Assembly: GCA_002686465.1 (NCBI GenBank)
Contig: NZCP01000012.1
Coordinates: 1 to 48,254 of the forward strand
DNA from: Candidatus Woesebacteria bacterium
Lineage (GTDB): Bacteria; Patescibacteriota; Microgenomatia; UBA8517; UBA10165
DNA length: 48,254 nt
Direction of reading: 5' to 3'
Position 1 is the first letter of the stretch; every line of letters starts with the position of its first letter. This document shows positions 1-48,254 of the stretch, one piece after another. The translations under genes were made by a program, and so were the position numbers. The notes under the pieces were generated by a model. That model had not been told where the DNA came from. It searched no databases and saw only the letters and a list, made by a program, of their open reading frames with translations.

Positions 1-876
1 CCCCGGGTTTGCAATCGGCAGAGGCGGCAATCCTGTATTTGTGTATGTATTGTAGGACGACCTTCGTTCCTTGTCCGCAGCTGTGGGAACCTTCCACCAA
101 TCACAACCAAAAGGAAAACTTCCAGTCTTTACAACACATCTTTGATTACCAACTAAGTATTGGAGAGTAGCATCAGTTTGGAGCGGCCAACCAGCATCTA
201 ATCTCTTAAGCAAGATTCCAGCAACAATTGGTCTTTCCGCACCCGTTAGTGTTTCGCGCTCAACAATAGAGGCAAGAGTAACAACTTCACCAAAACCCAA
301 GCCCCTTGTATTGCCGTCGGAAATCATCTTACTTGTAACTTTAGCGCCAATTGTTGAGCGAAGTTTGTCGACAACAACTCTGGCCGTAACATCCCTTGGA
401 AAGAGGTATGTGTCTGGAAATAGAAATCCCTCTTTTCCTTCCGATTCCTTCATAAACTCCTTAGCAAATTCAAGACTAGTTGCCTGATCCATACCTAGTG
501 ATTTTGTGGTTCTTTCCGCAAGCTCTTCGCGTCGCAAACCCTCAGGATATGTCACCCATAACTCTCTTGGCCCCCTTAGAAGTACATCAACCATTTGTGC
601 CAAGCCAAGATTTTGAGAAAGGAGATAATCACCCGCCTGTATTGACTTTGTCCTTCCTGTCACCTGTACATAAAGACGAAAGGCAAGATTGCTTTTGACA
701 AGTCTTTTTTCTTCTAAACGCGAGGCAATTTTTTCGGCTGATTGGCCTTTTGGAATAACAAACCCTTGTAAATCCTCATTATCTTTGTCGACCGGGCCAG
801 ACGCATTACTCCACCAAAGAAAAATAAGTACTGAGACAAGAATTATAAATAATGGGGGAAAAATAGCCCGTTTCAT
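1..876 (-). CDS. mltG: Endolytic murein transglycosylase MltG/YceG family; 3' end runs off the left edge (partial)
   Basis: Absent from the ORF track because there is no stop in the window. My minus-strand translation from ATG at 876 gives MKRAIFPPLFIILVSVLIFLWW (TM)...QAGDYLLSQN...FLFPDTYLFP...LASIVERET...YNTYTNTGLPPLPIANPG. These are the YceG signature blocks, and the frame stays open to base 1. Confidence 0.85.
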   Translation of the reverse strand, partial: MKRAIFPPLFIILVSVLIFLWWSNASGPVDKDNEDLQGFVIPKGQSAEKIASRLEEKRLVKSNLAFRLYVQVTGRTKSIQAGDYLLSQNLGLAQMVDVLLRGPRELWVTYPEGLRREELAERTTKSLGMDQATSLEFAKEFMKESEGKEGFLFPDTYLFPRDVTARVVVDKLRSTIGAKVTSKMISDGNTRGLGFGEVVTLASIVERETLTGAERPIVAGILLKRLDAGWPLQTDATLQYLVGNQRCVVKTGSFPFGCDWWKVPTAADKERRSSYNTYTNTGLPPLPIANPG

Positions 877-886
877 CAAAGTGAGG

Positions 887-1117
887 TTAAACTTCTTCAA
901 GAAGGGCACGTCGATACTTTTTGTTAGTTGCATCATGGATAAAAATCCTCCCACAACTGCAAGCAACTTTTTCATCTCCTTTTTTACTTTTGACACTTTC
1001 TCCAACAGATAGCGGAGTTCCACAACCCACACATCTACCTTGAGACAAGAGCCACGCCTGAACCGGCGCGATAACATTTTTGAAGACTCGTGGAATTCTT
1101 ACTCTTTTTTTTGCCAT
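887..1117 (-). CDS. Small zinc-ribbon protein (CVGCG...CSCG), function unknown
   Basis: 76-aa ORF between ruvX and mltG on the same strand. It has two Cys pairs (CxxC and CxC) and a basic N-terminus. Confidence 0.5.
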   Translation of the reverse strand: MAKKRVRIPRVFKNVIAPVQAWLLSQGRCVGCGTPLSVGESVKSKKGDEKVACSCGRIFIHDATNKKYRRALLEEV

Positions 1118-1145
1118 GATACCCTGATAACAGAAAGCCTAAATC

Positions 1146-1541
1146 TTACTTACTACCTTTAGCTGAATCTAAGTACGATTGTAGCATAACAGAGGCTGCA
1201 AATGCATCTTCGAGAACCCGCCGTTTTTTTTGTGGTAGGCCTGCCTCTATCGCAAGCGTTTGTGCATCTTGGGTGGTTAATGTTTCATCCCATGTTTCTA
1301 TTGGAACTTTAAGATGCTTTTCGAGCTCTTGGACAAATTCTGTCTGCTCATCTGCTATATTGCCCTCGGCTATACCAACAATCACCTTTTCTACCTCTTC
1401 CTCTTTTACTACCTGAACGATTTTCTCTATTGCATCTTGCACAGAGTTAACCTTGACAACTTTTAATGGGTCTGCCAACTTCCCTTCTGCCACCGCAATA
1501 CCAATCTTTGCTCTGCCATAATCAACCCCTAATATCTTCAT
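1146..1541 (-). CDS. ruvX: Putative pre-16S rRNA nuclease / Holliday junction resolvase-like RuvX (YqgF)
   Basis: N-terminus MKILGVDYGRAKIGIAVAE is the YqgF signature. Length is 131 aa, and it sits in the classic position next to alaS/mltG. Confidence 0.9.
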   Translation of the reverse strand: MKILGVDYGRAKIGIAVAEGKLADPLKVVKVNSVQDAIEKIVQVVKEEEVEKVIVGIAEGNIADEQTEFVQELEKHLKVPIETWDETLTTQDAQTLAIEAGLPQKKRRVLEDAFAASVMLQSYLDSAKGSK

Positions 1542-2212
1542 ATTTGACTAGGCGGTACAAGCCTCCCTCTCACAACCAGTCTTTTCAGGTATGTCCCCGG
1601 AGGGACGCAGGTAATCAAAGTAAGATAAGAGTCATCGTATCTTTGCTCAAGAACTTGGACGTCGGTCGGTCTTACTTCAAACATTTCCTCAATTCTAAAA
1701 CTGTAAGTAATACCATCATATTCTAGTTTTACGATGTTACCCTTCTCAACGGTCGGCAAAGTAGAAAAGATAGATAGATAATTCTCGGGGTCAAAAAGTT
1801 GAGGCAAGGTCGAGTGCCCAAAAATGACTGTGTTTCCGGGTCGACCCGGAAGCGCAGTCCCTTGGTAATGAATGAGACTCTCGGCAAGATCATCTCCTCC
1901 AATTTCTACACTTGCACCATCAATCTTAAGACCTGGAATAGAAAGATTGTAATAGTTAACTTTAGAAGGGGTGTCGTCTAGACCCGGAGACCCAACAAAC
2001 CAATTCCTCGCTTTGGTCAAATTTAATGGGTAGGCTTCAGTAGTACCTCTATTACTACCTGTTGAAATCGGCGAAACAAGTTCCTCGCGCAAAGTCAGAT
2101 GCGTTGCGGCAAAAAGTTCGTAGCTCAAAATTGGCCAACCGGCATTTACTAGAAGAACCAGGCCTATTACAACCAAACCCAAAGAAACTACTCTTGAAAT
2201 TTTTCCCTTCAC
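1538..2212 (-). CDS. Sortase family transpeptidase
   Basis: N-terminal TM segment, VIFGHST (catalytic His), LTLITCVPPG (TLxTC catalytic Cys) and VVRGRL (Arg). It has 4-nt overlaps with both neighbours. Confidence 0.85.
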   Translation of the reverse strand: MKGKISRVVSLGLVVIGLVLLVNAGWPILSYELFAATHLTLREELVSPISTGSNRGTTEAYPLNLTKARNWFVGSPGLDDTPSKVNYYNLSIPGLKIDGASVEIGGDDLAESLIHYQGTALPGRPGNTVIFGHSTLPQLFDPENYLSIFSTLPTVEKGNIVKLEYDGITYSFRIEEMFEVRPTDVQVLEQRYDDSYLTLITCVPPGTYLKRLVVRGRLVPPSQI

Positions 2213-4485
2213 CGCTCTGCTGCCACCTCAATTATAATATTGTCGCTTAAACGAGGGAGTGTTCCAAGCTTTCCTGGCAATTTTAGACTGAAGGAAATTT
2301 CTACCCTTGCGAATCCAGGAATTGTTGCAAGGTACTCTTTTGCAACAGGAGGATATTTGCCAGCGATTGCCTCAGCAATTTCGTCGGGGTTCACTTTGGG
2401 CAAAAGATTCGCTTTAATTTCTGCAACAAGCGCACTGGTCTCTTCCTCATCCTCTGCCACTTCTGCCCTTTTATAAGTAATCTCAATTTGGTCCGGGCGA
2501 AGCGTAAATCCTTCTGGGACATCTTTTTCAATTTCTGAATTAATAAGACTTTCAACACCGTCCACAAGCAAAGCTGTGGCAACAATGTCTGCGTTAATAG
2601 TCAACTTTAATGTTGTGGTTTCCTCACCTAACTTATGACTGAACGAATTCTCAACCGCCCGTAGGTAGACTGAATCTTCAACTAAAACTTCTCCTTCTGC
2701 TGCGTCTTTTTTTAACTCTTCTATACCGCGTTCCAAAAGCTCACGAGTTAACTCATCTGTCAAAGTATCCCTGTCTTCTTCTGAGACCGCTGCCACAGAA
2801 CGCGAAGTTCCGCCCGATAGTGCCTCTGTATTTTGGGCAACAAAGTCAGCCTTAGAAAAATTGCCAACAGAAAACTCTGTGGTACCTGCTAAATTATATT
2901 GTGCCCCAATGTCCGCAGCTGTTACGGATGCTGGCACCTTGGCAGCATTTGTAATACTGCTGCCAGTTGCCACGGAGGCAGACTCATCAAGTATAAACTT
3001 CAACCCGTTTGGACCCAATAATACAGTCCCGCTTTTCAGTATGGTTGCAGCTCCAACATGGTGTATGATAACTTGACCTTTTGCTCGATCACCAATGGTC
3101 TTTGCACCCGAGGTTGAAGTCGTCTTCTCTCCCGAAACTATACTTTCAACAACTTTCCCCGGTACTATTTTATTTGCGTTATCTACAACCGAAAGTTTTG
3201 GATCGACGCCAAACTCCAGACTCTTTTCAAGTTTCTCAGGAGAAACATAAATAGTTACTTTTGCCTTTGGCAAATACCAATAAGCCAAGATGCCAGCTAA
3301 GAAAAGAAGAATGAGTCCGACTCCAGCTATAATTAGTAATCGCATACCGCCTCCTCCAAAAGAAAATGATGGCAGAGTTAATGATAAACCACTGAATATA
3401 CCAGATACCTTAGAAAGAAGCGAAGCCGTCTGTTCTTTTCTAACATCTTGTCCAGATGGGACCGGCAGTTCTTGAGGCTGAGGAGGTGTTCCTGCTGGTA
3501 TTTGCCCTTCTCCTATCTCATCCTTTGACGTCACCTGCTCTCCTATATCGACTGTTTGGGGCTTACTGCTGGCAACATCCGCACCTTGCAGAAATCCTAG
3601 CTCTTCGGGTGAGACTTCCCGAAGCTCCTTTTCCGGGGCCACTTCCTCATTTGACTCTTCACTCTCTGCACTTTTTTCCTCCTCAACCCCAAAAGAGTCC
3701 TCCTCGTCTTTCGGTAAAACTACTGTTTTTGCGTGTCCAACTTCTGCTCCTCCCGCCAAGGAAACAGCAGAAACACCAATATCCTCGGGCAAAATTTCAA
3801 CCTTAGGTGTGTGAAGAAAGGTAACCTTACTATCCTTCCATTCTGCGTCAATAAGGTTTTGTCTCGCCTCATCCAAATTCTCAGCCCGGTGGTTGTAAAG
3901 AAGTATGCGCGATGGGTACTGGTCAAGATCTGGCAGTCTAGCTAAACCTTCTGCAACGTCCGCACCTAAAGAAATGCTTCTGGCAACTTCAACAGTCCCA
4001 AGCATCTTGCCGTTATATACAAGAGCAACCTCAATAGAATCTTCGCTAAGGCCAACAAGAAGACAGTTTGGGGGCGCACCTTCTTTTACTTTTAAAAAAT
4101 GGACAATTGATTCTGGTATGGCAACAAACCCTGCTGGGGTCAGCTCCAGCTCTTGGGAAAGTTTTTTCAAAAGACGCAGGCGGTCCTCTTGAATCGATCC
4201 TTCCTCGGACCAAGAAGACGGTAATCCAAATACAACCTTGCTTGGTTCCTTCACATCCTCCTCGAGACTTGCCGCGGCAGCAGAAAGAGAACTATCACAA
4301 GCCGATACCAAACTTTCATCATCTCCCTCCTGCCAAGAGCCGATCCCCCCTTGTGCAATCACCTCGGCTTTTTCGTCAACAACCCTCCAAATACCTGATT
4401 CAACCCAACTGTCGCCTATAACTAAGCTCCAGAAAAGCTCTGTTTCTTGACTATCACCTTTTTTGAAAATATTACCTAAAACCAT
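2209..4485 (-). CDS. Bitopic membrane protein: degenerate FtsA/PilM-like actin-fold N-domain, acidic linker, TM helix (aa 381-405), large extracellular domain
   Basis: 758-aa ORF. ASKHA-like blocks are LVIGDSWVESGIW, VVFGLPSSW, GFVAIPESIV, CLLVGLSEDSIEVALVYNG and SISLGADV. The TM helix is MRLLIIAGVGLILLFLAGILAYWYL. The function call is tentative. Confidence 0.5.
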   Translation of the reverse strand: MVLGNIFKKGDSQETELFWSLVIGDSWVESGIWRVVDEKAEVIAQGGIGSWQEGDDESLVSACDSSLSAAAASLEEDVKEPSKVVFGLPSSWSEEGSIQEDRLRLLKKLSQELELTPAGFVAIPESIVHFLKVKEGAPPNCLLVGLSEDSIEVALVYNGKMLGTVEVARSISLGADVAEGLARLPDLDQYPSRILLYNHRAENLDEARQNLIDAEWKDSKVTFLHTPKVEILPEDIGVSAVSLAGGAEVGHAKTVVLPKDEEDSFGVEEEKSAESEESNEEVAPEKELREVSPEELGFLQGADVASSKPQTVDIGEQVTSKDEIGEGQIPAGTPPQPQELPVPSGQDVRKEQTASLLSKVSGIFSGLSLTLPSFSFGGGGMRLLIIAGVGLILLFLAGILAYWYLPKAKVTIYVSPEKLEKSLEFGVDPKLSVVDNANKIVPGKVVESIVSGEKTTSTSGAKTIGDRAKGQVIIHHVGAATILKSGTVLLGPNGLKFILDESASVATGSSITNAAKVPASVTAADIGAQYNLAGTTEFSVGNFSKADFVAQNTEALSGGTSRSVAAVSEEDRDTLTDELTRELLERGIEELKKDAAEGEVLVEDSVYLRAVENSFSHKLGEETTTLKLTINADIVATALLVDGVESLINSEIEKDVPEGFTLRPDQIEITYKRAEVAEDEEETSALVAEIKANLLPKVNPDEIAEAIAGKYPPVAKEYLATIPGFARVEISFSLKLPGKLGTLPRLSDNIIIEVAAER

Positions 4486-4499
4486 AAGTTCGTTAGAAA

Positions 4500-4568
4500 G
4501 TAACAGGTAACATGTAACAAGAAAGCCTTGAAGTTAGAACTCTCAACCTGTCACTTGTTACTTGTCAC
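4500..4568. repeat. Heptad (GTNACAN)x3 inverted-repeat element, copy 1 (arms 4500-4521 and 4547-4568, 25-nt spacer)
   Basis: gtaacaggtaacatgtaacaag ...25 nt... cctgtcacttgttacttgtcac. The arms match 17/22 as reverse complements. The distal arm supplies the last codons and stop of alaS. Confidence 0.8.
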
Positions 4569-6333
4569 TAATTACTGCATATATCCGGCGCACGCCAGCT
4601 CCTGCGGATTCTTCCTTTGTAATTTTAACATGCCCTAACTCTTTCGTGTTATCGACGTGCGGACCCCCACAAACCTCTTTCGAAAAGACTTGTCCTGAGG
4701 ACATTCGGCTGAGCTCAGTCGAAGCCCCTGTCGAAGGACTAATCGAATATACCTTGACACGATCTCCATATTTTTCTCCAAAGAAGGCAAGAGCACCCTC
4801 CTTTATTGCCGCGTCATATGTTGACTCGCGCGATGTGACTGGCAACCCCTCTTTAATCTTCTCGTTCATTAAATCTTCGACTTTCTTTACCTCCTCCTGG
4901 CCCAGAGCTTTCGGATGAGAAAAATCAAACCGCAAACGCTCTGACGTTATGTTCGAACCCTTCTGCTCTACATGTTTCCCCAAGATAGTGCGCAGGGATT
5001 GATGCAAAAGATGTGTTGCAGTATGCAACTTTCGGGTCGCAGGACTATCTTCTGCCAGTCCGCCTTTGAACATTCCACCAGAGGCAGTTCGCGAAAGATC
5101 CTGGTGTTTTTTAAATTCCTTCTCGAATTGCTTGTGGTCAATCTTTTGTCCTTTTTCCTCAAACAATTCTTCTGTTATTTCTAAAGGAAAGCCATAAGAC
5201 TGATAAAGGTCAAAAGCAATCTTCCCATCGATTTTTTTAATCTTGCCAACTTCTTTCATACCTCTATCTAAGCTTTTTGCGAACCGCTCCAGTTCTTCTC
5301 CAATCACATCCTGAGCCTTCTTCTCATCTACTAGATCTGCTACTTTCGATACAGGAGAGCCAAGAGCATGCATTTTGACCGCCGCTCGGCGCAAAAGCCG
5401 ACGGAGTATGTAACCATGAAGTTTATTTGCAGGTAGTACACCATCTTTAACAAGGGCAATAGAGGCTCGCGTGTGGTCTGCTATTACTCTCATTGCTGGC
5501 TGGCTGGCTGGGTCAGAGTATTTTTTACCTGACCATTCTTCTATATCACTTATCATTTTTGAAAAAAGATCAATTGCGAATACATCCGAGTCGCCCTTGA
5601 CTGCTGCAGCGAGTCTTTCCAGACCTCCTCCAAAATCAACACTTTTTTGTGGCAGCTCTTCTAGCCCGCTTTTAGTTTTTTTATATTCGATAAAGACAGA
5701 ATTTCCTATTTCTAGGAACCTCCCACAGTCGCAATTCGGATGACACTCCTTGCCATACTTGGGGTCATGCTTTGTGCCAAAGTCGTAAAAAACCTCAGAA
5801 TCTGGTCCGCCTATATCACCCTCTACCATATTGTCGGGTGTTCCAGAACGAGACCACCAATTATTATCTACCCCATACCAAAAAATCCTATCTTCAGGAA
5901 TCCCTAAATTTTTCCAGATAGCAGCTGATTCTTCATCTTTGGCAACACCATCGCCTCCTTCAAAAAGGGTGACATAAAGTTTTTCTTTGGGGAGCCCTAA
6001 CTCTTTCGTCAAGAATTCATAAAACCAGCTCAACTGTTCCTCTTTAAAGTAGTCTCCCAAAGACCAGTTGCCAAGCATTTCAAAAAAAGTTGTATGACGG
6101 TTATCGCCAACTTCCTCTATATCTTCTAAACGCAAGGAAGGTTGGGAATTTACTAATCGTTTACCCTCCGGGTGGTCTTTACCAAGAATATAGGGAACTA
6201 GAGGTTGCATGCCGGCGGAAACAAAAAGTGTTGTCGGATCGTTTTCTGGCACAAGTGGGCTAGATGGAATATGTTTATGCCCACGTTTTTCAAAAAACTT
6301 AATAAATTTTTCGCGAATTTCGTCGGAGGTCAT
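4558..6333 (-). CDS. alaS: Alanine--tRNA ligase, short form lacking the C-Ala domain
   Basis: Motifs FFEMLGNWSLGDYF, GGGLERL, editing-domain HTATHLLHQ and CGGPHV. The ORF opens at 6366, but MTSDEIREKFIKFFEKRGH (ATG 6333) is the canonical N-terminus. Confidence 0.93.
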   Translation of the reverse strand: MTSDEIREKFIKFFEKRGHKHIPSSPLVPENDPTTLFVSAGMQPLVPYILGKDHPEGKRLVNSQPSLRLEDIEEVGDNRHTTFFEMLGNWSLGDYFKEEQLSWFYEFLTKELGLPKEKLYVTLFEGGDGVAKDEESAAIWKNLGIPEDRIFWYGVDNNWWSRSGTPDNMVEGDIGGPDSEVFYDFGTKHDPKYGKECHPNCDCGRFLEIGNSVFIEYKKTKSGLEELPQKSVDFGGGLERLAAAVKGDSDVFAIDLFSKMISDIEEWSGKKYSDPASQPAMRVIADHTRASIALVKDGVLPANKLHGYILRRLLRRAAVKMHALGSPVSKVADLVDEKKAQDVIGEELERFAKSLDRGMKEVGKIKKIDGKIAFDLYQSYGFPLEITEELFEEKGQKIDHKQFEKEFKKHQDLSRTASGGMFKGGLAEDSPATRKLHTATHLLHQSLRTILGKHVEQKGSNITSERLRFDFSHPKALGQEEVKKVEDLMNEKIKEGLPVTSRESTYDAAIKEGALAFFGEKYGDRVKVYSISPSTGASTELSRMSSGQVFSKEVCGGPHVDNTKELGHVKITKEESAGAGVRRIYAVISDK

Positions 6334-6395
6334 GATGGAATCGCCCTTTTGGGATAGTAGGGTCATTCTACCAAATCATGCTTAGTAGTAACACC

Positions 6396-6824
6396 CTAGG
6401 AACTCAAAGGCTTCCCATCTTTGTGGAAACGGCGACCACGCTCTTGAAGAGTTTTGATATGTTGATGGCCTGAATCTTCCTCATTCCCGTTTTGGTCATC
6501 CAATAGTTTCCCCTCAAGATCCACTCCGGTTTCATCCTTTTCCCGCTTTACAGCTTTTCTCTTGTTGGAAAGAAGCTCTACAAGATTCTTAATACCCTTA
6601 AGTCCATCAACAAACCCAGCAAAGCCAACGATCGGCCGAGCTACTGAGCTTGAAATCAGATTTGCGTCGGTTAAGATCTTGTTAAACTTTTTTACAGTCT
6701 GCTTTGTCTCGCGAAGAATAAAAAATACCTGAATTCCAACAACAACAAGGAGCACTGTTAAAAGTGCAACAACAGAGAAGAGTAATATTTGTGTGGGTTC
6801 CATAGTCGCAGTTTCAGAGTACAT
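6396..6824 (-). CDS. Small membrane protein (single N-terminal TM, DUF948-like), function unknown
   Basis: 142-aa ORF. The TM segment ILLFSVVALLTVLLVVVGIQVFFIL is followed by a helical region and a charged tail. An alternative start is ATG 6803. Confidence 0.5.
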   Translation of the reverse strand: MYSETATMEPTQILLFSVVALLTVLLVVVGIQVFFILRETKQTVKKFNKILTDANLISSSVARPIVGFAGFVDGLKGIKNLVELLSNKRKAVKREKDETGVDLEGKLLDDQNGNEEDSGHQHIKTLQERGRRFHKDGKPLSS

Positions 6825-6837
6825 TACTCACACTTGG

Positions 6838-7443
6838 TCAGTCAATACTGTGTCGAAGTGTTGTTGTCTTTCCAGCCCGAGAAGTAGCCTCAATTTCGAC
6901 TATTCCGTCAACTATATCTTGTTTCCCCAACTGCACACTAAAGCTTCCGTTTTCCTCAACCAATACAGCTTGTCCTACAACTTCAACAGTTGCATTAGGC
7001 GAAGTTTTACCAGAAATTACTATCCTCTCTGCATTTGCGGTGTCTATAACCTCCAAAGGCGGCGGAGCTACAAAAACCATATATTGTCGCACCAAGTAAA
7101 ACGCCAAAACTAAAATTGTAACGGCAGAAACTGCCAGAATGGTTGTCTTTGGAGTCCAAAGCGGCACCGATCCTAAAGGCGCATTGACGTTTTGGGATAT
7201 AGTCTGTATTTGGGGAAAATCACGACGCAGGAGTGCTGCCACAAGTTCTGGGTCAACACTAACTATTTGGGCATAGCTCTTAGCAAAACCGCAAGCTACT
7301 GAAAAGTTAGGCAAAGACTCCCAATCAGAAGACTCAAGAGCTTTTAAGAACTTTTCTTTTATCTTTGTCTGTCCTGATATTTGGGCAAGTGATTTTTTTC
7401 TCCTCTTTCTTGCTTCTATCAGAAGCAAACCAGCTGTTTTCAT
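6838..7443 (-). CDS. RodZ-like helix-turn-helix membrane protein
   Basis: N-terminal HTH (LIEARKRRKKSLAQISGQTKIKEKFLKALE), central TM segment, and a C-terminal beta-rich domain. Confidence 0.6.
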   Translation of the reverse strand: MKTAGLLLIEARKRRKKSLAQISGQTKIKEKFLKALESSDWESLPNFSVACGFAKSYAQIVSVDPELVAALLRRDFPQIQTISQNVNAPLGSVPLWTPKTTILAVSAVTILVLAFYLVRQYMVFVAPPPLEVIDTANAERIVISGKTSPNATVEVVGQAVLVEENGSFSVQLGKQDIVDGIVEIEATSRAGKTTTLRHSID

Positions 7444-7465
7444 AACAATAAGTTAAAAGTTATAT

Positions 7466-7484
7466 GTGACATGTAACATGTTAA
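7466..7484. repeat. Heptad repeat arm (copy 2, distal arm)
   Basis: gtgacatgtaacatgttaa. It matches the reverse complement of 7845-7867 at 14 of the first 16 positions. Confidence 0.65.
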
Positions 7485-7488
7485 TAGA

Positions 7489-7842
7489 TTACTGTGACTT
7501 CATAAGTTTCCATAGAACTTTACCACAATTTTCTCTTAACTCAGAGGCTTTCTTGTAATCTGCGGCTGGAACATACTTCCTTTTAAGAGCAAACTGGAGA
7601 AGATAGTCTGCCTCTGCCAAAGATCCTAAAGATATTCTCAAAAAATGCCTGAACTCATTTTTGTTGTGTCTAGAATGTCCTTCCACTATATTCAGTGGAA
7701 CTGATAACACCGCTCTTCTTAACTGGGAAGTTAAACCATAAAGCTCGTGTTTTGGGAGTTTATCAGTTAGTTTGTAAACTGTCCACGCTAATTCGTCCGC
7801 AAGTTGCCAGGCTATTAATCTTTTGTATCCCACTTCCTGCAT
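7489..7842 (-). CDS. Four-helix-bundle protein (23S rRNA intervening-sequence protein family)
   Basis: WQLADELAWTVYKLTDKLPKHELYGLTSQLRRAVLSVPLNIVEGHSRHNKNEFRHFLRISLGSLAE matches the family signature (LTSQLRRA..S...NI.EG). Start is ATG 7842 or TTG 7845. Confidence 0.8.
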   Translation of the reverse strand: MQEVGYKRLIAWQLADELAWTVYKLTDKLPKHELYGLTSQLRRAVLSVPLNIVEGHSRHNKNEFRHFLRISLGSLAEADYLLQFALKRKYVPAADYKKASELRENCGKVLWKLMKSQ

Positions 7843-7844
7843 CA

Positions 7845-7867
7845 ACTTGTTACCTGTTACTTGTCAC
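7845..7867. repeat. Heptad repeat arm (copy 2, proximal arm)
   Basis: acttgttacctgttacttgtcac. It contains the 13-mer tgttacttgtcac shared with 4556-4568 and 20978-20990, and it abuts the ftsK stop codon. Confidence 0.75.
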
Positions 7868-9942
7868 TAACCCTCCTCTTTCTGCCCTTGTGCCAGAAAC
7901 TCCTCTGCATTATTTATCAAAACCTCTCGTGGTTTTGATCCGTCGGCAGGACCCACAACTCCAGATGATTCAAGCTGATCTAAAATTCTTGCAGCGCGTG
8001 CATATCCAATTGCAAGCCGGCGTTGTAATAAGGAAGCCGAGGCTCGGTCATGGGCTGCGATAACTTTTACAGAGTCGACAAAAAGCTCGTCTTTCTCCCC
8101 ACCTCCGACAAGGTTTTCAGTTGCCCGCGTTGGCATTGTGGTAACTTCCTCTGTGTACTGTGGTGCAACCCCGGTCTTGCGCAAGAACTCAATTAGTTTG
8201 GTTATATCGCTGTCTGAGATATAGGCCCCTTGGATACGTTTCGGTTTTGCCTCCTCCGGTGGCAAAAAGAGCATGTCTCCCCTTCCTAAAAGTCGCTCGG
8301 CTCCGGGCATATCAAGAATCACCCTGGAATCGACTTGAGACGCAACCGCAAACGCAACTCGACAAGGAATATTGGCCTTAATAAGCCCTGTTAGAATATC
8401 GACTGAGGGACGCTGTGTAGAAAGTAGCATGTGGATACCTGTTGCTCTACTCATTTGGGCAAGACGTGTTATTGAATCCTCAACCTCAACTGGCGAAAAA
8501 AGCATGATATCGGCCAGCTCATCAATGACAAGCACAATATAAGGAAGCGCTTGGAAACCAGAAATCTCGTTATATCCTTCAATATTACGTGCACCAACTT
8601 GGGCAAACATTTTATATCTCTGGTCCATCTCTTGGAGAAGATATTTTAAGGCAGATACAACTTTTTCTGGTTCAGTTATAACTGGGGCAAGAAGATGCGG
8701 AATACCGCTATAACCGGTTAACTCAACTCTCTTTGGGTCGACAAGAATAAACTTAACCTCGGCAGGGGATGCACGGAAAAGAATTGTTGAAATAAAAGAG
8801 TTTATTGCCACAGATTTACCAGAACCGGTCTGACCTGCAATTAAAGCGTGTGGCATTTTGGCCAAATCCATAACAAACGGCTTGCCTGCCACATCAAGTC
8901 CCAAAGAAAGCGCAAGCTTGGTTTTTGAATCTCGCATTGGGTCTGATTCAAGAATTTTCTTCAAAGGAACAAACTCTGGTGCGCTATTTGGAAGTTCGAG
9001 ACCAACAAGAGCTCGGCCAGGAATTGGTGCCTCAATTCTTATCTGCCCGGAAGGAGCAGCTAAAGCTAAAGCAAGATCGTTGGCAAGACCAGTGATTTTG
9101 GATAGTTTGGTACCGAGTGCAACCTCAATTGCATACTGCGTAACCGCAGGCCCCAGATTAACTTCAACAACTTTTGCTTGAATACCAAAAGATTCCAGAG
9201 TCCTTTCGACAACAGACGCATTTTCTTTTATATCCCCACGCTCGGCCTTTCCAGAAACAGACTCCGAAAGAAGAGACAGGGCAGGGTACTCCCAAACCCC
9301 TTCCTCACCTGGAACATTAACAGCTGGCCTTGTTAGGCTCTGATCTTCCGCTTTCTCGCCGGCGGCTGCCTTTACTGGCTGGTTAGCTTCTCCACCGGTT
9401 ACCTTAATATCAGCTCTTCCTTCAACAGACTTACCGCCTGTTCCTAAGATGTGCCGGCGGATCGCAATTAAAATAGAAAAGAAGAAGGCTAGAACATGAT
9501 CAAGTGATGCATTAAAAAGAACCAAAAACCCAATGATTGCACCGCCTAAGAAAATAACTGCTGCACCAGGAGACGTCACTAAAACTGCAATTGCGCTCCA
9601 TGCCTCCCTTCCTATCACTCCGGATTGTGTTAAAGAACCCAAAGAAATCGCAAGCAAGACTCCTCCTACCAAAACGTTTGGTTGATTAACAGGAGTACGA
9701 AAACGCGAAAGCATCAGGCCCGAGACGAGAAGGAGAAAGGGGATAAAAAGAGCTGTCCAGGAAAAATAATCAAGTAAAAGTGAATTCAAGCGAAAAAGGA
9801 GAGCGCCTTGACGCGAGAAAGAAAGAATAATAAGCCCTGCAAGGGAAAAGAAGAGTACCTGGCCAATAGAAAAAACCGTATGTTTTTTCAGCCTTATGTT
9901 AAAAGCTCGACGCCAAATTGGTCCGCGACGCAGTCTGGGCAT
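7867..9942 (-). CDS. ftsK: DNA translocase FtsK/SpoIIIE
   Basis: N-terminal polytopic TM region, Walker A motif AGQTGSGKS, and a C-terminal gamma (winged-helix) domain SASLLQRRLAIGYARAARILDQLE. Confidence 0.95.
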   Translation of the reverse strand: MPRLRRGPIWRRAFNIRLKKHTVFSIGQVLFFSLAGLIILSFSRQGALLFRLNSLLLDYFSWTALFIPFLLLVSGLMLSRFRTPVNQPNVLVGGVLLAISLGSLTQSGVIGREAWSAIAVLVTSPGAAVIFLGGAIIGFLVLFNASLDHVLAFFFSILIAIRRHILGTGGKSVEGRADIKVTGGEANQPVKAAAGEKAEDQSLTRPAVNVPGEEGVWEYPALSLLSESVSGKAERGDIKENASVVERTLESFGIQAKVVEVNLGPAVTQYAIEVALGTKLSKITGLANDLALALAAPSGQIRIEAPIPGRALVGLELPNSAPEFVPLKKILESDPMRDSKTKLALSLGLDVAGKPFVMDLAKMPHALIAGQTGSGKSVAINSFISTILFRASPAEVKFILVDPKRVELTGYSGIPHLLAPVITEPEKVVSALKYLLQEMDQRYKMFAQVGARNIEGYNEISGFQALPYIVLVIDELADIMLFSPVEVEDSITRLAQMSRATGIHMLLSTQRPSVDILTGLIKANIPCRVAFAVASQVDSRVILDMPGAERLLGRGDMLFLPPEEAKPKRIQGAYISDSDITKLIEFLRKTGVAPQYTEEVTTMPTRATENLVGGGEKDELFVDSVKVIAAHDRASASLLQRRLAIGYARAARILDQLESSGVVGPADGSKPREVLINNAEEFLAQGQKEEG

Positions 9943-9951
9943 GGTAAGGAG

Positions 9952-9960
9952 ATTATATCA
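9952..9960 (-). promoter_or_regulatory. Extended -10 promoter (TGaTATAAT) 9 nt upstream of the ftsK ATG
   Basis: The minus strand reads tgatataat-ctccttacc-ATG. There is no Shine-Dalgarno sequence. Confidence 0.5.
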
Positions 9961-9997
9961 GAAGTGATGCAGGAAGAGTAAGAGACAGAGCTAGAGT

Positions 9998-10861
9998 TCA
10001 GTCGAGAAATTTAAATGTGGAGAGGATTTGGTTTGCCGTTTTGCTTGGTTTAATCCGCGTGGCAATACCTATGTAAGTGTAGTCCCTTTTAGGATTTGGG
10101 AGATATATTATTTGAGATTGAGAGAACAGACTACCCAATACTATGTGCTTATACCCTTTAATATTATTGAGCGTTGTTTCAACAGGAGGACTATCGCTGA
10201 CCCCCGACTTTCTGTCTTCGAATTCCTGATTAACGAATTCTTCTAGGGATTGGGATTCCAAGATTCCACTGAAGAATGAAACCGCCTCGCCAGGTGCATC
10301 TATTGGTCGTGAACGTTCTTGTGGAGACAGATCAATAAAGATTCTACCAGTACCTGTGACAGATGGTGTCACCTCAAACGGGTGTTTAAATTGTATTCCA
10401 AGTTGAGCGCTTACATATGTTTCCCAGCCGGCAGTCTCGTCTACGAATCTGAAAGTGGAGAGGATTTGGTCAAAGCGACCCCATTTAACTCCGGCAACTG
10501 AATTATCATAACCCCCTATCATATAAATAAATTCGCCATTTTTGACAACAACACGCCTATCGTCCGCACCCCCAGGTTGCTGCACTCCATATAAGTTCCC
10601 TTCAAAAACTACAGCGGCTTTTCCTCCAACTTGGATATCGGGTAACCGGGTAAAAACCTCTCCCTGTGGCTGGTCTGGTGGTTTCACCACGTCACCAGTT
10701 TTTGTAGAAAGATAATCTTGCATGTTGGTTGCAAAACTATCGTAGTTATACACACCTGAGTATGGGAAATTTACAAAGGACTCGACAGGCGCACTAAAAA
10801 GGGCATTCACATAAAATTCAGGAGCGCTGGGACCTTCTTGAACTTCGTAGTTCAACGTCAT
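9998..10861 (-). CDS. Secreted two-domain protein with repeated C-terminal signature QILSTF(R/K)F(V/L)D. The ORF as called lacks its true N-terminus (see 10862-11126).
   Basis: 287-aa ORF with two modules, each starting (D/G)WETY and ending ILSTFRFVD / ILSTFKFLD. It is a paralogue of 11225-11869. Confidence 0.8.
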   Translation of the reverse strand: MTLNYEVQEGPSAPEFYVNALFSAPVESFVNFPYSGVYNYDSFATNMQDYLSTKTGDVVKPPDQPQGEVFTRLPDIQVGGKAAVVFEGNLYGVQQPGGADDRRVVVKNGEFIYMIGGYDNSVAGVKWGRFDQILSTFRFVDETAGWETYVSAQLGIQFKHPFEVTPSVTGTGRIFIDLSPQERSRPIDAPGEAVSFFSGILESQSLEEFVNQEFEDRKSGVSDSPPVETTLNNIKGYKHIVLGSLFSQSQIIYLPNPKRDYTYIGIATRIKPSKTANQILSTFKFLD

Positions 10862-11126
10862 GCTATTCTCATCACCGCTCGCAGGAGTTACGCCAGCACC
10901 ATAGAACGCCTTATAAATAGATGGATACTTGAATTCATAACCATATTTTACGTTTGTATACGTTTCCCAGTCAGAAGTCTCGTCGGATGCAGGTGTTGGT
11001 TGGGGGGATTGATAAGCAGGAGCTAGTAGGCCGAAAGAGGGAATAACACCTGCCTTGCCTAAAAAATATACTCCTGCGGTAACAGCTACTAAAACTAGGA
11101 TTCCTAAAAAACCCCACTTGCTTCAC
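10862..11126 (-). pseudogene. 5' portion of the 9998-10861 gene, displaced by a 1-nt frameshift in a T6 run (A6 on plus, 11106-11111)
   Basis: GTG at 11126 encodes MKQVGF. Removing one T gives MKQVGFLGILVLVAVTAGVYFLGKAGVIPSFG..., which parallels the paralogue MKQKGFSGVLVLIFVVTVAAGAYFLGKSDIVPFFG. The frame is open and contiguous with 10861. Confidence 0.75.
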
Positions 11127-11132
11127 AAGCCT

Positions 11133-11161
11133 ATTATATCTTGCCCGTATAAACATAACAA
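11133..11161 (-). promoter_or_regulatory. Sigma-70-type promoter TTGTTA-17-TATAAT, 6 nt upstream of GTG 11126 (leaderless geometry)
   Basis: The minus strand reads ttgtta-tgtttatacgggcaaga-tataat-aggctt-GTG. Confidence 0.5.
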
Positions 11162-11224
11162 ACGATAATGACAAACTGACACGTATATGCGTGGCTCTTG
11201 GTCAAGTTGTTATAGGATACAGGA

Positions 11225-11869
11225 TTAGTCGAGAAATTTGAAGGTGGAGAGGACTGTCTCAAAAACTTGCTCATAATCTCTGTGGGTTCCTGTATACGTA
11301 AGATGGAAAGCATACCAATTTCCATTGCTTAACTTCTCTCCTGTTGTGGTCGCAATCATCCAAATTTTATTTTCCCCAGGCTTAATTTCTGCGTCTTCTG
11401 AATACTCAATGTCTTTTTCAATAAATATCTTTACTTGACCATTGGCCGTTTCTCCAAGGCTATAACTTTTTGTAGGAACAAAAGGTCCGTACCCATCGGG
11501 ATTTGCTTCAAACTTTAAGAAAAAATCATCTCCTGCTTGTTTATCTTTAAATTCAACTACATTCCACCTATTTCCCAAAGATGGATATTCGGTCTTAACA
11601 TATTCCTTTGTAATCTCAAAATTATCTGGGTAGGAAAACTCAACTTTATCCTTTTCACTTTTATATACCTTCCAATTTACAGTTGCGTCGTCCACAGGAA
11701 CTTGTGGAGGAGAAGGGGGTTCGCCAACCTCTGGTGCAGGAGACCGTGAAGTAGTGGCCGGTGGGCCGAAAAAGGGGACAATATCTGATTTACCCAAGAA
11801 ATATGCTCCAGCAGCAACAGTTACTACGAATATTAAAACCAATACTCCTGAAAAACCTTTTTGTTTCAT
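11225..11869 (-). CDS. Secreted/TM-anchored protein with C-terminal LSTFKFLD signature, function unknown
   Basis: 214-aa ORF with an N-terminal TM segment, a Pro-rich linker and an NWKVY...VLSTFKFLD module. Its ATG directly follows the RNase J stop codon. Confidence 0.8.
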   Translation of the reverse strand: MKQKGFSGVLVLIFVVTVAAGAYFLGKSDIVPFFGPPATTSRSPAPEVGEPPSPPQVPVDDATVNWKVYKSEKDKVEFSYPDNFEITKEYVKTEYPSLGNRWNVVEFKDKQAGDDFFLKFEANPDGYGPFVPTKSYSLGETANGQVKIFIEKDIEYSEDAEIKPGENKIWMIATTTGEKLSNGNWYAFHLTYTGTHRDYEQVFETVLSTFKFLD

Positions 11870-13528
11870 TTATACTTCGACCACAACAGGCAAAACCATC
11901 GGCTGTCGGCCGGTCTCGTCAAAGAAAAAGCGACCAAGGAAATCGACAATCACGTCTTTTGCTCCTCGTCCGTCTCCTTTTCTTATTTTTCCTTGAAGCT
12001 GACCTACGAGCTCTACACCTGCACGATCCAAAAACGACTGCTGTTCTTTTGCAAAAACAAACCCTCGACTTATTAATTCTGGTTTGCCAACAATCTTTCC
12101 TGACGCTTTATCTAGTTGAAGTATTACAATGACAACACCTTCCTTTGCCAAAGTTTTTCTGTCTTTCAAAACAACTTGCCCTACATCTCCAACTCCCAGT
12201 CCATCAACCAAAACACTTTTTGCAGGAACAGTCTCTCCCTTGATTGCACTATCCTTGGTAAACTCAACAACTTCTCCCTCTCGTAATTCAAAAACAGTCT
12301 CTGGCTTCCACCCCATCTTCTCAGCAAGTTTTCTATGAGCCCTCATATGTCTGATTGTTCCACCAATTGGTAAGATGTATTTGGGTCTAACAAGAGCAAA
12401 AAGCATTTCGATGTCTTTTTGCGAACCGTGTCCTGAGACGTGGAGATCTTCTTGTGTATCGTAGTAGTGAACTTCGGCTCCATTCTCTATAAGATTGTCT
12501 ACAATGTAATTAACAGCAGATTCAGTCCCTGGGGGAGCTGGATCTCCAGAAAAGATAACAACATCTTTCTCCTTAATCTTTAAAAATTGATGCTCGCCAA
12601 GTGCTGCTCGATATAGAGCTGATCCCACTTGCCCATAACTACCTGAGACAACATATAAAACTTGATTCTCGGCAAGCTTTGCGGCTTGCTTTGACGAAAT
12701 AACAAGACCATTCCCATAATTGAGATAACCTAGCTTTCTTGCAATCTCTGACTTCTTCTCAATTGATCTTCCTAGCAAAACAACTTTTCTTCCCAAACGA
12801 TCTGCAACATGTAAAACTTGTTGTATGCGCGATATGTTCGAAGAGATAGTTGTAAAGAAAACTCTACTTTTTGCTTCCTCAACAATTAATTCAATTGTCT
12901 TTTCGATCTCGAGCTCAGAATGTGTATACCCGGGTGATGTTGCACCAAGTGAGTCTGAGGCCAAAGCTACCACTCCATCTTTTGCCAACCTTGCAGCTTT
13001 GGCAATATCAAAAGGCTTTTGGCTAACCGGTGTCCAGTCAAATTTATAATCAGGAACGTGGAAGATTTTCCCAGCAGGTGTTTCGATAGAAAACCCAACG
13101 CTGTCGGGTATTGAATGGGTAACACGGAAAGAGTCTATTCTAAATTGGCCGATCTTAAACTGGTCTCCTTCTGGATCAAAAACATTAACCTTGATCCCGC
13201 GAATTCCGTAGTCCGCAAATTTGTCCTCAATAAAGCCTGCTACTAGTTTGGTTGCGTAAATTGGTACTTTGAACTCTTGGAATAGAAAGGGGAGTGCCCC
13301 AAGATGATCCTCGTGGCCATGGGTAACTAGGACAGCACGAACCCGATTTTTGTTTTTAACAAGGTAAGAAAAATCAGGGATTTGCAGATCTATGCCAAAG
13401 GCTGCCTCCTCAGGAAAACCAATACCACAATCGACAATAATAATGTCGTTTCCGTATTCATAAACATACATGTTCTCGGTAACACCGGTTGTTCCCGAAA
13501 TTGCAATAAACTTTAACAAGTTTGTCAT
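11870..13528 (-). CDS. rnj: Ribonuclease J (metallo-beta-lactamase / beta-CASP)
   Basis: HGHEDHLGALPF motif, beta-CASP region, HVSGHGSQ, and a length of 552 aa. Confidence 0.92.
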   Translation of the reverse strand: MTNLLKFIAISGTTGVTENMYVYEYGNDIIIVDCGIGFPEEAAFGIDLQIPDFSYLVKNKNRVRAVLVTHGHEDHLGALPFLFQEFKVPIYATKLVAGFIEDKFADYGIRGIKVNVFDPEGDQFKIGQFRIDSFRVTHSIPDSVGFSIETPAGKIFHVPDYKFDWTPVSQKPFDIAKAARLAKDGVVALASDSLGATSPGYTHSELEIEKTIELIVEEAKSRVFFTTISSNISRIQQVLHVADRLGRKVVLLGRSIEKKSEIARKLGYLNYGNGLVISSKQAAKLAENQVLYVVSGSYGQVGSALYRAALGEHQFLKIKEKDVVIFSGDPAPPGTESAVNYIVDNLIENGAEVHYYDTQEDLHVSGHGSQKDIEMLFALVRPKYILPIGGTIRHMRAHRKLAEKMGWKPETVFELREGEVVEFTKDSAIKGETVPAKSVLVDGLGVGDVGQVVLKDRKTLAKEGVVIVILQLDKASGKIVGKPELISRGFVFAKEQQSFLDRAGVELVGQLQGKIRKGDGRGAKDVIVDFLGRFFFDETGRQPMVLPVVVEV

Positions 13529-13575
13529 AGAATGATAAATTTAAGTTTGTCCACTTTTTTAATTCCTATTGTTTT

Positions 13576-14202
13576 TTACACTAGGCTCATCTGTTCACCT
13601 TTAGCCTTTTTTTCTTGCACATCCTGTTTCCTTCTTTCTAAAACCTCAGGTATTATTTTAAAATCCTCCCGAATCTGTTCCATTATCGCACCCGCTCTAA
13701 GTGCTGCTGCCGGATGATACATCGGCACGACTGCCAAACTTTCTCCCTTCCATTCTACCACTTGAGGTTTTCCATGCACACTAGAAATTTTTGCTCCGGG
13801 CAAAAACTTGCCCATGGAAAAGCGTCCTAAAGTCACAATTACTTTAGGATCAACAACCTCAATCTCGCGATCTACATAAGGCTGGAAAGCTGCAATCTCT
13901 TCTGGTTGCGGATCACGATTTGATGGCGGGCGGAAACGTACAACATTCGAGATATATACATCTTCTCGCTTCATTCCTATGCTCTCAACAAGCCTGTCCA
14001 AAAGTTGTCCTGCTTGTCCAACAAAAGGCCTTCCTTGTTGGTCCTCGTTATAGCCTGGACCTTCGCCAATAAAGTAAATCTCGGCATCCGGATTCCCTTC
14101 ACCAAAAACAAGGCGTGTTGCACCCTCTCTTAATGGAAGAGACTTATCATCTTCCATCTCCTTTTTAACCTTCTCTAGCTCTTCAATTTTGTTCATACTC
14201 AA
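13576..14202 (-). CDS. Uracil-DNA glycosylase, family 4-like (no cysteines, so no Fe-S cluster)
   Basis: GEGPGYNEDQQGRPFVGQAGQLLD (GE(G/A)PG motif) and a C-terminal HPAAALR motif. I found no Cys in the 208 aa. Confidence 0.8.
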   Translation of the reverse strand: MSMNKIEELEKVKKEMEDDKSLPLREGATRLVFGEGNPDAEIYFIGEGPGYNEDQQGRPFVGQAGQLLDRLVESIGMKREDVYISNVVRFRPPSNRDPQPEEIAAFQPYVDREIEVVDPKVIVTLGRFSMGKFLPGAKISSVHGKPQVVEWKGESLAVVPMYHPAAALRAGAIMEQIREDFKIIPEVLERRKQDVQEKKAKGEQMSLV

Positions 14203-14684
14203 ATTGCAACGTCTACAAATTCTACCTTATTTTTTTCTGTATCGTAAACTGCAAAAGAAGGTATATCTGCTTTTTGTAGGGCGCCAGGATTAACAAGAAT
14301 TGTCTTGCCGTGCTTTTCATTTTTCTTCCTGTGCGTATGCCCGTGGAATAAAACATCATACTCCTGGCTCTTCAGGGCGTTTTTTAGTTTACCGGGGAAA
14401 TGGCAAATGCCGATCTGTCTCCCGCCTAGTTCAAGTTTCAAGAAATCATCATTAAATTTAACTTTAGCTTTTCTTAAACTTGTAGCTATTCGTGGGTCAT
14501 AATCCGCATTTCCCAAAACCCCGTAAACTGGAATTTTTACACCTTTCATTGCATCAGCCGCATCTTTCGTCCCCCAATCACCACAATGAATTATGGCATC
14601 CAAATTTGCCTGTGTGGCATACCCTATCGTATGTTTGAGTCGTACAATATTTCCGTGGCTATCGGAGATAGTAAGAATTTTCAT
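14199..14684 (-). CDS. Metallophosphoesterase, YfcE/MJ0936 family
   Basis: MKILTISDSHGN, HCGDWG, GNADYD and HGHTH motifs. A strong SD (aaaggag) lies upstream. Confidence 0.85.
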   Translation of the reverse strand: MKILTISDSHGNIVRLKHTIGYATQANLDAIIHCGDWGTKDAADAMKGVKIPVYGVLGNADYDPRIATSLRKAKVKFNDDFLKLELGGRQIGICHFPGKLKNALKSQEYDVLFHGHTHRKKNEKHGKTILVNPGALQKADIPSFAVYDTEKNKVEFVDVAI

Positions 14685-14751
14685 CTCGCTCCTTTTAGTC
14701 GCTTAACAAAAAGTTCTTGACTCGAGCTGACGCTCGCTATAGATATTTTCA

Positions 14752-17052
14752 CTAGAATCTTCTTTTTGAGGGTACTAGTCTGCTTGCTGGGAAATGTGGA
14801 CCACTGCGTTCGTTTTCACTGCGTCCTCTTTGTGGTTGACTTCCACGCCCTCTAGGGCTAAACCGATTATCTCTTCTACCACCGCGACTATCGCCGCGAC
14901 GACTATCGCCTCGACGATTATCATCACGACGGTTCATATCTCCCCTGTCTCCGCCACGATGATCTCTACTCCCTGATTCTTTTTCTTTCTCTTTTTCAGG
15001 ATCAAGAATCATAGTAAGGTTAATTCTTTTCATTTGGTCAATCTCTTTGACCCGAACCTGAACCTTGTCTCCCTCTTTAACAACGTCATTAGGATCTTTC
15101 ACAAATCCTTCTGACATGTCGGACACATGCACTAATCCGTCTTTACCAGGCAAAACTTCAACAAAGGCTCCAAAGGGTTGGATTCTTTTTACTTCTCCTT
15201 CGTAAACCTCCCCTGGTTGTACCTCTTTTATCAAGTTTTCAACATACTCTTGGGCTTTTGAGACAGAGCCTTTGTCCGGTCCTGAGATAACAACGGATCC
15301 ATCGTCTTCAACGTCTAGGTGTGCCCCGGTTGTTGCCATAATGTCTTTGATCTGTCTTCCGCCAGGACCAATAATCTCACCAATTTTTTCAACAGGAATG
15401 TTGATTTTAATAACACTTGGTGCATACTTTGAGACATCCTCGCGAGGCTTGTCTACCACATCAGTCATTTTAGATAAGATAAATAGACGCCCCGTGTTTG
15501 CCTGCTTGAGAGCCTTTTCTAAAATCGCAAACGTAAGACTAGCCGTTTTGACATCAAGTTGAATCGCTGTAACACCGTCTTTTGTACCTGCAACCTTAAA
15601 GTCCATATCCCCTGTAAAGTCCTCGGTTCCTAAAATATCCGAAAGTATTGCTGTCTTTTTATCCTCTATAATAAGTCCCATCGCAATTCCTGCAACAGGA
15701 GCGCTAATTGGAACACCTGCGTCCATTAAAGAAAGCGTTGATCCGCAAGTCGACGCCATGCTGGTTGACCCGTTAGAAGCCATTATTTCTGAAACAACTT
15801 GGATCGTATACGGAAAGTCTTCCTGTTTTGGAAGAACTGGAATGAGCGCGCGCTCTGCCAATGCTCCGTGTCCAATTTCTCGTCTTCCAGGCGATCCCAC
15901 ACGACCTGTTTCCCCAGTCGTAAAAGGCGGCATGTTGTAGTGATGAATATAGTGCTTGTTTTCCTCACCTTCCGCTGTCTCCAAAAGCTGGGAAAGGTCT
16001 GGTGAACCAAGTGTTGCAATCGTAAGGGCCTGGGTTTGGCCTCTTTGAAAGACTGCTGAGCCATGAGTTCTGGGTAAAACCCCGACCTCAACTGAGATCT
16101 CGCGTATCTGATCGAGTTTTCGCCCATCAAGCCTTTTTCCTGCCAACGTTTCTTTTCTAATCCTGTTTTTTGTAACTTCCTCGATAGCACCTGATACCAA
16201 GCCTGCTTTTTCTTTTCCAACCTCCTCGATGATTGCGTCTTCTATCTCAGTCGCACTGACACTATCCTTTGCAGAGTTTGCTTTTGCAAAATCGTAAAGC
16301 TGGCTCCCAAACTTTTTGTCAATTAAGTGGATAAGTTCTTTGTCCTTTTTATCCTCAACTTTTTGCTTTTCTACGCCTATCTTTTTGGCAAGCTCAGAAA
16401 TTCCCTTAATTATCTTTTGTGCCTCTTTTTGCCCAAACTCAACGGCTTCCAAAACTTTCTTTTCAGAAACTTGATTTGCCCCCGCCTCTATCATGAATAT
16501 ACTGTCTTTGCTTGTCGATAATACTAGTTCTAGGTCAGAGGTTTTCATTTCTTCATTTGTAGGATTGGCAACGGGTTTTCCATCTTTTGTACCAATCTTT
16601 AAAGAGGCAACAGGACCACTCCAAGGAATGCTAGATGTGGCAAGCGCAGCTGATGCACCGATCATTGCAAGAGTAGATGGGTCGTTTTCTCCGTCTACTG
16701 AAAGAACGGTTGCAATAACCTGAACATCCTTTTTATACGCTTTTGGGAAAAGTGGTCTAATCGATCGGTCGGTCAATCTTGCAGTAAGGATCTCGTCATC
16801 CGTTGGTCTACCATCGCGTTTTACCCATCTACTACCTTTTATCTTCCCCCCTGCATAAAGCTTCGCGAAATAGTCAACGGTAAGTGGGAAGTAATCAAGG
16901 TCTGTGTCTTTTTGTGAGGCAACCACGGTTACCAAAACCATTGTGTCGCCCAATCTTGCAACAACAGCCGAATCAGCAAAGGACGCGAACCGTCCGTGTT
17001 CTAGCGTAAGGGTCTGTCCCCCAATTTTTATTTCTTCTACTACAATTTTCAT
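14752..17052 (-). CDS. pnp: Polyribonucleotide nucleotidyltransferase (PNPase) with an 83-aa Arg/Gly/Asp-rich C-terminal tail
   Basis: Two RNase PH domains, KH (GPGGRQIKDI) and S1 (GEVKRIQPFGAFVEV) domains, then a DHRGGDRGDMNRRDDNRRGDSRRGDSRGGRRDNRFSPRGRGSQPQRGR tail. Confidence 0.95.
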   Translation of the reverse strand: MKIVVEEIKIGGQTLTLEHGRFASFADSAVVARLGDTMVLVTVVASQKDTDLDYFPLTVDYFAKLYAGGKIKGSRWVKRDGRPTDDEILTARLTDRSIRPLFPKAYKKDVQVIATVLSVDGENDPSTLAMIGASAALATSSIPWSGPVASLKIGTKDGKPVANPTNEEMKTSDLELVLSTSKDSIFMIEAGANQVSEKKVLEAVEFGQKEAQKIIKGISELAKKIGVEKQKVEDKKDKELIHLIDKKFGSQLYDFAKANSAKDSVSATEIEDAIIEEVGKEKAGLVSGAIEEVTKNRIRKETLAGKRLDGRKLDQIREISVEVGVLPRTHGSAVFQRGQTQALTIATLGSPDLSQLLETAEGEENKHYIHHYNMPPFTTGETGRVGSPGRREIGHGALAERALIPVLPKQEDFPYTIQVVSEIMASNGSTSMASTCGSTLSLMDAGVPISAPVAGIAMGLIIEDKKTAILSDILGTEDFTGDMDFKVAGTKDGVTAIQLDVKTASLTFAILEKALKQANTGRLFILSKMTDVVDKPREDVSKYAPSVIKINIPVEKIGEIIGPGGRQIKDIMATTGAHLDVEDDGSVVISGPDKGSVSKAQEYVENLIKEVQPGEVYEGEVKRIQPFGAFVEVLPGKDGLVHVSDMSEGFVKDPNDVVKEGDKVQVRVKEIDQMKRINLTMILDPEKEKEKESGSRDHRGGDRGDMNRRDDNRRGDSRRGDSRGGRRDNRFSPRGRGSQPQRGRSENERSGPHFPASRLVPSKRRF

Positions 17053-17056
17053 TCAA

Positions 17057-17335
17057 TTATTTTGAGAGCCCAAGGTCTTTAATTAGACCTTTGTATCGCT
17101 TTTCTTCTTTTCTACCGAGGTAAGAAAGAAGTCTTCGCCTCTTTGCAACCATAGACAAAAGTCCACGTCGTGAATGTTCGTCTTTTTTGTGCTCCTGTAG
17201 ATGCGTGCTTAACCGCTCTATCTGGGCTGTAAGAAGTGCTACTTGAACCTCGGGGCTTCCTGTATCATCTTCTGCTTGAGCAAATTTTTTAATTATTTTT
17301 TTCTTCTTATCCGGAGAAAGAGCCATATTCGTCAT
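17057..17335 (-). CDS. rpsO: 30S ribosomal protein S15
   Basis: [52 protein letters not shown] lies 4 nt before ATG 17335. An alternative start is ATG 17326. Confidence 0.93.
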
Positions 17336-17384
17336 GTAACTCCAAGCCCTGGTAAAACCTCGAGCCTAACAGTACATCTCCCCT

Positions 17385-17393
17385 ACTATAACA
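17385..17393 (-). promoter_or_regulatory. Extended -10 (TGtTATAGT) upstream of rpsO, giving a leader of about 40 nt
   Basis: The minus strand reads tgttatagt. It is followed by a leader containing GGAG before the rpsO ATG. Confidence 0.4.
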
Positions 17394-17404
17394 CAAACTG
17401 TCAG

Positions 17405-18271
17405 CTACGGCAAGGCTGGACCTTTTAAACTTCCTGGCTGTGGCCAGTCAGGTCCCTGTTGTTTTGCCTCCTCTTGACCTACAGTCGAGGGCGCGCCCGG
17501 TTGAGGAGAGACCCCCACTTCTTCTTGAGGGACCGCGGACGGAATGTCCATTTGGGCACCATTTTGAAGAAGCTGTGCAGCCTCAGTGAATGTGTCAGCA
17601 CTAACATTTTTGGCAGTGAAATTTTGTGTTCCTGCTTGGATACCTAAAAACAGATTTGTTGCGATATCCTCATTTAATGGCAATTTTAATTGGCTTATAA
17701 CCCAATTAGTAACCTCGGAAATTGAGGCTTTAGTTGGATCAATAATTTCAACAGGTTGAGTCCATCCCGAAAGCGGTGTATTTGAAAGGAGGACTACATT
17801 TTCCTTCTCAAAAACCTCCTTCTTTTGAGCAAACTCACCAATCTCCTCTGGATAGTTTGCCCCAACAACAATTACAAAATCGTAGCTACCTCCTGAGTAA
17901 GATGCTCTTATTTGTTCCTTGGTAGGCGCAGTATTGCCCGGCTTAGGCATAATAGAAAGCGTAAACTGCCCACTTTCTATATCGTAAGACACTCGATCAA
18001 TACCCTCAGGTGGAAAATCAACAAATGAGATCACCAAATTGTTTTCACCTAAACTCGCTCGAACCTTATCAACACCGACAAGTCGATTAAACTCAACAGT
18101 CATCGTCCCGGGTGAGGAAATGGTTGTTATAAGACCGCTTTTTTCTAGGGCCAATCCCAGAGCAAGACCACTAGCAACGCTATCCAAAGACGGATTCTGG
18201 GAAAGAACGATTAGGACTGACTTTGCCCCGGTCAGTATTTCTTGGAGTCTATTAATGTCTGCTGGTGCCAT
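17405..18271 (-). CDS. DHH-family (NrnA/RecJ-like fold) protein with degenerate catalytic motifs
   Basis: SVLIVLSQNPSLDSVASGLALGLAL resembles DHH motif I, but the His and Asp residues are replaced. No DHH triplet is found. The C-terminal part is DHHA1-like. It sits between infB and rpsO, where rbfA/truB/nrnA usually lie. Confidence 0.4.
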   Translation of the reverse strand: MAPADINRLQEILTGAKSVLIVLSQNPSLDSVASGLALGLALEKSGLITTISSPGTMTVEFNRLVGVDKVRASLGENNLVISFVDFPPEGIDRVSYDIESGQFTLSIMPKPGNTAPTKEQIRASYSGGSYDFVIVVGANYPEEIGEFAQKKEVFEKENVVLLSNTPLSGWTQPVEIIDPTKASISEVTNWVISQLKLPLNEDIATNLFLGIQAGTQNFTAKNVSADTFTEAAQLLQNGAQMDIPSAVPQEEVGVSPQPGAPSTVGQEEAKQQGPDWPQPGSLKGPALP

Positions 18272-18292
18272 TAAAAATTAGGGGCAGAAAAA

Positions 18293-19696
18293 TTAATTCT
18301 GGACAGATTCTAGCATATCCCCAACCTGGAAATCAAATTGGGGGTCAAAAAGTATACCGAATTCCTCACCGATTTCAGCCTTGTCAATATCTATCTTTTG
18401 CTTTTTTAAAGAAGCAATGTGGACATTGCTAAGGACTTCATCTCCTCGAACCAACCGTAGCCGATCAGATCTCGTAATCCGCCCTTCGGTAACTCTACAC
18501 CCAGCAATTCTTTTCTTATTGTGTGGGAATTCAGCCACAATTTCCGCCTTCCCAAGAATCTTTTCGTCTGCCTCATCGTCCTTAAACCAGTTCTCAAGAT
18601 CTTGCAAAAGCTCATAAATCACACTATATGTATGAATATCTACATGCTCGTTCTCAGCTAACCTTTGAGCACTCTTAGAGACCCTCACATTAAACCCAAT
18701 AATTGGCACCTTTGTACTAGCTGCCATCAAAACGTCTGATTCTGAGACATCTCCGACTTCCTCCTGTAAAGTACTGACTTTGTCGGCCAGTTGTGGGACT
18801 AATGCCTCTAAACTGCCAGCCGTGTCTGTTTTTAGAATAATTGACGGGTTGTCTCCTTTGGGTATCACTCTTTTTGTATCGATCTTAGCTGCCATTTCAT
18901 TTTCCGCAGGCGTGAGAGGTAACCCTACAGGAGGTATTGTTTCAAACCCAAGTATCGCTATAGGCATTCCTGGTCCAGCCATATTCACCGGCTTCTGGTG
19001 TTCATCAAAAAGTCCACGAATCCGTCCTGTTACACCATTGGTGCCTACAACATCGCCTACCTTCAAAATCCCCTCCCGAACCACCACATGGACAACAGGA
19101 CCGCGTCTTCTATCTAAGACCGTCTCAATAACAATTGCCTCTGTTGGAAGATCAGTTTTTGCCCCAATTTCATTCATTTGAGCAACAAGGGCAATCATTT
19201 CCAAAAGGTCCTCTACTCCCTTGCCGGTCATAGAAGAGATTTCAACTACAACAATGTCTCCCCCATGCCCTTCAAGAGAGACACCATTATCAACAAGTTG
19301 AGTTTTAACCCTTTCAGACTGCGCTGTCTTAAGATCCGTTTTGGTGATTGCAATAATAAACGGCGTTTTTGACTCTTTAATATATTGAAGTGATTCAACG
19401 GTTTGTGGCATTATCCCGTCGTCCGCTGCAACAACAAGAATAACTAAATCAGCGACTCTTGCTCCTCTTTCTCGCATCTTCTGGAATGCTGCGTGTCCTG
19501 GAGTATCTATAAAGGTTACTTTTTCTCCCTTTTTTGTCTCTACCTGCCAAGCTCCTATACCCTGAGTAATTCCCCCTGCCTCCCGGTCTACTAGATTTGT
19601 ACTACGGATTTTATCAAGAAGTGTGGTTTTGCCATGATCAACATGACCTAAAATAGCTACAATTGGAGGTCTCGCTTTTTGTACTTTGTTTTTCAT
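18293..19696 (-). CDS. infB: Translation initiation factor IF-2, minimal form (starts at the G domain)
   Basis: The P-loop GHVDHGKT begins at residue 17. DTPGH and NKTD-like (TKTD) motifs and C-terminal domains are present. Length is 467 aa. Confidence 0.93.
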   Translation of the reverse strand: MKNKVQKARPPIVAILGHVDHGKTTLLDKIRSTNLVDREAGGITQGIGAWQVETKKGEKVTFIDTPGHAAFQKMRERGARVADLVILVVAADDGIMPQTVESLQYIKESKTPFIIAITKTDLKTAQSERVKTQLVDNGVSLEGHGGDIVVVEISSMTGKGVEDLLEMIALVAQMNEIGAKTDLPTEAIVIETVLDRRRGPVVHVVVREGILKVGDVVGTNGVTGRIRGLFDEHQKPVNMAGPGMPIAILGFETIPPVGLPLTPAENEMAAKIDTKRVIPKGDNPSIILKTDTAGSLEALVPQLADKVSTLQEEVGDVSESDVLMAASTKVPIIGFNVRVSKSAQRLAENEHVDIHTYSVIYELLQDLENWFKDDEADEKILGKAEIVAEFPHNKKRIAGCRVTEGRITRSDRLRLVRGDEVLSNVHIASLKKQKIDIDKAEIGEEFGILFDPQFDFQVGDMLESVQN

Positions 19697-19716
19697 AGTA
19701 ATTAAGGACGCAGAAA

Positions 19717-20901
19717 CTACTTCTCATTCTTGTCATTGGTAGTCTCACTAGAGGAATCTTGTTCCTCTTTTGTATCTTTTTTAACTTCAGGCTTTGGTTT
19801 TGCTTTTTTTGTCTTAACTTTTTTTGTCTTGGTCTCTTTCTCTTTCTTGGTATCAGATTTTGGTTTTACCTCTTTTTTTTCATCGGTCTCGTCATCTTTC
19901 TTCTTTTTTTTCTTCTTCGGCTCCGGTATACCCTCTATTTCTATCTTCCAACCAGTTAATTTTGAGGCTAGGCGGACATTTTGTCCTTCTCGTCCTATTG
20001 CTAATGATAATTGATCTTCGGGAACCTTAATCTTTGCTTCCTGTTTCTTCTCATCAAAAACAACAGATATTCCCTCGGCCGGAGCTAGAGCAGCCGTGAT
20101 CAGATTTTCCGAATTATCCGTCCAGGCAATAACGTCAATTTTTTCTCCTCCTAGTTCATTAATGACAGCTTGAACTCGCACACCTTTTTGCCCTACACAA
20201 GAGCCAACAGGATCAACACCGGATTGTGTTGAGACAACGGCAATCTTAGTACGGCTACCTGCCTCACGGGCTATTTTACGAATTTCAACGCTTCCTGACG
20301 AGATCTCAGGCACCTCCCGAGCAAAAAGCTTCTCTACTATTGCAGGGTCTGCGCGAGACAAAAGAACCTCGCGTCCCCGTTCGCCCTCTCTAATCTCCTT
20401 CAGTAAAAAATTCAGACGTTGATTAAGACTTAGTCTTTCATTAGGAACTCTGTCTTGGGGCAACATAACTCCCTCGGTTCTACCAATATCGACTCGTACA
20501 TTAGCACCATCAAAACGAAGTACTACCCCAGAGACAAGCGAGCCAATTCTTTCCTGATATTGGGAAAGAACTGCTTCTCTTTCTGCCTCGCGAATCTTTT
20601 GTACAATTACCTGCTTTGCTGTTTGGGCTGCAATTCTACCGAATCCAGGAGGTGTTACATCTTTTTTCTTGTCTTCTTTTCCCTCTTCCCAAGAAAGAAT
20701 TTGTGCCTCACCAGACTGGGGATCAACAACCACCTCGAACTGTTCACTATCATCCTCATCTTCGTACTCTTTTATATCCCTTTTGTACGCCGCTAAAATC
20801 GCCTGTTTTATGGTGTCTAAAATAACAGCCGGATCTAGCCCTCGCTCATTTGCGATTGCGTTTAGGGCTGATGAAAATTCTGTTCTTGCTTGTGATCCCA
20901 T
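19717..20901 (-). CDS. nusA: Transcription termination/antitermination factor NusA with a Lys-rich C-terminal tail
   Basis: NusA N-domain, S1 domain and two KH domains (GSCVGQKGVRVQAV, AIGREGQNVRLASKLTGWKIEI), then a KKKKKKKDDETDEKKEVKPK... tail. Confidence 0.93.
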   Translation of the reverse strand: MGSQARTEFSSALNAIANERGLDPAVILDTIKQAILAAYKRDIKEYEDEDDSEQFEVVVDPQSGEAQILSWEEGKEDKKKDVTPPGFGRIAAQTAKQVIVQKIREAEREAVLSQYQERIGSLVSGVVLRFDGANVRVDIGRTEGVMLPQDRVPNERLSLNQRLNFLLKEIREGERGREVLLSRADPAIVEKLFAREVPEISSGSVEIRKIAREAGSRTKIAVVSTQSGVDPVGSCVGQKGVRVQAVINELGGEKIDVIAWTDNSENLITAALAPAEGISVVFDEKKQEAKIKVPEDQLSLAIGREGQNVRLASKLTGWKIEIEGIPEPKKKKKKKDDETDEKKEVKPKSDTKKEKETKTKKVKTKKAKPKPEVKKDTKEEQDSSSETTNDKNEK

Positions 20902-20913
20902 GATTAGTTAGAT

Positions 20914-20990
20914 GTAACAAGTTGTAAGTAACAAGTTTAAAAACCAACGACACGATTTCCTTTCCACTCTTGTCACCTGTTACTTGTCAC
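20914..20990. repeat. Heptad inverted-repeat element, copy 3 (arms 20914-20935 and 20968-20990, 32-nt spacer)
   Basis: gtaacaagttgtaagtaacaag ...32 nt... tcttgtcacctgttacttgtcac. The arms match 16/22. It lies between a terminator and the nusA ATG. Confidence 0.8.
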
Positions 20991-21004
20991 TTATTGTCTA
21001 TTTA

Positions 21005-21031
21005 CCAAAAACGGCGGGATTTTGTCCCACC
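21005..21031 (-). terminator. Rho-independent terminator after the 74-aa ORF
   Basis: The minus strand reads GGTGGGA-caaaa-TCCCGCC followed by GTTTTTGG. The stem is 7 bp including one G-U pair. Confidence 0.7.
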
Positions 21032-21064
21032 GCAAATCGAAAATCCTTTGTTAGTGTCTAAATA

Positions 21065-21289
21065 CTACACTTTGAAGCCAAAAATGTCAACGGGGCGTAG
21101 CGAAGGGTCTTTTTGTCGCGCATCCTCTAAAAACTCTTCAATTATGGCGCGGTCCTCAGGATGCCTCTTCTCAAGAAGACGATTAAAGTCCTCGGGATCA
21201 AATCCTTTTACTAACTTTGCAAACTCATGTTTAAACTGGTCTCGCGCAGATTCCATTGTGGGCGATGCGTGTTTACTCTCTGGAGACAT
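21065..21289 (-). CDS. Small hypothetical protein (74 aa from ATG 21289; the ORF opens at TTG 21343)
   Basis: MSPESKHASPTMESARDQFKHEFAKLVKGFDPEDFNRLLEKRHPEDRAIIEEFLEDARQ. It is helical and charged, and it has its own promoter and terminator. Confidence 0.55.
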   Translation of the reverse strand: MSPESKHASPTMESARDQFKHEFAKLVKGFDPEDFNRLLEKRHPEDRAIIEEFLEDARQKDPSLRPVDIFGFKV

Positions 21290-21300
21290 ATATATACCGT

Positions 21301-21328
21301 AATTTAAACCATGGAGCCAAAAAGTCAA
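21301..21328 (-). promoter_or_regulatory. Promoter TTGACT-16-TAAATT, 11 nt upstream of ATG 21289
   Basis: The minus strand reads ttgact-ttttggctccatggtt-taaatt. Its -35 box is the inverted partner of the plus-strand TTGACA. Confidence 0.45.
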
Positions 21329-21336
21329 CAGATTTG

Positions 21337-21364
21337 TTGACAATCAAGCTAATTTTCCTATAAT
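21337..21364 (+). promoter_or_regulatory. Consensus sigma-70 promoter TTGACA-16-TATAAT, 9 nt upstream of GTG 21374
   Basis: ttgaca-atcaagctaattttcc-tataat-ataggcaca-GTG. Confidence 0.65.
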
Positions 21365-21373
21365 ATAGGCACA

Positions 21374-21700
21374 GTGTTAGTTGAACGAAAACCGGCACTT
21401 TTTAGCGCTGAGCATGTAGATAGATTTAGATCTCTACGAGGAGTTCATTCTATTCAACATGCAAGAGACCCACGAGGGGGCTCTGCTTGGTTTATTCTTA
21501 CCAAGACAAATGGCACGCAAGACAGGGAAGAATTACAGGATGCGTTGGAGCAAGCCTTCGGCGATCCGTCAGAAGCACCACAAATAGTGATAGACGACAA
21601 AAACTCTTTTAGCTCCACAGAAAGAAAGCAATTCTGGTTAGACAGCTTGGAACTACAGACTTCTCCGAGAGATATCAGAATTATTTCTTCACAAAATTAA
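21374..21700 (+). CDS. Hypothetical protein, 108 aa, GTG start, leaderless geometry
   Basis: This is the only plus-strand ORF in the first 27 kb. It follows a consensus promoter directly. Its stop overlaps the dnaJ stop convergently (21697-21700). Confidence 0.55.
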
Positions 21701-22596
21701 CTCTTTTTCTTCTTGAGGTTCTCTAGAGCTTTTTTCTGCTCGGAAGTTAAATTTTTGTAATCAGGAATATCTATTCCGAGTCTGATATAGAAATCTCCTC
21801 GACCTCGACCATGCAAACGTGGCATTCCTTTACCTGACAATCTAAGTGTTGTTCCGGGCTGGGTCGCGGGTCGAACTCTAATTGTCGTATCCCCCTCCAA
21901 AGTTGGAACTTTGAGATTTCCGCCTGTCATCGCAGCCAATAACGGCACTTTTATCTCTACAAATACATCTTCGCCGTCTCTTTGGAAAACTTTGTGCGGG
22001 CGAACATTGATAGTTATCAGAAAGTTCGAAAACTGTATACGCGACCCGTCGTCAACCCCAGCAGGGATTTTTATCTTGTGTTTGCGTCCTCCAAGAGAGA
22101 CTGTTTTTTCAACACCTTTGTAGGCCTCTATAAAATCTATTGAAATTGAAACATGCGGCACTCTTGCGGTCTGTCCAAAAGGTGAGGCAGCGCCAAAAAA
22201 TTGCTCAAAGATTTGAAACGGGTCGGCAAAATCTGCTCCTTCAAATGGAGATCCGCCATTGCCGCGAGTCGTATAGGTATAAGTGAAAGGGCCCTGTCTG
22301 TGAGTTTGTGTTCCTTGGAACCCACCAAAACCTCCAAAAGGACCCGCACCCGGAGGTGCTTGACCTCCCGGAGTAAAGGCGCTGTGGCCAAACTGGTCGT
22401 AGGCTTCCCGTTTCTTGGAGTCAGATAAAATCTCGTACGACTCGTTTATTTCTTTGAACTTTTTTTCAGCTTCTGCGGATTTGTTTTTATCAGGATGCCA
22501 CTTCAAAGCAAGTTTGCGATAAGCACTTTTCAGCTCGCTTGCAGAAGCATCCTTTTTAACTCCTAAGATTTCGTAATAGTCTTGTTGTGCAGCCAT
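21697..22596 (-). CDS. dnaJ: J-domain co-chaperone DnaJ, class B type (no zinc-finger domain, no cysteines)
   Basis: DYYEILGV...KWHPDKN (HPD motif), a G/F-rich region and C-terminal substrate-binding domains. CxxCxGxG repeats are absent. Confidence 0.9.
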
Positions 22597-22601
22597 AATT
22601 T

Positions 22602-22610
22602 ATTTTAACA
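22602..22610 (-). promoter_or_regulatory. Extended -10 (TGtTAAAAT) 5 nt upstream of the dnaJ ATG
   Basis: The minus strand reads tgttaaaat-aaatt-ATG, directly after the terminator T-run. Confidence 0.45.
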
Positions 22611-22632
22611 AAAAAGCCTCGTCTCCGAGGCT
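22610..22632 (-). terminator. Rho-independent terminator between the 72-aa ORF and dnaJ
   Basis: The minus strand reads AGCCTCG-gaga-CGAGGCT followed by TTTTTG. The 7-bp stem is perfect. Confidence 0.8.
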
Positions 22633-22654
22633 AATCAACTATTAATTTCTACTT

Positions 22655-22873
22655 TTATCTTGCCTCTTCTTTATCCTCCGGCCATACAATTCTGACAGTC
22701 TTCTGCTTAGGGTTGTAGACTATGCTCCAAATCAACTCTCCCTCCTGATCAGGCTGTACAACTGAGGCATGAGGACGTGGTTCATGGTCAAGGCAACCAT
22801 GCCTTATACCAGGAAACATCCTTTCAAACCGACGGGCTGCTGCATAAGGATCTGTTTCTACCCCTTTTCCCAT
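22655..22873 (-). CDS. Small hypothetical protein (72 aa) inserted between dnaK and dnaJ
   Basis: MGKGVETDPYAAARRFERMFPGIRHGCLDHEPRPH.... No family was recognised. A strong terminator follows it. Confidence 0.5.
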   Translation of the reverse strand: MGKGVETDPYAAARRFERMFPGIRHGCLDHEPRPHASVVQPDQEGELIWSIVYNPKQKTVRIVWPEDKEEAR

Positions 22874-22882
22874 AGTCTAATA

Positions 22883-24820
22883 TTACCCGACTACTTCGCC
22901 TTCCTCAACCCCTTCGGCAGGCTCAGGGCCTTTGGCTTTCTCTTTCTTTTTCCCAGACTTTTTCTCGCCGTCCCCCTCTGCTTGCTGTCCTTTCTGATCT
23001 CCACCTTGTGGTGAGCCTGTCGAACCATACATTGCCTGACCAATAGACTGCATAACTTCTGAAAGTTTCTTGCTTGCTTCTTCTATTTCTTCCTTTTTAG
23101 CATCTTCTTTGCCAGCAATTTCTCGCAAATTCTTTACTTCTGCTTCTACTTTACCCCTTGCCTCTTTATCAACTTTGTCTCCTGCGTCTTTTAGGGATTT
23201 TTCTGCAGTAAAGATTAGGGCGTCTGCTTGGTTTTTAGCATCAACCATCTCCTTCTTTTCTGTATCCTCGGCAGAATGCTTTTCTGCTTCTTCTTGTGCT
23301 TTCTTCACCTCGTCATCTGAGAGACCAACTGCACCAGTTATCTTAATTGACTGTTCTTTGTTAGTTGCCTTGTCTTTTGCAGAAACATTCAAGATTCCAT
23401 TTGCATCCATATCAAAGGTGACCTCGATTTGTGGAGTTCCGCGAGGTGCTGTTGGAATTCCGTCAAGAGTAAATTTACCCAGAGATTTGTTGTCTGCCGC
23501 CATTGGACGTTCTCCTTGAAGAACATTAATCTCGACTTGGGTTTGGTTATCTGCGGCTGTTGAGAATGTTTGGGATTTGGAAGCCGGGATAGTTGTGTTT
23601 CTTTCAATCATTGGTGTTGCAACACTACCCAAGGTTTCAATAGCAAGACTTAATGGTGTCACGTCCAAAAGAAGAACGTCCTTTACGTCTCCGCCCAAAA
23701 CTCCACCTTGAATTGCAGCTCCAATCGCAACAACTTCGTCCGGATTTACTCCCTTGTGTGGATCTTTGCCGAAAAATTCTTTTACAACTTCTTGTACTTT
23801 AGGCATTCTTGTCATACCACCAACAAGAATTACCTCATCAACTGCTTTTTTATCAATCTTTGCATCTTTGAGAGATTCCTCAACTGGCTTCATTGTTTTT
23901 TGGATAAGATCGTCAACCAAGGCTTCGAGCTTTGCTCGAGACATCTTCATAGTCAAATGGACCGGGTTGCCATCATTTTGAGTTATATATGGTTGGTTGA
24001 TTTCTGTTTCTGATGTTGAAGAAAGCTCTACCTTTGCTTTTTCTGCAGCATCACGAAGTCTTTGTAGAGCTTGTTTATCTTCTCTTAGATCTACACCGTT
24101 TTGTTTTTTAAACTCGTCTGCAATCCAGTCAACTATAACTTGGTCGAAATCGTCTCCGCCAAGATGGGTATCTCCATTCGTTGCCTTTACTTCAAAAACC
24201 CCTTCTCCAAGTTCTAAGATGGATACATCAAATGTTCCACCTCCAAGGTCATAAACCGCAATCGTGTGGCTATTTTTCTTGTCTAACCCGTAAGCAAGGG
24301 CTGCCGCAGTTGGCTCGTTTATAATTCTCTCAACTTTAAGTCCTGCTATTTCTCCTGCTTGTTTTGTTGCAGCTCTTTGATTGTCATCAAAGTACGCAGG
24401 AACAGTAATTACTGCTTGTTCTACTTTTTCTCCAAGATATTCTTCTGCGTCTTTTTTTAGTTTTCTTAAAACTGATGCGGAAATTTCTTGAGGAGTGTAA
24501 TCTTTTCCTTCAACTGAAACTACAACCATATCGTTTTTACCCTTTTTAATCTCAAAAGGAACCATACCTGCCGTCTTTTTAACTTCAGCGTCTTCAAATC
24601 TTCGACCCATGAGACGTTTTGCAGAGTAAATAGTGTTCTTGGAGTTAAGGATCATCTGACGTTTGGCAACGTCACCCACAAGTTTCTTTGTTGGCTCTAC
24701 AACAGACGGAGTAATATTGCGACCTGTATCAGAAGCAGGGACAACTTTTGCTTGTCCTCCCTCCATAGCCGCAACTACTGAGTTTGTTGTTCCCAAATCG
24801 ATTCCAATGATTTTTGACAT
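22883..24820 (-). CDS. dnaK: Molecular chaperone DnaK (Hsp70)
   Basis: [30 protein letters not shown] and a charged C-terminal tail. Confidence 0.97.
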
Positions 24821-24833
24821 ACCTTTGTCTCCT

Positions 24834-25256
24834 TTATTTTTCCTTTAATTGTCCTTTAAAAACAATCACTTTAGCTGGTCGAATAACCGAGCCTGCCATA
24901 GCATATCCTTTTGTCGAAACCTCTGCTATCTCCCCGTGCTTCCCGCCAGGTACGCTTTCTACGGCTTCATGAATCCTACTGTCAAACTTTTCACCTTTGG
25001 CGACCTTAATCTCTTCCACACCATGTTGTGCGAGAGTCTGCTTCAGGGACTCCATTGCCATCTCTAACCCTTTATCGTTTAAATGTTCGCTTGCTCTTTC
25101 TAAACTGTCAATCGCCGGTAGTAGGTCCTCAACTAAATTTTGCTCTGCCCTAGTAATAATCTCTTTTCTATCACGCGTTATCCTCTTAACCAGATTATCA
25201 TAATCTGCCAATGCCCTTGCAAGTTGTTCCTCGTGATTTGGCTTACTCTTTTTCAT
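24834..25256 (-). CDS. grpE: Nucleotide exchange factor GrpE (short, 140 aa)
   Basis: Coiled-coil N-terminus, then a FDSRIHEAV...[15 protein letters not shown]-terminal beta domain. It sits between hrcA and dnaK. Confidence 0.88.
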
Positions 25257-25983
25257 TTCCGCCTGCTGCCTCTTGCACTAAATCTCCGAAATAGCGAACA
25301 ACTGGAACTACGGCAGGATAGTTAAACCTTGCCGGACCAATGATGCCAAGAGATCCTCTCCCGCCGGGTGTATTAAATTGATAGGCAACAATTCCAACTG
25401 GCTCAAAATTCTGCCAGCCTAACTCCTCGCCAAACAAAACCTCAATCGGACCTTGCCAATCTGCATGCTCATAGAAAATCTCATGTAGTTGACGTGCCTC
25501 CTCAAGCAGCGATAACACACGAGAGGTAACATCTATATTATAAAACTCTGGAATATCAAGAATGTTCGCATATCCTGCATGCCAAACATCACCTTTCTCA
25601 GTCGTGGCGATAGCCAAAGAGTGAGTTGAGTCAGCTAAAGCCTTTGTTGCCCCCTTCATTAATTTATCAAAATCCTCTTTGTTTTGGGACATATGTTCTT
25701 TTGCAGCAACTTCTTCTGCAACAGACAACTCTTTTTCTTCCATAAGTTGATTAACATATAACTTAATTGCCTTTGGTGCAGGGATCCTACCTGCTGAAGT
25801 ATGGGGTTGGCGGAGATATCCTGCTGAAGTCAAAACCACCATCTCGTTACGAATAGTTGCAGGAGAAACTCCAATGTCGTGCTTCTTTTCAATCACGTCC
25901 GACCCAACGGCATTTCCCGTCTCGGTGTACTCTTCAACGATACTTTTTAGTATCTGTATTTGGCGCGGTGTTAGCTCTTCCAC
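25243..25983 (-). CDS. hrcA: Heat-inducible transcription repressor HrcA (short form). The start is reassigned to GTG 25983, downstream of CIRCE.
   Basis: (M)EELTPRQIQILKSIVEEYTETGNAVGSDVI...PATIRNEMVVLTSAGYLRQPHTSAGRIP. The track ORF (to 26028) would read through the operator. Confidence 0.88.
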   Translation of the reverse strand: MEELTPRQIQILKSIVEEYTETGNAVGSDVIEKKHDIGVSPATIRNEMVVLTSAGYLRQPHTSAGRIPAPKAIKLYVNQLMEEKELSVAEEVAAKEHMSQNKEDFDKLMKGATKALADSTHSLAIATTEKGDVWHAGYANILDIPEFYNIDVTSRVLSLLEEARQLHEIFYEHADWQGPIEVLFGEELGWQNFEPVGIVAYQFNTPGGRGSLGIIGPARFNYPAVVPVVRYFGDLVQEAAGGNEKE

Positions 25984-25991
25984 AATATTAG

Positions 25992-26018
25992 TTAGCACTA
26001 TTAAACCACGAGTGCTAA
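25992..26018 (-). promoter_or_regulatory. CIRCE operator (HrcA binding site)
   Basis: The minus strand reads TTAGCACTC-gtggtttaa-TAGTGCTAA, against the consensus TTAGCACTC-N9-GAGTGCTAA (17/18). Confidence 0.9.
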
Positions 26019-26028
26019 TAAATGTCAA
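26000..26028 (-). promoter_or_regulatory. hrcA promoter TTGACA-17-TTTAAT overlapping CIRCE
   Basis: The minus strand reads ttgaca-tttattagcactcgtgg-tttaat. The -35 box overlaps the murJ stop codon. Confidence 0.65.
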
Positions 26029-27764
26029 GTCCCGTTTGTGTGGTGAGGAGCAATGGGCTCGCCGTCTTTTCCATCAAGCTTTCTAAAGATTCGTATTTTT
26101 CCTCTAGAGATCTTGCGAAGCGCTCTTGAGATAATACTAAGCTCTTCGACACGGAGAAGATATGCAATAAAGACATAGATAACAAAACCTATTGCTGCAA
26201 CGACAGCGGTTAAGAAAATAAGATTTGTCGTATAGCGTGTATCTAGAACAAATTTATCAAACGTTATCGGAAGTCCAATTCCAAGATGGGCAAGGAAACT
26301 TAAGTTTTTATCCCATACTGAACGGTCCAATATTTTAAGAAGGAAAAACATCACGGATCCGGCGACCCCGCCTGCTACCAAAATCTTTGTAAATGCTTTG
26401 CCCAATCCAAGCCCTGGGAAACCACCAACCTTTTTTGAAAGAAGGGTAAAGATAATTATAATTTGCACAATTCCTGCGATCGCATAAGCCAAAGCTAGTC
26501 CCCAAATCGGGAGTTTGAGGACCATTATTAAAAGTAGCGCCAACCCAACATTAAGAAAGATGGTAAGAATTGAAATCTTAACAGGTGTTTTTGTGTCATG
26601 TAGAGAATAAAACGCACGACTTACAAGAAGTGCAACAGAATATGCAAAAATTCCTACGGCGAAGGCCGACAGCACATACCCTGTTTGGACCGTATCCTCC
26701 CAGCCAAATTGTTCACCTCCAAATGCAAGTCTAACCGCTGGAATTCGCAACACCGCAAGAAAGATACTCGCAGGAACAACCAGAAATAGTATTTCTTTAA
26801 AAGACGAGGCAAAGGTAAACTTAAAACTTTGCATGTCTTGTTTTGCTGCCTGTTTGGAAAGCTGTGGAAAAGAAGCCTTTGCGATAGATAGTCCAAAAAG
26901 TCCGATTGGAAGAGCGGCAAGTGCATTACCAAACTTAAAGTAAGTTAATCCTCCCACAACAAGCGACGCCAAAAAAAGATCGGTAAAATTTTTGAGCTGG
27001 AAAAACGAAAGTTCAAAAATGCGAGGAAGTGCGAGTTTTCCAATAGCCCGAACACCTGGGTTTGAAATATCCAAAGACCAGATAGGTCTGAACCCAAGTT
27101 TTAGTGCAAGAGGTAGTTGCACTAAAAGATGTAGGGCACTCCCTGCAACCGCTCCCCAAATTGGTGCATAAAGACCGAGAGTCGGTGCAAAAAGAATCGT
27201 TGAGATGATTATGGAAAGGTTATAAAAAAGCGGCGCTGAAGCCGGAGCTAAAAATCTCTGATTGGATTCAAGAGTCCCGGTAAGCAAATAGCTTGCAACG
27301 AAAAATAGTTGTCCAAAGATTAAAATCCTTGCAAAGGCAACAGTTTGTTCAATTTTTTCAGGACTAAATCCTTGGGCAACTAGAGTATAGATAGGATTTG
27401 CAAAACTAAAAATCAAAACTGCAAGAACTAAAAAGAACAAAAACAAAAGATTAAGTGTTATACCTGCTACTCGCCAAGCTTCCTTTTCTTTACCACGCCC
27501 CAAAAGCGAGCTAAAAACAGGAATGAAAGCAGAAGACATTGCCCCGAGGACTAAAATTTCAAAGATAAGATCCGGGAGTTGAAAAGCGGCAAAAAAGGTA
27601 TCCAACTCCTCTGGTGGAAAAAAATGAACAAAGGTACGATTACGCAGGAGCCCCAAGAGACGAGAGACAGCAATCATAACCATAATCACTGTTGCGGCCG
27701 ATAAAATATTGGCTTGTTTGCCGTAGAGAAGACTTGATCCGTTCTTGAAAAATCTGCCTACCAT
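26025..27764 (-). CDS. murJ: Lipid II flippase MurJ
   Basis: Polytopic MVIN/MurJ pattern (ILSAATVIMVMIAVSRLLGLLRNR...). Start ATG 27764 has GAGG 8 nt upstream. The ORF opens at 27857, but that version would overlap the rpsT promoter and CDS. Confidence 0.88.
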   Translation of the reverse strand: MVGRFFKNGSSLLYGKQANILSAATVIMVMIAVSRLLGLLRNRTFVHFFPPEELDTFFAAFQLPDLIFEILVLGAMSSAFIPVFSSLLGRGKEKEAWRVAGITLNLLFLFFLVLAVLIFSFANPIYTLVAQGFSPEKIEQTVAFARILIFGQLFFVASYLLTGTLESNQRFLAPASAPLFYNLSIIISTILFAPTLGLYAPIWGAVAGSALHLLVQLPLALKLGFRPIWSLDISNPGVRAIGKLALPRIFELSFFQLKNFTDLFLASLVVGGLTYFKFGNALAALPIGLFGLSIAKASFPQLSKQAAKQDMQSFKFTFASSFKEILFLVVPASIFLAVLRIPAVRLAFGGEQFGWEDTVQTGYVLSAFAVGIFAYSVALLVSRAFYSLHDTKTPVKISILTIFLNVGLALLLIMVLKLPIWGLALAYAIAGIVQIIIIFTLLSKKVGGFPGLGLGKAFTKILVAGGVAGSVMFFLLKILDRSVWDKNLSFLAHLGIGLPITFDKFVLDTRYTTNLIFLTAVVAAIGFVIYVFIAYLLRVEELSIISRALRKISRGKIRIFRKLDGKDGEPIAPHHTNGT

Positions 27765-27793
27765 TTGCGCTACCTCTGGGTTATTAGTATAAT
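27765..27793 (+). promoter_or_regulatory. rpsT promoter TTGCGC-17-TATAAT
   Basis: ttgcgc-tacctctgggttattag-tataat. An SD (agaggt) lies 3 nt upstream of ATG 27823. Confidence 0.5.
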
Positions 27794-27822
27794 TGCGCAC
27801 AATACTCATAACAAGAGGTAAG

Positions 27823-28125
27823 ATGCCGATACTTAAATCAGCAAAAAAAGCACTCAAGCAGGATATTAGAAATCATGCTGCAAATGAGATAGTAAGAAAG
27901 GCTCTTCGTGGAGCTGTAAAAACAGTGCAAGAAAAGCCAACCCCGGGAACTCTCAAAAAGGCTTATTCTGCCATCGACCGAGCAGTAAAACAAAATCTTA
28001 TGCATAAAAACAGGGCTGCACGAATGAAGTCGCAACTGAGCAAACTGTCCTCAAAACCTCACCTCAAGACAAAGTCTCGATCCAAGGCGAAGCCTCGCTT
28101 GAAGCGTCAAAAGCCCACCTCTTAA
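27823..28125 (+). CDS. rpsT: 30S ribosomal protein S20
   Basis: MPILKSAKKALKQDIRNHAANEIVRKALRGAVK...RAARMKSQLSK. ATG 27823 is preceded by AGAGGT. Confidence 0.9.
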   Translation: MPILKSAKKALKQDIRNHAANEIVRKALRGAVKTVQEKPTPGTLKKAYSAIDRAVKQNLMHKNRAARMKSQLSKLSSKPHLKTKSRSKAKPRLKRQKPTS

Positions 28126-28252
28126 ACCCCCTAAAGCACCATGTTTTTCAGCTCTTTCATATGCTATTATGTTTGCAGGCTGTCACGAGACTGGTTTGTT
28201 GGTTTTGTTCCAAAGCGGAGCTTCACCTCAAGGAGTTTTGTGACAAGACCTG

Positions 28253-28840
28253 ATGCCTATGGCTGCCCCGAAAAAGAAAAATATCAACTTGCTAGTCCAA
28301 GAGGGATTTGAGCATACACCCCTTGGCAAAGCCCTAAACTGGCTCCTCTCGGCTGGAAGGGTCATTGTTGTATTAACTCAGCTTGTTGTAATTGCAGCCT
28401 TTTTGTCGAGGTTCTGGCTTGATAGGCAATTAACTGACCTAAACGAAGAAAATACTCTCCGCAAGGTCCAAATAGAAGCTCTTGGGTCTTTTGAATCGAA
28501 CTTTCGGCAAACCCAAAAAAGACTTGCTGTTTACAAAGAGCTCGATACAGTAAAAACTGACGCAGGAGGAATAGTCAAAGAGGTAGCCTCTCTCTTGCCA
28601 GCCGGGGTTTCCTTATCCAGCATCTCCGTCTCTGACGAAAAATTAATCCTAGATGGAATTGCATTGTCCGAACAGGGTCTTGCCGGCTTCATAAAAGCAC
28701 TGGAGGGCACAGCACAATTCCAGAGCCCCACATTAACCGAAGTCTCCTTGGAAACCACAGGTCAACAAGTGATTAAGTTTTCGATTCGAGCGGTTTTAAC
28801 CGGCAACGAAGAAAGGAACCAAGATGGCAACAAGAGTTAA
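28253..28840 (+). CDS. PilN-like type IV pilus assembly protein
   Basis: N-terminal KKKNINLLVQE (INLLP-type PilM-binding motif), one TM segment, a coiled-coil and a C-terminal alpha/beta domain. Confidence 0.65.
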   Translation: MPMAAPKKKNINLLVQEGFEHTPLGKALNWLLSAGRVIVVLTQLVVIAAFLSRFWLDRQLTDLNEENTLRKVQIEALGSFESNFRQTQKRLAVYKELDTVKTDAGGIVKEVASLLPAGVSLSSISVSDEKLILDGIALSEQGLAGFIKALEGTAQFQSPTLTEVSLETTGQQVIKFSIRAVLTGNEERNQDGNKS

Positions 28841-29486
28841 CCCTCAACGACACCACGCTAGATATAGCCGATATTTTAGACGGCTGGTAGACAAGTATGA
28901 ACGGAGTCCTCAAGTAAGAACTAGTATTAGCTTACTACTTACCCTTTTTGCGATATCGTTCTTTACTATTTTTGCCCTTCGTCCAACAATAATTACAATC
29001 CTTGATCTTTTCGCAAACATCCGCTCCCAAGAAGAAACTTTAGAAAAACTTGACCAAAAAGTTGCAAATTTGAACAAAGCCCAAGAGGTGTGGAGACAAG
29101 AGGAAAAAAGAAGGTTGCTACTCGGCCAAGCTCTACCAACTGAAGCAGAACCAGACCATTACTTAAGACAGATTGAGGGACTAACAGCAAGACATGGAAT
29201 TGCGCTACATTTTTTTAGGATGGATAAGATTTTATTGTTAGGCGAAGAAGAAAAACAAACCACCAAAAAAAGTACTGGCTCTACGACTAATACCAAAAGC
29301 TTTAAGGTAGTGTTTTCTGTTTCTGGAGATTATTCTTCTTTGATTTCTCTCCTTGAAGAACTTGAAGAGTTGCGTAGAATCATAAAGATAGAGTCTCTTT
29401 CGTTTGGAGCTGGAAACGAAGGCCAGGGAGAATTATTGTTGCTAACAATCGCAGGTGAAGTGTCGTACTATGAAAGTGACAAATAA
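28824..29486 (+). CDS. PilO-like type IV pilus assembly protein
   Basis: Basic N-terminus, TM segment (ISLLLTLFAISFFTIFAL), a coiled-coil (EETLEKLDQKVANLNKAQEVW) and a C-terminal domain. It overlaps the pilN-like gene by 17 nt. Confidence 0.55.
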   Translation: MATRVNPQRHHARYSRYFRRLVDKYERSPQVRTSISLLLTLFAISFFTIFALRPTIITILDLFANIRSQEETLEKLDQKVANLNKAQEVWRQEEKRRLLLGQALPTEAEPDHYLRQIEGLTARHGIALHFFRMDKILLLGEEEKQTTKKSTGSTTNTKSFKVVFSVSGDYSSLISLLEELEELRRIIKIESLSFGAGNEGQGELLLLTIAGEVSYYESDK

Positions 29487-29498
29487 TAGGCTCTAGCC

Positions 29499-29831
29499 AT
29501 GCCAAGGAAGAAAAGATCTAATATTACTGTCTTTGCAGTACTCGCCACAGTTACCATTCTGGCGTGGATCGCCTCTGATGTTTATAGAAGATTGACGGCA
29601 GCTGACCCACAAGTAATTCCTGTCGCTGTTATTTCTCCTCTAACACCTACCTTGGACGCAGAAACTCTCAGCACAATAGAGAGGAAGGACTTTTTGACTG
29701 AGCAGGAAATTTCTCTCTTCGTACCAACGGGAAAAAGTGCACCGAAGGCGACACCTTCGCCAGCTGGCGAACCAGAGGCAACACCCTCCTCATCAGAAGA
29801 GAGCGAGTCTGAATCTCTGGGCGAGCAGTAA
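29499..29831 (+). CDS. Small TM-anchored protein with an acidic/Ser-Pro tail, function unknown
   Basis: 110-aa ORF with an N-terminal TM segment ITVFAVLATVTILAWIA. It occupies the position of PilP in classical pilMNOP operons, but no similarity was seen. Confidence 0.5.
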   Translation: MPRKKRSNITVFAVLATVTILAWIASDVYRRLTAADPQVIPVAVISPLTPTLDAETLSTIERKDFLTEQEISLFVPTGKSAPKATPSPAGEPEATPSSSEESESESLGEQ

Positions 29832-29840
29832 ACAAATATC

Positions 29841-31217
29841 ATGATTAAACAACATAAACTACCAACAATACTCGGAATCCTGCTTCTTATTGTGGGTGTT
29901 GCTGCCGGAGTATTTTTGGTACAGCGAGAGCAACTCTTTAAAACCTCGGCATCTCCTGAAGAAACCCCACAGCAAGTGCGGATTACCAACATCTCCGACA
30001 ACAGTTTTACAGTTTCTTGGGTAACAGACAAGGCAACTGCTGGATTTATCTCATACGGAAAGTCGCAGGTAAAAGAATTGGTTGCACAACAAGCATCCTC
30101 GCTTGCAAGTTCCTCTTTTGTTCATCACGTCACGGCAGGCAATCTCGACCCGGAGACAGCCTATCTTTTTGAGATCGGTTCAGGAACTAATACTTTCGAT
30201 AGCAATGGTCAACCATATAAAATTCAAACTGCTCCCGTTGGCGCCATTCCGCCCCTTCCCGACGTAGTGTTTGGAAAAGTTAACAATTCTTCCGGAACAC
30301 CAGCTCGGGGGGCAATTGTTTATATAACTGTACCAGGAGTAACACCACTCTCGGTACTAACAGACAGCAAAGGTGGATGGACCGTACCTTTATCAAACGC
30401 GCGGAGCAGTAACCTCACCGGTTACGCTTCATACGACAGCAAAAAAACACCGATAGAAATCCTTGTTCAGGCTGGAGGAGGACAACTTGCAACCGCTAAG
30501 GTTTTAACAAAAGCCGCCCACCCAGTTCCTGAGATAACACTTTCCGAAAACCATGACTTCACAGATGTTGAACCCTTAGATGGAGACCAACTTCCTACCT
30601 CCACATTTGATTTGCCAGAAGATACTCTTGATTCATCATCCTCTTCTTCAAGGTTCTCAGTAGAAGATGATGTCACAGAAACCACAGAGTCCACGTCACA
30701 AGTCAAACTGACAACACCGTCTGAAAGTGAATCAATAAATACAAATAAACCCCAGTTTTCTGGGACCGGAACTCCAGGGACACCCTTCACAATTACTGTT
30801 GAATCACCAACGACTTACTCTGATGAGGTAGTAGTCGGAACAAGTGGGAGTTGGAAATGGACACCTCCTGAAATACTTGAACCGGGAGACCATACAATAA
30901 CAATCGCGTGGAAAAACGAATCCGGGCAAACAGTAGAAACCAAAAGAGCTTTTACAGTTCTTGCAGCAGGAGAAAGTGACTTGCCATCTTTTTCGGCTAG
31001 CCCTTCGGCTACCGAGGCAACACCTTCGCCAACACCTAGTCCGAAAGCTACACCAAGCCCAACACCATCCCCTTCCCCATCTCCACGAATCAGCATTCCT
31101 TCCACAGAATCTGGCGTACCTGTATCAGGAAACTTGACACCAATGTTAGGAAGCATAATAATGGGTCTAGTACTAATTCTGGTTGGAATATTTTTGCCAA
31201 GAACAAAGGTATTCTAG
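29841..31217 (+). CDS. Surface protein: signal-anchor, FN3/PAP-N-like domain, carboxypeptidase-regulatory-like domain, Ig-like domain, PS/PT linker, sortase-type C-terminal signal
   Basis: VRITNISDNSFTVSWVTD...YLFEIGSG, VFGKVNNSSGTPARGAIVYI, and GTGTPGTPFTITV...SGSWKWTP. The C-terminus is VPVSG-NLTPMLGSIIMGLVLILVGIFL-PRTKVF. Confidence 0.7.
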   Translation: MIKQHKLPTILGILLLIVGVAAGVFLVQREQLFKTSASPEETPQQVRITNISDNSFTVSWVTDKATAGFISYGKSQVKELVAQQASSLASSSFVHHVTAGNLDPETAYLFEIGSGTNTFDSNGQPYKIQTAPVGAIPPLPDVVFGKVNNSSGTPARGAIVYITVPGVTPLSVLTDSKGGWTVPLSNARSSNLTGYASYDSKKTPIEILVQAGGGQLATAKVLTKAAHPVPEITLSENHDFTDVEPLDGDQLPTSTFDLPEDTLDSSSSSSRFSVEDDVTETTESTSQVKLTTPSESESINTNKPQFSGTGTPGTPFTITVESPTTYSDEVVVGTSGSWKWTPPEILEPGDHTITIAWKNESGQTVETKRAFTVLAAGESDLPSFSASPSATEATPSPTPSPKATPSPTPSPSPSPRISIPSTESGVPVSGNLTPMLGSIIMGLVLILVGIFLPRTKVF

Positions 31218-31239
31218 TCGTGTATAAAAGCCTGCCTAA

Positions 31240-33126
31240 ATGGATGATAATAAAAACCCTGGGTTAAATCCAGTAGCCCCTCAGCAAGATCCGCCGCAAG
31301 GAAATCCGGACCAGCCAAGTGTTGACCAACCGTCAAGTCCGACTCCTCCTCCCTCAGTTGGTATCGATGTTCCTCCGCCACCTCCTCCTGCAGAATCAGG
31401 CGGCCAACCTCCGTCTCCAGCATCGCCTCCTCCCTCACCACCTAGTTCTGACTCGCCACCCCCGGAGTCTGCACCAAATGTTGACCCAGCAAGTGTTCCC
31501 TCGGATGCACCTGGAGATAGTCCTCCAAACGATTCGGGAGACTCCGGAAATTCCGGGCTACCGCCAGTCATTCCATCTCAGCCTAAAAAGCCAAAGGGTA
31601 AAATCATAGCCGCGATCGCTGCTCTTGTGTTACTTGTCGTCTCAATCCCAGCAGGGATCTTCTTAGTCCAGCAAAGCCAAGAACTGCGCGAAAAAGCAGC
31701 AGGACCAGACTGGCAATGTACTACCACCGGTGATAAGTACGCCACTGAAACAGATTGTAGGACAGTCTGTCCTTCTGCTGGAGCCTGTTTATTTATTGGA
31801 GATACACAACCCCCTGGGTCCTCTAATTGTGAATGCATGAACGGTGCATGGCGCACGCCGCTTGGCGCGAGTCTTGTTTGTGAAAGAGATGGACAGGCGT
31901 GTTCCACAGGGACAACCCCACCAGATGGACAAGTAGATGAATGTCCAACCCCAGGGGCATCTTGCGGAACATGTGACGCAATCGACAGCTGTAGTGATGG
32001 TTCCGCTTGCTCATCGGGTCATAGATATTGTGAGTCGCAGGCAACTGGTAATGTATGTGGTTCTTGTGTTAAAGAAGTAGATAATTGCTCTACGCAATGT
32101 TCGACAGGTGGCACCCCACCTGATGGTATTTCTTCGGAATCAGACGGACAAGGAGGGTGTTGTGATGCTGGCGCTGCTGCGAACAGCAGCCAAGGCTGTC
32201 GCACTACAGGAGGATTCAACGAGGTCTGTGATATCTCAAATGGTGCTTGTCAAAGCGGTCTTTCTTGCCGAAGTCTATCTGGATGTGGACAAGACAGTGA
32301 CTGTGGACCAGGAAACAAGTGTATCAATCAACAATGTCAGGGAACTGGTGGGCCAGCTCCCACTTCAACACCACCTACCCGAAGTGTATCCCCAACGGCT
32401 ACGATTTCTGGGCCGTCAGGAGGGTTTGTTGGAAACGATCTCATCTATACCGCCATTGCCAGAGGACAAAATCTACAATGGAGCAGAATATATTGGGCTA
32501 AAACAACAGATGACATAACAGATGGAAGTGTGTGGACAGAAATTGCAGAAAACCACGTAAACAGAACAGACGGTAAAGTCTGCGAAAGCAAAACACAGTG
32601 TACAACAACAGGTATATTTAAACCCACTGCGAATGGCAGTTATTACCTGGCTGCTAGCGCGTCTGATGCCGACGGGGGTCCTTGCAGTGGAAACCCAAGA
32701 TACGATTCTGCTCCTGGTTGGGCAGATTGTGGTGGGACCAATGACGTCATAACAGTCAACGTTGTCTCAGACCTTGCAACCGCCGCAAACTGCACAGAGC
32801 TTCAGGTATTGGATAGCAACGGAGGAGTTGTCCAAGACCTTTCGCAAATTTCTATTGGCGATACCGTAACATTCCAAACATTTTGTTTCTCTACTGACGC
32901 AAGTGATGACCTTGATAAAATAAGATTTCGAGTGATCGGACCTTCGAGATCTGCGTCTGATTCCGACAAGGCGGTCACCAGGGCCCCAGAAAAGGAAGAC
33001 AGTACAGCAGCAGCAATTAGCTATCGTTTCTTTAAAGCCTCCCATGATATGACGATTACTGAATCAGGCGCCTATAAAGTTCAAACGTGGGGACATGCAC
33101 CCAAGAGAGGTTGGATAGGAAAATGA
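31240..33126 (+). CDS. Type II membrane protein: ~125-aa Pro-rich N-terminal tail, TM segment, 28-Cys module, two beta-rich domains
   Basis: 628-aa ORF. The TM segment is IIAAIAALVLLVVSIPAGIFLV. The Cys-rich segment is encoded at 31717-32337. The next domain is a paralogue of one in the following gene. Confidence 0.75.
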   Translation: MDDNKNPGLNPVAPQQDPPQGNPDQPSVDQPSSPTPPPSVGIDVPPPPPPAESGGQPPSPASPPPSPPSSDSPPPESAPNVDPASVPSDAPGDSPPNDSGDSGNSGLPPVIPSQPKKPKGKIIAAIAALVLLVVSIPAGIFLVQQSQELREKAAGPDWQCTTTGDKYATETDCRTVCPSAGACLFIGDTQPPGSSNCECMNGAWRTPLGASLVCERDGQACSTGTTPPDGQVDECPTPGASCGTCDAIDSCSDGSACSSGHRYCESQATGNVCGSCVKEVDNCSTQCSTGGTPPDGISSESDGQGGCCDAGAAANSSQGCRTTGGFNEVCDISNGACQSGLSCRSLSGCGQDSDCGPGNKCINQQCQGTGGPAPTSTPPTRSVSPTATISGPSGGFVGNDLIYTAIARGQNLQWSRIYWAKTTDDITDGSVWTEIAENHVNRTDGKVCESKTQCTTTGIFKPTANGSYYLAASASDADGGPCSGNPRYDSAPGWADCGGTNDVITVNVVSDLATAANCTELQVLDSNGGVVQDLSQISIGDTVTFQTFCFSTDASDDLDKIRFRVIGPSRSASDSDKAVTRAPEKEDSTAAAISYRFFKASHDMTITESGAYKVQTWGHAPKRGWIGK

Positions 33127-34322
33127 CAATGAAGAAAAAAATCATAACAGGGATCGTCCTTGTTTCAACTCTAGTTTTGGGAACCATAGCTGTTATCACT
33201 GCACTAAAGCTACGTGAGGTAGAGACGCCAACTGCGCCGAGCTCTAGGCCAGCAGCAGACACGCTACCAACACCCTTGGAGATTGGCTTCACTGTCGACC
33301 CAGACGGATCTCTGTCCGCAGAAGTAAGAGGGCCAACCGAGGCAGAAATTGGACAATCGCGAACCTATACAGCAACAGCCAGCGGATTGGCAATTGAATT
33401 CGTACAAATCTTCTGGGCCGAGTCGGATGACGATTTAGCAGACACAAACTCTTGGACGCTAATGGGAGAAAATACTAGTTGTGGCAGTAGTGCTTGTGCC
33501 ACAACCGGCCAGTTTGAGGCAACAAAAGCAGGGACTTATACTATTGTCGTTAACGCAAAAGATTCGACACCTGGTGCAATATGTAGTGGAAATCCCGCCA
33601 ATATCCCTGGGTGGGCAGCATGCGGATCAGACGACGAAATAACCCTTGTGGTCTCCGAGACAACAGCAGAGTCTTGTGTTAACAACTTTACCCTGACAAA
33701 AACTGCTAGCCCTAAATCTGTTGATCCAGGAGGGGAAGTCACCTATACAATGACTATAGAGAGGACCTCAACCACTCCAAGTTCTGTGACTCTTGCAAGT
33801 ATCCAGGACCTGATGATTGGTTCCTATGTAAAGGGATCAGTTGTGGGAATTGGTGAACCCAAGATCGTATCTGAAAAGCCTGGCGATCCTAACTTTAGTA
33901 CCGACTTAGTTTGGGACGAAGACAGAAGCTTCGATCCAGAAGAAAAGATGACATTCAGCATCAAGGCTCACTTGCCAACAAAAGTCAATATCGGAGGCGA
34001 TAATACCAATAGCTTTTATGTGGTCCAAGCTGACCCTAGGTCTGGATGTTCCGTGCTTGAAGAAGTCAGTATCAATACACCCGATGACGACACGGAAGAA
34101 ACTGAGACAGAAGAGACTGAGACAACCACTTCGGAAACCGAAAAAGAAACAAGCTCAGACTCTTCGTCCGGGGCAAAAGGAGGAACAACACCTACTGCCT
34201 CACCATCCCCTTTACCTGCTGCTCAAGCTGAATTGCCAGAAGCGGGTATTAATATCCCAAGTGTAGTTGGGGCTCTTGGAGGACTACTTCTTCTCTTCCT
34301 AGGATTTGCACTTATCCTCTAA
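33123..34322 (+). CDS. Surface protein: signal-anchor, shared CSGNP/GWA-CG domain, DUF11-like repeat domain, acidic T/E linker, LPEAG sorting signal
   Basis: ATG 33123 overlaps the upstream stop (ATGA), with AGGA upstream. The DUF11 signature is LTKTASPKSVDPGGEVTYTMTI. The C-terminus is ELPEAG-INIPSVVGALGGLLLLFLGFALIL. Confidence 0.75.
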   Translation: MTMKKKIITGIVLVSTLVLGTIAVITALKLREVETPTAPSSRPAADTLPTPLEIGFTVDPDGSLSAEVRGPTEAEIGQSRTYTATASGLAIEFVQIFWAESDDDLADTNSWTLMGENTSCGSSACATTGQFEATKAGTYTIVVNAKDSTPGAICSGNPANIPGWAACGSDDEITLVVSETTAESCVNNFTLTKTASPKSVDPGGEVTYTMTIERTSTTPSSVTLASIQDLMIGSYVKGSVVGIGEPKIVSEKPGDPNFSTDLVWDEDRSFDPEEKMTFSIKAHLPTKVNIGGDNTNSFYVVQADPRSGCSVLEEVSINTPDDDTEETETEETETTTSETEKETSSDSSSGAKGGTTPTASPSPLPAAQAELPEAGINIPSVVGALGGLLLLFLGFALIL

Positions 34323-35557
34323 AGTCCATTGATCAACAAAGGGGTCCACCAGTCGGGTACGGGAATGCCTGTCCACACGGGATAGTGGATAATAAACGAC
34401 AAAATTACCAAAACCAAATAACTACTAACGAATATTCTCCCCCTCACTGACCCTTCCTTCCATAGCCTTTCTAATAACCAAGCAAGAAGTAAGATTAAAA
34501 AAGGAATCGCCGGTAGATAATGGTAGAAAAACATTATCCTGGGCGAGGCCACCCAAGGAAGAAACATGATTAAATAACCGGCAAGCAAGAAAAGAGTTAG
34601 TCTGTCCCTTCTCTTGACAAAGTAGGCAAGCCCGGCAAGAAAAGCTGCTAATCCGCCCCAAAGGATAATTGGGTTCCCCATTAGATAAATATTTGAAACC
34701 TTCTCCCCTATATCTTCAGTAAACGCAAAAATCGGTCGCCTGCCCAAAGGCCACTCTAAAGCCTGTGAAGAGTAAGGGTGTGTTGCCTCAAGATTAGTTT
34801 GATACCACCAGGTTTGTTGATGCAGTTCTACAAACTGGTTGACAGTATGTCCTTGCAAGAAAAATTGTGTATAGGAAGCAAAATAAACAAAGATGGGAAT
34901 TACAAAAAAAGACAGAATTCCAAGTACAACCTTTTTAGGTTTTAAGTTGCCTCGAAGTTCCTCCGCAGACCATAGGAGTGTCAATCCTCCTAGCGCAAAA
35001 ATGCCTGACCATTTTGTGGCAATTGCCAATCCCAAAATAATGCCCGTCTGCCAAATCGGTCGCTTTGAAAGGTAAAAGTAAAAAGCAAGAATAACCCAAG
35101 CCGTCAAAAAAATATCATTCATGGTAATGCGAGACATTGTGAGAGAAAGACCACTAAGACCCCAGAGAGATAATGCTACAAGACCAATGAAACGAGATCT
35201 CATGACATTTTTCCCAAAAAGGTAAAGCAAAATACCAATTCCTAAGCCTGCCAAAACTCCAGGAAAGCGCCAGAAAAACGGCGTATCCCCAAATATTTTT
35301 ATTGATCCTGCTTGTATCAACTTCCCAATGGGCGGATGAAGCCACTCATAAGCAAATCCTTCGGGCGCATTATTCCACCACTCATACCCCTTCGGGTCCC
35401 CCTCTGCATAAACCTGGGCAGTAAATGCATGGTAGACCTCATCAAAATAGTATGTGTCTGGGAAACCAAGCCTCAAGAGGCGGGAGACAATTATAAAGGT
35501 AAGTATTACTATTAAAAGTGTTGAGTGCTTTGAAAAAAGGCTCTTTAGAAATTTCAT
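34319..35557 (-). CDS. GT39-family (PMT-like) phospholipid-carrier-dependent protein mannosyltransferase
   Basis: First-loop motif YYFDEVYHAFTAQ (the DE motif), then a polytopic TM profile. Length is 412 aa. Confidence 0.75.
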   Translation of the reverse strand: MKFLKSLFSKHSTLLIVILTFIIVSRLLRLGFPDTYYFDEVYHAFTAQVYAEGDPKGYEWWNNAPEGFAYEWLHPPIGKLIQAGSIKIFGDTPFFWRFPGVLAGLGIGILLYLFGKNVMRSRFIGLVALSLWGLSGLSLTMSRITMNDIFLTAWVILAFYFYLSKRPIWQTGIILGLAIATKWSGIFALGGLTLLWSAEELRGNLKPKKVVLGILSFFVIPIFVYFASYTQFFLQGHTVNQFVELHQQTWWYQTNLEATHPYSSQALEWPLGRRPIFAFTEDIGEKVSNIYLMGNPIILWGGLAAFLAGLAYFVKRRDRLTLFLLAGYLIMFLPWVASPRIMFFYHYLPAIPFLILLLAWLLERLWKEGSVRGRIFVSSYLVLVILSFIIHYPVWTGIPVPDWWTPLLINGL

Positions 35558-35559
35558 TT

Positions 35560-35568
35560 TGTTAGAAT
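35560..35568 (+). promoter_or_regulatory. Extended -10 (TGtTAGAAT) 6 nt upstream of ATG 35575
   Basis: tgttagaat-caaagt-ATG. It lies inside the 17-nt divergent intergenic gap. Confidence 0.5.
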
Positions 35569-35574
35569 CAAAGT

Positions 35575-37287
35575 ATGTTTTCTGTTAAAAGTGTGCTTTC
35601 TACCCTGAGGCGAAACAAAGGCATTGTCTTTTTTTCACTAACTATTATTTTTTGGTCAATTGTTTTCTTTCTGATCTGGTCTCGCATGTTAGTCTTAGAA
35701 AAGGACGGACTATACGCTGGTTGGGTAAACGTCTGGGGTGATTGGTCTTCGCATATCTCATACACCACTTACCTTGCCACCCAAAACATTTTCCCCCCTC
35801 AGTTTCCAATTCTGTCCGGACACGTTCTATCTTACCCTTTTGGAGCCGACTTTGTGTCAGCTGTCTTACTAAGATTGGGAGTATCCCTTGTTCCAGCAAT
35901 GTTGATACCAAGTTTTCTTCTTTCTCTTGGGGTTGTTGTAACTCTTTTTCGTTTTTACAAACATCTCCTCGTCTTCCCACGAGCCGCAGCGTTAGGAGTG
36001 TTCCTTTTTCTCTTTAATGGAGGGCTCGGCTTTCTTTGGTTTTTAAGTGACCTCCACCTTGGCGGATGGGGAATAATATCTCGCCTACCTCGAGAATATA
36101 CGCACATCGAGCAACCAGCAAATATCGAGTGGCTCAACATCATCACTTCTGAGCTTGTTCCGCAAAGGGGGTTTTTGTTAGGTTTGCCAATTGCCCTTTT
36201 AATTCTCACTTTTCTTTGGCAAATATACCGAGGGTCTATAAAAACGCGCCTACTACACATTTTTGTAGCAGGTAGCGCAACAGGGCTTCTTACAATTATT
36301 CATATGCACTCATTCCTTGTAGTTTCAAGTGTTGCCTTGTGGACATTTTTTTTAATAACTCTCCGAGAGAAGAGTTTGAAAGTTGCTCTTTGGTATTTCA
36401 TACCACAGGCAGTATTGGCTGCAACGATCATCCAAGTCTTCTTCCCTCAACTTGGAGCCAGCTTCACCGCTTTTAATCCTGGGTGGCTGGCTGTGCAAAC
36501 CAGGGAAGGTCAACTTCTATTTGAGAATATGAATGGATTTGCCATTTTGGGTAACAGTATTATTTTTTGGATCAAAAATGCAGGAATTATGCTGTTCCTT
36601 CCTGTTGTATACGCAGTCTGGATTTTTCTGATGATGAAGAAAAAGTCTGATAGCCGACATTTATTAATTTGGTCTCTACCCCTTTTTGGGATATTCATAA
36701 TCGCCAATCTTTGGACATTCCAACCCTACACCTGGGACAACACAAAGTTTCTTACCTATTGGTGGGTTGCAGCGTCTGGCTTTGGAGCACTTTTACTTGA
36801 TCGGCTTCTGTCGGGAAATTTTGGTTTAAGGTTTGCAAGTATCATTCTTTTCTTTTTTGCAATTTTTGCAGGCGCACTAGACGTTCTTCAGATAACACAA
36901 TACGACCAACAAAAACTACGTATGCTATCGCAAGAAGACCTAGAACTCGCCGCGTGGGTTAAAAAGCAAACACCAAAGGACAGCATCTTCCTAACAGCAG
37001 ACAATCACGACAATCCTATTGCAATGCTCACTGGGCGCAGTGTTGTACTTGGTTTTCAAGGATGGCTTTGGACCTTTGGTATCGATACCGGAAAAAGACA
37101 AGCACAAGTAGAAAGTATATATGCCGGCCGGGATGCAAACACTTTACTCTCCATCCTCGACGTAAACTATGTAGTTATAGGAAGTAAAGAAAGGATACGC
37201 TATTCTGACTTAAATGAGGAGTTTTTTGAAACAGGTTATCCTATGGTGTATCAACTTGGAGAAACCAGGATTTTTACTGTCCCTTAA
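35575..37287 (+). CDS. Polytopic membrane protein, probable GT-C-fold glycosyltransferase, with a C-terminal soluble domain
   Basis: 570-aa ORF with at least 10 hydrophobic segments. A first-loop acidic/aromatic motif is WGDWSSHISY. The last ~110 aa are hydrophilic. It is divergent from the GT39 gene. The function is inferred. Confidence 0.4.
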   Translation: MFSVKSVLSTLRRNKGIVFFSLTIIFWSIVFFLIWSRMLVLEKDGLYAGWVNVWGDWSSHISYTTYLATQNIFPPQFPILSGHVLSYPFGADFVSAVLLRLGVSLVPAMLIPSFLLSLGVVVTLFRFYKHLLVFPRAAALGVFLFLFNGGLGFLWFLSDLHLGGWGIISRLPREYTHIEQPANIEWLNIITSELVPQRGFLLGLPIALLILTFLWQIYRGSIKTRLLHIFVAGSATGLLTIIHMHSFLVVSSVALWTFFLITLREKSLKVALWYFIPQAVLAATIIQVFFPQLGASFTAFNPGWLAVQTREGQLLFENMNGFAILGNSIIFWIKNAGIMLFLPVVYAVWIFLMMKKKSDSRHLLIWSLPLFGIFIIANLWTFQPYTWDNTKFLTYWWVAASGFGALLLDRLLSGNFGLRFASIILFFFAIFAGALDVLQITQYDQQKLRMLSQEDLELAAWVKKQTPKDSIFLTADNHDNPIAMLTGRSVVLGFQGWLWTFGIDTGKRQAQVESIYAGRDANTLLSILDVNYVVIGSKERIRYSDLNEEFFETGYPMVYQLGETRIFTVP

Positions 37288-38380
37288 TTTCCCTCGTAAA
37301 GTCCCCAGCTGGACACTCCTTGCCCAATAACAAACACTCAACCCACTCTCGGGTTGGCTCCCAATCTCCGTCGGTAGGTACTAATACCCACTGGTTATCA
37401 TGCTTGGCAGACAACGGAGGATTTATTAACAATCCTAGGCTCTCTACCCCGTCATTTAAAACCTCTGAGCGAATATTTCCACCTTGGGCACTTAATGCTA
37501 AATGCACAAAGGATGCAAAACTTGATTCAGGTATATCTGTTTCCACCGACCGTCCCATAATTTCAACAGACCGACTTACTCTTGTAGGTTCTAGAAAAAA
37601 CCAAGGGGAAAGCATTTTTTCCTTAACCGCCAATATGATCTTTTGTTGCCGCATGCTTCTGGCAAAGTCGGTTCCCTCATCTCCCTCAGCGTTCCTTGAA
37701 CGAGCAAATTTGAGTGCCCTACTACCATCTAAATGTTGTCTGCCCTCCTCAAAGGAAATTGATTCATATCGACAAAGTACTTCCGAATCACCTTCACAGT
37801 CTGCTACCTCGCGTCCAGGAATAGGATAGCGTTCATCTTTAAAACCTCTGTCGACGATTACATCAACGCCTCCCAAAAGATCAATCATCTCTATAAAACC
37901 ACTGAAAGAAACAACCACAACATAGTGAACCGGCTGGCCAACAATTTCGGAGGTAAAGTCCCGCGCCCATTCCATCCCCACACCATCCGCCCTGTTTCCA
38001 TAATAATAAGCGCTATTAATTTTAGCGCGCATTTGGGGAATCCAAACATCTCGGGGAATAGAAAGGAGCAGAACCTGGTTGGTTTTGGCATCAATTGAAG
38101 CAAAGATAATAGTATCAGTTAAGCCTGATGGTTCATTTTTTGGACCACCAAGGCCTAACACTAGAACATTTGTCCTTCCATTATGGGAACGAAGATCGCT
38201 TGCTGTGCTGGTAAAAAAATTCTTGGCTATATTGAATGTTTGGGGGAGATAAGGTAAGATCGGGCGCAAAAAAAGCAAAAGGATTACTAAAAAAACCGTT
38301 AGGAAAATAATTGCCTTTTTGTGGATTTTGATATATTGCTTGATCAACAGCATATCTCTACTATGATACAATTTTCGCAT
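37274..38380 (-). CDS. LytR-CpsA-Psr (LCP) family cell-wall glycopolymer transferase
   Basis: TNVLVLGLGG...GLTDTIIFASIDAKTNQVLLLSIPRDVWIP and FARSRN...DFARSMRQQ. An alternative start is ATG 38353. Confidence 0.85.
   Translation of the reverse strand: MRKLYHSRDMLLIKQYIKIHKKAIIFLTVFLVILLLFLRPILPYLPQTFNIAKNFFTSTASDLRSHNGRTNVLVLGLGGPKNEPSGLTDTIIFASIDAKTNQVLLLSIPRDVWIPQMRAKINSAYYYGNRADGVGMEWARDFTSEIVGQPVHYVVVVSFSGFIEMIDLLGGVDVIVDRGFKDERYPIPGREVADCEGDSEVLCRYESISFEEGRQHLDGSRALKFARSRNAEGDEGTDFARSMRQQKIILAVKEKMLSPWFFLEPTRVSRSVEIMGRSVETDIPESSFASFVHLALSAQGGNIRSEVLNDGVESLGLLINPPLSAKHDNQWVLVPTDGDWEPTREWVECLLLGKECPAGDFTREIKGQ
38364..38372 (+). promoter_or_regulatory. Extended -10 (TGaTACAAT) 6 nt upstream of the uvrD/pcrA ATG
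   Basis: tgatacaat-tttcgc-ATG. It lies inside the 5' end of the divergent LCP ORF. Confidence 0.5.
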
Positions 38381-40253
38381 GGGGAAAACTCCATCAATTT
38401 TATCTGATTTGAACCCAGCACAACAAGAGGCAGTTGCTCACTGGGGAACACCGCTCCTTATTTTGGCTGGAGCAGGCAGTGGTAAAACTAAAGCCTTAAC
38501 CCATAGAACTGCATGGCTAATCCAAGAAAAAAGTATTGTGCCTGAGAGCATACTTATGCTTACTTTTACAAATAAAGCAGCAGGAGAGATGAAAGAGAGA
38601 GTAATAAATCTTCTTGGCAACCCCTCTCACAACTCACAACCTACAACCTATCCTTTCTCTGGCACTTTTCATTCTTTTTGTGTCCGGGTTTTACGACACG
38701 ATGGATACCTGATTGGAATTGCCCCTGGTTTTGTAATCTACGATAGTCTCGACTCAAAAGATGCCATGAAGGGAGTTTTAGAAAAGTTGGGATTGGCAAA
38801 GACGTTGAAACCCCAAGTTGCACTCTCAGTTATATCACAAGCCAAAAATGAATTAATCGATCCCTTAGAGTATGCAAGTCTTGCGCACGGGGACTTCCAG
38901 AAAAATATCGCACAGGCCTATATTGGCTATCAAAAACTTCTAAAGGAAAACGATGCGCTTGATTTTGATGATTTGCTAATTAGTGTTGTGCACCTTTTCA
39001 AAAAAGAGAAATCTGCTCTAAACAAATATAGAAATCGTTTCCAATATATATTGGTCGACGAGTGGCAAGATACCAATAAAGCACAGTACGAAATAGTTAA
39101 ATTCCTTACTTCCAGCAGTAGACAATTAACAGTTGTCGGGGATGCTGCGCAAAGCATTTACGGTTGGCGCGGTGCAAACTATAGAAATATAAATTATCTA
39201 AAGCGTGACTTCCCAGAAATCGCCACGATCAACCTTGAACAAAATTACCGTTCCACCCAAAATATACTTGACGCGGCCTACGGCGTTATCAATCGAAACA
39301 AAAATCACCCTATCCTCAAACTTTGGACAAATAATACTCAAGGGGAAAAAATCAAACTTTATTGTGCCCGATCCGAGTTGGACGAGGCATCCTTCGTAAC
39401 AGACGAGATACAAAAAATACTTACACCCGAATCATCCTACTCTGATATCGCCGTTCTGTATCGCACCAACGCCCAGTCTCGTGTTCTTGAGGAATCTTTC
39501 TTGCACATCGGCATACCCTATATCTTAGTAGGTGGAACACGCTTCTATGAGAGACGGGAGATAAAAGATGTGCTTGCCTACCTAAAACTCCTAGTTAATC
39601 CAAAAGATACAGTTTCTTTGAAGCGAGTCAAAAACATAGGGAAGCGGCGGTTTGAAAGGTTTGAAAAGCTAAGCCAAACTCTAAAAATTGCCGATTACAC
39701 AACTTTAGAGATCTTAGACGAGACAACATCCACAACGGGATATTTAGAACTTTATGATCCAGAAAATGAGGAGGATATTGCTCGGCTTGAAAACGTCAAG
39801 GAATTACGCTCTGTTGCAACAGAATTTCCAAACCTTCCTGACTTCCTAGAGCAAGTAGCACTCGTCGAAACCATTCAAAATTCTAAAGGTGCCCCTTTTG
39901 CCGCTCGAGACAATGAAGCCGTAACATTAATGACTGCGCATAGCGCTAAGGGTCTTGAATTCTCTTCTGTATTTATAGTCGGGCTTGAGGAAGGACTTTT
40001 CCCGCACTCTCGTTCTCTCATGGATGCAGAAGAACTCGAAGAAGAACGCAGACTATCCTATGTAGGAATAACCCGCGCTAAAGAAAGACTTTATTTAAGT
40101 TTTGCTCTAAAGCGAATGATTTTCGGACAAAGAGGGGCTAGTACTCCTTCGCGTTTCTTGTCTGAAATACCAGAACATTTGATTGAAAATCGCCCACAAG
40201 AGTTATACTCAAACAAAGATTTTTCAGAATTTACCCAAGAAAGCGAGTTTTGA
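38379..40253 (+). CDS. ATP-dependent DNA helicase, UvrD/PcrA family (SF1A)
   Basis: LNPAQQEAV, AGAGSGKTKALTHR, VDEWQDTN, GDAAQSIYGWRGA, LEQNYRST, VTLMTAHSAKGLEF and LSYVGITRAKERL. Confidence 0.92.
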   Translation: MGKTPSILSDLNPAQQEAVAHWGTPLLILAGAGSGKTKALTHRTAWLIQEKSIVPESILMLTFTNKAAGEMKERVINLLGNPSHNSQPTTYPFSGTFHSFCVRVLRHDGYLIGIAPGFVIYDSLDSKDAMKGVLEKLGLAKTLKPQVALSVISQAKNELIDPLEYASLAHGDFQKNIAQAYIGYQKLLKENDALDFDDLLISVVHLFKKEKSALNKYRNRFQYILVDEWQDTNKAQYEIVKFLTSSSRQLTVVGDAAQSIYGWRGANYRNINYLKRDFPEIATINLEQNYRSTQNILDAAYGVINRNKNHPILKLWTNNTQGEKIKLYCARSELDEASFVTDEIQKILTPESSYSDIAVLYRTNAQSRVLEESFLHIGIPYILVGGTRFYERREIKDVLAYLKLLVNPKDTVSLKRVKNIGKRRFERFEKLSQTLKIADYTTLEILDETTSTTGYLELYDPENEEDIARLENVKELRSVATEFPNLPDFLEQVALVETIQNSKGAPFAARDNEAVTLMTAHSAKGLEFSSVFIVGLEEGLFPHSRSLMDAEELEEERRLSYVGITRAKERLYLSFALKRMIFGQRGASTPSRFLSEIPEHLIENRPQELYSNKDFSEFTQESEF

Positions 40254-40255
40254 CA

Positions 40256-41248
40256 ATGACATCCCGCAGGCTTACTCAATCAGACAAAAGCTCTTTTGAT
40301 CACCTTGTAGATCATCCAATCCAATCGTGGCAGTGGGGATCCTTCCGCGAAAAAACAGGAATTAAAGTGATCCGTGCTGGAACGTTTGATAACGGCAAGA
40401 TGACGGAAGGATACCAAATAACAATTCATACCATTCCTTACACAAATTTCAAAATCGGGGCATTTTTTAAAGGCCCAGAACCAACAACTCAGATGCTTAC
40501 TGCTTTAAAAAACTTTGGAAAAGAGGAGGGATTAATTTTGATCCGAATGGAACCAAACGTTCTGGACTCTTCAGAAGGCAAAAATTTGCTGCGACAGAAT
40601 GGTGCTGTGTCCGGACGATCCTCTTTTACTAAAGAAACATTTTTAATAGACCTAACAAAAAGCGAGGAAGAACTTTTGAAAAATATGCACTCAAAAACAC
40701 GATATAACATTAGAGTTGCAGAACGTCATGGTGTTGAGGTTGCAGAAAATAATTCAGACAAAGCTTTTGAGGAACACCTCAAGCTTATGATGGAGACAAC
40801 AAAACGACAAGGTTTTTATGCACACTCAGAGCGCTACCATCGCTTGATGTGGGAAGTGCTCGCCCCATCCGGGATCGCGCACCTTTTACAAGCTAAATAT
40901 AAAGAAAAAATTCTGGTTTCTTGGATTGTTTTTGTTTGGGGAAACACACTTTATTATCCGTATGGAGCGTCCTCGGGAGAGGACAGGAACGTCATGGCGG
41001 CTTACGGTATGATGTGGGAAGCAATTAAATTTGGAAAACAACTTGGATTATCCAAATTTGATCTTTGGGGCAAAGAAGAAGGAAAGGGGTTCACCAAATT
41101 TAAAGAAGGGTTCGGCCCACAACCAGTTGAATTTATAGGGACTTGGGACTTACCAATAAGTCCAATTCTTTATCCTCTTTATAGAATTACAGAAAAGATC
41201 TGGTGGATATTTTTAAGAACAAAAGCAAAACTCCTCCCCACAATTTGA
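40256..41248 (+). CDS. FemAB-family peptidoglycan bridge-formation aminoacyltransferase, paralogue 1
   Basis: LIDLTKSEEELLKNMHSKTRYNIRVAERHGVEV...YPYGASS...FTKFKEGFG. The ORF opens at TTG 40250, overlapping the uvrD stop. Confidence 0.8.
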   Translation: MTSRRLTQSDKSSFDHLVDHPIQSWQWGSFREKTGIKVIRAGTFDNGKMTEGYQITIHTIPYTNFKIGAFFKGPEPTTQMLTALKNFGKEEGLILIRMEPNVLDSSEGKNLLRQNGAVSGRSSFTKETFLIDLTKSEEELLKNMHSKTRYNIRVAERHGVEVAENNSDKAFEEHLKLMMETTKRQGFYAHSERYHRLMWEVLAPSGIAHLLQAKYKEKILVSWIVFVWGNTLYYPYGASSGEDRNVMAAYGMMWEAIKFGKQLGLSKFDLWGKEEGKGFTKFKEGFGPQPVEFIGTWDLPISPILYPLYRITEKIWWIFLRTKAKLLPTI

Positions 41249-41252
41249 CTAC

Positions 41253-42122
41253 ATGCAAGACCTTCGGCAAACAAAAGAGTATGCCCAATATATGCAAAGT
41301 ATCGGGTGGTCGGTTGTCAGATGTCAGATATCAGACACCAGGTGTCAGATTTTTGTAAAAAAAATTCCACTATTTGGTACTGTGGCAAAGCTGCAAAGAC
41401 CCCTCAATACAATTACCGCAAAACAGTTAGATAGTTTTTCCAAAAAACACAAAATCTCTGTCTTATACGTAGAACGTTCGTCGAACGTTCGAAGCACGTT
41501 CGAAGGGTTTTCAGAAGCAAAAAGCTCTTTTGTGCCTGCAAAGACTATCCACATTGATTTAACCAAATCTGAAAAAAAATTACTTTCCGAAATGAAGCCG
41601 AAAACAAGATACAACGTTGGTCTGTCTCAAAAAAGAAATGTAATAATTAAGGCGTCGCACAATATTAATACGTTTGGGGGATTGTGGGGGAAATCCGCAA
41701 GAGGCCGTGGTATGTTTCTCCCGCAAATAAAGGAAATAAGTGCTCTCTGGCGTGCTTTCGGGAACATGGCACACATTCTCTTGGCCTATTCCCCACTACC
41801 TACTACTCACTACTCACAACCAGTTGCTGGAGTACTCATGGTACGAACAGCAACATCAGCTTACTATATGTATGCTGCCGCGACTGCTGAGGGCAAAAAA
41901 CTCTTCGCACCAACCCTTCTTGCCTGGGAAGCAATAAGACTTGCAAAGAAAAGAAAATGCAAAGTCTTTGATTTTGAAGGAATCTATGATGAGCGTTATC
42001 CTTCTACTAAAAAGTGGAAAGGGTTTACAAGATTTAAAGAAGGATTTGGAGGAAAAATAGTTACTTATCCCGAAACTCTTGTAAAATATTACAATTGGTT
42101 TGTAAAAATTCTGAATATCTAG
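41253..42122 (+). CDS. FemAB-family peptidoglycan bridge-formation aminoacyltransferase, paralogue 2
   Basis: HIDLTKSEKKLLSEMKPKTRYNVGLSQKRNVII...YMYAAAT...FTRFKEGFG. It aligns along its length with paralogue 1. Confidence 0.8.
   Translation: MQDLRQTKEYAQYMQSIGWSVVRCQISDTRCQIFVKKIPLFGTVAKLQRPLNTITAKQLDSFSKKHKISVLYVERSSNVRSTFEGFSEAKSSFVPAKTIHIDLTKSEKKLLSEMKPKTRYNVGLSQKRNVIIKASHNINTFGGLWGKSARGRGMFLPQIKEISALWRAFGNMAHILLAYSPLPTTHYSQPVAGVLMVRTATSAYYMYAAATAEGKKLFAPTLLAWEAIRLAKKRKCKVFDFEGIYDERYPSTKKWKGFTRFKEGFGGKIVTYPETLVKYYNWFVKILNI
41315..41349 (+). repeat. In-CDS 7-nt tandem repeat (TGTCAGA TGTCAGA TATCAGA CACCAGG TGTCAGA)
   Basis: Read directly from the sequence. It encodes VVRCQISDTRCQI. Confidence 0.8.
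41473..41505 (+). repeat. In-CDS 11-nt tandem repeat x3 (AACGTTCGTCG AACGTTCGAAG CACGTTCGAAG) containing the palindrome CGAACGTTCG
   Basis: Read directly from the sequence. It is 33 nt, in frame, and encodes RSSNVRSTFEG. Confidence 0.8.
41804..41817 (+). repeat. In-CDS heptamer duplication TACTCAC TACTCAC, preceded by degenerate copies
   Basis: ccactacctactactcactactcacaac. It encodes PLPTTHYSQ, in a segment about 6 aa longer than in paralogue 1. Confidence 0.6.
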
Positions 42123-42137
42123 GATAATTGATAAGAA

Positions 42138-42461
42138 ATGTTTAGGAATAATGCCAGACTTCAAAGTCTAATCGGTCTAACCTCCGGCATAGCAGGAATA
42201 CTAATACCTCTGGGTGTCATCCTCTCTTTGCCGGCAATGGTCTTTGGGTTAGGTGGCCTGCATTTTAGTATAGGAAAAGACAAATTTGCTAGTTACACTG
42301 GGTCTGCAGCAGTCTTAATAGGAGTAGCTATTCGAGTTACTTATTCCTTGTATGGAAAAACGACGGAGGAGATAGATCTAAGTGGTTTGATAATATCGGC
42401 AGTTGCATTACTAGTCCTTATTTACATTTTCTACAGACATATCTCCCACAAACGAGCTTAG
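42138..42461 (+). CDS. Small integral membrane protein (3 predicted TM segments), function unknown
   Basis: 107-aa hydrophobic ORF, 15 nt after the second FemAB gene. Confidence 0.55.
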   Translation: MFRNNARLQSLIGLTSGIAGILIPLGVILSLPAMVFGLGGLHFSIGKDKFASYTGSAAVLIGVAIRVTYSLYGKTTEEIDLSGLIISAVALLVLIYIFYRHISHKRA

Positions 42462-42522
42462 TTGCCCGTCTCACAAAACAATTTATATTCACAGTCCTTG
42501 CGCCAGCAAACTCAAAGGGCAG

Positions 42523-43215
42523 TCACTGATCAATAATCCAAAGTGTAAACGGCACTTTGCCTTTAGGATTCTCAAAATCAACTAGAACATTCCCCTCATG
42601 CCAGTCAGGCAATAACTCCATTCCAATCAACTCCTCTAAACTTTGCTGTTGAATACTCCTGTCAAGCATTACTTTTGCTTCAGAAAAGGTATCTTTGACA
42701 GCTTCTCTAATTTCAGGGTCAATTTGCAATTGGCCATTATGTACAACGTCCTCGACTGTAATACCATCGTTGATTTTTTCCATTATCAGGTATTCTATTT
42801 TTAGTCTTCGCGAAAAAATTCCACCATAATGATCAGGCACTCTAACATGAGGTGGTAAAAACTCTTCACAAACCCAATGGAGATAGTCCATTCTGTCTAA
42901 TGCACTCCATAACGATTTCCCGGGTTGGCCTTCCTTTATTACAATAGGATGATCTCCCAGAGTATAGACATCACTGTTCCCCCCGCTTTTGAACCACCGT
43001 CTAAATTCTGGGTTGCCGCTTCGGGTTTCAAGTTCATTCTTATACTTGCCAAACTCCCTCCGCAGGTTAGTATCGCCAAACAGGAGTTTTCGGCCACTCG
43101 AGGTGAACACAGCAGTGCCGCCCTCAATCCAAAATAGGCGCCATCTCCGCCGGTCGAACCTGTCTTGATATTCACTGCCTGGAAATCCCACTAGCTGCTC
43201 TTTCATGCTTAACAT
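42523..43215 (-). CDS. Small protein-kinase-like fold protein (APH/Kdo/RIO-like), function unknown
   Basis: GGNSDVYTLGDHPIVIKEG (G-loop plus Lys), YLIMEKI (hinge), DWHEGNVLVD (catalytic-loop-like) and LWIIDQ (DFG-equivalent Asp). An alternative start is ATG 43206. Confidence 0.4.
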   Translation of the reverse strand: MLSMKEQLVGFPGSEYQDRFDRRRWRLFWIEGGTAVFTSSGRKLLFGDTNLRREFGKYKNELETRSGNPEFRRWFKSGGNSDVYTLGDHPIVIKEGQPGKSLWSALDRMDYLHWVCEEFLPPHVRVPDHYGGIFSRRLKIEYLIMEKINDGITVEDVVHNGQLQIDPEIREAVKDTFSEAKVMLDRSIQQQSLEELIGMELLPDWHEGNVLVDFENPKGKVPFTLWIIDQ

Positions 43216-43272
43216 TATACTATAAGATATAAAAGGATGGTAACTTTCTATACACAGGAAGTTTCTAATGTA

Positions 43273-46239
43273 TTAAAGGCCTACTTCACAAAACAGCTTG
43301 TACTCACAATCTTTGCACCAGAAATTCCCGGAACACGGAAAATCTGAGGTTTCGATTTGCTTTTTTACCTCTAAAATTTCCTTCGCCGCAGCGTTCAACT
43401 CTTCTGCTGTTCTTGTTGTAGACACTTTTGTTGCTTTGTCAAAAAAGTAAAGAGAAAGCGTTACCTCTTCAGGGTCTTTTGAAAAAAGAGGATGATTTAC
43501 TTTGTTTGCAGCCATCGCATAAATGGAAAGCTGCAAGTCTTTTTTTAGATCTTTCTCGCTCGGTAGTTCTTTGTTTGTAAAATCGGTGGTTTTATAGTCG
43601 ATTATTTCTATTCCATTCTTGGTCTTTTCTACTCTGTCTATCCTCCCTCCAATTTTTAAGCCGGCCTTTAGGGGAAAAGTGAATGGCTGCTCAAGAGCTA
43701 AAGGCGGATTCTTTGGATTGTGCAAATCTGTTTTTAAATAGCTTAAAAGATACTCCTCGCCTCTTTTTTTCATCTGCGCTTCATGTTTCTTACTTGTATA
43801 TCCCTCGCTAATCCAGTTCTGTTTATAAAACTTTAAAAGTTGGCTCTTCCCAACTTTCCTCTGCCTGCCGGCAGACCCGATGCCCTTAATCTGCTCTTCG
43901 TTAAAGTCTCTGAGTACTACATGCAGTGTCGTCCCAAAACTTTGTGCTGCAGCAGGTGGAGTCGGAACTTTAAGAATATATTGTAATTTGTAGTGGAGAG
44001 GACAAAACTGAAAAGTATTAATCTGTGAATAGGAAAGATAAGTAATTGGTTGTGAGGCAATCGATGTACCCTTCTTCGCCCCTTCGGCTCCGCTCAGGGC
44101 TGCACCCGCTCGGACAGCGGAGGGCCGGAAGTCCATAATGCTGAGCTGCTCCACGTCCGCCTCGCTTTCTCGCTTGAGTACTTCTTCCCCGAGAGCTTCT
44201 GCCACAAATGGTGATATTTTCTTTTCCCTTTTTCCCTCTCCATAATAATCAGCAGCCGTTAGATAAAGTTTATCCATGGCACGCGTCATCGCAACATATG
44301 CCAATCTTCTTTCTTCTTCAAGATGGTAATCCCCTTCTGGCAACACCTCTTTTATTAACTCTTCAGGGATTGGAATCTGTTCACTACGCGCATTTGTTGG
44401 AAAACGCTGTGCGACAAGATTAACTACGAAAACTACCGGGAACTCCAAGCCCTTACTAGAGTGAATAGTTAAAATGTTTACGGCATTCTCTTTTGTCCAG
44501 TCCACATCGGCAGCCAGAGGTGATTCACCAAGATCCATCGAAAGCTCAATCCAGTCAACCACAGCAAAAACCGATGCATCCTCATGCTCTATCTCATAAG
44601 TCTTTAGCTTGTCAAAAAATTTAGTGATGTTTTGAACCCGTTTTTCACCCCTCTCGTTCTTTGGACTAATCAGCCCCTGTAAGATTCCAGACTCCTCCAA
44701 AAAGTAATAAATGATTTGCCCAGCTGTCTCCCGAGGTATGAGCTTTAGGTGATGATATACCATCTTCACAAAACTAGTAATCTTCTCCTTTGTTTTGCCT
44801 GACACGGAAATATCATCCACTTTTTCCACCGCCTCAAAAAGAGATAGGTTGAATCTTCTCGCATAATTTGCAATTGCTGCAAGATCACGAACATTTAGGC
44901 CAAGATGATCCATGGCTAAAACTTTATAAAGACTTGCTGAATCTTCGAAGTTATAGAGAACTTTAAGATAGGCAAATAGCTCTTTTACTTCCTCTTGTCG
45001 AAAAAGTTGGCCGGGTCCTAAAAACTGGTAAGGAATACCCTCTCTTGCAAAAGCTCTGACAAAGGGCTCTGAATGATTATTGGCCCGGACTAGAATCGCA
45101 AAATCTGAAAATTCTCTTTTGTCAGTTTCCACTGACTGAAGTATTTTCTTCACTACTAAATCTGCCTCATTTTCTACCCTGTCTGCGTGTATAAATTCAG
45201 GCATTACACCCTTTTTACCTCCCTGCGAAGTTAATTTTTTACTTATTTTTTCCGTGACCTCCAGTCTATCTGGATTGTTGTTCTGGATAAGCCGATAGGC
45301 AGCATCAAGTATACTCTGAGTTGAACGGTAGTTTTGCGTTAGAGAAATAATTTTTGCGCGCTTGTAGGTCTTTCTAAATTGGATCACATTAGATGTTGCG
45401 GCTCCGCGCCATCTGTAAATCGCCTGGTCATCATCAGCTACAACAGTTAAATTGCCGCGCTTCCCAACAAGCAAATTTACAAGTGTGTTTTGGGCAATAT
45501 TAGTATCTTGGAACTCGTCAACAAGAATATATTTAAATTGCTTCTGGTATCGTTTTAAAACATTTTGTCTGTTGCGAAAAAGTTTGAGTGTGTTAGAAAT
45601 AAGATCTGCAAAATCCACAACAGATTCTTTAACTTTAAGTTCTTCATACTTCCTGTAGGCCTCTGCTAACTCCTTTACTTTGATCGCTTCTTGTTTGCCC
45701 TCCAGAGTCTTGACTAAGGAGGGTTTTTTCTTCTTTGCGTATTTCAAATAATCACTGGGAGAAATATCTTCATCTTTAAGACGTGAGAAATGTTGAAGCA
45801 TACCACCAAGAAATTTTGTTGGGTTTCCAAGCGGTCTGAAATATTGCAAATCAAATTCAAAAAGATGCCCCCGGAGAAAGCGTATGGTTTCAGCCTCCAT
45901 CATCAAATGGTATCTTGGATCCAGCCCTATATTTAGAGCTTCTGCGCGCAATATCCGGTCGCAGAAAGAGTGAAAGGTTGAAATCCACATTTGGGTATAC
46001 CCATACGGCATTGCGACATCAACACGCTCTTCCATTTCTCTGGCTGCTTTTTCAGTAAAGGTGAGGGCCAGGATTTCTGAGGGTTGAGCCCCCTCTTTTA
46101 GGATTAAGTATTTAATCCGCTCGGTAACAACTCTGGTTTTTCCGGTTCCTGCACCAGCAATAATAAGAAGGGGCCCGGCTCCATGTTTAACTGCCTTCAA
46201 TTGCTCTTTATTAAGCTGGGTGTCGTTTTTCTTAGCCAC
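43273..46239 (-). CDS. Fusion of a UvrD/Rep-type SF1 helicase with a C-terminal PD-(D/E)XK nuclease carrying a Cas4/AddB-type 4-Cys cluster
   Basis: AGAGTGKTRV, VDEFQDTN, ADDDQAIYRWRGA, LTQNYRST, TIHSSKGLEFPVVF and LAYVAMTRAMDKL. The nuclease part has FCPLHY...GRIDRV...IIDYKT...QLSIYA...C-x5-C-x2-C-x5-C. Start is GTG. Confidence 0.85.
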   Translation of the reverse strand: MAKKNDTQLNKEQLKAVKHGAGPLLIIAGAGTGKTRVVTERIKYLILKEGAQPSEILALTFTEKAAREMEERVDVAMPYGYTQMWISTFHSFCDRILRAEALNIGLDPRYHLMMEAETIRFLRGHLFEFDLQYFRPLGNPTKFLGGMLQHFSRLKDEDISPSDYLKYAKKKKPSLVKTLEGKQEAIKVKELAEAYRKYEELKVKESVVDFADLISNTLKLFRNRQNVLKRYQKQFKYILVDEFQDTNIAQNTLVNLLVGKRGNLTVVADDDQAIYRWRGAATSNVIQFRKTYKRAKIISLTQNYRSTQSILDAAYRLIQNNNPDRLEVTEKISKKLTSQGGKKGVMPEFIHADRVENEADLVVKKILQSVETDKREFSDFAILVRANNHSEPFVRAFAREGIPYQFLGPGQLFRQEEVKELFAYLKVLYNFEDSASLYKVLAMDHLGLNVRDLAAIANYARRFNLSLFEAVEKVDDISVSGKTKEKITSFVKMVYHHLKLIPRETAGQIIYYFLEESGILQGLISPKNERGEKRVQNITKFFDKLKTYEIEHEDASVFAVVDWIELSMDLGESPLAADVDWTKENAVNILTIHSSKGLEFPVVFVVNLVAQRFPTNARSEQIPIPEELIKEVLPEGDYHLEEERRLAYVAMTRAMDKLYLTAADYYGEGKREKKISPFVAEALGEEVLKRESEADVEQLSIMDFRPSAVRAGAALSGAEGAKKGTSIASQPITYLSYSQINTFQFCPLHYKLQYILKVPTPPAAAQSFGTTLHVVLRDFNEEQIKGIGSAGRQRKVGKSQLLKFYKQNWISEGYTSKKHEAQMKKRGEEYLLSYLKTDLHNPKNPPLALEQPFTFPLKAGLKIGGRIDRVEKTKNGIEIIDYKTTDFTNKELPSEKDLKKDLQLSIYAMAANKVNHPLFSKDPEEVTLSLYFFDKATKVSTTRTAEELNAAAKEILEVKKQIETSDFPCSGNFWCKDCEYKLFCEVGL

Positions 46240-46247
46240 AATTTTCG

Positions 46248-47273
46248 TTAAGAAGTATACTTTGTTTCACCTTGCTCTGGAAGTTCTGCTTCTTCTTTGG
46301 CAGGCTCTCCTAAGCTTTGGGTTGAAGTAATCTTTTGACCAAGTTGGGTAAACGAGGAGGCAAGAGAGCTCATTGTGTTATATGCATTATTCAAATGTTT
46401 GCCCAAGAGATCAACTATTCCTCCCATTTTATCGTAGTCCTTTTGGACCGCACGGATTGACGACAAGACTTGCCTAGCTTGCTGTTCTATTCTTTTACCT
46501 TCAAAACTCATTAAGATAATCCGAAGGTGTGCATAAAGAGTTGTTGGAGAAACAGGATAGACTCTTTGCTCTCTTGCGTATGAGATTACCTCGGATATGT
46601 TTACAATTTCGTAATAAACGCTTTCTGAGGGAACATACATTATCGCAAAATCAACAGTCCCTTCCTCAGGAAGGATATATTTTTTAGAAATGGCGTCGAT
46701 GTGACGTTTAACGTCTCGGGCAAATTCTCGTTTCGCGCGCGCTCGTTCGTCCTTTGTTTCCCCTTTGATCATTTTTTGGAAATTCTCCATTGGGAATTTT
46801 GAATCAATTGGTAATAGCCCCGCATCTGTTTTTAAAGCAGCATCTACTTTGTTTCCAGATTTAAATTGATGCTGAAAAGAAACAGCGTGCTTTGGGAATG
46901 TTTGCTCAAGAAGATCTTTTAAAACCTCCTCTCCTATATTTCCTCTGAGCTTGGGACTTTTTAAGTATTCTTGGAGGTCTCGCATACTACGAGAGATTTC
47001 TGAAAATTGCCCTGCCTCCTTCTGCAAGGAACCAATAACACTTGCTGCGCGATCTAGCCTTTCATTTATATCTCTCGTGTTACGTTGCAGAGTCTCTGTG
47101 ACATTTTTATTGCTTTGCGATAAGTTGTCCTGATTTGATTTTAACCACTCTACAATCTCTTCATTTACTTTATTTTTCTCCCCAACATCCGAGAGTCTCT
47201 TGTTTACCATCCAAACCACAATGGCGAATCCAGCTACCAAAACAGCCAAAATTAAGTAAAGGTCTTGCGACAT
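46248..47273 (-). CDS. rmuC: DNA recombination protein RmuC
   Basis: N-terminal TM segment, a coiled-coil and VKRHIDAISKKYILPEEGTVDFAIMYVPSESVYYEI. ATG 47273 is preceded by an extended -10. The ORF opens at 47300. Confidence 0.88.
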   Translation of the reverse strand: MSQDLYLILAVLVAGFAIVVWMVNKRLSDVGEKNKVNEEIVEWLKSNQDNLSQSNKNVTETLQRNTRDINERLDRAASVIGSLQKEAGQFSEISRSMRDLQEYLKSPKLRGNIGEEVLKDLLEQTFPKHAVSFQHQFKSGNKVDAALKTDAGLLPIDSKFPMENFQKMIKGETKDERARAKREFARDVKRHIDAISKKYILPEEGTVDFAIMYVPSESVYYEIVNISEVISYAREQRVYPVSPTTLYAHLRIILMSFEGKRIEQQARQVLSSIRAVQKDYDKMGGIVDLLGKHLNNAYNTMSSLASSFTQLGQKITSTQSLGEPAKEEAELPEQGETKYTS

Positions 47274-47283
47274 GATATCCTGT

Positions 47284-47292
47284 ATTGTAACA
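47284..47292 (-). promoter_or_regulatory. Extended -10 (TGtTACAAT) 10 nt upstream of rmuC ATG 47273
   Basis: The minus strand reads tgttacaat-acaggatatc-ATG. Confidence 0.45.
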
Positions 47293-47339
47293 GATAACAT
47301 CCTCCGCCGAGCCTGACTCGGCGGCTTCGCCCCTGAGGA

Positions 47340-47723
47340 ATGGATGATATGTCAGGTTCAATTCCTCCACGGATTAAAATCCATGGTATCCTTGAAACTG
47401 TCATGCACGAACGTTTCAAAAAGAAAAAAAATTTCTTGCTGACGACCATTTTGGCAATACTTCTTTGGTTGGCATGGGCAATTATCTTCCTTTTTGTTCC
47501 ACCAGAAATATCCCTCGTGCCAATACTACTTCTTGGAATAACATTTCTAGCTACTCTATTTACAACCTCCCTGGTACTTGCTAACACAAGACGAGGACTC
47601 TTAATATCTGTTGGGGTCGCAATATTTATGATTATGAATTATTACGGTATCGGAAACTATCTAAATATCCTTCTTATTGCTGGCATTCTCATCACCGTCG
47701 AATACTACCTTTCCAGCCGATAA
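47340..47723 (+). CDS. Small integral membrane protein (3-4 TM segments), function unknown
   Basis: 127-aa hydrophobic ORF. ATG 47349 has better SD spacing (GAGG plus 10 nt). Confidence 0.55.
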   Translation: MDDMSGSIPPRIKIHGILETVMHERFKKKKNFLLTTILAILLWLAWAIIFLFVPPEISLVPILLLGITFLATLFTTSLVLANTRRGLLISVGVAIFMIMNYYGIGNYLNILLIAGILITVEYYLSSR

Positions 47724-47774
47724 TTCCTGGTTGACACCCAATCTATAAAGCAATACACTTCATTTAAATAAACT

Positions 47775-47846
47775 ACTGCGCATTAAATGCGCAGTATTCT
47801 CGCACTTCGTGCTAGACAAGTTTGTTCACTGCTCGCCTTCGGCGAG
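47775..47846 (+). promoter_or_regulatory. Three consecutive hairpins in the 135-nt gap before the TrpR-like gene (terminator and/or structured leader)
   Basis: H1 is ACTGCGCAT-taa-ATGCGCAGT (47775-47795). H2 is GCAC-ttc-GTGC (47802-47812). H3 is CTCGCC-ttc-GGCGAG followed by TTTG (47832-47850). Confidence 0.5.
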
Positions 47847-47858
47847 TTTGAATAAATT

Positions 47859-48215
47859 ATGAGAGTTTCCAAAAACCTAGTTAACCCCCATCTTGAAAAG
47901 GAACTTGCAAATACGCTGCACCAAGCTATCGCAGACCTGAAGAATCCAGAAGAAGTTGTGCAATTTTTGAGAGCATTTTTGTCCGATGCAGAGTATATAA
48001 CGTTGGTTAAAAGAGTAGCTGTTGCGTATTGGCTCGATCAAGGCCGAAGCTATGAGAACATTGGAGAAAATCTCAAGGTGTCTAGTGCAACTATTGCGGC
48101 AATGCAGCAATCAATGGGAGCCGATGGTGTCCAAAAAACACTTGGAAAGATAAAAGCAGAAGAATGGGCTAATGCATGGAGCCAAAAGATACAAAAGTTT
48201 GTAAAAGGAGCCTAA
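47859..48215 (+). CDS. TrpR-like YerC/YecD family DNA-binding protein
   Basis: EEVVQFLRAFLSDAEYITLVKRVAVAYWLDQGRSYENIGENLKVSSATIA is a Trp-repressor-fold HTH pattern. Confidence 0.7.
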   Translation: MRVSKNLVNPHLEKELANTLHQAIADLKNPEEVVQFLRAFLSDAEYITLVKRVAVAYWLDQGRSYENIGENLKVSSATIAAMQQSMGADGVQKTLGKIKAEEWANAWSQKIQKFVKGA

Positions 48216-48227
48216 TTTAGCTATAAT
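48199..48227 (+). promoter_or_regulatory. Promoter TTGTAA-17-TATAAT, 7 nt upstream of ATG 48235
   Basis: ttgtaa-aaggagcctaatttagc-tataat-taactcg-ATG. Confidence 0.4.
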
Positions 48228-48234
48228 TAACTCG

Positions 48235-48254
48235 ATGAACGCAAAAACCTCTAC
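48235..48254 (+). CDS. 5' end of an unidentified ORF running off the right edge (MNAKTS...)
   Basis: ATG in leaderless geometry after a TATAAT box. Only 6 codons are visible. Confidence 0.3.

What the first reader, a model, noticed from the sequence alone, without database searches (positions are those of the whole stretch)
7466..7867. Four-helix-bundle (23S-IVS-type) gene enclosed by a pair of the heptad inverted repeats, like cargo of a miniature element
Seen: the arm at 7845-7867 and its inverted partner at 7466-7484 match at 14 of the first 16 positions. They bracket exactly one gene, the 117-aa four-helix-bundle protein (7489-7842). Only 2 nt and 4 nt of slack separate the arms from the gene. 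At the other two loci the same arms are separated by only 25-32 nt, which would be the empty form.

Established: this protein family was first noticed inside intervening sequences of 23S rRNA. It is scattered in many copies through bacterial genomes, often in accessory contexts.

Inference: the IR pair may be the ends of a small non-autonomous mobile or recombination unit that can carry the four-helix-bundle gene. Alternatively the gene may have inserted into the loop of a pre-existing hairpin element. Either case would link this enigmatic gene family to a defined DNA or RNA structure. The insertion sits between ftsK and a rodZ-like gene.
Basis: partly seen in the sequence, partly recalled or inferred. 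Interest (0 to 1): 0.62.

Follow-up and report, generated by a model that had tools for sequence, protein, structure and literature searches.

The report
Four-helix-bundle gene cassette with heptad arms
A small conserved gene of the "23S rRNA intervening-sequence protein" family has been inserted between ftsK and a rodZ-like gene together with two mirror-image runs of 7-base repeats; this packaging is the rule for the gene family in about 20 phyla, and the gene-less 7-base hairpins in the same genome look like its worn-down remains.

Summary
A 117-aa PF05635 four-helix-bundle gene (7489-7842, minus strand) lies between inverted GTRACAN heptad arms (7845-7867 and 7466-7484; core 14/16 complementary).

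The reading as one insertional unit holds. The ftsK-rodZ pair abuts in all 29 relatives examined, and only this genome carries the gene there. Three of this genome's four copies have inverted heptad arms, and the fourth is cut by a contig end. So do 20 of 29 copies in relatives and 56 of 76 loci from about 20 phyla, against 0 of 143 shifted controls. Five cassettes in one genome match plain 15-42 nt spacers in a congener.

Gene-less hairpins are decayed cassettes, not empty carriers. One relative's GTAACAN hairpin still encodes the protein's last 13 codons.

New points:
- Each cassette lineage has its own heptad word, but 69 words share a G-T-n-G-n-Y-A frame.
- Word similarity tracks protein similarity although synonymous sites are saturated.
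- Arm mismatches show no G:U preference on the sense strand.
- There are no target-site duplications.
- The genome has RNase III but no reverse transcriptase.

The closest known relative is the ORF-bearing 23S rRNA intervening sequence of Coxiella. The way the cassette moves is unknown.

The parts
7845..7867 (-). 5' arm of the cassette. On the gene strand it reads GTGACAA GTAACAG GTAACAA G. Its first G completes the ftsK stop codon TAG.
7489..7842 (-). Four-helix-bundle protein gene, 117 aa, family PF05635 (23S rRNA intervening-sequence protein, Avd-like fold).
   Evidence: 1.4e-32, 112.5 bits. (PDB 2GSC, E 1.8e-18). (pLDDT 95.8; TM 0.93 to 2GSC; 0.75-0.79 to bAvd). (pN 0.17 against pS 0.82 versus the closest relative).
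7466..7484 (-). 3' arm of the cassette. On the gene strand it reads TTAACAT GTTACAT GTCAC. It starts 4 nt after the stop codon and lies 22 nt before the rodZ-like start codon.
7867..9942 (-). ftsK, the upstream neighbour. Its stop codon overlaps the 5' arm by 1 nt.
6838..7443 (-). HTH_25 (RodZ-like) gene, the downstream neighbour. In 29 of 29 relatives examined it directly follows ftsK.
4500..4568 (-). Gene-less GTRACAN hairpin (3 + 3 heptads, 29-nt loop) between alaS and the next gene. The arm encodes the last three alaS codons and its stop codon.
   Evidence: (-26.1 kcal/mol on the sense strand, z -3.2).
20907..20990 (-). Gene-less GTRACAN hairpin (about 32-nt loop), 5 nt upstream of the start of the gene at 19717-20901.
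   Evidence: (-24.4 kcal/mol, z -2.7).

Best explanation
Positions 7466-7867 are one copy of a widespread cassette that the literature I could search does not describe as a class. The cassette is a PF05635 four-helix-bundle gene bounded by two inverted arrays of 7-nt repeats.

Shown:
- The unit entered, arms and gene together, the roughly 20-nt spacer that normally separates ftsK from the rodZ-like gene.
- It has no promoter or terminator of its own, so it is probably read as part of that transcript.
- Cassettes are gained and lost as whole units.
- Each cassette lineage keeps its own heptad word on a shared G-T-n-G-n-Y-A frame.
- After the gene is lost, the arms persist as the gene-less hairpins and single arrays seen at 4500-4568, 20907-20990 and about a dozen other places in this genome.

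Inferred:
- The arrays are recognition sites read at the level of DNA, or of both strands equally. The most likely reader is the cassette's own Avd-like protein, probably a pentamer.
- As a by-product, the arms in the mRNA pair into a stem of about 20 bp of the kind that RNase III cuts in the Coxiella rRNA intervening sequence. That would separate the ftsK, four-helix-bundle and rodZ messages.

How the cassette moves is not known.
For: Anatomy.

Other copies in this genome:
- C57 and C40 are also bracketed by inverted heptad arrays. The fourth copy is cut by a contig end.

Relatives in the same order:
- 20 of 29 loci have a flanking inverted repeat at z >= 5, and 24 of 29 at z >= 3.4, mostly with period 7.
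- 16 of 18 further copies in three multi-copy genomes are flanked too, each with a different word.

Across about 20 phyla:
- 56 of 76 loci have a flanking inverted repeat, 50 of them with period 7. Shifted controls give 0 of 143.

Insertion:
- ftsK and rodZ are adjacent in 29 of 29 relatives, with a spacer of 33 nt or less in 23. None has the gene there.
- Five cassettes of G054 (462-590 nt) face plain 15-42 nt spacers in the congener G055.
- One of them has a 68.5%-identical copy elsewhere in G055.

Decay:
- Locus L195 is a GTAACAN hairpin whose loop encodes KRGRVLWSLMKSQ*, the family's C-terminus.
- Gene-less arrays with the same words as the resident cassettes occur in this genome.
- G055 has 105 period-7 arrays but 6 genes.

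Selection on the parts:
- Protein: pN 0.17 against pS 0.82.
- Word: it follows protein similarity (0 of 300 permutations reach the observed correlation).
- Shared frame: 4.44 bits against 3.38 +/- 0.11 in shuffled words.
- The outer units of the two arms mirror each other.

DNA-level reading:
- Sense-strand G:U against A:C counts are 25:27, 55:81 and 7:6.

RNA stem and nuclease:
- The long-range stem appears in the minimum-energy fold.
- An RNase III gene is present.
- In Coxiella the intervening sequence has GACAGAT heptamers and a 28-bp stem cut by RNase III (PMC4990558).

Fold: TM 0.75-0.79 to bAvd in the retroelement ribonucleoprotein.
Against: - No step of mobility has been seen directly.
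- There are no target-site duplications (3.61 against 3.58).
- No recognisable transposase or integrase lies in the unit.
- All three public contigs that carry this exact protein have the same ftsK-rodZ context, so there is no strain-level polymorphism at this site.
- The G054/G055 differences could be precise losses rather than gains.
- Binding of the protein to the heptads is inferred only. A pairing constraint could also keep the word stable.
- Genome G017 has heptad arrays but no detectable PF05635 gene. Arrays therefore do not need a resident gene to persist.
- The whole-cassette fold is not more stable than shuffles (z -1.3).
- The lack of G:U preference speaks against selection on the RNA stem.
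Confidence: 0.7

Rival explanations
1. Hairpin first. Heptad hairpins are independent intergenic elements, for example RNA-processing or terminator-like structures. The four-helix-bundle gene later landed in the loop of one of them.
For: - Gene-less hairpins and arrays far outnumber genes.
- They fill operon spacers from stop codon to start codon.
- Five relatives carry gene-less heptad or octad arrays at the same ftsK-rodZ junction.
- G017 has arrays but no PF05635 gene.
Against: - Empty orthologous sites in G055 are plain spacers without arrays in 5 of 5 cases.
- The word travels with the protein across phyla.
- Every copy within one genome has its own word.
- A gene-less hairpin retains the gene's 3' end.
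- A bare ORF has no plausible way to aim at hairpin loops.
Confidence: 0.06
2. RNA-only element. The arms exist to form a stem in the transcript that RNase III cuts, excising or regulating the four-helix-bundle mRNA as in rRNA intervening sequences. No recognition at the DNA level and no mobility is involved.
For: - The Coxiella intervening sequence is cut in its stem by RNase III (PMC4990558).
- The stem is predicted here, and an RNase III gene is present.
- The two gene-less hairpins in the window fold better on the sense strand.
Against: - There is no excess of G:U over A:C on the sense strand: 88 against 114 in all.
- The two arms often have very unequal numbers of units, for example 7 against 13 or 4 against 12.
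- A stem needs neither a 7-nt period nor a conserved AGT frame.
- Whole-unit presence/absence still needs an explanation.
Confidence: 0.12
3. Resident autoregulated gene. The arrays are operator sites of a vertically inherited regulator gene. The patchy distribution reflects repeated loss only, and the cassette is not mobile.
For: - Word and protein co-vary.
- The cassette at the C57 locus is orthologous across six genomes of the family.
- Heptad arrays are known operators for the omega repressor of plasmid pSM19035 (from memory).
Against: - The ftsK-rodZ copy is unique among the 29 relatives examined.
- Copy number ranges from 0 to 16 per genome of about 1 Mb.
- A related cassette sits at non-orthologous sites in G054 and G055.
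- A 75%-identical cassette with the same word occurs in another family, whose other members lack the word.
Confidence: 0.1
4. Chance or low-complexity sequence. The two arms resemble each other only because short AT-rich repeats are common here.
For: The core pairing is only 14 of 16, and one arm is self-complementary.
Against: - 10 pattern matches against 0.47 expected.
- 13 arrays of three or more GTNACAN units in the genome against 0 in shuffles.
- The same layout is found at well over 100 homologous loci, against 0 of 143 controls.
Confidence: 0.01

Closest known systems
ORF-bearing intervening sequences (IVS) of 23S rRNA, best studied in Coxiella burnetii (S23p ORF, helix 45; PMC4990558), also Leptospira
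   Same: - The same protein family in the loop.
- Terminal inverted repeats that close a stem of about 20-28 bp around a gene of about 350-430 nt.
- Tandem heptamers (GACAGAT in Coxiella) directly upstream of the start codon. This word fits the frame found here and resembles this genome's second word, CAGATGT.
- An RNase III gene is available.
   Different: - This cassette lies between two protein-coding genes, not in rRNA (no Rfam match in the window).
- The protein is under strong purifying selection, whereas the Coxiella authors argue that S23p is decaying.
- The published work treats the heptamers as a local curiosity, not as inverted arrays that define the whole family.
bAvd, accessory protein of diversity-generating retroelements (PDB 4DWL, 8UB7)
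   Same: Four-helix-bundle fold (TM 0.75-0.79). The solved PF05635 structures 2GSC and 2RLD hold five chains each, like the Avd pentamer. Avd is a nucleic-acid-binding scaffold.
   Different: The Pfam bAvd score is below its cut-off (24.7 against 40). There is no reverse transcriptase anywhere in the assembly. There is no template or variable repeat context.
Abundant heptanucleotide tandem repeats of prokaryotes (TAACTGA repeats of Beggiatoaceae, PMC4679880; cyanobacterial STRR heptamers, from memory)
   Same: - Arrays of 2-6 heptads in intergenic spacers just upstream of start codons.
- Function unknown.
- The reverse complement of TAACTGA (GTTATCA after rotation) fits the G-T-n-n-n-Y-A frame.
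   Different: Those repeats were described as direct repeats with no link to any gene family. That paper does not mention intervening-sequence or four-helix-bundle proteins.
Miniature inverted-repeat elements and their autonomous parents
   Same: - Terminal inverted repeats.
- Many gene-less derivatives per gene-bearing copy.
- Presence/absence between related genomes.
   Different: - No target-site duplication.
- No transposase.
- The ends are tandem heptad arrays whose unit number varies.
- Each lineage has its own end sequence.
Heptad operator and centromere arrays bound by the omega repressor of plasmid pSM19035 (from memory)
   Same: Contiguous 7-bp units in direct and inverted orientation, each read by one protein unit. 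This is a precedent for a protein polymer reading DNA at a 7-bp pitch.
   Different: Omega is a ribbon-helix-helix protein and the arrays lie in promoters. The resemblance is an analogy of mechanism only.

Membership tests
PF05635 / 23S rRNA intervening-sequence protein (four-helix-bundle protein) | Profile match above the curated cut-off | tested here: met
   112.5 bits against 33.8, E 1.4e-32
PF05635 / 23S rRNA intervening-sequence protein (four-helix-bundle protein) | Four-helix up-down bundle like the solved members | tested here: met
   AF2 pLDDT 95.8 with four helices. TM 0.93 to 2GSC and 0.84 to 2RLD.
ORF-bearing 23S rRNA intervening sequence | S23p-family ORF enclosed by terminal inverted repeats that form a long stem | tested here: met
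   The stem is predicted, not observed.
ORF-bearing 23S rRNA intervening sequence | Tandem heptamers upstream of the ORF | tested here: met
   GTGACAA GTAACAG GTAACAA ends 2-4 nt before the start codon. Compare PMC4990558.
ORF-bearing 23S rRNA intervening sequence | Located in a 23S rRNA helix (9, 25 or 45) | tested here: not met
   It lies between ftsK and a rodZ-like gene. No rRNA or any Rfam family is found in the window.
ORF-bearing 23S rRNA intervening sequence | Excised from the transcript by RNase III | not testable with these tools
   An RNase III gene is present.
Avd of diversity-generating retroelements | Adjacent reverse transcriptase and template/variable repeats | tested here: not met
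   No RVT_1 match in the whole assembly, which is 90.6% complete. The neighbours are ftsK and rodZ.
Avd of diversity-generating retroelements | bAvd profile above the cut-off | tested here: not met
   24.7 bits against 40. The fold is nevertheless similar.
Transposon with terminal inverted repeats, or miniature element | Terminal inverted repeats with defined outer ends | tested here: met
   The outermost, off-consensus units are mirrored in both arms at many loci.
Transposon with terminal inverted repeats, or miniature element | Target-site duplication | tested here: not met
   Longest direct match between outer flanks is 3.61 nt against 3.58 in mismatched-locus controls. None reaches 7 nt.
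Transposon with terminal inverted repeats, or miniature element | Encoded transposase in the autonomous copy | tested here: not met
   The only ORF is the 117-aa helical bundle.
Transposon with terminal inverted repeats, or miniature element | Presence/absence of the whole unit at orthologous sites | tested here: met
   (ftsK-rodZ). (five sites, G054 against G055).

The most novel reading that the evidence does not exclude
PF05635 proteins are sequence-specific readers of 7-nt repeat arrays. Each is an Avd-like pentamer matched to the heptad word of its own cassette, and it maintains or spreads that cassette. Much of the long-unexplained excess of heptanucleotide tandem repeats in prokaryotic intergenic DNA would then be the arms and relics of these cassettes. 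That excess includes the gene-less hairpins here, the TAACTGA repeats and the cyanobacterial STRR repeats.
Probability: 0.3. Interest if true: 0.9.

Novelty: new variant of a known kind. Interest (0 to 1): 0.76.

Why it matters
The PF05635 family has been an orphan since it was found inside rRNA intervening sequences about 30 years ago. Heptanucleotide repeats are reported as the most abundant class of longer simple repeats in most prokaryotic genomes, and their function is not agreed (as reviewed in PMC4679880).

This locus and its relatives tie the two together. The gene almost always comes packaged between inverted heptad arrays. The package comes and goes as a unit between housekeeping genes. 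Its decay leaves heptad hairpins that fill operon spacers.

The data also yield hypotheses that can be tested directly:
- A shared AGT-type frame with lineage-specific letters, which looks like a recognition code.
- Constraint at the DNA level rather than on the RNA stem.
- A route by which small genomes acquire intercistronic hairpins, and even the C-terminal codons and stop codons of essential genes, as for alaS and ftsK here.

Tried and rejected
- **Wobble test for an RNA stem under selection.** Sense-strand G:U against A:C was 25:27 in relatives, 55:81 across phyla and 7:6 in gene-less hairpins. There is no G:U excess. An early impression that the window's two gene-less hairpins favour the sense strand did not generalise.
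- **Target-site duplications.** None found.
- **Retroelement link.** No reverse transcriptase in the assembly, so neither a DGR role nor a telomerase-like origin of the arrays has support here.
- **All-frame stop idea.** A heptad with a stop codon closes all three frames. 44 of 69 5'-arm words hold a stop against 35.9 +/- 3.5 expected, and 3'-arm words are also enriched. The effect is weak and not universal.
- **Remnants of the gene in this genome's own gene-less loops.** No significant match. Only L195 in a relative is clear. A second hit, L194, looks like chance.
- **Strain-level empty site.** Exact-protein look-ups found only contigs with the same context.
- **Dependence of arrays on a resident gene.** The result is mixed. 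In 100 kb each, G017 (0 genes) has 13 period-7 arrays, G034 (0 genes) has 1, G016 (9 genes) has 30 and G012 (5 genes) has 3.
- **Own promoter or terminator in the cassette.** Nothing above chance.
- **Known RNA families.** No Rfam match in the window.
- **Tool problems.** The first 12-sequence alignment was too diverse for the search for related loci.
- **Literature.** Searches for any paper that joins this protein family with inverted or heptamer repeats found only the Coxiella paper.

Full report
**1. What is in the sequence**

The window is contig C12 of a 0.90-Mb assembly in 59 contigs, with 42% G+C. Exact-protein look-ups place it on a TARA Oceans metagenome scaffold. Its small size and gene content suggest a Patescibacteria-type genome, but that is my inference.

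On the minus strand the gene order is ftsK (7867-9942), a 117-aa ORF (7489-7842), and then an HTH_25 (RodZ-like) gene (6838-7443).

The small ORF:
- It scores 112.5 bits on PF05635, "23S rRNA intervening-sequence protein", against a cut-off of 33.8.
- It matches PDB 2GSC at E 1.8e-18.
- It is modelled with pLDDT 95.8 as a four-helix bundle.
- The model has TM 0.93 to 2GSC, 0.84 to 2RLD and 0.75-0.79 to bAvd in the retroelement ribonucleoprotein.

The arms, read on the gene strand:
- The gene is preceded by GTGACAA GTAACAG GTAACAA G (7867-7845). The first G completes the ftsK stop codon TAG.
- Four bases after its own stop it is followed by TTAACAT GTTACAT GTCAC (7484-7466).
- The cores pair at 14 of 16 positions, and the pairing extends to 28 nt at 75%.
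- The heptad pattern occurs 10 times in the window against 0.47 expected.

**2. The same arms elsewhere in this genome**

- Arrays of three or more GTNACAN units occur 13 times in the genome and never in shuffles.
- Counting two-unit matches as well, there are about 16 loci. Six are inverted pairs with 25-60 nt loops, including 4500-4568 and 20907-20990 in the window. About eight are single arms.
- The pairs fill operon spacers exactly. The arm touches or overlaps the stop codon of the upstream gene (overlap 0 to 11 nt). The next start codon follows 11-14 nt after the other arm.
- At 4558-4568 the arm itself encodes the last three alaS codons and the stop codon.

The genome has four PF05635 genes:
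- The C57 copy has degenerate GTNAC-type inverted flanks.
- The C40 copy has inverted arrays of a second word, CRGAYNN, at C40:7199-7226 and 7655-7675. Gene-less satellites of that word lie on C9, C24 and C50 and at 41315-41350 of the window.
- The C33 copy is cut by a contig end.

**3. Generality**

Relatives in the same order (61 genomes, copy number 0-16):
- 20 of 29 distinct loci have a flanking inverted repeat at z >= 5, and 24 of 29 at z >= 3.4. Nearly all have a 7-nt period, a few have 8.
- In three multi-copy genomes, 16 of 18 further copies are flanked. Every copy has a different word.

Across phyla:
- A scan of one genome per species returned 80 loci from about 20 phyla.
- 56 of 76 analysable loci have such arms, and 50 of those have period 7.
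- Windows shifted by 600 nt gave 0 of 143.

I obtained this result independently of earlier notes of this scan, which report the same pattern.

**4. The unit comes and goes whole**

At the ftsK-rodZ junction:
- The rodZ-like gene follows ftsK in all 29 relatives examined.
- The spacer is 33 nt or less in 23 of them.
- Only this genome has the gene there.
- Five relatives have gene-less heptad or octad arrays at the junction, each with a different word.

Between two congeneric genomes:
- I fetched the complete genome G055 and compared it with cassette loci of G054. The flanks are 80-91% identical.
- Five G054 cassettes of 462-590 nt, arms included, face plain, non-repetitive spacers of 15-42 nt in G055.
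- One of these cassettes has a 68.5%-identical copy at another place in G055.

Other cassettes of relatives lie between genes that are 2, 8 or 44 nt apart in this genome. Empty sites are therefore ordinary spacers, not pre-existing hairpins.

**5. Gene-less hairpins are decayed cassettes**

In G007, a genome of the same family, a GTAACAA GTAACAG GTAACAA ... TTGTTAC hairpin (L195) has a loop that encodes KRGRVLWSLMKSQ followed by a stop. This is the C-terminus of the subfamily of the window's protein. All eight subfamily members hit this place best (E 0.001 to 0.02 in a small database).

Together with section 4, this reverses the direction of the "empty form" idea. The gene-bearing form comes first, and the hairpins and single arms are what remains.

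The relics are numerous:
- G055 has 105 period-7 arrays against 31 of period 6 and 11 of period 8, but only six genes.
- This genome has 3.8 period-7 arrays per 100 kb against 0.4 of period 8.

Persistence does not need a resident gene. G017 has arrays but no PF05635 match.

**6. What constrains the arms**

(a) The protein is under strong purifying selection. Against the closest relative, L002 (75% identical, from another family), pN is 0.17 while pS is 0.82, which is saturated.

(b) L002 nevertheless has the same GTRACAN word. Over 69 cassettes, word similarity rises with protein identity:
- Pairs at 65% identity or more share at least 6 of 7 letters in 70% of cases.
- Pairs below 45% identity do so in 3-4% of cases.
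- None of 300 label permutations reaches the observed correlation.

The word is therefore inherited with the protein, across phyla, and it changes more slowly than neutral sites.

(c) Aligned by rotation, the 69 words share a frame G-T-n-G-n-Y-A.
- G is at position 1 in 66 of 69, T at position 2 in 40 of 69, and A at position 7 in 59 of 69.
- The information content is 4.44 bits against 3.38 +/- 0.11 for shuffled words.
- The window's GTAACAA fits the frame. So does the Coxiella heptamer GACAGAT, after rotation to GATGACA.

(d) The polarity is fixed. The 5' arm has more G than C in 47 of 56 loci. This property looks the same from either strand.

(e) The outermost, off-consensus units are mirrored in the two arms. 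Inner variants are scrambled, and unit numbers are often unequal, for example 7 against 13 or 4 against 12.

(f) Arm mismatches show no preference for G:U on the sense strand. In all there are 88 G:U against 114 A:C.

(g) There is no target-site duplication.

Points (b) to (f) fit arrays read as repeated sites on DNA, or on both strands alike, better than a stem kept by RNA pairing. The only partner inherited along with the arrays is the cassette's own protein, whose nearest relative of known function is a nucleic-acid-binding pentamer. That is the basis of the recognition hypothesis. It remains an inference.

**7. RNA consequences**

- No promoter or terminator above chance lies in or next to the cassette, so read-through from ftsK is likely.
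- The minimum-energy fold of the 426-nt sense RNA closes the gene with a stem of about 20 bp made from the arms. The whole fold is not more stable than shuffles (z -1.3).
- The two gene-less hairpins in the window fold at -26 and -24 kcal/mol (z -3.2 and -2.7).
- The genome encodes RNase III.
- In Coxiella the homologous element in 23S rRNA has a 28-bp terminal stem that RNase III cuts in its middle, at the first heptamer (PMC4990558).

Cutting of the ftsK-rodZ message at the arms is therefore plausible, but it is untested.

**8. Comparison with what is known**

The element works like, and shares three of five defining features with, the ORF-bearing rRNA intervening sequence. It fails the feature of location in rRNA.

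It is not a diversity-generating retroelement part. There is no reverse transcriptase in the assembly, and the bAvd profile score is below its cut-off.

It is not a classical transposon with terminal inverted repeats, since it has no duplication and no transposase.

Full-text searches found no paper that joins this protein family with inverted or heptamer repeats, apart from the Coxiella study. That study notes three or four heptamers upstream of S23p in one species. The paper on TAACTGA heptads in Beggiatoaceae does not mention the family.

I therefore rate this as a new variant of a known kind. This locus is one more instance of a class that this scan has met repeatedly.

**9. Verdict**

I put 0.7 on the cassette reading as stated. 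Within it, recognition of the arrays by the protein and RNase III cutting are the inferred steps, and the way the cassette moves is unknown.

Noticed in passing
window 4558-4568: The last three codons and the stop codon of alaS (AGT GAC AAG TAA, giving ...SDK*) are supplied by the heptad arm of the gene-less hairpin. Likewise the ftsK stop codon TAG is completed by the first base of the cassette arm at 7867.
   Followed up: partly
window 41315-41350: Five heptads of the genome's second word family (TGTCAGA TGTCAGA TATCAGA CACCAGG TGTCAGA) lie in frame inside the N-terminal part of a 289-aa ORF (41253-42122). That ORF follows a paralogous ORF.
   Followed up: partly
L079 (G017:C1:50001-70000), 294-377 and 15544-15632: Two inverted heptad arrays of about 85 nt, whose word drifts gradually along the array, lie 15 kb apart in a genome with no PF05635 gene. 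The segment between them holds an rve_3 integrase, a C39-like peptidase, several large proteins without a family, and uppS. Heptad arms may bracket larger cargo.
   Followed up: partly
L084 2498-2855 and L086 6642-7285 (G016): Stretches of 350-650 nt consist almost wholly of consecutive arrays of different heptad words, as if several hairpins were nested or stacked.
   Followed up: no
G000 C24:8758-8794 and C56:7386-7418; G016 loci L084, L086 and L088; many sites in G055: The word AAAGTCA (or TTTTGAC) recurs as arrays in several genomes of the order, including this one. It fits the G-T-n-n-n-n-A frame after rotation to GTCAAAA.
   Followed up: no
C57:40919-40987 of the window's genome: A GTAACAA x4 array is followed directly by a GTTTTGA x4 array of another word family, about 1.9 kb upstream of the C57 four-helix-bundle cassette.
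   Followed up: no
G044 (another family of the order): This genome has a 75%-identical cassette with the same GTRACAN word and about 10 further GTRACA array loci. The other genomes sampled from its family have 0-1. This fits transfer of a cassette lineage followed by spread of its word.
   Followed up: partly

What the first reader, a model, noticed from the sequence alone, without database searches (positions are those of the whole stretch)
28253..34322. PilN/PilO-led six-gene surface cluster with no pilM, secretin, ATPase or pilin in sight
Seen: six co-directional, tightly spaced or overlapping plus-strand genes.
1. A PilN-like protein with an N-terminal NINLL motif.
2. A PilO-like protein.
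3. A 110-aa TM-anchored protein with a Ser/Pro/Glu tail, in the PilP position.
4. A 458-aa protein with FN3, carboxypeptidase-regulatory-like and Ig-like domains and a C-terminal sorting signal.
5. A 628-aa type II membrane protein with a Pro-rich cytoplasmic tail, a 28-Cys module and beta domains.
6. A 399-aa protein sharing a domain with gene 5, plus a DUF11 repeat and an LPEAG sorting signal.

The junction of genes 5 and 6 is an ATGA overlap.

Established: PilM-N-O(-P) form the inner-membrane alignment platform of type IV pili, and the PilN N-terminal INLLP motif docks PilM.

Inference: in this probably monoderm, host-dependent lineage the PilN/O platform appears wired to large wall-anchored adhesin-like proteins instead of PilP/PilQ. 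This could be an undescribed surface-appendage or attachment apparatus combining a T4P alignment complex with sortase-anchored components.
Basis: partly seen in the sequence, partly recalled or inferred. Interest (0 to 1): 0.72.

Follow-up and report, generated by a model that had tools for sequence, protein, structure and literature searches.

The report
PilN/PilO operon with wall-anchored partners
A six-gene operon conserved across the uncultured bacterial class Microgenomatia joins two type IV pilus alignment proteins (PilN, PilO) to four lineage-specific envelope proteins, two of which carry sortase-type wall-anchoring signals; it is probably how these bacteria, which have a wall but no outer membrane, tie their pilus machine to the wall, though this is untested.

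Summary
There are six tightly packed plus-strand genes at 28253-34322: PilN and PilO (both above Pfam cut-offs), a 110-aa bitopic protein, a 458-aa FN3/Ig-like protein, a 628-aa type II membrane protein with a 28-Cys module, and a 399-aa LPEAG protein. No pilM, ATPase, pilin or secretin lies in the window.

In about 85 Microgenomates genomes the order murJ | rpsT-pilN-pilO-g3-g4-g5like-g6like | PMT recurs, with median gaps of -4 to +6 nt inside the block. The block survives rearrangements of its flanks.

Two things temper the "new apparatus" reading. PilN keeps its PilM-docking (I/V)NLL motif, so it most likely serves an ordinary type IV pilus machine encoded elsewhere. The whole 20-kb region is also syntenic in this lineage, so adjacency alone is weak evidence.

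The best reading (about 0.45) is a lineage-specific membrane-to-wall module of the pilus machine, functionally replacing PilP/PilQ. The main rivals are cargo of a pilus-assisted wall-crossing route, unrelated co-transcribed surface proteins, or an independent apparatus.

I found no description of this operon in the papers searched. It is a new variant of a known kind, of moderate interest.

The parts
28253..28840 (+). g1, PilN (195 aa): cytoplasmic N-terminus, one TM (about residues 31-49), PilN ectodomain at 109-181
   Evidence: Pfam PF05137, 53.7 bits against cut-off 22.8. Family profile hits M. xanthus PilN 3jc8_N, E 1.4e-7. 67 homologues at 34-66% identity.
28283..28294 (+). INLL motif of PilN (residues 11-14), the PilM-docking peptide
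   Evidence: Conserved as (I/V)NLL, followed by P in the more distant members, in most of the 67 homologues; 11 have ISL/ITL. That this motif docks PilM is established knowledge (PilM:PilN1-12 structure 5eou, listed).
28824..29486 (+). g2, PilO (220 aa): one TM (about residues 34-52), coiled coil, PilO ectodomain at 67-205
   Evidence: Pfam PF04350, 36.7 bits against cut-off 22. Family profile hits M. xanthus PilO 3jc8_O, E 2.1e-6. Overlaps g1 by 17 nt.
29499..29831 (+). g3 (110 aa): short bitopic protein with TM at 7-25, conserved ecto-motif PL(T/N)PxLD...L..iE.R (PLTPTLD at 29637-29657), then a Ser/Pro/Glu tail. It sits in the PilP position but is not a PilP homologue.
   Evidence: No Pfam or NCBIfam hit. 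74 orthologues found directly after pilO; the core is about 65 aa and the tail is variable or absent. Median gap to pilO is -4 nt.
29841..31217 (+). g4 (458 aa): N-terminal TM or signal helix (8-28, PTILG...GVFLVQ), FN3-like domain (43-129), second beta-sandwich (142-240), Big_13 Ig-like domain (288-373), Pro/Thr/Ser linker (382-427), then VPVSG (31116-31130), TM and the basic tail PRTKVF, which together form a sortase-type signal
   Evidence: Pfam. AlphaFold model pLDDT 83.8. Foldseek finds FN3/Ig bead strings such as contactins, SiiE, ice adhesin and SlaB. 290 family members, named only 'Ig-like/FN3 domain-containing/hypothetical'. C-terminal xPx[STA]G motif in 61 of 74 orthologues.
31240..33126 (+). 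g5 (628 aa): type II membrane protein. Pro-rich acidic cytoplasmic tail (1-118), TM plus LVQQSQELREKA (122-153), 28-Cys module (160-366), domain shared with g6 (384-518), C-terminal Ig-like domain (518-628).
   Evidence: Composition, TM and Cys positions. No family hit. Only 7 close homologues. Positional equivalents share the Pro-rich tail, the TM motif and the C-terminal ~93-aa domain.
33123..34322 (+). g6 (399 aa): N-terminal anchor, domain shared with g5 (63-185), weak DUF11-type repeat (193-220), acidic Thr-rich linker, LPEAG (34233-34247) and a hydrophobic tail
   Evidence: BLASTP g5 against g6: 39% identity, E 2e-19. NCBIfam hits are below cut-off. Positional equivalents in other genomes are mostly 140-250-aa proteins with a Ser/Thr/Pro-rich region and LPx(A/S)G plus TM.
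34319..35557 (-). Convergent PMT-family glycosyltransferase. It is a conserved neighbour and a possible O-glycosylase of the Ser/Thr/Pro-rich linkers of g3, g4 and g6. The association is inferred.
   Evidence: Pfam PMT, PMT_2 and PMT_4TMC. Found directly downstream of the block in most loci.
1538..2212 (-). Sortase gene, the presumptive enzyme for the g4 and g6 sorting signals. It lies 26 kb from the cluster.
   Evidence: Pfam Sortase, 86.4 bits against cut-off 26.6.

Best explanation
The six genes form one operon that is conserved throughout Microgenomatia. It encodes the membrane-to-wall part of the type IV pilus (T4P) machine of these outer-membrane-less bacteria.

Proposed roles:
- PilN and PilO form the usual bitopic heterodimer. 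The cytoplasmic INLL peptide of PilN docks a PilM that is encoded elsewhere, together with pilB/C/T/D and the pilins.
- g3 is a minimal bitopic protein with a conserved PLxPxLD ecto-peptide. It takes the adaptor position that PilP holds in diderms.
- g4 is a stalk of three beta-sandwich domains whose C-terminus is attached to peptidoglycan by sortase. Either alone or through its conserved N-terminal helix, it links the platform to the wall.
- g5 has a Pro-rich cytoplasmic tail, a TM helix homologous to that of g4, and a variable Cys-rich/Ig-like ectodomain.
- g6 is a small Ser/Thr/Pro-rich wall-anchored protein with an LPxAG signal.
- g5 and g6 are the fast-evolving outer components. The Ser/Thr/Pro linkers are probably O-glycosylated by the adjacent PMT-type transferase.

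Together g3-g6 would do what PilP/PilQ/TsaP/FimV do in diderms: fix and align the machine at the site where the fibre crosses the wall.

Shown: gene identities, motifs, domain architecture, sorting signals, operon structure and its conservation. Inferred: every physical interaction, dependence on the T4P machine, wall tethering and glycosylation.
For: - PilN and PilO score above Pfam cut-offs, and their family profiles hit PilN/PilO of the M. xanthus T4P machine.
- The (I/V)NLL motif is kept in most of the 67 PilN homologues (11 have ISL/ITL) down to 34% identity, so selection maintains a PilM-type partner.
- No second copy of this PilN type appears per genome among 80 species-level genomes.
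- Literature: T4P genes including PilM are near-universal in CPR bacteria (PMC6744442; PMC12206443). The complete Microgenomates genome Ch65 lists PilA, minor pilins, PilD, B, T, C and M at one locus, with PilN/O not listed (PMC7143001).
- Gene order pilN-pilO-g3-g4-(g5like)-(g6like) is found in about 85 genomes of Blackburn-, Woese- and Shapirobacteria and Microgenomatus. It is also found when seeded from g4.
- Median intergenic gaps are 2, -4, -4, 3 and 6.5 nt inside the block, against 62 nt between rpsT and pilN.
- The block stays intact where its flanks are rearranged: an upstream insertion in L024 and an inverted murJ-rpsT unit in L088.
- All six products are single-pass envelope proteins.
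- g4 and g6-like proteins carry conserved xPx[STA]G or LPx[AS]G motifs followed by a TM, and a sortase gene is in the window.
- g4 and g5 share a conserved Gly-rich TM helix, consistent with docking inside the membrane.
Against: - No pilM, pilB, pilC, pilD or pilin lies within 10 kb of the block in any of 88 loci or in the 48-kb window. The link to a pilus machine therefore rests on the PilN motif and on literature, not on genome-resolved co-occurrence.
- I could not inspect a complete genome to show that this is the only pilN/pilO pair.
- The whole 20-kb region is syntenic in this lineage, so conserved adjacency is weak evidence of function.
- g4 is missing in two Woesebacteria loci, L070 and L072.
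- g5 and g6 evolve fast, which suits exposed surface proteins or adhesins better than core machine parts.
- The folds of g4 are generic.
- No interaction was tested.
Confidence: 0.45

Rival explanations
1. Cargo rather than machine. g4-g6 are surface proteins whose passage through the wall is assisted by the T4P machinery acting like a type II secretion system. They are co-transcribed with pilN/pilO for that reason and are then fixed to the wall by sortase.
For: In the monoderm Clostridium perfringens, efficient release of the matrix proteins BsaC and BsaA needs pilN and pilO among other T4P genes, and a sortase gene and LPXTG proteins sit at that locus (bioRxiv 10.1101/2024.11.04.621531). g5 and g6 are variable, Cys-rich or Ig-like and Ser/Thr/Pro-rich, as exposed surface proteins are. 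In some genomes further secreted proteins with the same N-terminal motif follow the block.
Against: g3 and g4 are as conserved as PilO, which is unusual for cargo. g5 has a large cytoplasmic tail and no cleavable signal. Sec signal or anchor sequences already explain export across the membrane. There are no functional data for CPR bacteria.
Confidence: 0.15
2. Neighbours only. pilN/pilO belong to the T4P machine, and g3-g6 are unrelated wall or surface proteins (adhesins, wall spacers). They share a transcript because gene order is frozen in these small genomes.
For: The entire region IF2-NusA-DnaJ-DnaK-GrpE-HrcA-MurJ | rpsT-...-| PMT-LytR-UvrD is syntenic across the class, including pairs with no functional link such as rpsT-pilN. 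The neighbours murJ, PMT, LytR and FemAB are wall-biogenesis genes. A promoter-like site scoring 11 of 12 lies just before g5.
Against: Start/stop overlaps and gaps of a few nt run from pilN to g4, against 62 nt after rpsT. Flank rearrangements leave the block intact. All members are single-pass envelope proteins, and g4/g5 have homologous TM helices.
Confidence: 0.2
3. Independent apparatus. PilN/PilO have been co-opted as the membrane platform of a distinct sortase-dependent surface structure. It might use a non-canonical actin-fold partner such as the PilM/FtsA-like, Baseplate_J-containing membrane protein encoded next to the sortase at 2209-4485.
For: pilN/pilO are never next to pilM in 88 loci. 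The operon contains two sortase substrates. ORF 2209-4485 has a confidently modelled ASKHA domain (pLDDT 91.9) for which P. aeruginosa PilM gives the best TM-scores (0.52-0.54). It also has a TM and an ectodomain, and it overlaps the sortase gene by 4 nt. CPR bacteria are known to build non-T4P pili from Ig-like subunits (Pam pili, bioRxiv 10.64898/2026.03.03.709456).
Against: No polymerising subunit is identifiable: there is no sortase-pilin motif and no donor-strand feature was tested. The ASKHA hits include PPX/GppA, FtsA and ROK kinases with equal or better E-values, and Pfam PilM models do not match. The Pam operon has a different content and location and no PilN/O. Retention of the INLL motif is explained more simply by a canonical PilM.
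Confidence: 0.12

Closest known systems
T4aP alignment subcomplex PilM-PilN-PilO-PilP(-PilQ) of diderms (P. aeruginosa, M. xanthus, T. thermophilus)
   Same: The PilN and PilO families, bitopic topology, N-terminal INLL(P) PilM-docking peptide, a small third gene directly after pilO, and a following gene for an envelope-spanning component.
   Different: pilM is not adjacent. g3 is a ~65-aa-core bitopic protein, not a lipoprotein with a beta-sandwich HR domain. There is no secretin; instead there are FN3/Ig stalk proteins with sortase-type signals.
Type IV pili of monoderms (Clostridium perfringens, Streptococcus sanguinis; Saccharibacteria TM7x T4P-1/T4P-2)
   Same: A monoderm envelope, PilM/N/O without PilP/PilQ, and a pilus that must cross peptidoglycan.
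   Different: In those organisms pilM-pilN-pilO are contiguous with pilB/pilC and the pilins (PMC12206443). No conserved wall-anchored partners are described there. Here pilN-pilO are detached and fused into an operon with g3-g6.
T2SS assembly platform GspL-GspM-GspC, and T4P-assisted secretion in C. perfringens
   Same: GspM gives weak hits to g2. The concept is the same: a PilNO-type platform coupled to export of envelope proteins. In C. perfringens pilN/pilO are needed for release of matrix proteins, with a sortase at the locus.
   Different: There is no GspC HR/PDZ protein, no GspL fusion, and no evidence that g4-g6 are secreted substrates.
Sortase-anchored surface proteins and sortase pili of Gram-positive bacteria
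   Same: A C-terminal LPXTG-like motif, hydrophobic segment and (in g4) basic tail; Ig-like/FN3 bead architecture; Pro/Thr-rich wall-spanning linker; a sortase gene in the genome.
   Different: The motif is degenerate ([VTIL]Px[TSA]G in g4, LPx[AS]G in g6). No pilin motif, E-box or CnaB domain was detected. The sortase is not in the operon. Linkage to PilN/PilO is not a feature of sortase systems.
Pam pili of CPR bacteria (PamA/B/C/D/E/T/R; bioRxiv 10.64898/2026.03.03.709456)
   Same: CPR-specific and reported in Saccharimonadia and Microgenomatia. Built from Ig-like/FN3-like proteins with signal peptides. Several components carry a C-terminal TM helix. Paired cysteines are present.
   Different: A different operon near the ATP synthase genes, with chaperone-like PamC/D and donor-strand exchange, and no PilN/PilO. 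No sequence similarity to g3-g6 was seen. Fold-level comparison of g5/g6 was not done.

Membership tests
PilN (PF05137) | Sequence match to the PilN ectodomain profile above the curated cut-off | tested here: met
   53.7 bits against cut-off 22.8, E 2.2e-14. The family profile hits PilN of the M. xanthus machine, 3jc8_N, E 1.4e-7.
PilN (PF05137) | Bitopic topology with a short cytoplasmic N-terminus carrying the INLLP-type PilM-binding motif | tested here: met
   INLL at residues 11-14 and a TM at about 31-49. (I/V)NLL is kept in most of the 67 homologues; 11 have ISL/ITL.
PilN (PF05137) | Encoded next to pilM and physically bound to PilM | tested here: not met
   Adjacency is not met in the window or in any of 88 loci. 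Binding is not testable with these tools.
PilO (PF04350) | Sequence match above the curated cut-off, bitopic topology, encoded directly after pilN | tested here: met
   36.7 bits against cut-off 22. The profile hits 3jc8_O, E 2.1e-6. TM at about 34-52. Overlaps pilN by 17 nt.
PilP | Lipoprotein or bitopic protein with a C-terminal beta-sandwich (HR) domain that binds the secretin N0 domain | tested here: not met
   g3 has no family hit at E up to 10. Its conserved part is a TM plus about 40 residues, and many orthologues end at 64-72 aa. There is no secretin in the window.
Complete type IV pilus system | PilB-type ATPase, PilC platform, prepilin peptidase and class III signal-peptide pilins in the same genome | not testable with these tools
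   None were found in the 48-kb window or within 10 kb in 88 loci. The rest of the genome is not available. The literature reports them at a separate locus in a Microgenomates genome (PMC7143001).
Sortase substrates (LPXTG-type cell-wall sorting signal) | C-terminal LPXTG-like pentapeptide, hydrophobic segment and positively charged tail, with a sortase in the genome | tested here: inconclusive
   g4 has VPVSG, a TM and PRTKVF. g6 has LPEAG and a TM but no basic tail. The motif is conserved as xPx[STA]G in 61 of 74 g4 orthologues and as LPx[AS]G in 54 downstream proteins. A sortase gene lies at 1538-2212. Cleavage and wall linkage were not tested, and the first motif position is non-canonical in g4.
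Sortase-assembled pilins | Pilin motif (YPKN Lys), E-box, CnaA/CnaB isopeptide domains | tested here: not met
   No Pfam match to Cna, SpaA or Gram-positive pilin families in g4-g6. The g4 folds are FN3 and Big_13.
Pam pilus system (CPR donor-strand-exchange pili) | Two-domain pilins with a truncated Ig-like C-terminal domain and donor strand, plus FimC/PapD-like membrane-anchored chaperones in the operon | not tested
No sequence hit to any solved structure for the g5-type C-terminal domain. The operon content differs from that described.
PilM / FtsA (for ORF 2209-4485) | ASKHA actin-like fold with a groove binding the N-terminal peptide of a bitopic partner; soluble cytoplasmic protein | tested here: inconclusive
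   The fold criterion is met: pLDDT 91.9, PilM TMq 0.52-0.54, E about 1e-8. PPX/GppA, FtsA and ROK kinases score similarly, Pfam PilM/FtsA models do not match, and the protein has a TM and a Baseplate_J-like ectodomain.

The most novel reading that the evidence does not exclude
In Microgenomatia the PilN/PilO pair has left the pilus gene cluster and become the membrane platform of a separate envelope-spanning complex. That complex would be built from sortase-anchored Ig-like stalk proteins (g4, g6), a Pro-rich-tailed membrane protein (g5) and a mini-adaptor (g3). On the cytoplasmic side it might be driven or organised by the widespread PilM/FtsA-like, Baseplate_J-bearing membrane protein that is co-operonic with the sortase. 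This would be a previously unrecognised attachment or wall-organising apparatus of ultrasmall episymbiotic bacteria.
Probability: 0.12. Interest if true: 0.85.

Novelty: new variant of a known kind. Interest (0 to 1): 0.55.

Why it matters
Type IV pili are thought to be central to how CPR/Patescibacteria find and hold their hosts and take up DNA. How the fibre and its motor are fixed in an envelope that has a wall, often an S-layer, and no secretin is not known.

This operon supplies four concrete, class-wide conserved candidate proteins for that missing outer part. It also links them to sortase anchoring and probably to O-glycosylation. The question therefore becomes testable by AlphaFold-Multimer, by cryo-ET of Microgenomates-rich groundwater filtrates, and by heterologous pull-downs.

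If the independent-apparatus reading were right instead, it would be a new use of the PilN/PilO scaffold.

The operon also shows that pilN/pilO can be missed in 'T4P locus' surveys of Microgenomates because they sit after rpsT, away from pilM.

Tried and rejected
I used a PilN alignment instead and tested the reverse direction through g4 homologues.
- Regular-expression screens for the PilB/PilT Walker A (G[PS]TGSGK[ST]T) and for class III prepilin signals found nothing in 1.51 Mb of window plus loci.
- I considered g6-like N-termini (K-G-K followed by a hydrophobic stretch) as prepilin signals and rejected this. There is no G|F-T-L-x-E and no Glu5.
- Pfam at E up to 10 and NCBIfam gave nothing for g3 and g5.
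- A profile of the g5-type C-terminal domain against PDB sequences gave only chance-level antibody hits. Per-member Pfam scans gave scattered weak PKD/Big hits, so the domain is Ig-like and nothing more can be said.
- The g5 homologue search returned only 7 proteins, too few for a good model, so g5 was not modelled.
- Promoter and terminator scans were near chance level.
- Look-ups of window proteins, intended to extend the view beyond the window ends, found no record.
- A weak DivIC hit in g2 (E 0.006) raised the idea of an FtsL/DivIC-like division role. I rejected it as a coiled-coil artefact, given the PilO hits above cut-off.
- I considered the Pam pilus system as the identity of the cluster and rejected it on operon content.
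- The suspicion that ORF 2209-4485 is a PilM was only half borne out: it has the actin fold but is not a family member.

Full report
OBSERVATION

They are tightly packed. g1/g2 overlap by 17 nt, the next three gaps are 12, 9 and 22 nt, and g5/g6 share an ATGA.

g1 scores 53.7 bits on Pfam PilN (cut-off 22.8) and g2 scores 36.7 bits on PilO (cut-off 22). Profiles built from their homologues hit PilN and PilO of the Myxococcus xanthus pilus machine among all solved structures, at E 1.4e-7 and 2.1e-6.

g3 has no family hit.

g4 has an FN3-like domain (Pur_ac_phosph_N) and a Big_13 domain above cut-off, plus a weak CarboxypepD_reg hit. An AlphaFold model built on 120 sequences (pLDDT 83.8) shows an N-terminal helix, three beta-sandwich domains, a disordered Pro/Thr linker and a C-terminal helix. 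Its structural neighbours are generic bead strings such as contactin FN3 repeats, SiiE, an ice-binding adhesin and the archaeal S-layer stalk SlaB.

g5 has 32% proline in its first 125 residues, a KKPKGK stretch just before a single TM, and exactly 28 cysteines between residues 160 and 366. g5 384-518 and g6 63-185 are 39% identical, E 2e-19. g6 ends in LPEAG followed by a hydrophobic tail.

None of the other 30 ORFs of 110 aa or more in the window belongs to a PilM, PilB/T, PilC, PilD, pilin or secretin family. The context is housekeeping and wall biogenesis: AlaRS, FtsK, RNase J, PNPase, IF2, NusA, DnaJ/K, GrpE, HrcA, MurJ, S20, PMT, LytR, UvrD and two FemAB genes. There is one sortase, at 1538-2212.

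IS THE LINKAGE CONSERVED?

PilN homologues at 34-66% identity are named, where named at all, as Candidatus Blackburnbacteria or Patescibacteria. NCBI places Blackburnbacteria in the Microgenomates group.

Five independent contigs spanning that identity range all show murJ(-) | rpsT, pilN, pilO, a 91-115-aa gene, a 432-465-aa Pur_ac_phosph_N/Big_13 gene, a 440-560-aa gene without family, then usually a 146-193-aa gene (a frame-broken region with a sortase gene in L007) | PMT(-). BLASTP confirms orthology. g4 is 37-45% identical over its full length. g3 is 31-43% identical. g5 and g6 are recognisable only at their N-terminal regions, the Cys-rich module of g5 and the C-terminal tail of g6.

A scan of one genome per species (GTDB) with a PilN alignment found 175 relatives. 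The 80 loci kept come from Blackburn-, Woese- and Shapirobacteria, Microgenomatus and unnamed Patescibacteria. Across the 88 loci held (five are redundant), ORFs best matching g1, g4, g2 and g3 number 88, 87, 84 and 79. The gene order is the same nearly everywhere the contig extends far enough.

Seeding from g4 instead gives 290 family members. All 120 listed are full-length orthologues, and where named they are called only 'Ig-like', 'FN3 domain-containing' or 'hypothetical'. Two of them at 34% and 38% identity again sit directly after pilN-pilO-g3.

Inside the block the median gaps are 2, -4, -4, 3 and 6.5 nt, against 62 nt between rpsT and pilN. These gaps may be biased slightly short, because I took the first possible start codon.

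A CAVEAT ON SYNTENY

The whole 20-kb neighbourhood, from IF2 through UvrD, is conserved in these genomes. That includes pairs with no functional relation, such as rpsT-pilN. Conserved adjacency is therefore weaker evidence here than in most bacteria.

Four things partly rescue it:
- The operon-like spacing.
- All six products are single-pass envelope proteins.
- Flank rearrangements leave the block intact: a mobile-element-like insertion upstream in L024 and an inverted murJ-rpsT unit in L088.
- g4 and g5 share a homologous, glycine-rich TM helix.

Conversely, two Woesebacteria loci (L070, L072) lack g4 while keeping pilN-pilO-g3-g5like-g6like.

ANATOMY OF THE FAMILIES

PilN keeps (I/V)NLL, followed by P in the more distant members, in most of the 67 homologues, with ISL/ITL in 11. 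It also has an invariant AFLSRFWLD just after the TM.

The conserved core of g3 is only about 65 residues: a TM plus PL(T/N)PxLD...L..iE.R. The Ser/Pro/Glu tail is variable or absent. It is not a PilP.

g4 ends in [VTIL]Px[TSA]G-(N/D)LTP, a TM and a Lys/Arg tail in 61 of 74 orthologues. The small proteins after g5 end in LPx[AS]G followed by a TM, and 53 of 74 loci have at least one such protein.

The typical g6 equivalent is a 140-250-aa protein. It consists of a conserved anchor (AIFTAIRLYQLR.Q.VAP.AP.SKP.A), a Thr/Ser/Pro-rich stretch and the sorting signal. The window's g6 is an enlarged version.

g5 equivalents share the Pro-rich cytoplasmic tail, the motif GK.IATILG..LLVGG.GAGV.LVQQQQDIREKA and a ~93-aa C-terminal Ig-like domain ending in HH..LGW. 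In the window's closest relatives they also share a 65-aa Cys-rich module that stays 62-67% identical while the rest diverges.

WHERE IS THE REST OF THE PILUS?

There is no PilB Walker A motif and no class III prepilin signal anywhere in 1.51 Mb of window plus loci. I could not open a whole genome.

The literature gives three relevant points:
- T4P components including PilM are enriched and widespread in CPR bacteria and often co-localise (PMC6744442).
- pilB, pilT, pilM and pilC have homologues in most Patescibacteria classes (PMC12206443).
- In the closed Microgenomates genome Ch65 all pilus components found are at one locus: PilA, minor pilins, PilD, PilB, PilT, PilC and PilM. PilN and PilO are not among them (PMC7143001).

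Together with the retained INLL motif and the single copy of this PilN type per genome, the most economical reading is that this pilN-pilO pair is the pilus machine's own, relocated.

MECHANISM PROPOSED (confidence about 0.45)

PilN/PilO dock the cytoplasmic PilM and hence the PilB/PilC motor. g3 is a minimal adaptor in the PilP position. g4 is a three-domain stalk linked to peptidoglycan by sortase. g5 and g6 are outer, fast-evolving partners. The convergent PMT-type transferase, conserved next to the block, probably O-glycosylates the Ser/Thr/Pro linkers. The module would replace PilP/PilQ/TsaP/FimV in fixing the machine at the wall.

Only the identities, motifs, architecture and conservation are shown. 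All interactions are inferred.

RIVALS

(a) Cargo. In C. perfringens, T4P genes including pilN and pilO are needed for release of matrix proteins through the wall, with sortase and LPXTG genes at that locus. g4-g6 could likewise be clients rather than parts of the machine.

(b) Neighbours only, because of the frozen synteny.

In its favour I found that ORF 2209-4485, which overlaps the sortase gene by 4 nt, belongs to a very large family of 5118 representatives. Its ectodomain is Baseplate_J-like. Its N-terminal 280 residues fold with pLDDT 91.9 into an actin-like ASKHA domain, for which P. aeruginosa PilM gives the highest TM-scores (0.52-0.54), alongside PPX/GppA, FtsA and ROK kinases. Pfam PilM/FtsA models do not match it. 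It is a lead, not a PilM.

The recently described Pam pili of CPR bacteria are a different operon without PilN/O.

COMPARISON AND NOVELTY

PilN and PilO are ordinary family members. What is new is their detachment from pilM and their class-wide fusion into one operon with a mini-adaptor, two sortase-signal proteins and a Pro-rich-tailed membrane protein.

Six full-text searches found no description of this arrangement. Public annotations of g3-g6 are 'hypothetical' or generic domain names.

I rate it a new variant of a known kind, with interest 0.55. It is solidly real and conserved. It gives concrete candidates for the unknown wall-crossing part of CPR pili, but it has no direct evidence yet for a new mechanism.

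Noticed in passing
window 1538-4485 (- strand): ORF 2209-4485 (758 aa) overlaps the sortase gene (1538-2212) by 4 nt. It has a confidently modelled actin-like (ASKHA) cytoplasmic domain whose best TM-scores are to PilM (0.52-0.54). FtsA, PPX/GppA and ROK kinases also match. It also has a TM helix and a Baseplate_J-like ectodomain, giving a GspL-like topology. The family is very large (5118 representatives at E<=1e-3), and Pfam matches only its Baseplate_J-like ectodomain (27 of 32 members), not the N-terminal domain or the window's own copy.
   Followed up: partly
window 29862-29924 (g4) and 31603-31698 (g5); also L011 14308-15096, L017 14623-15459, L001 14673-17972: g4 and g5 share a homologous Gly-rich N-terminal TM segment followed by LVQxxQ(D/E)(I/L)R(E/K)KA. 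The same motif heads other secreted proteins just downstream in some genomes. It is unresolved whether this is a lineage-specific cleavable signal or a retained helix used for docking inside the membrane.
   Followed up: partly
window 34319-35557 (-), 35575-37287 (+), 37274-38380 (-): A PMT-family glycosyltransferase lies convergent to the operon, followed by a DUF6798 membrane protein and a LytR-CpsA-Psr ligase. All are conserved neighbours in most related loci. The Ser/Thr/Pro-rich linkers of g3, g4 and g6 (up to 75% S/T/P over 40 residues in g4) look like O-glycosylation targets.
   Followed up: no
window about 17400-40250 and loci L001-L090: The gene order IF2-NusA-DnaJ-DnaK-GrpE-HrcA-MurJ | rpsT-pilN...g6 | PMT-...-LytR | UvrD is kept across Blackburn-, Woese- and Shapirobacteria. 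This is unusually rigid synteny for proteins only 34-60% identical.
   Followed up: partly
L070 8530-10727; L072 4816-6948; L024 7296-9627; L088 693-2721: There are exceptions to the pattern. Two Woesebacteria loci lack g4. L024 has three unrelated ORFs, possibly a mobile element, in place of murJ-rpsT upstream. L088 has the murJ-rpsT unit inverted. In L024 and L088 the pilN block itself stays intact.
   Followed up: partly
window 32158-32337 (g5 residues about 307-366); P0188-P0194: A ~65-aa Cys-rich module (GGCCD.GAA.NS..GCR..GGFNEVCDISNGACQSGLSCRSLAGC..DSDCGPGNKC.N.KCE) stays 62-67% identical among g5 relatives whose other ectodomain parts are unalignable. No family hit.
   Followed up: no
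loci L010, L011, L014, L016, L019-L021 and many others: Many GTDB representative MAGs that carry this Microgenomates-type locus are titled 'uncultured Gammaproteobacteria bacterium' (binchicken co-assemblies). The titles are evidently wrong, given the gene content and the PilN/g4 orthology.
   Followed up: no
window 31134-31162 (+): The best sigma-70-like match in the region (TTGACA, 17-nt spacer, AATAAT; 11 of 12) lies inside the 3' end of g4, just upstream of g5. It may be an internal promoter for g5-g6. Overall promoter counts are only slightly above shuffles.
   Followed up: no
L001/L009 14673-20404: In one Blackburnbacteria genome the block is followed by a 1099-aa S8 peptidase/FG-GAP protein with the same N-terminal motif and by two cohesin-domain proteins. 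This suggests the region downstream of g4 is a hotspot for surface-protein genes.
   Followed up: no
window 30001-34000: G+C rises to 0.476-0.485 over g4-g6, against 0.40-0.45 elsewhere. The likely cause is Pro/Ala/Gly/Ser/Thr-rich coding rather than foreign origin, since the orthologues are syntenic.
   Followed up: no
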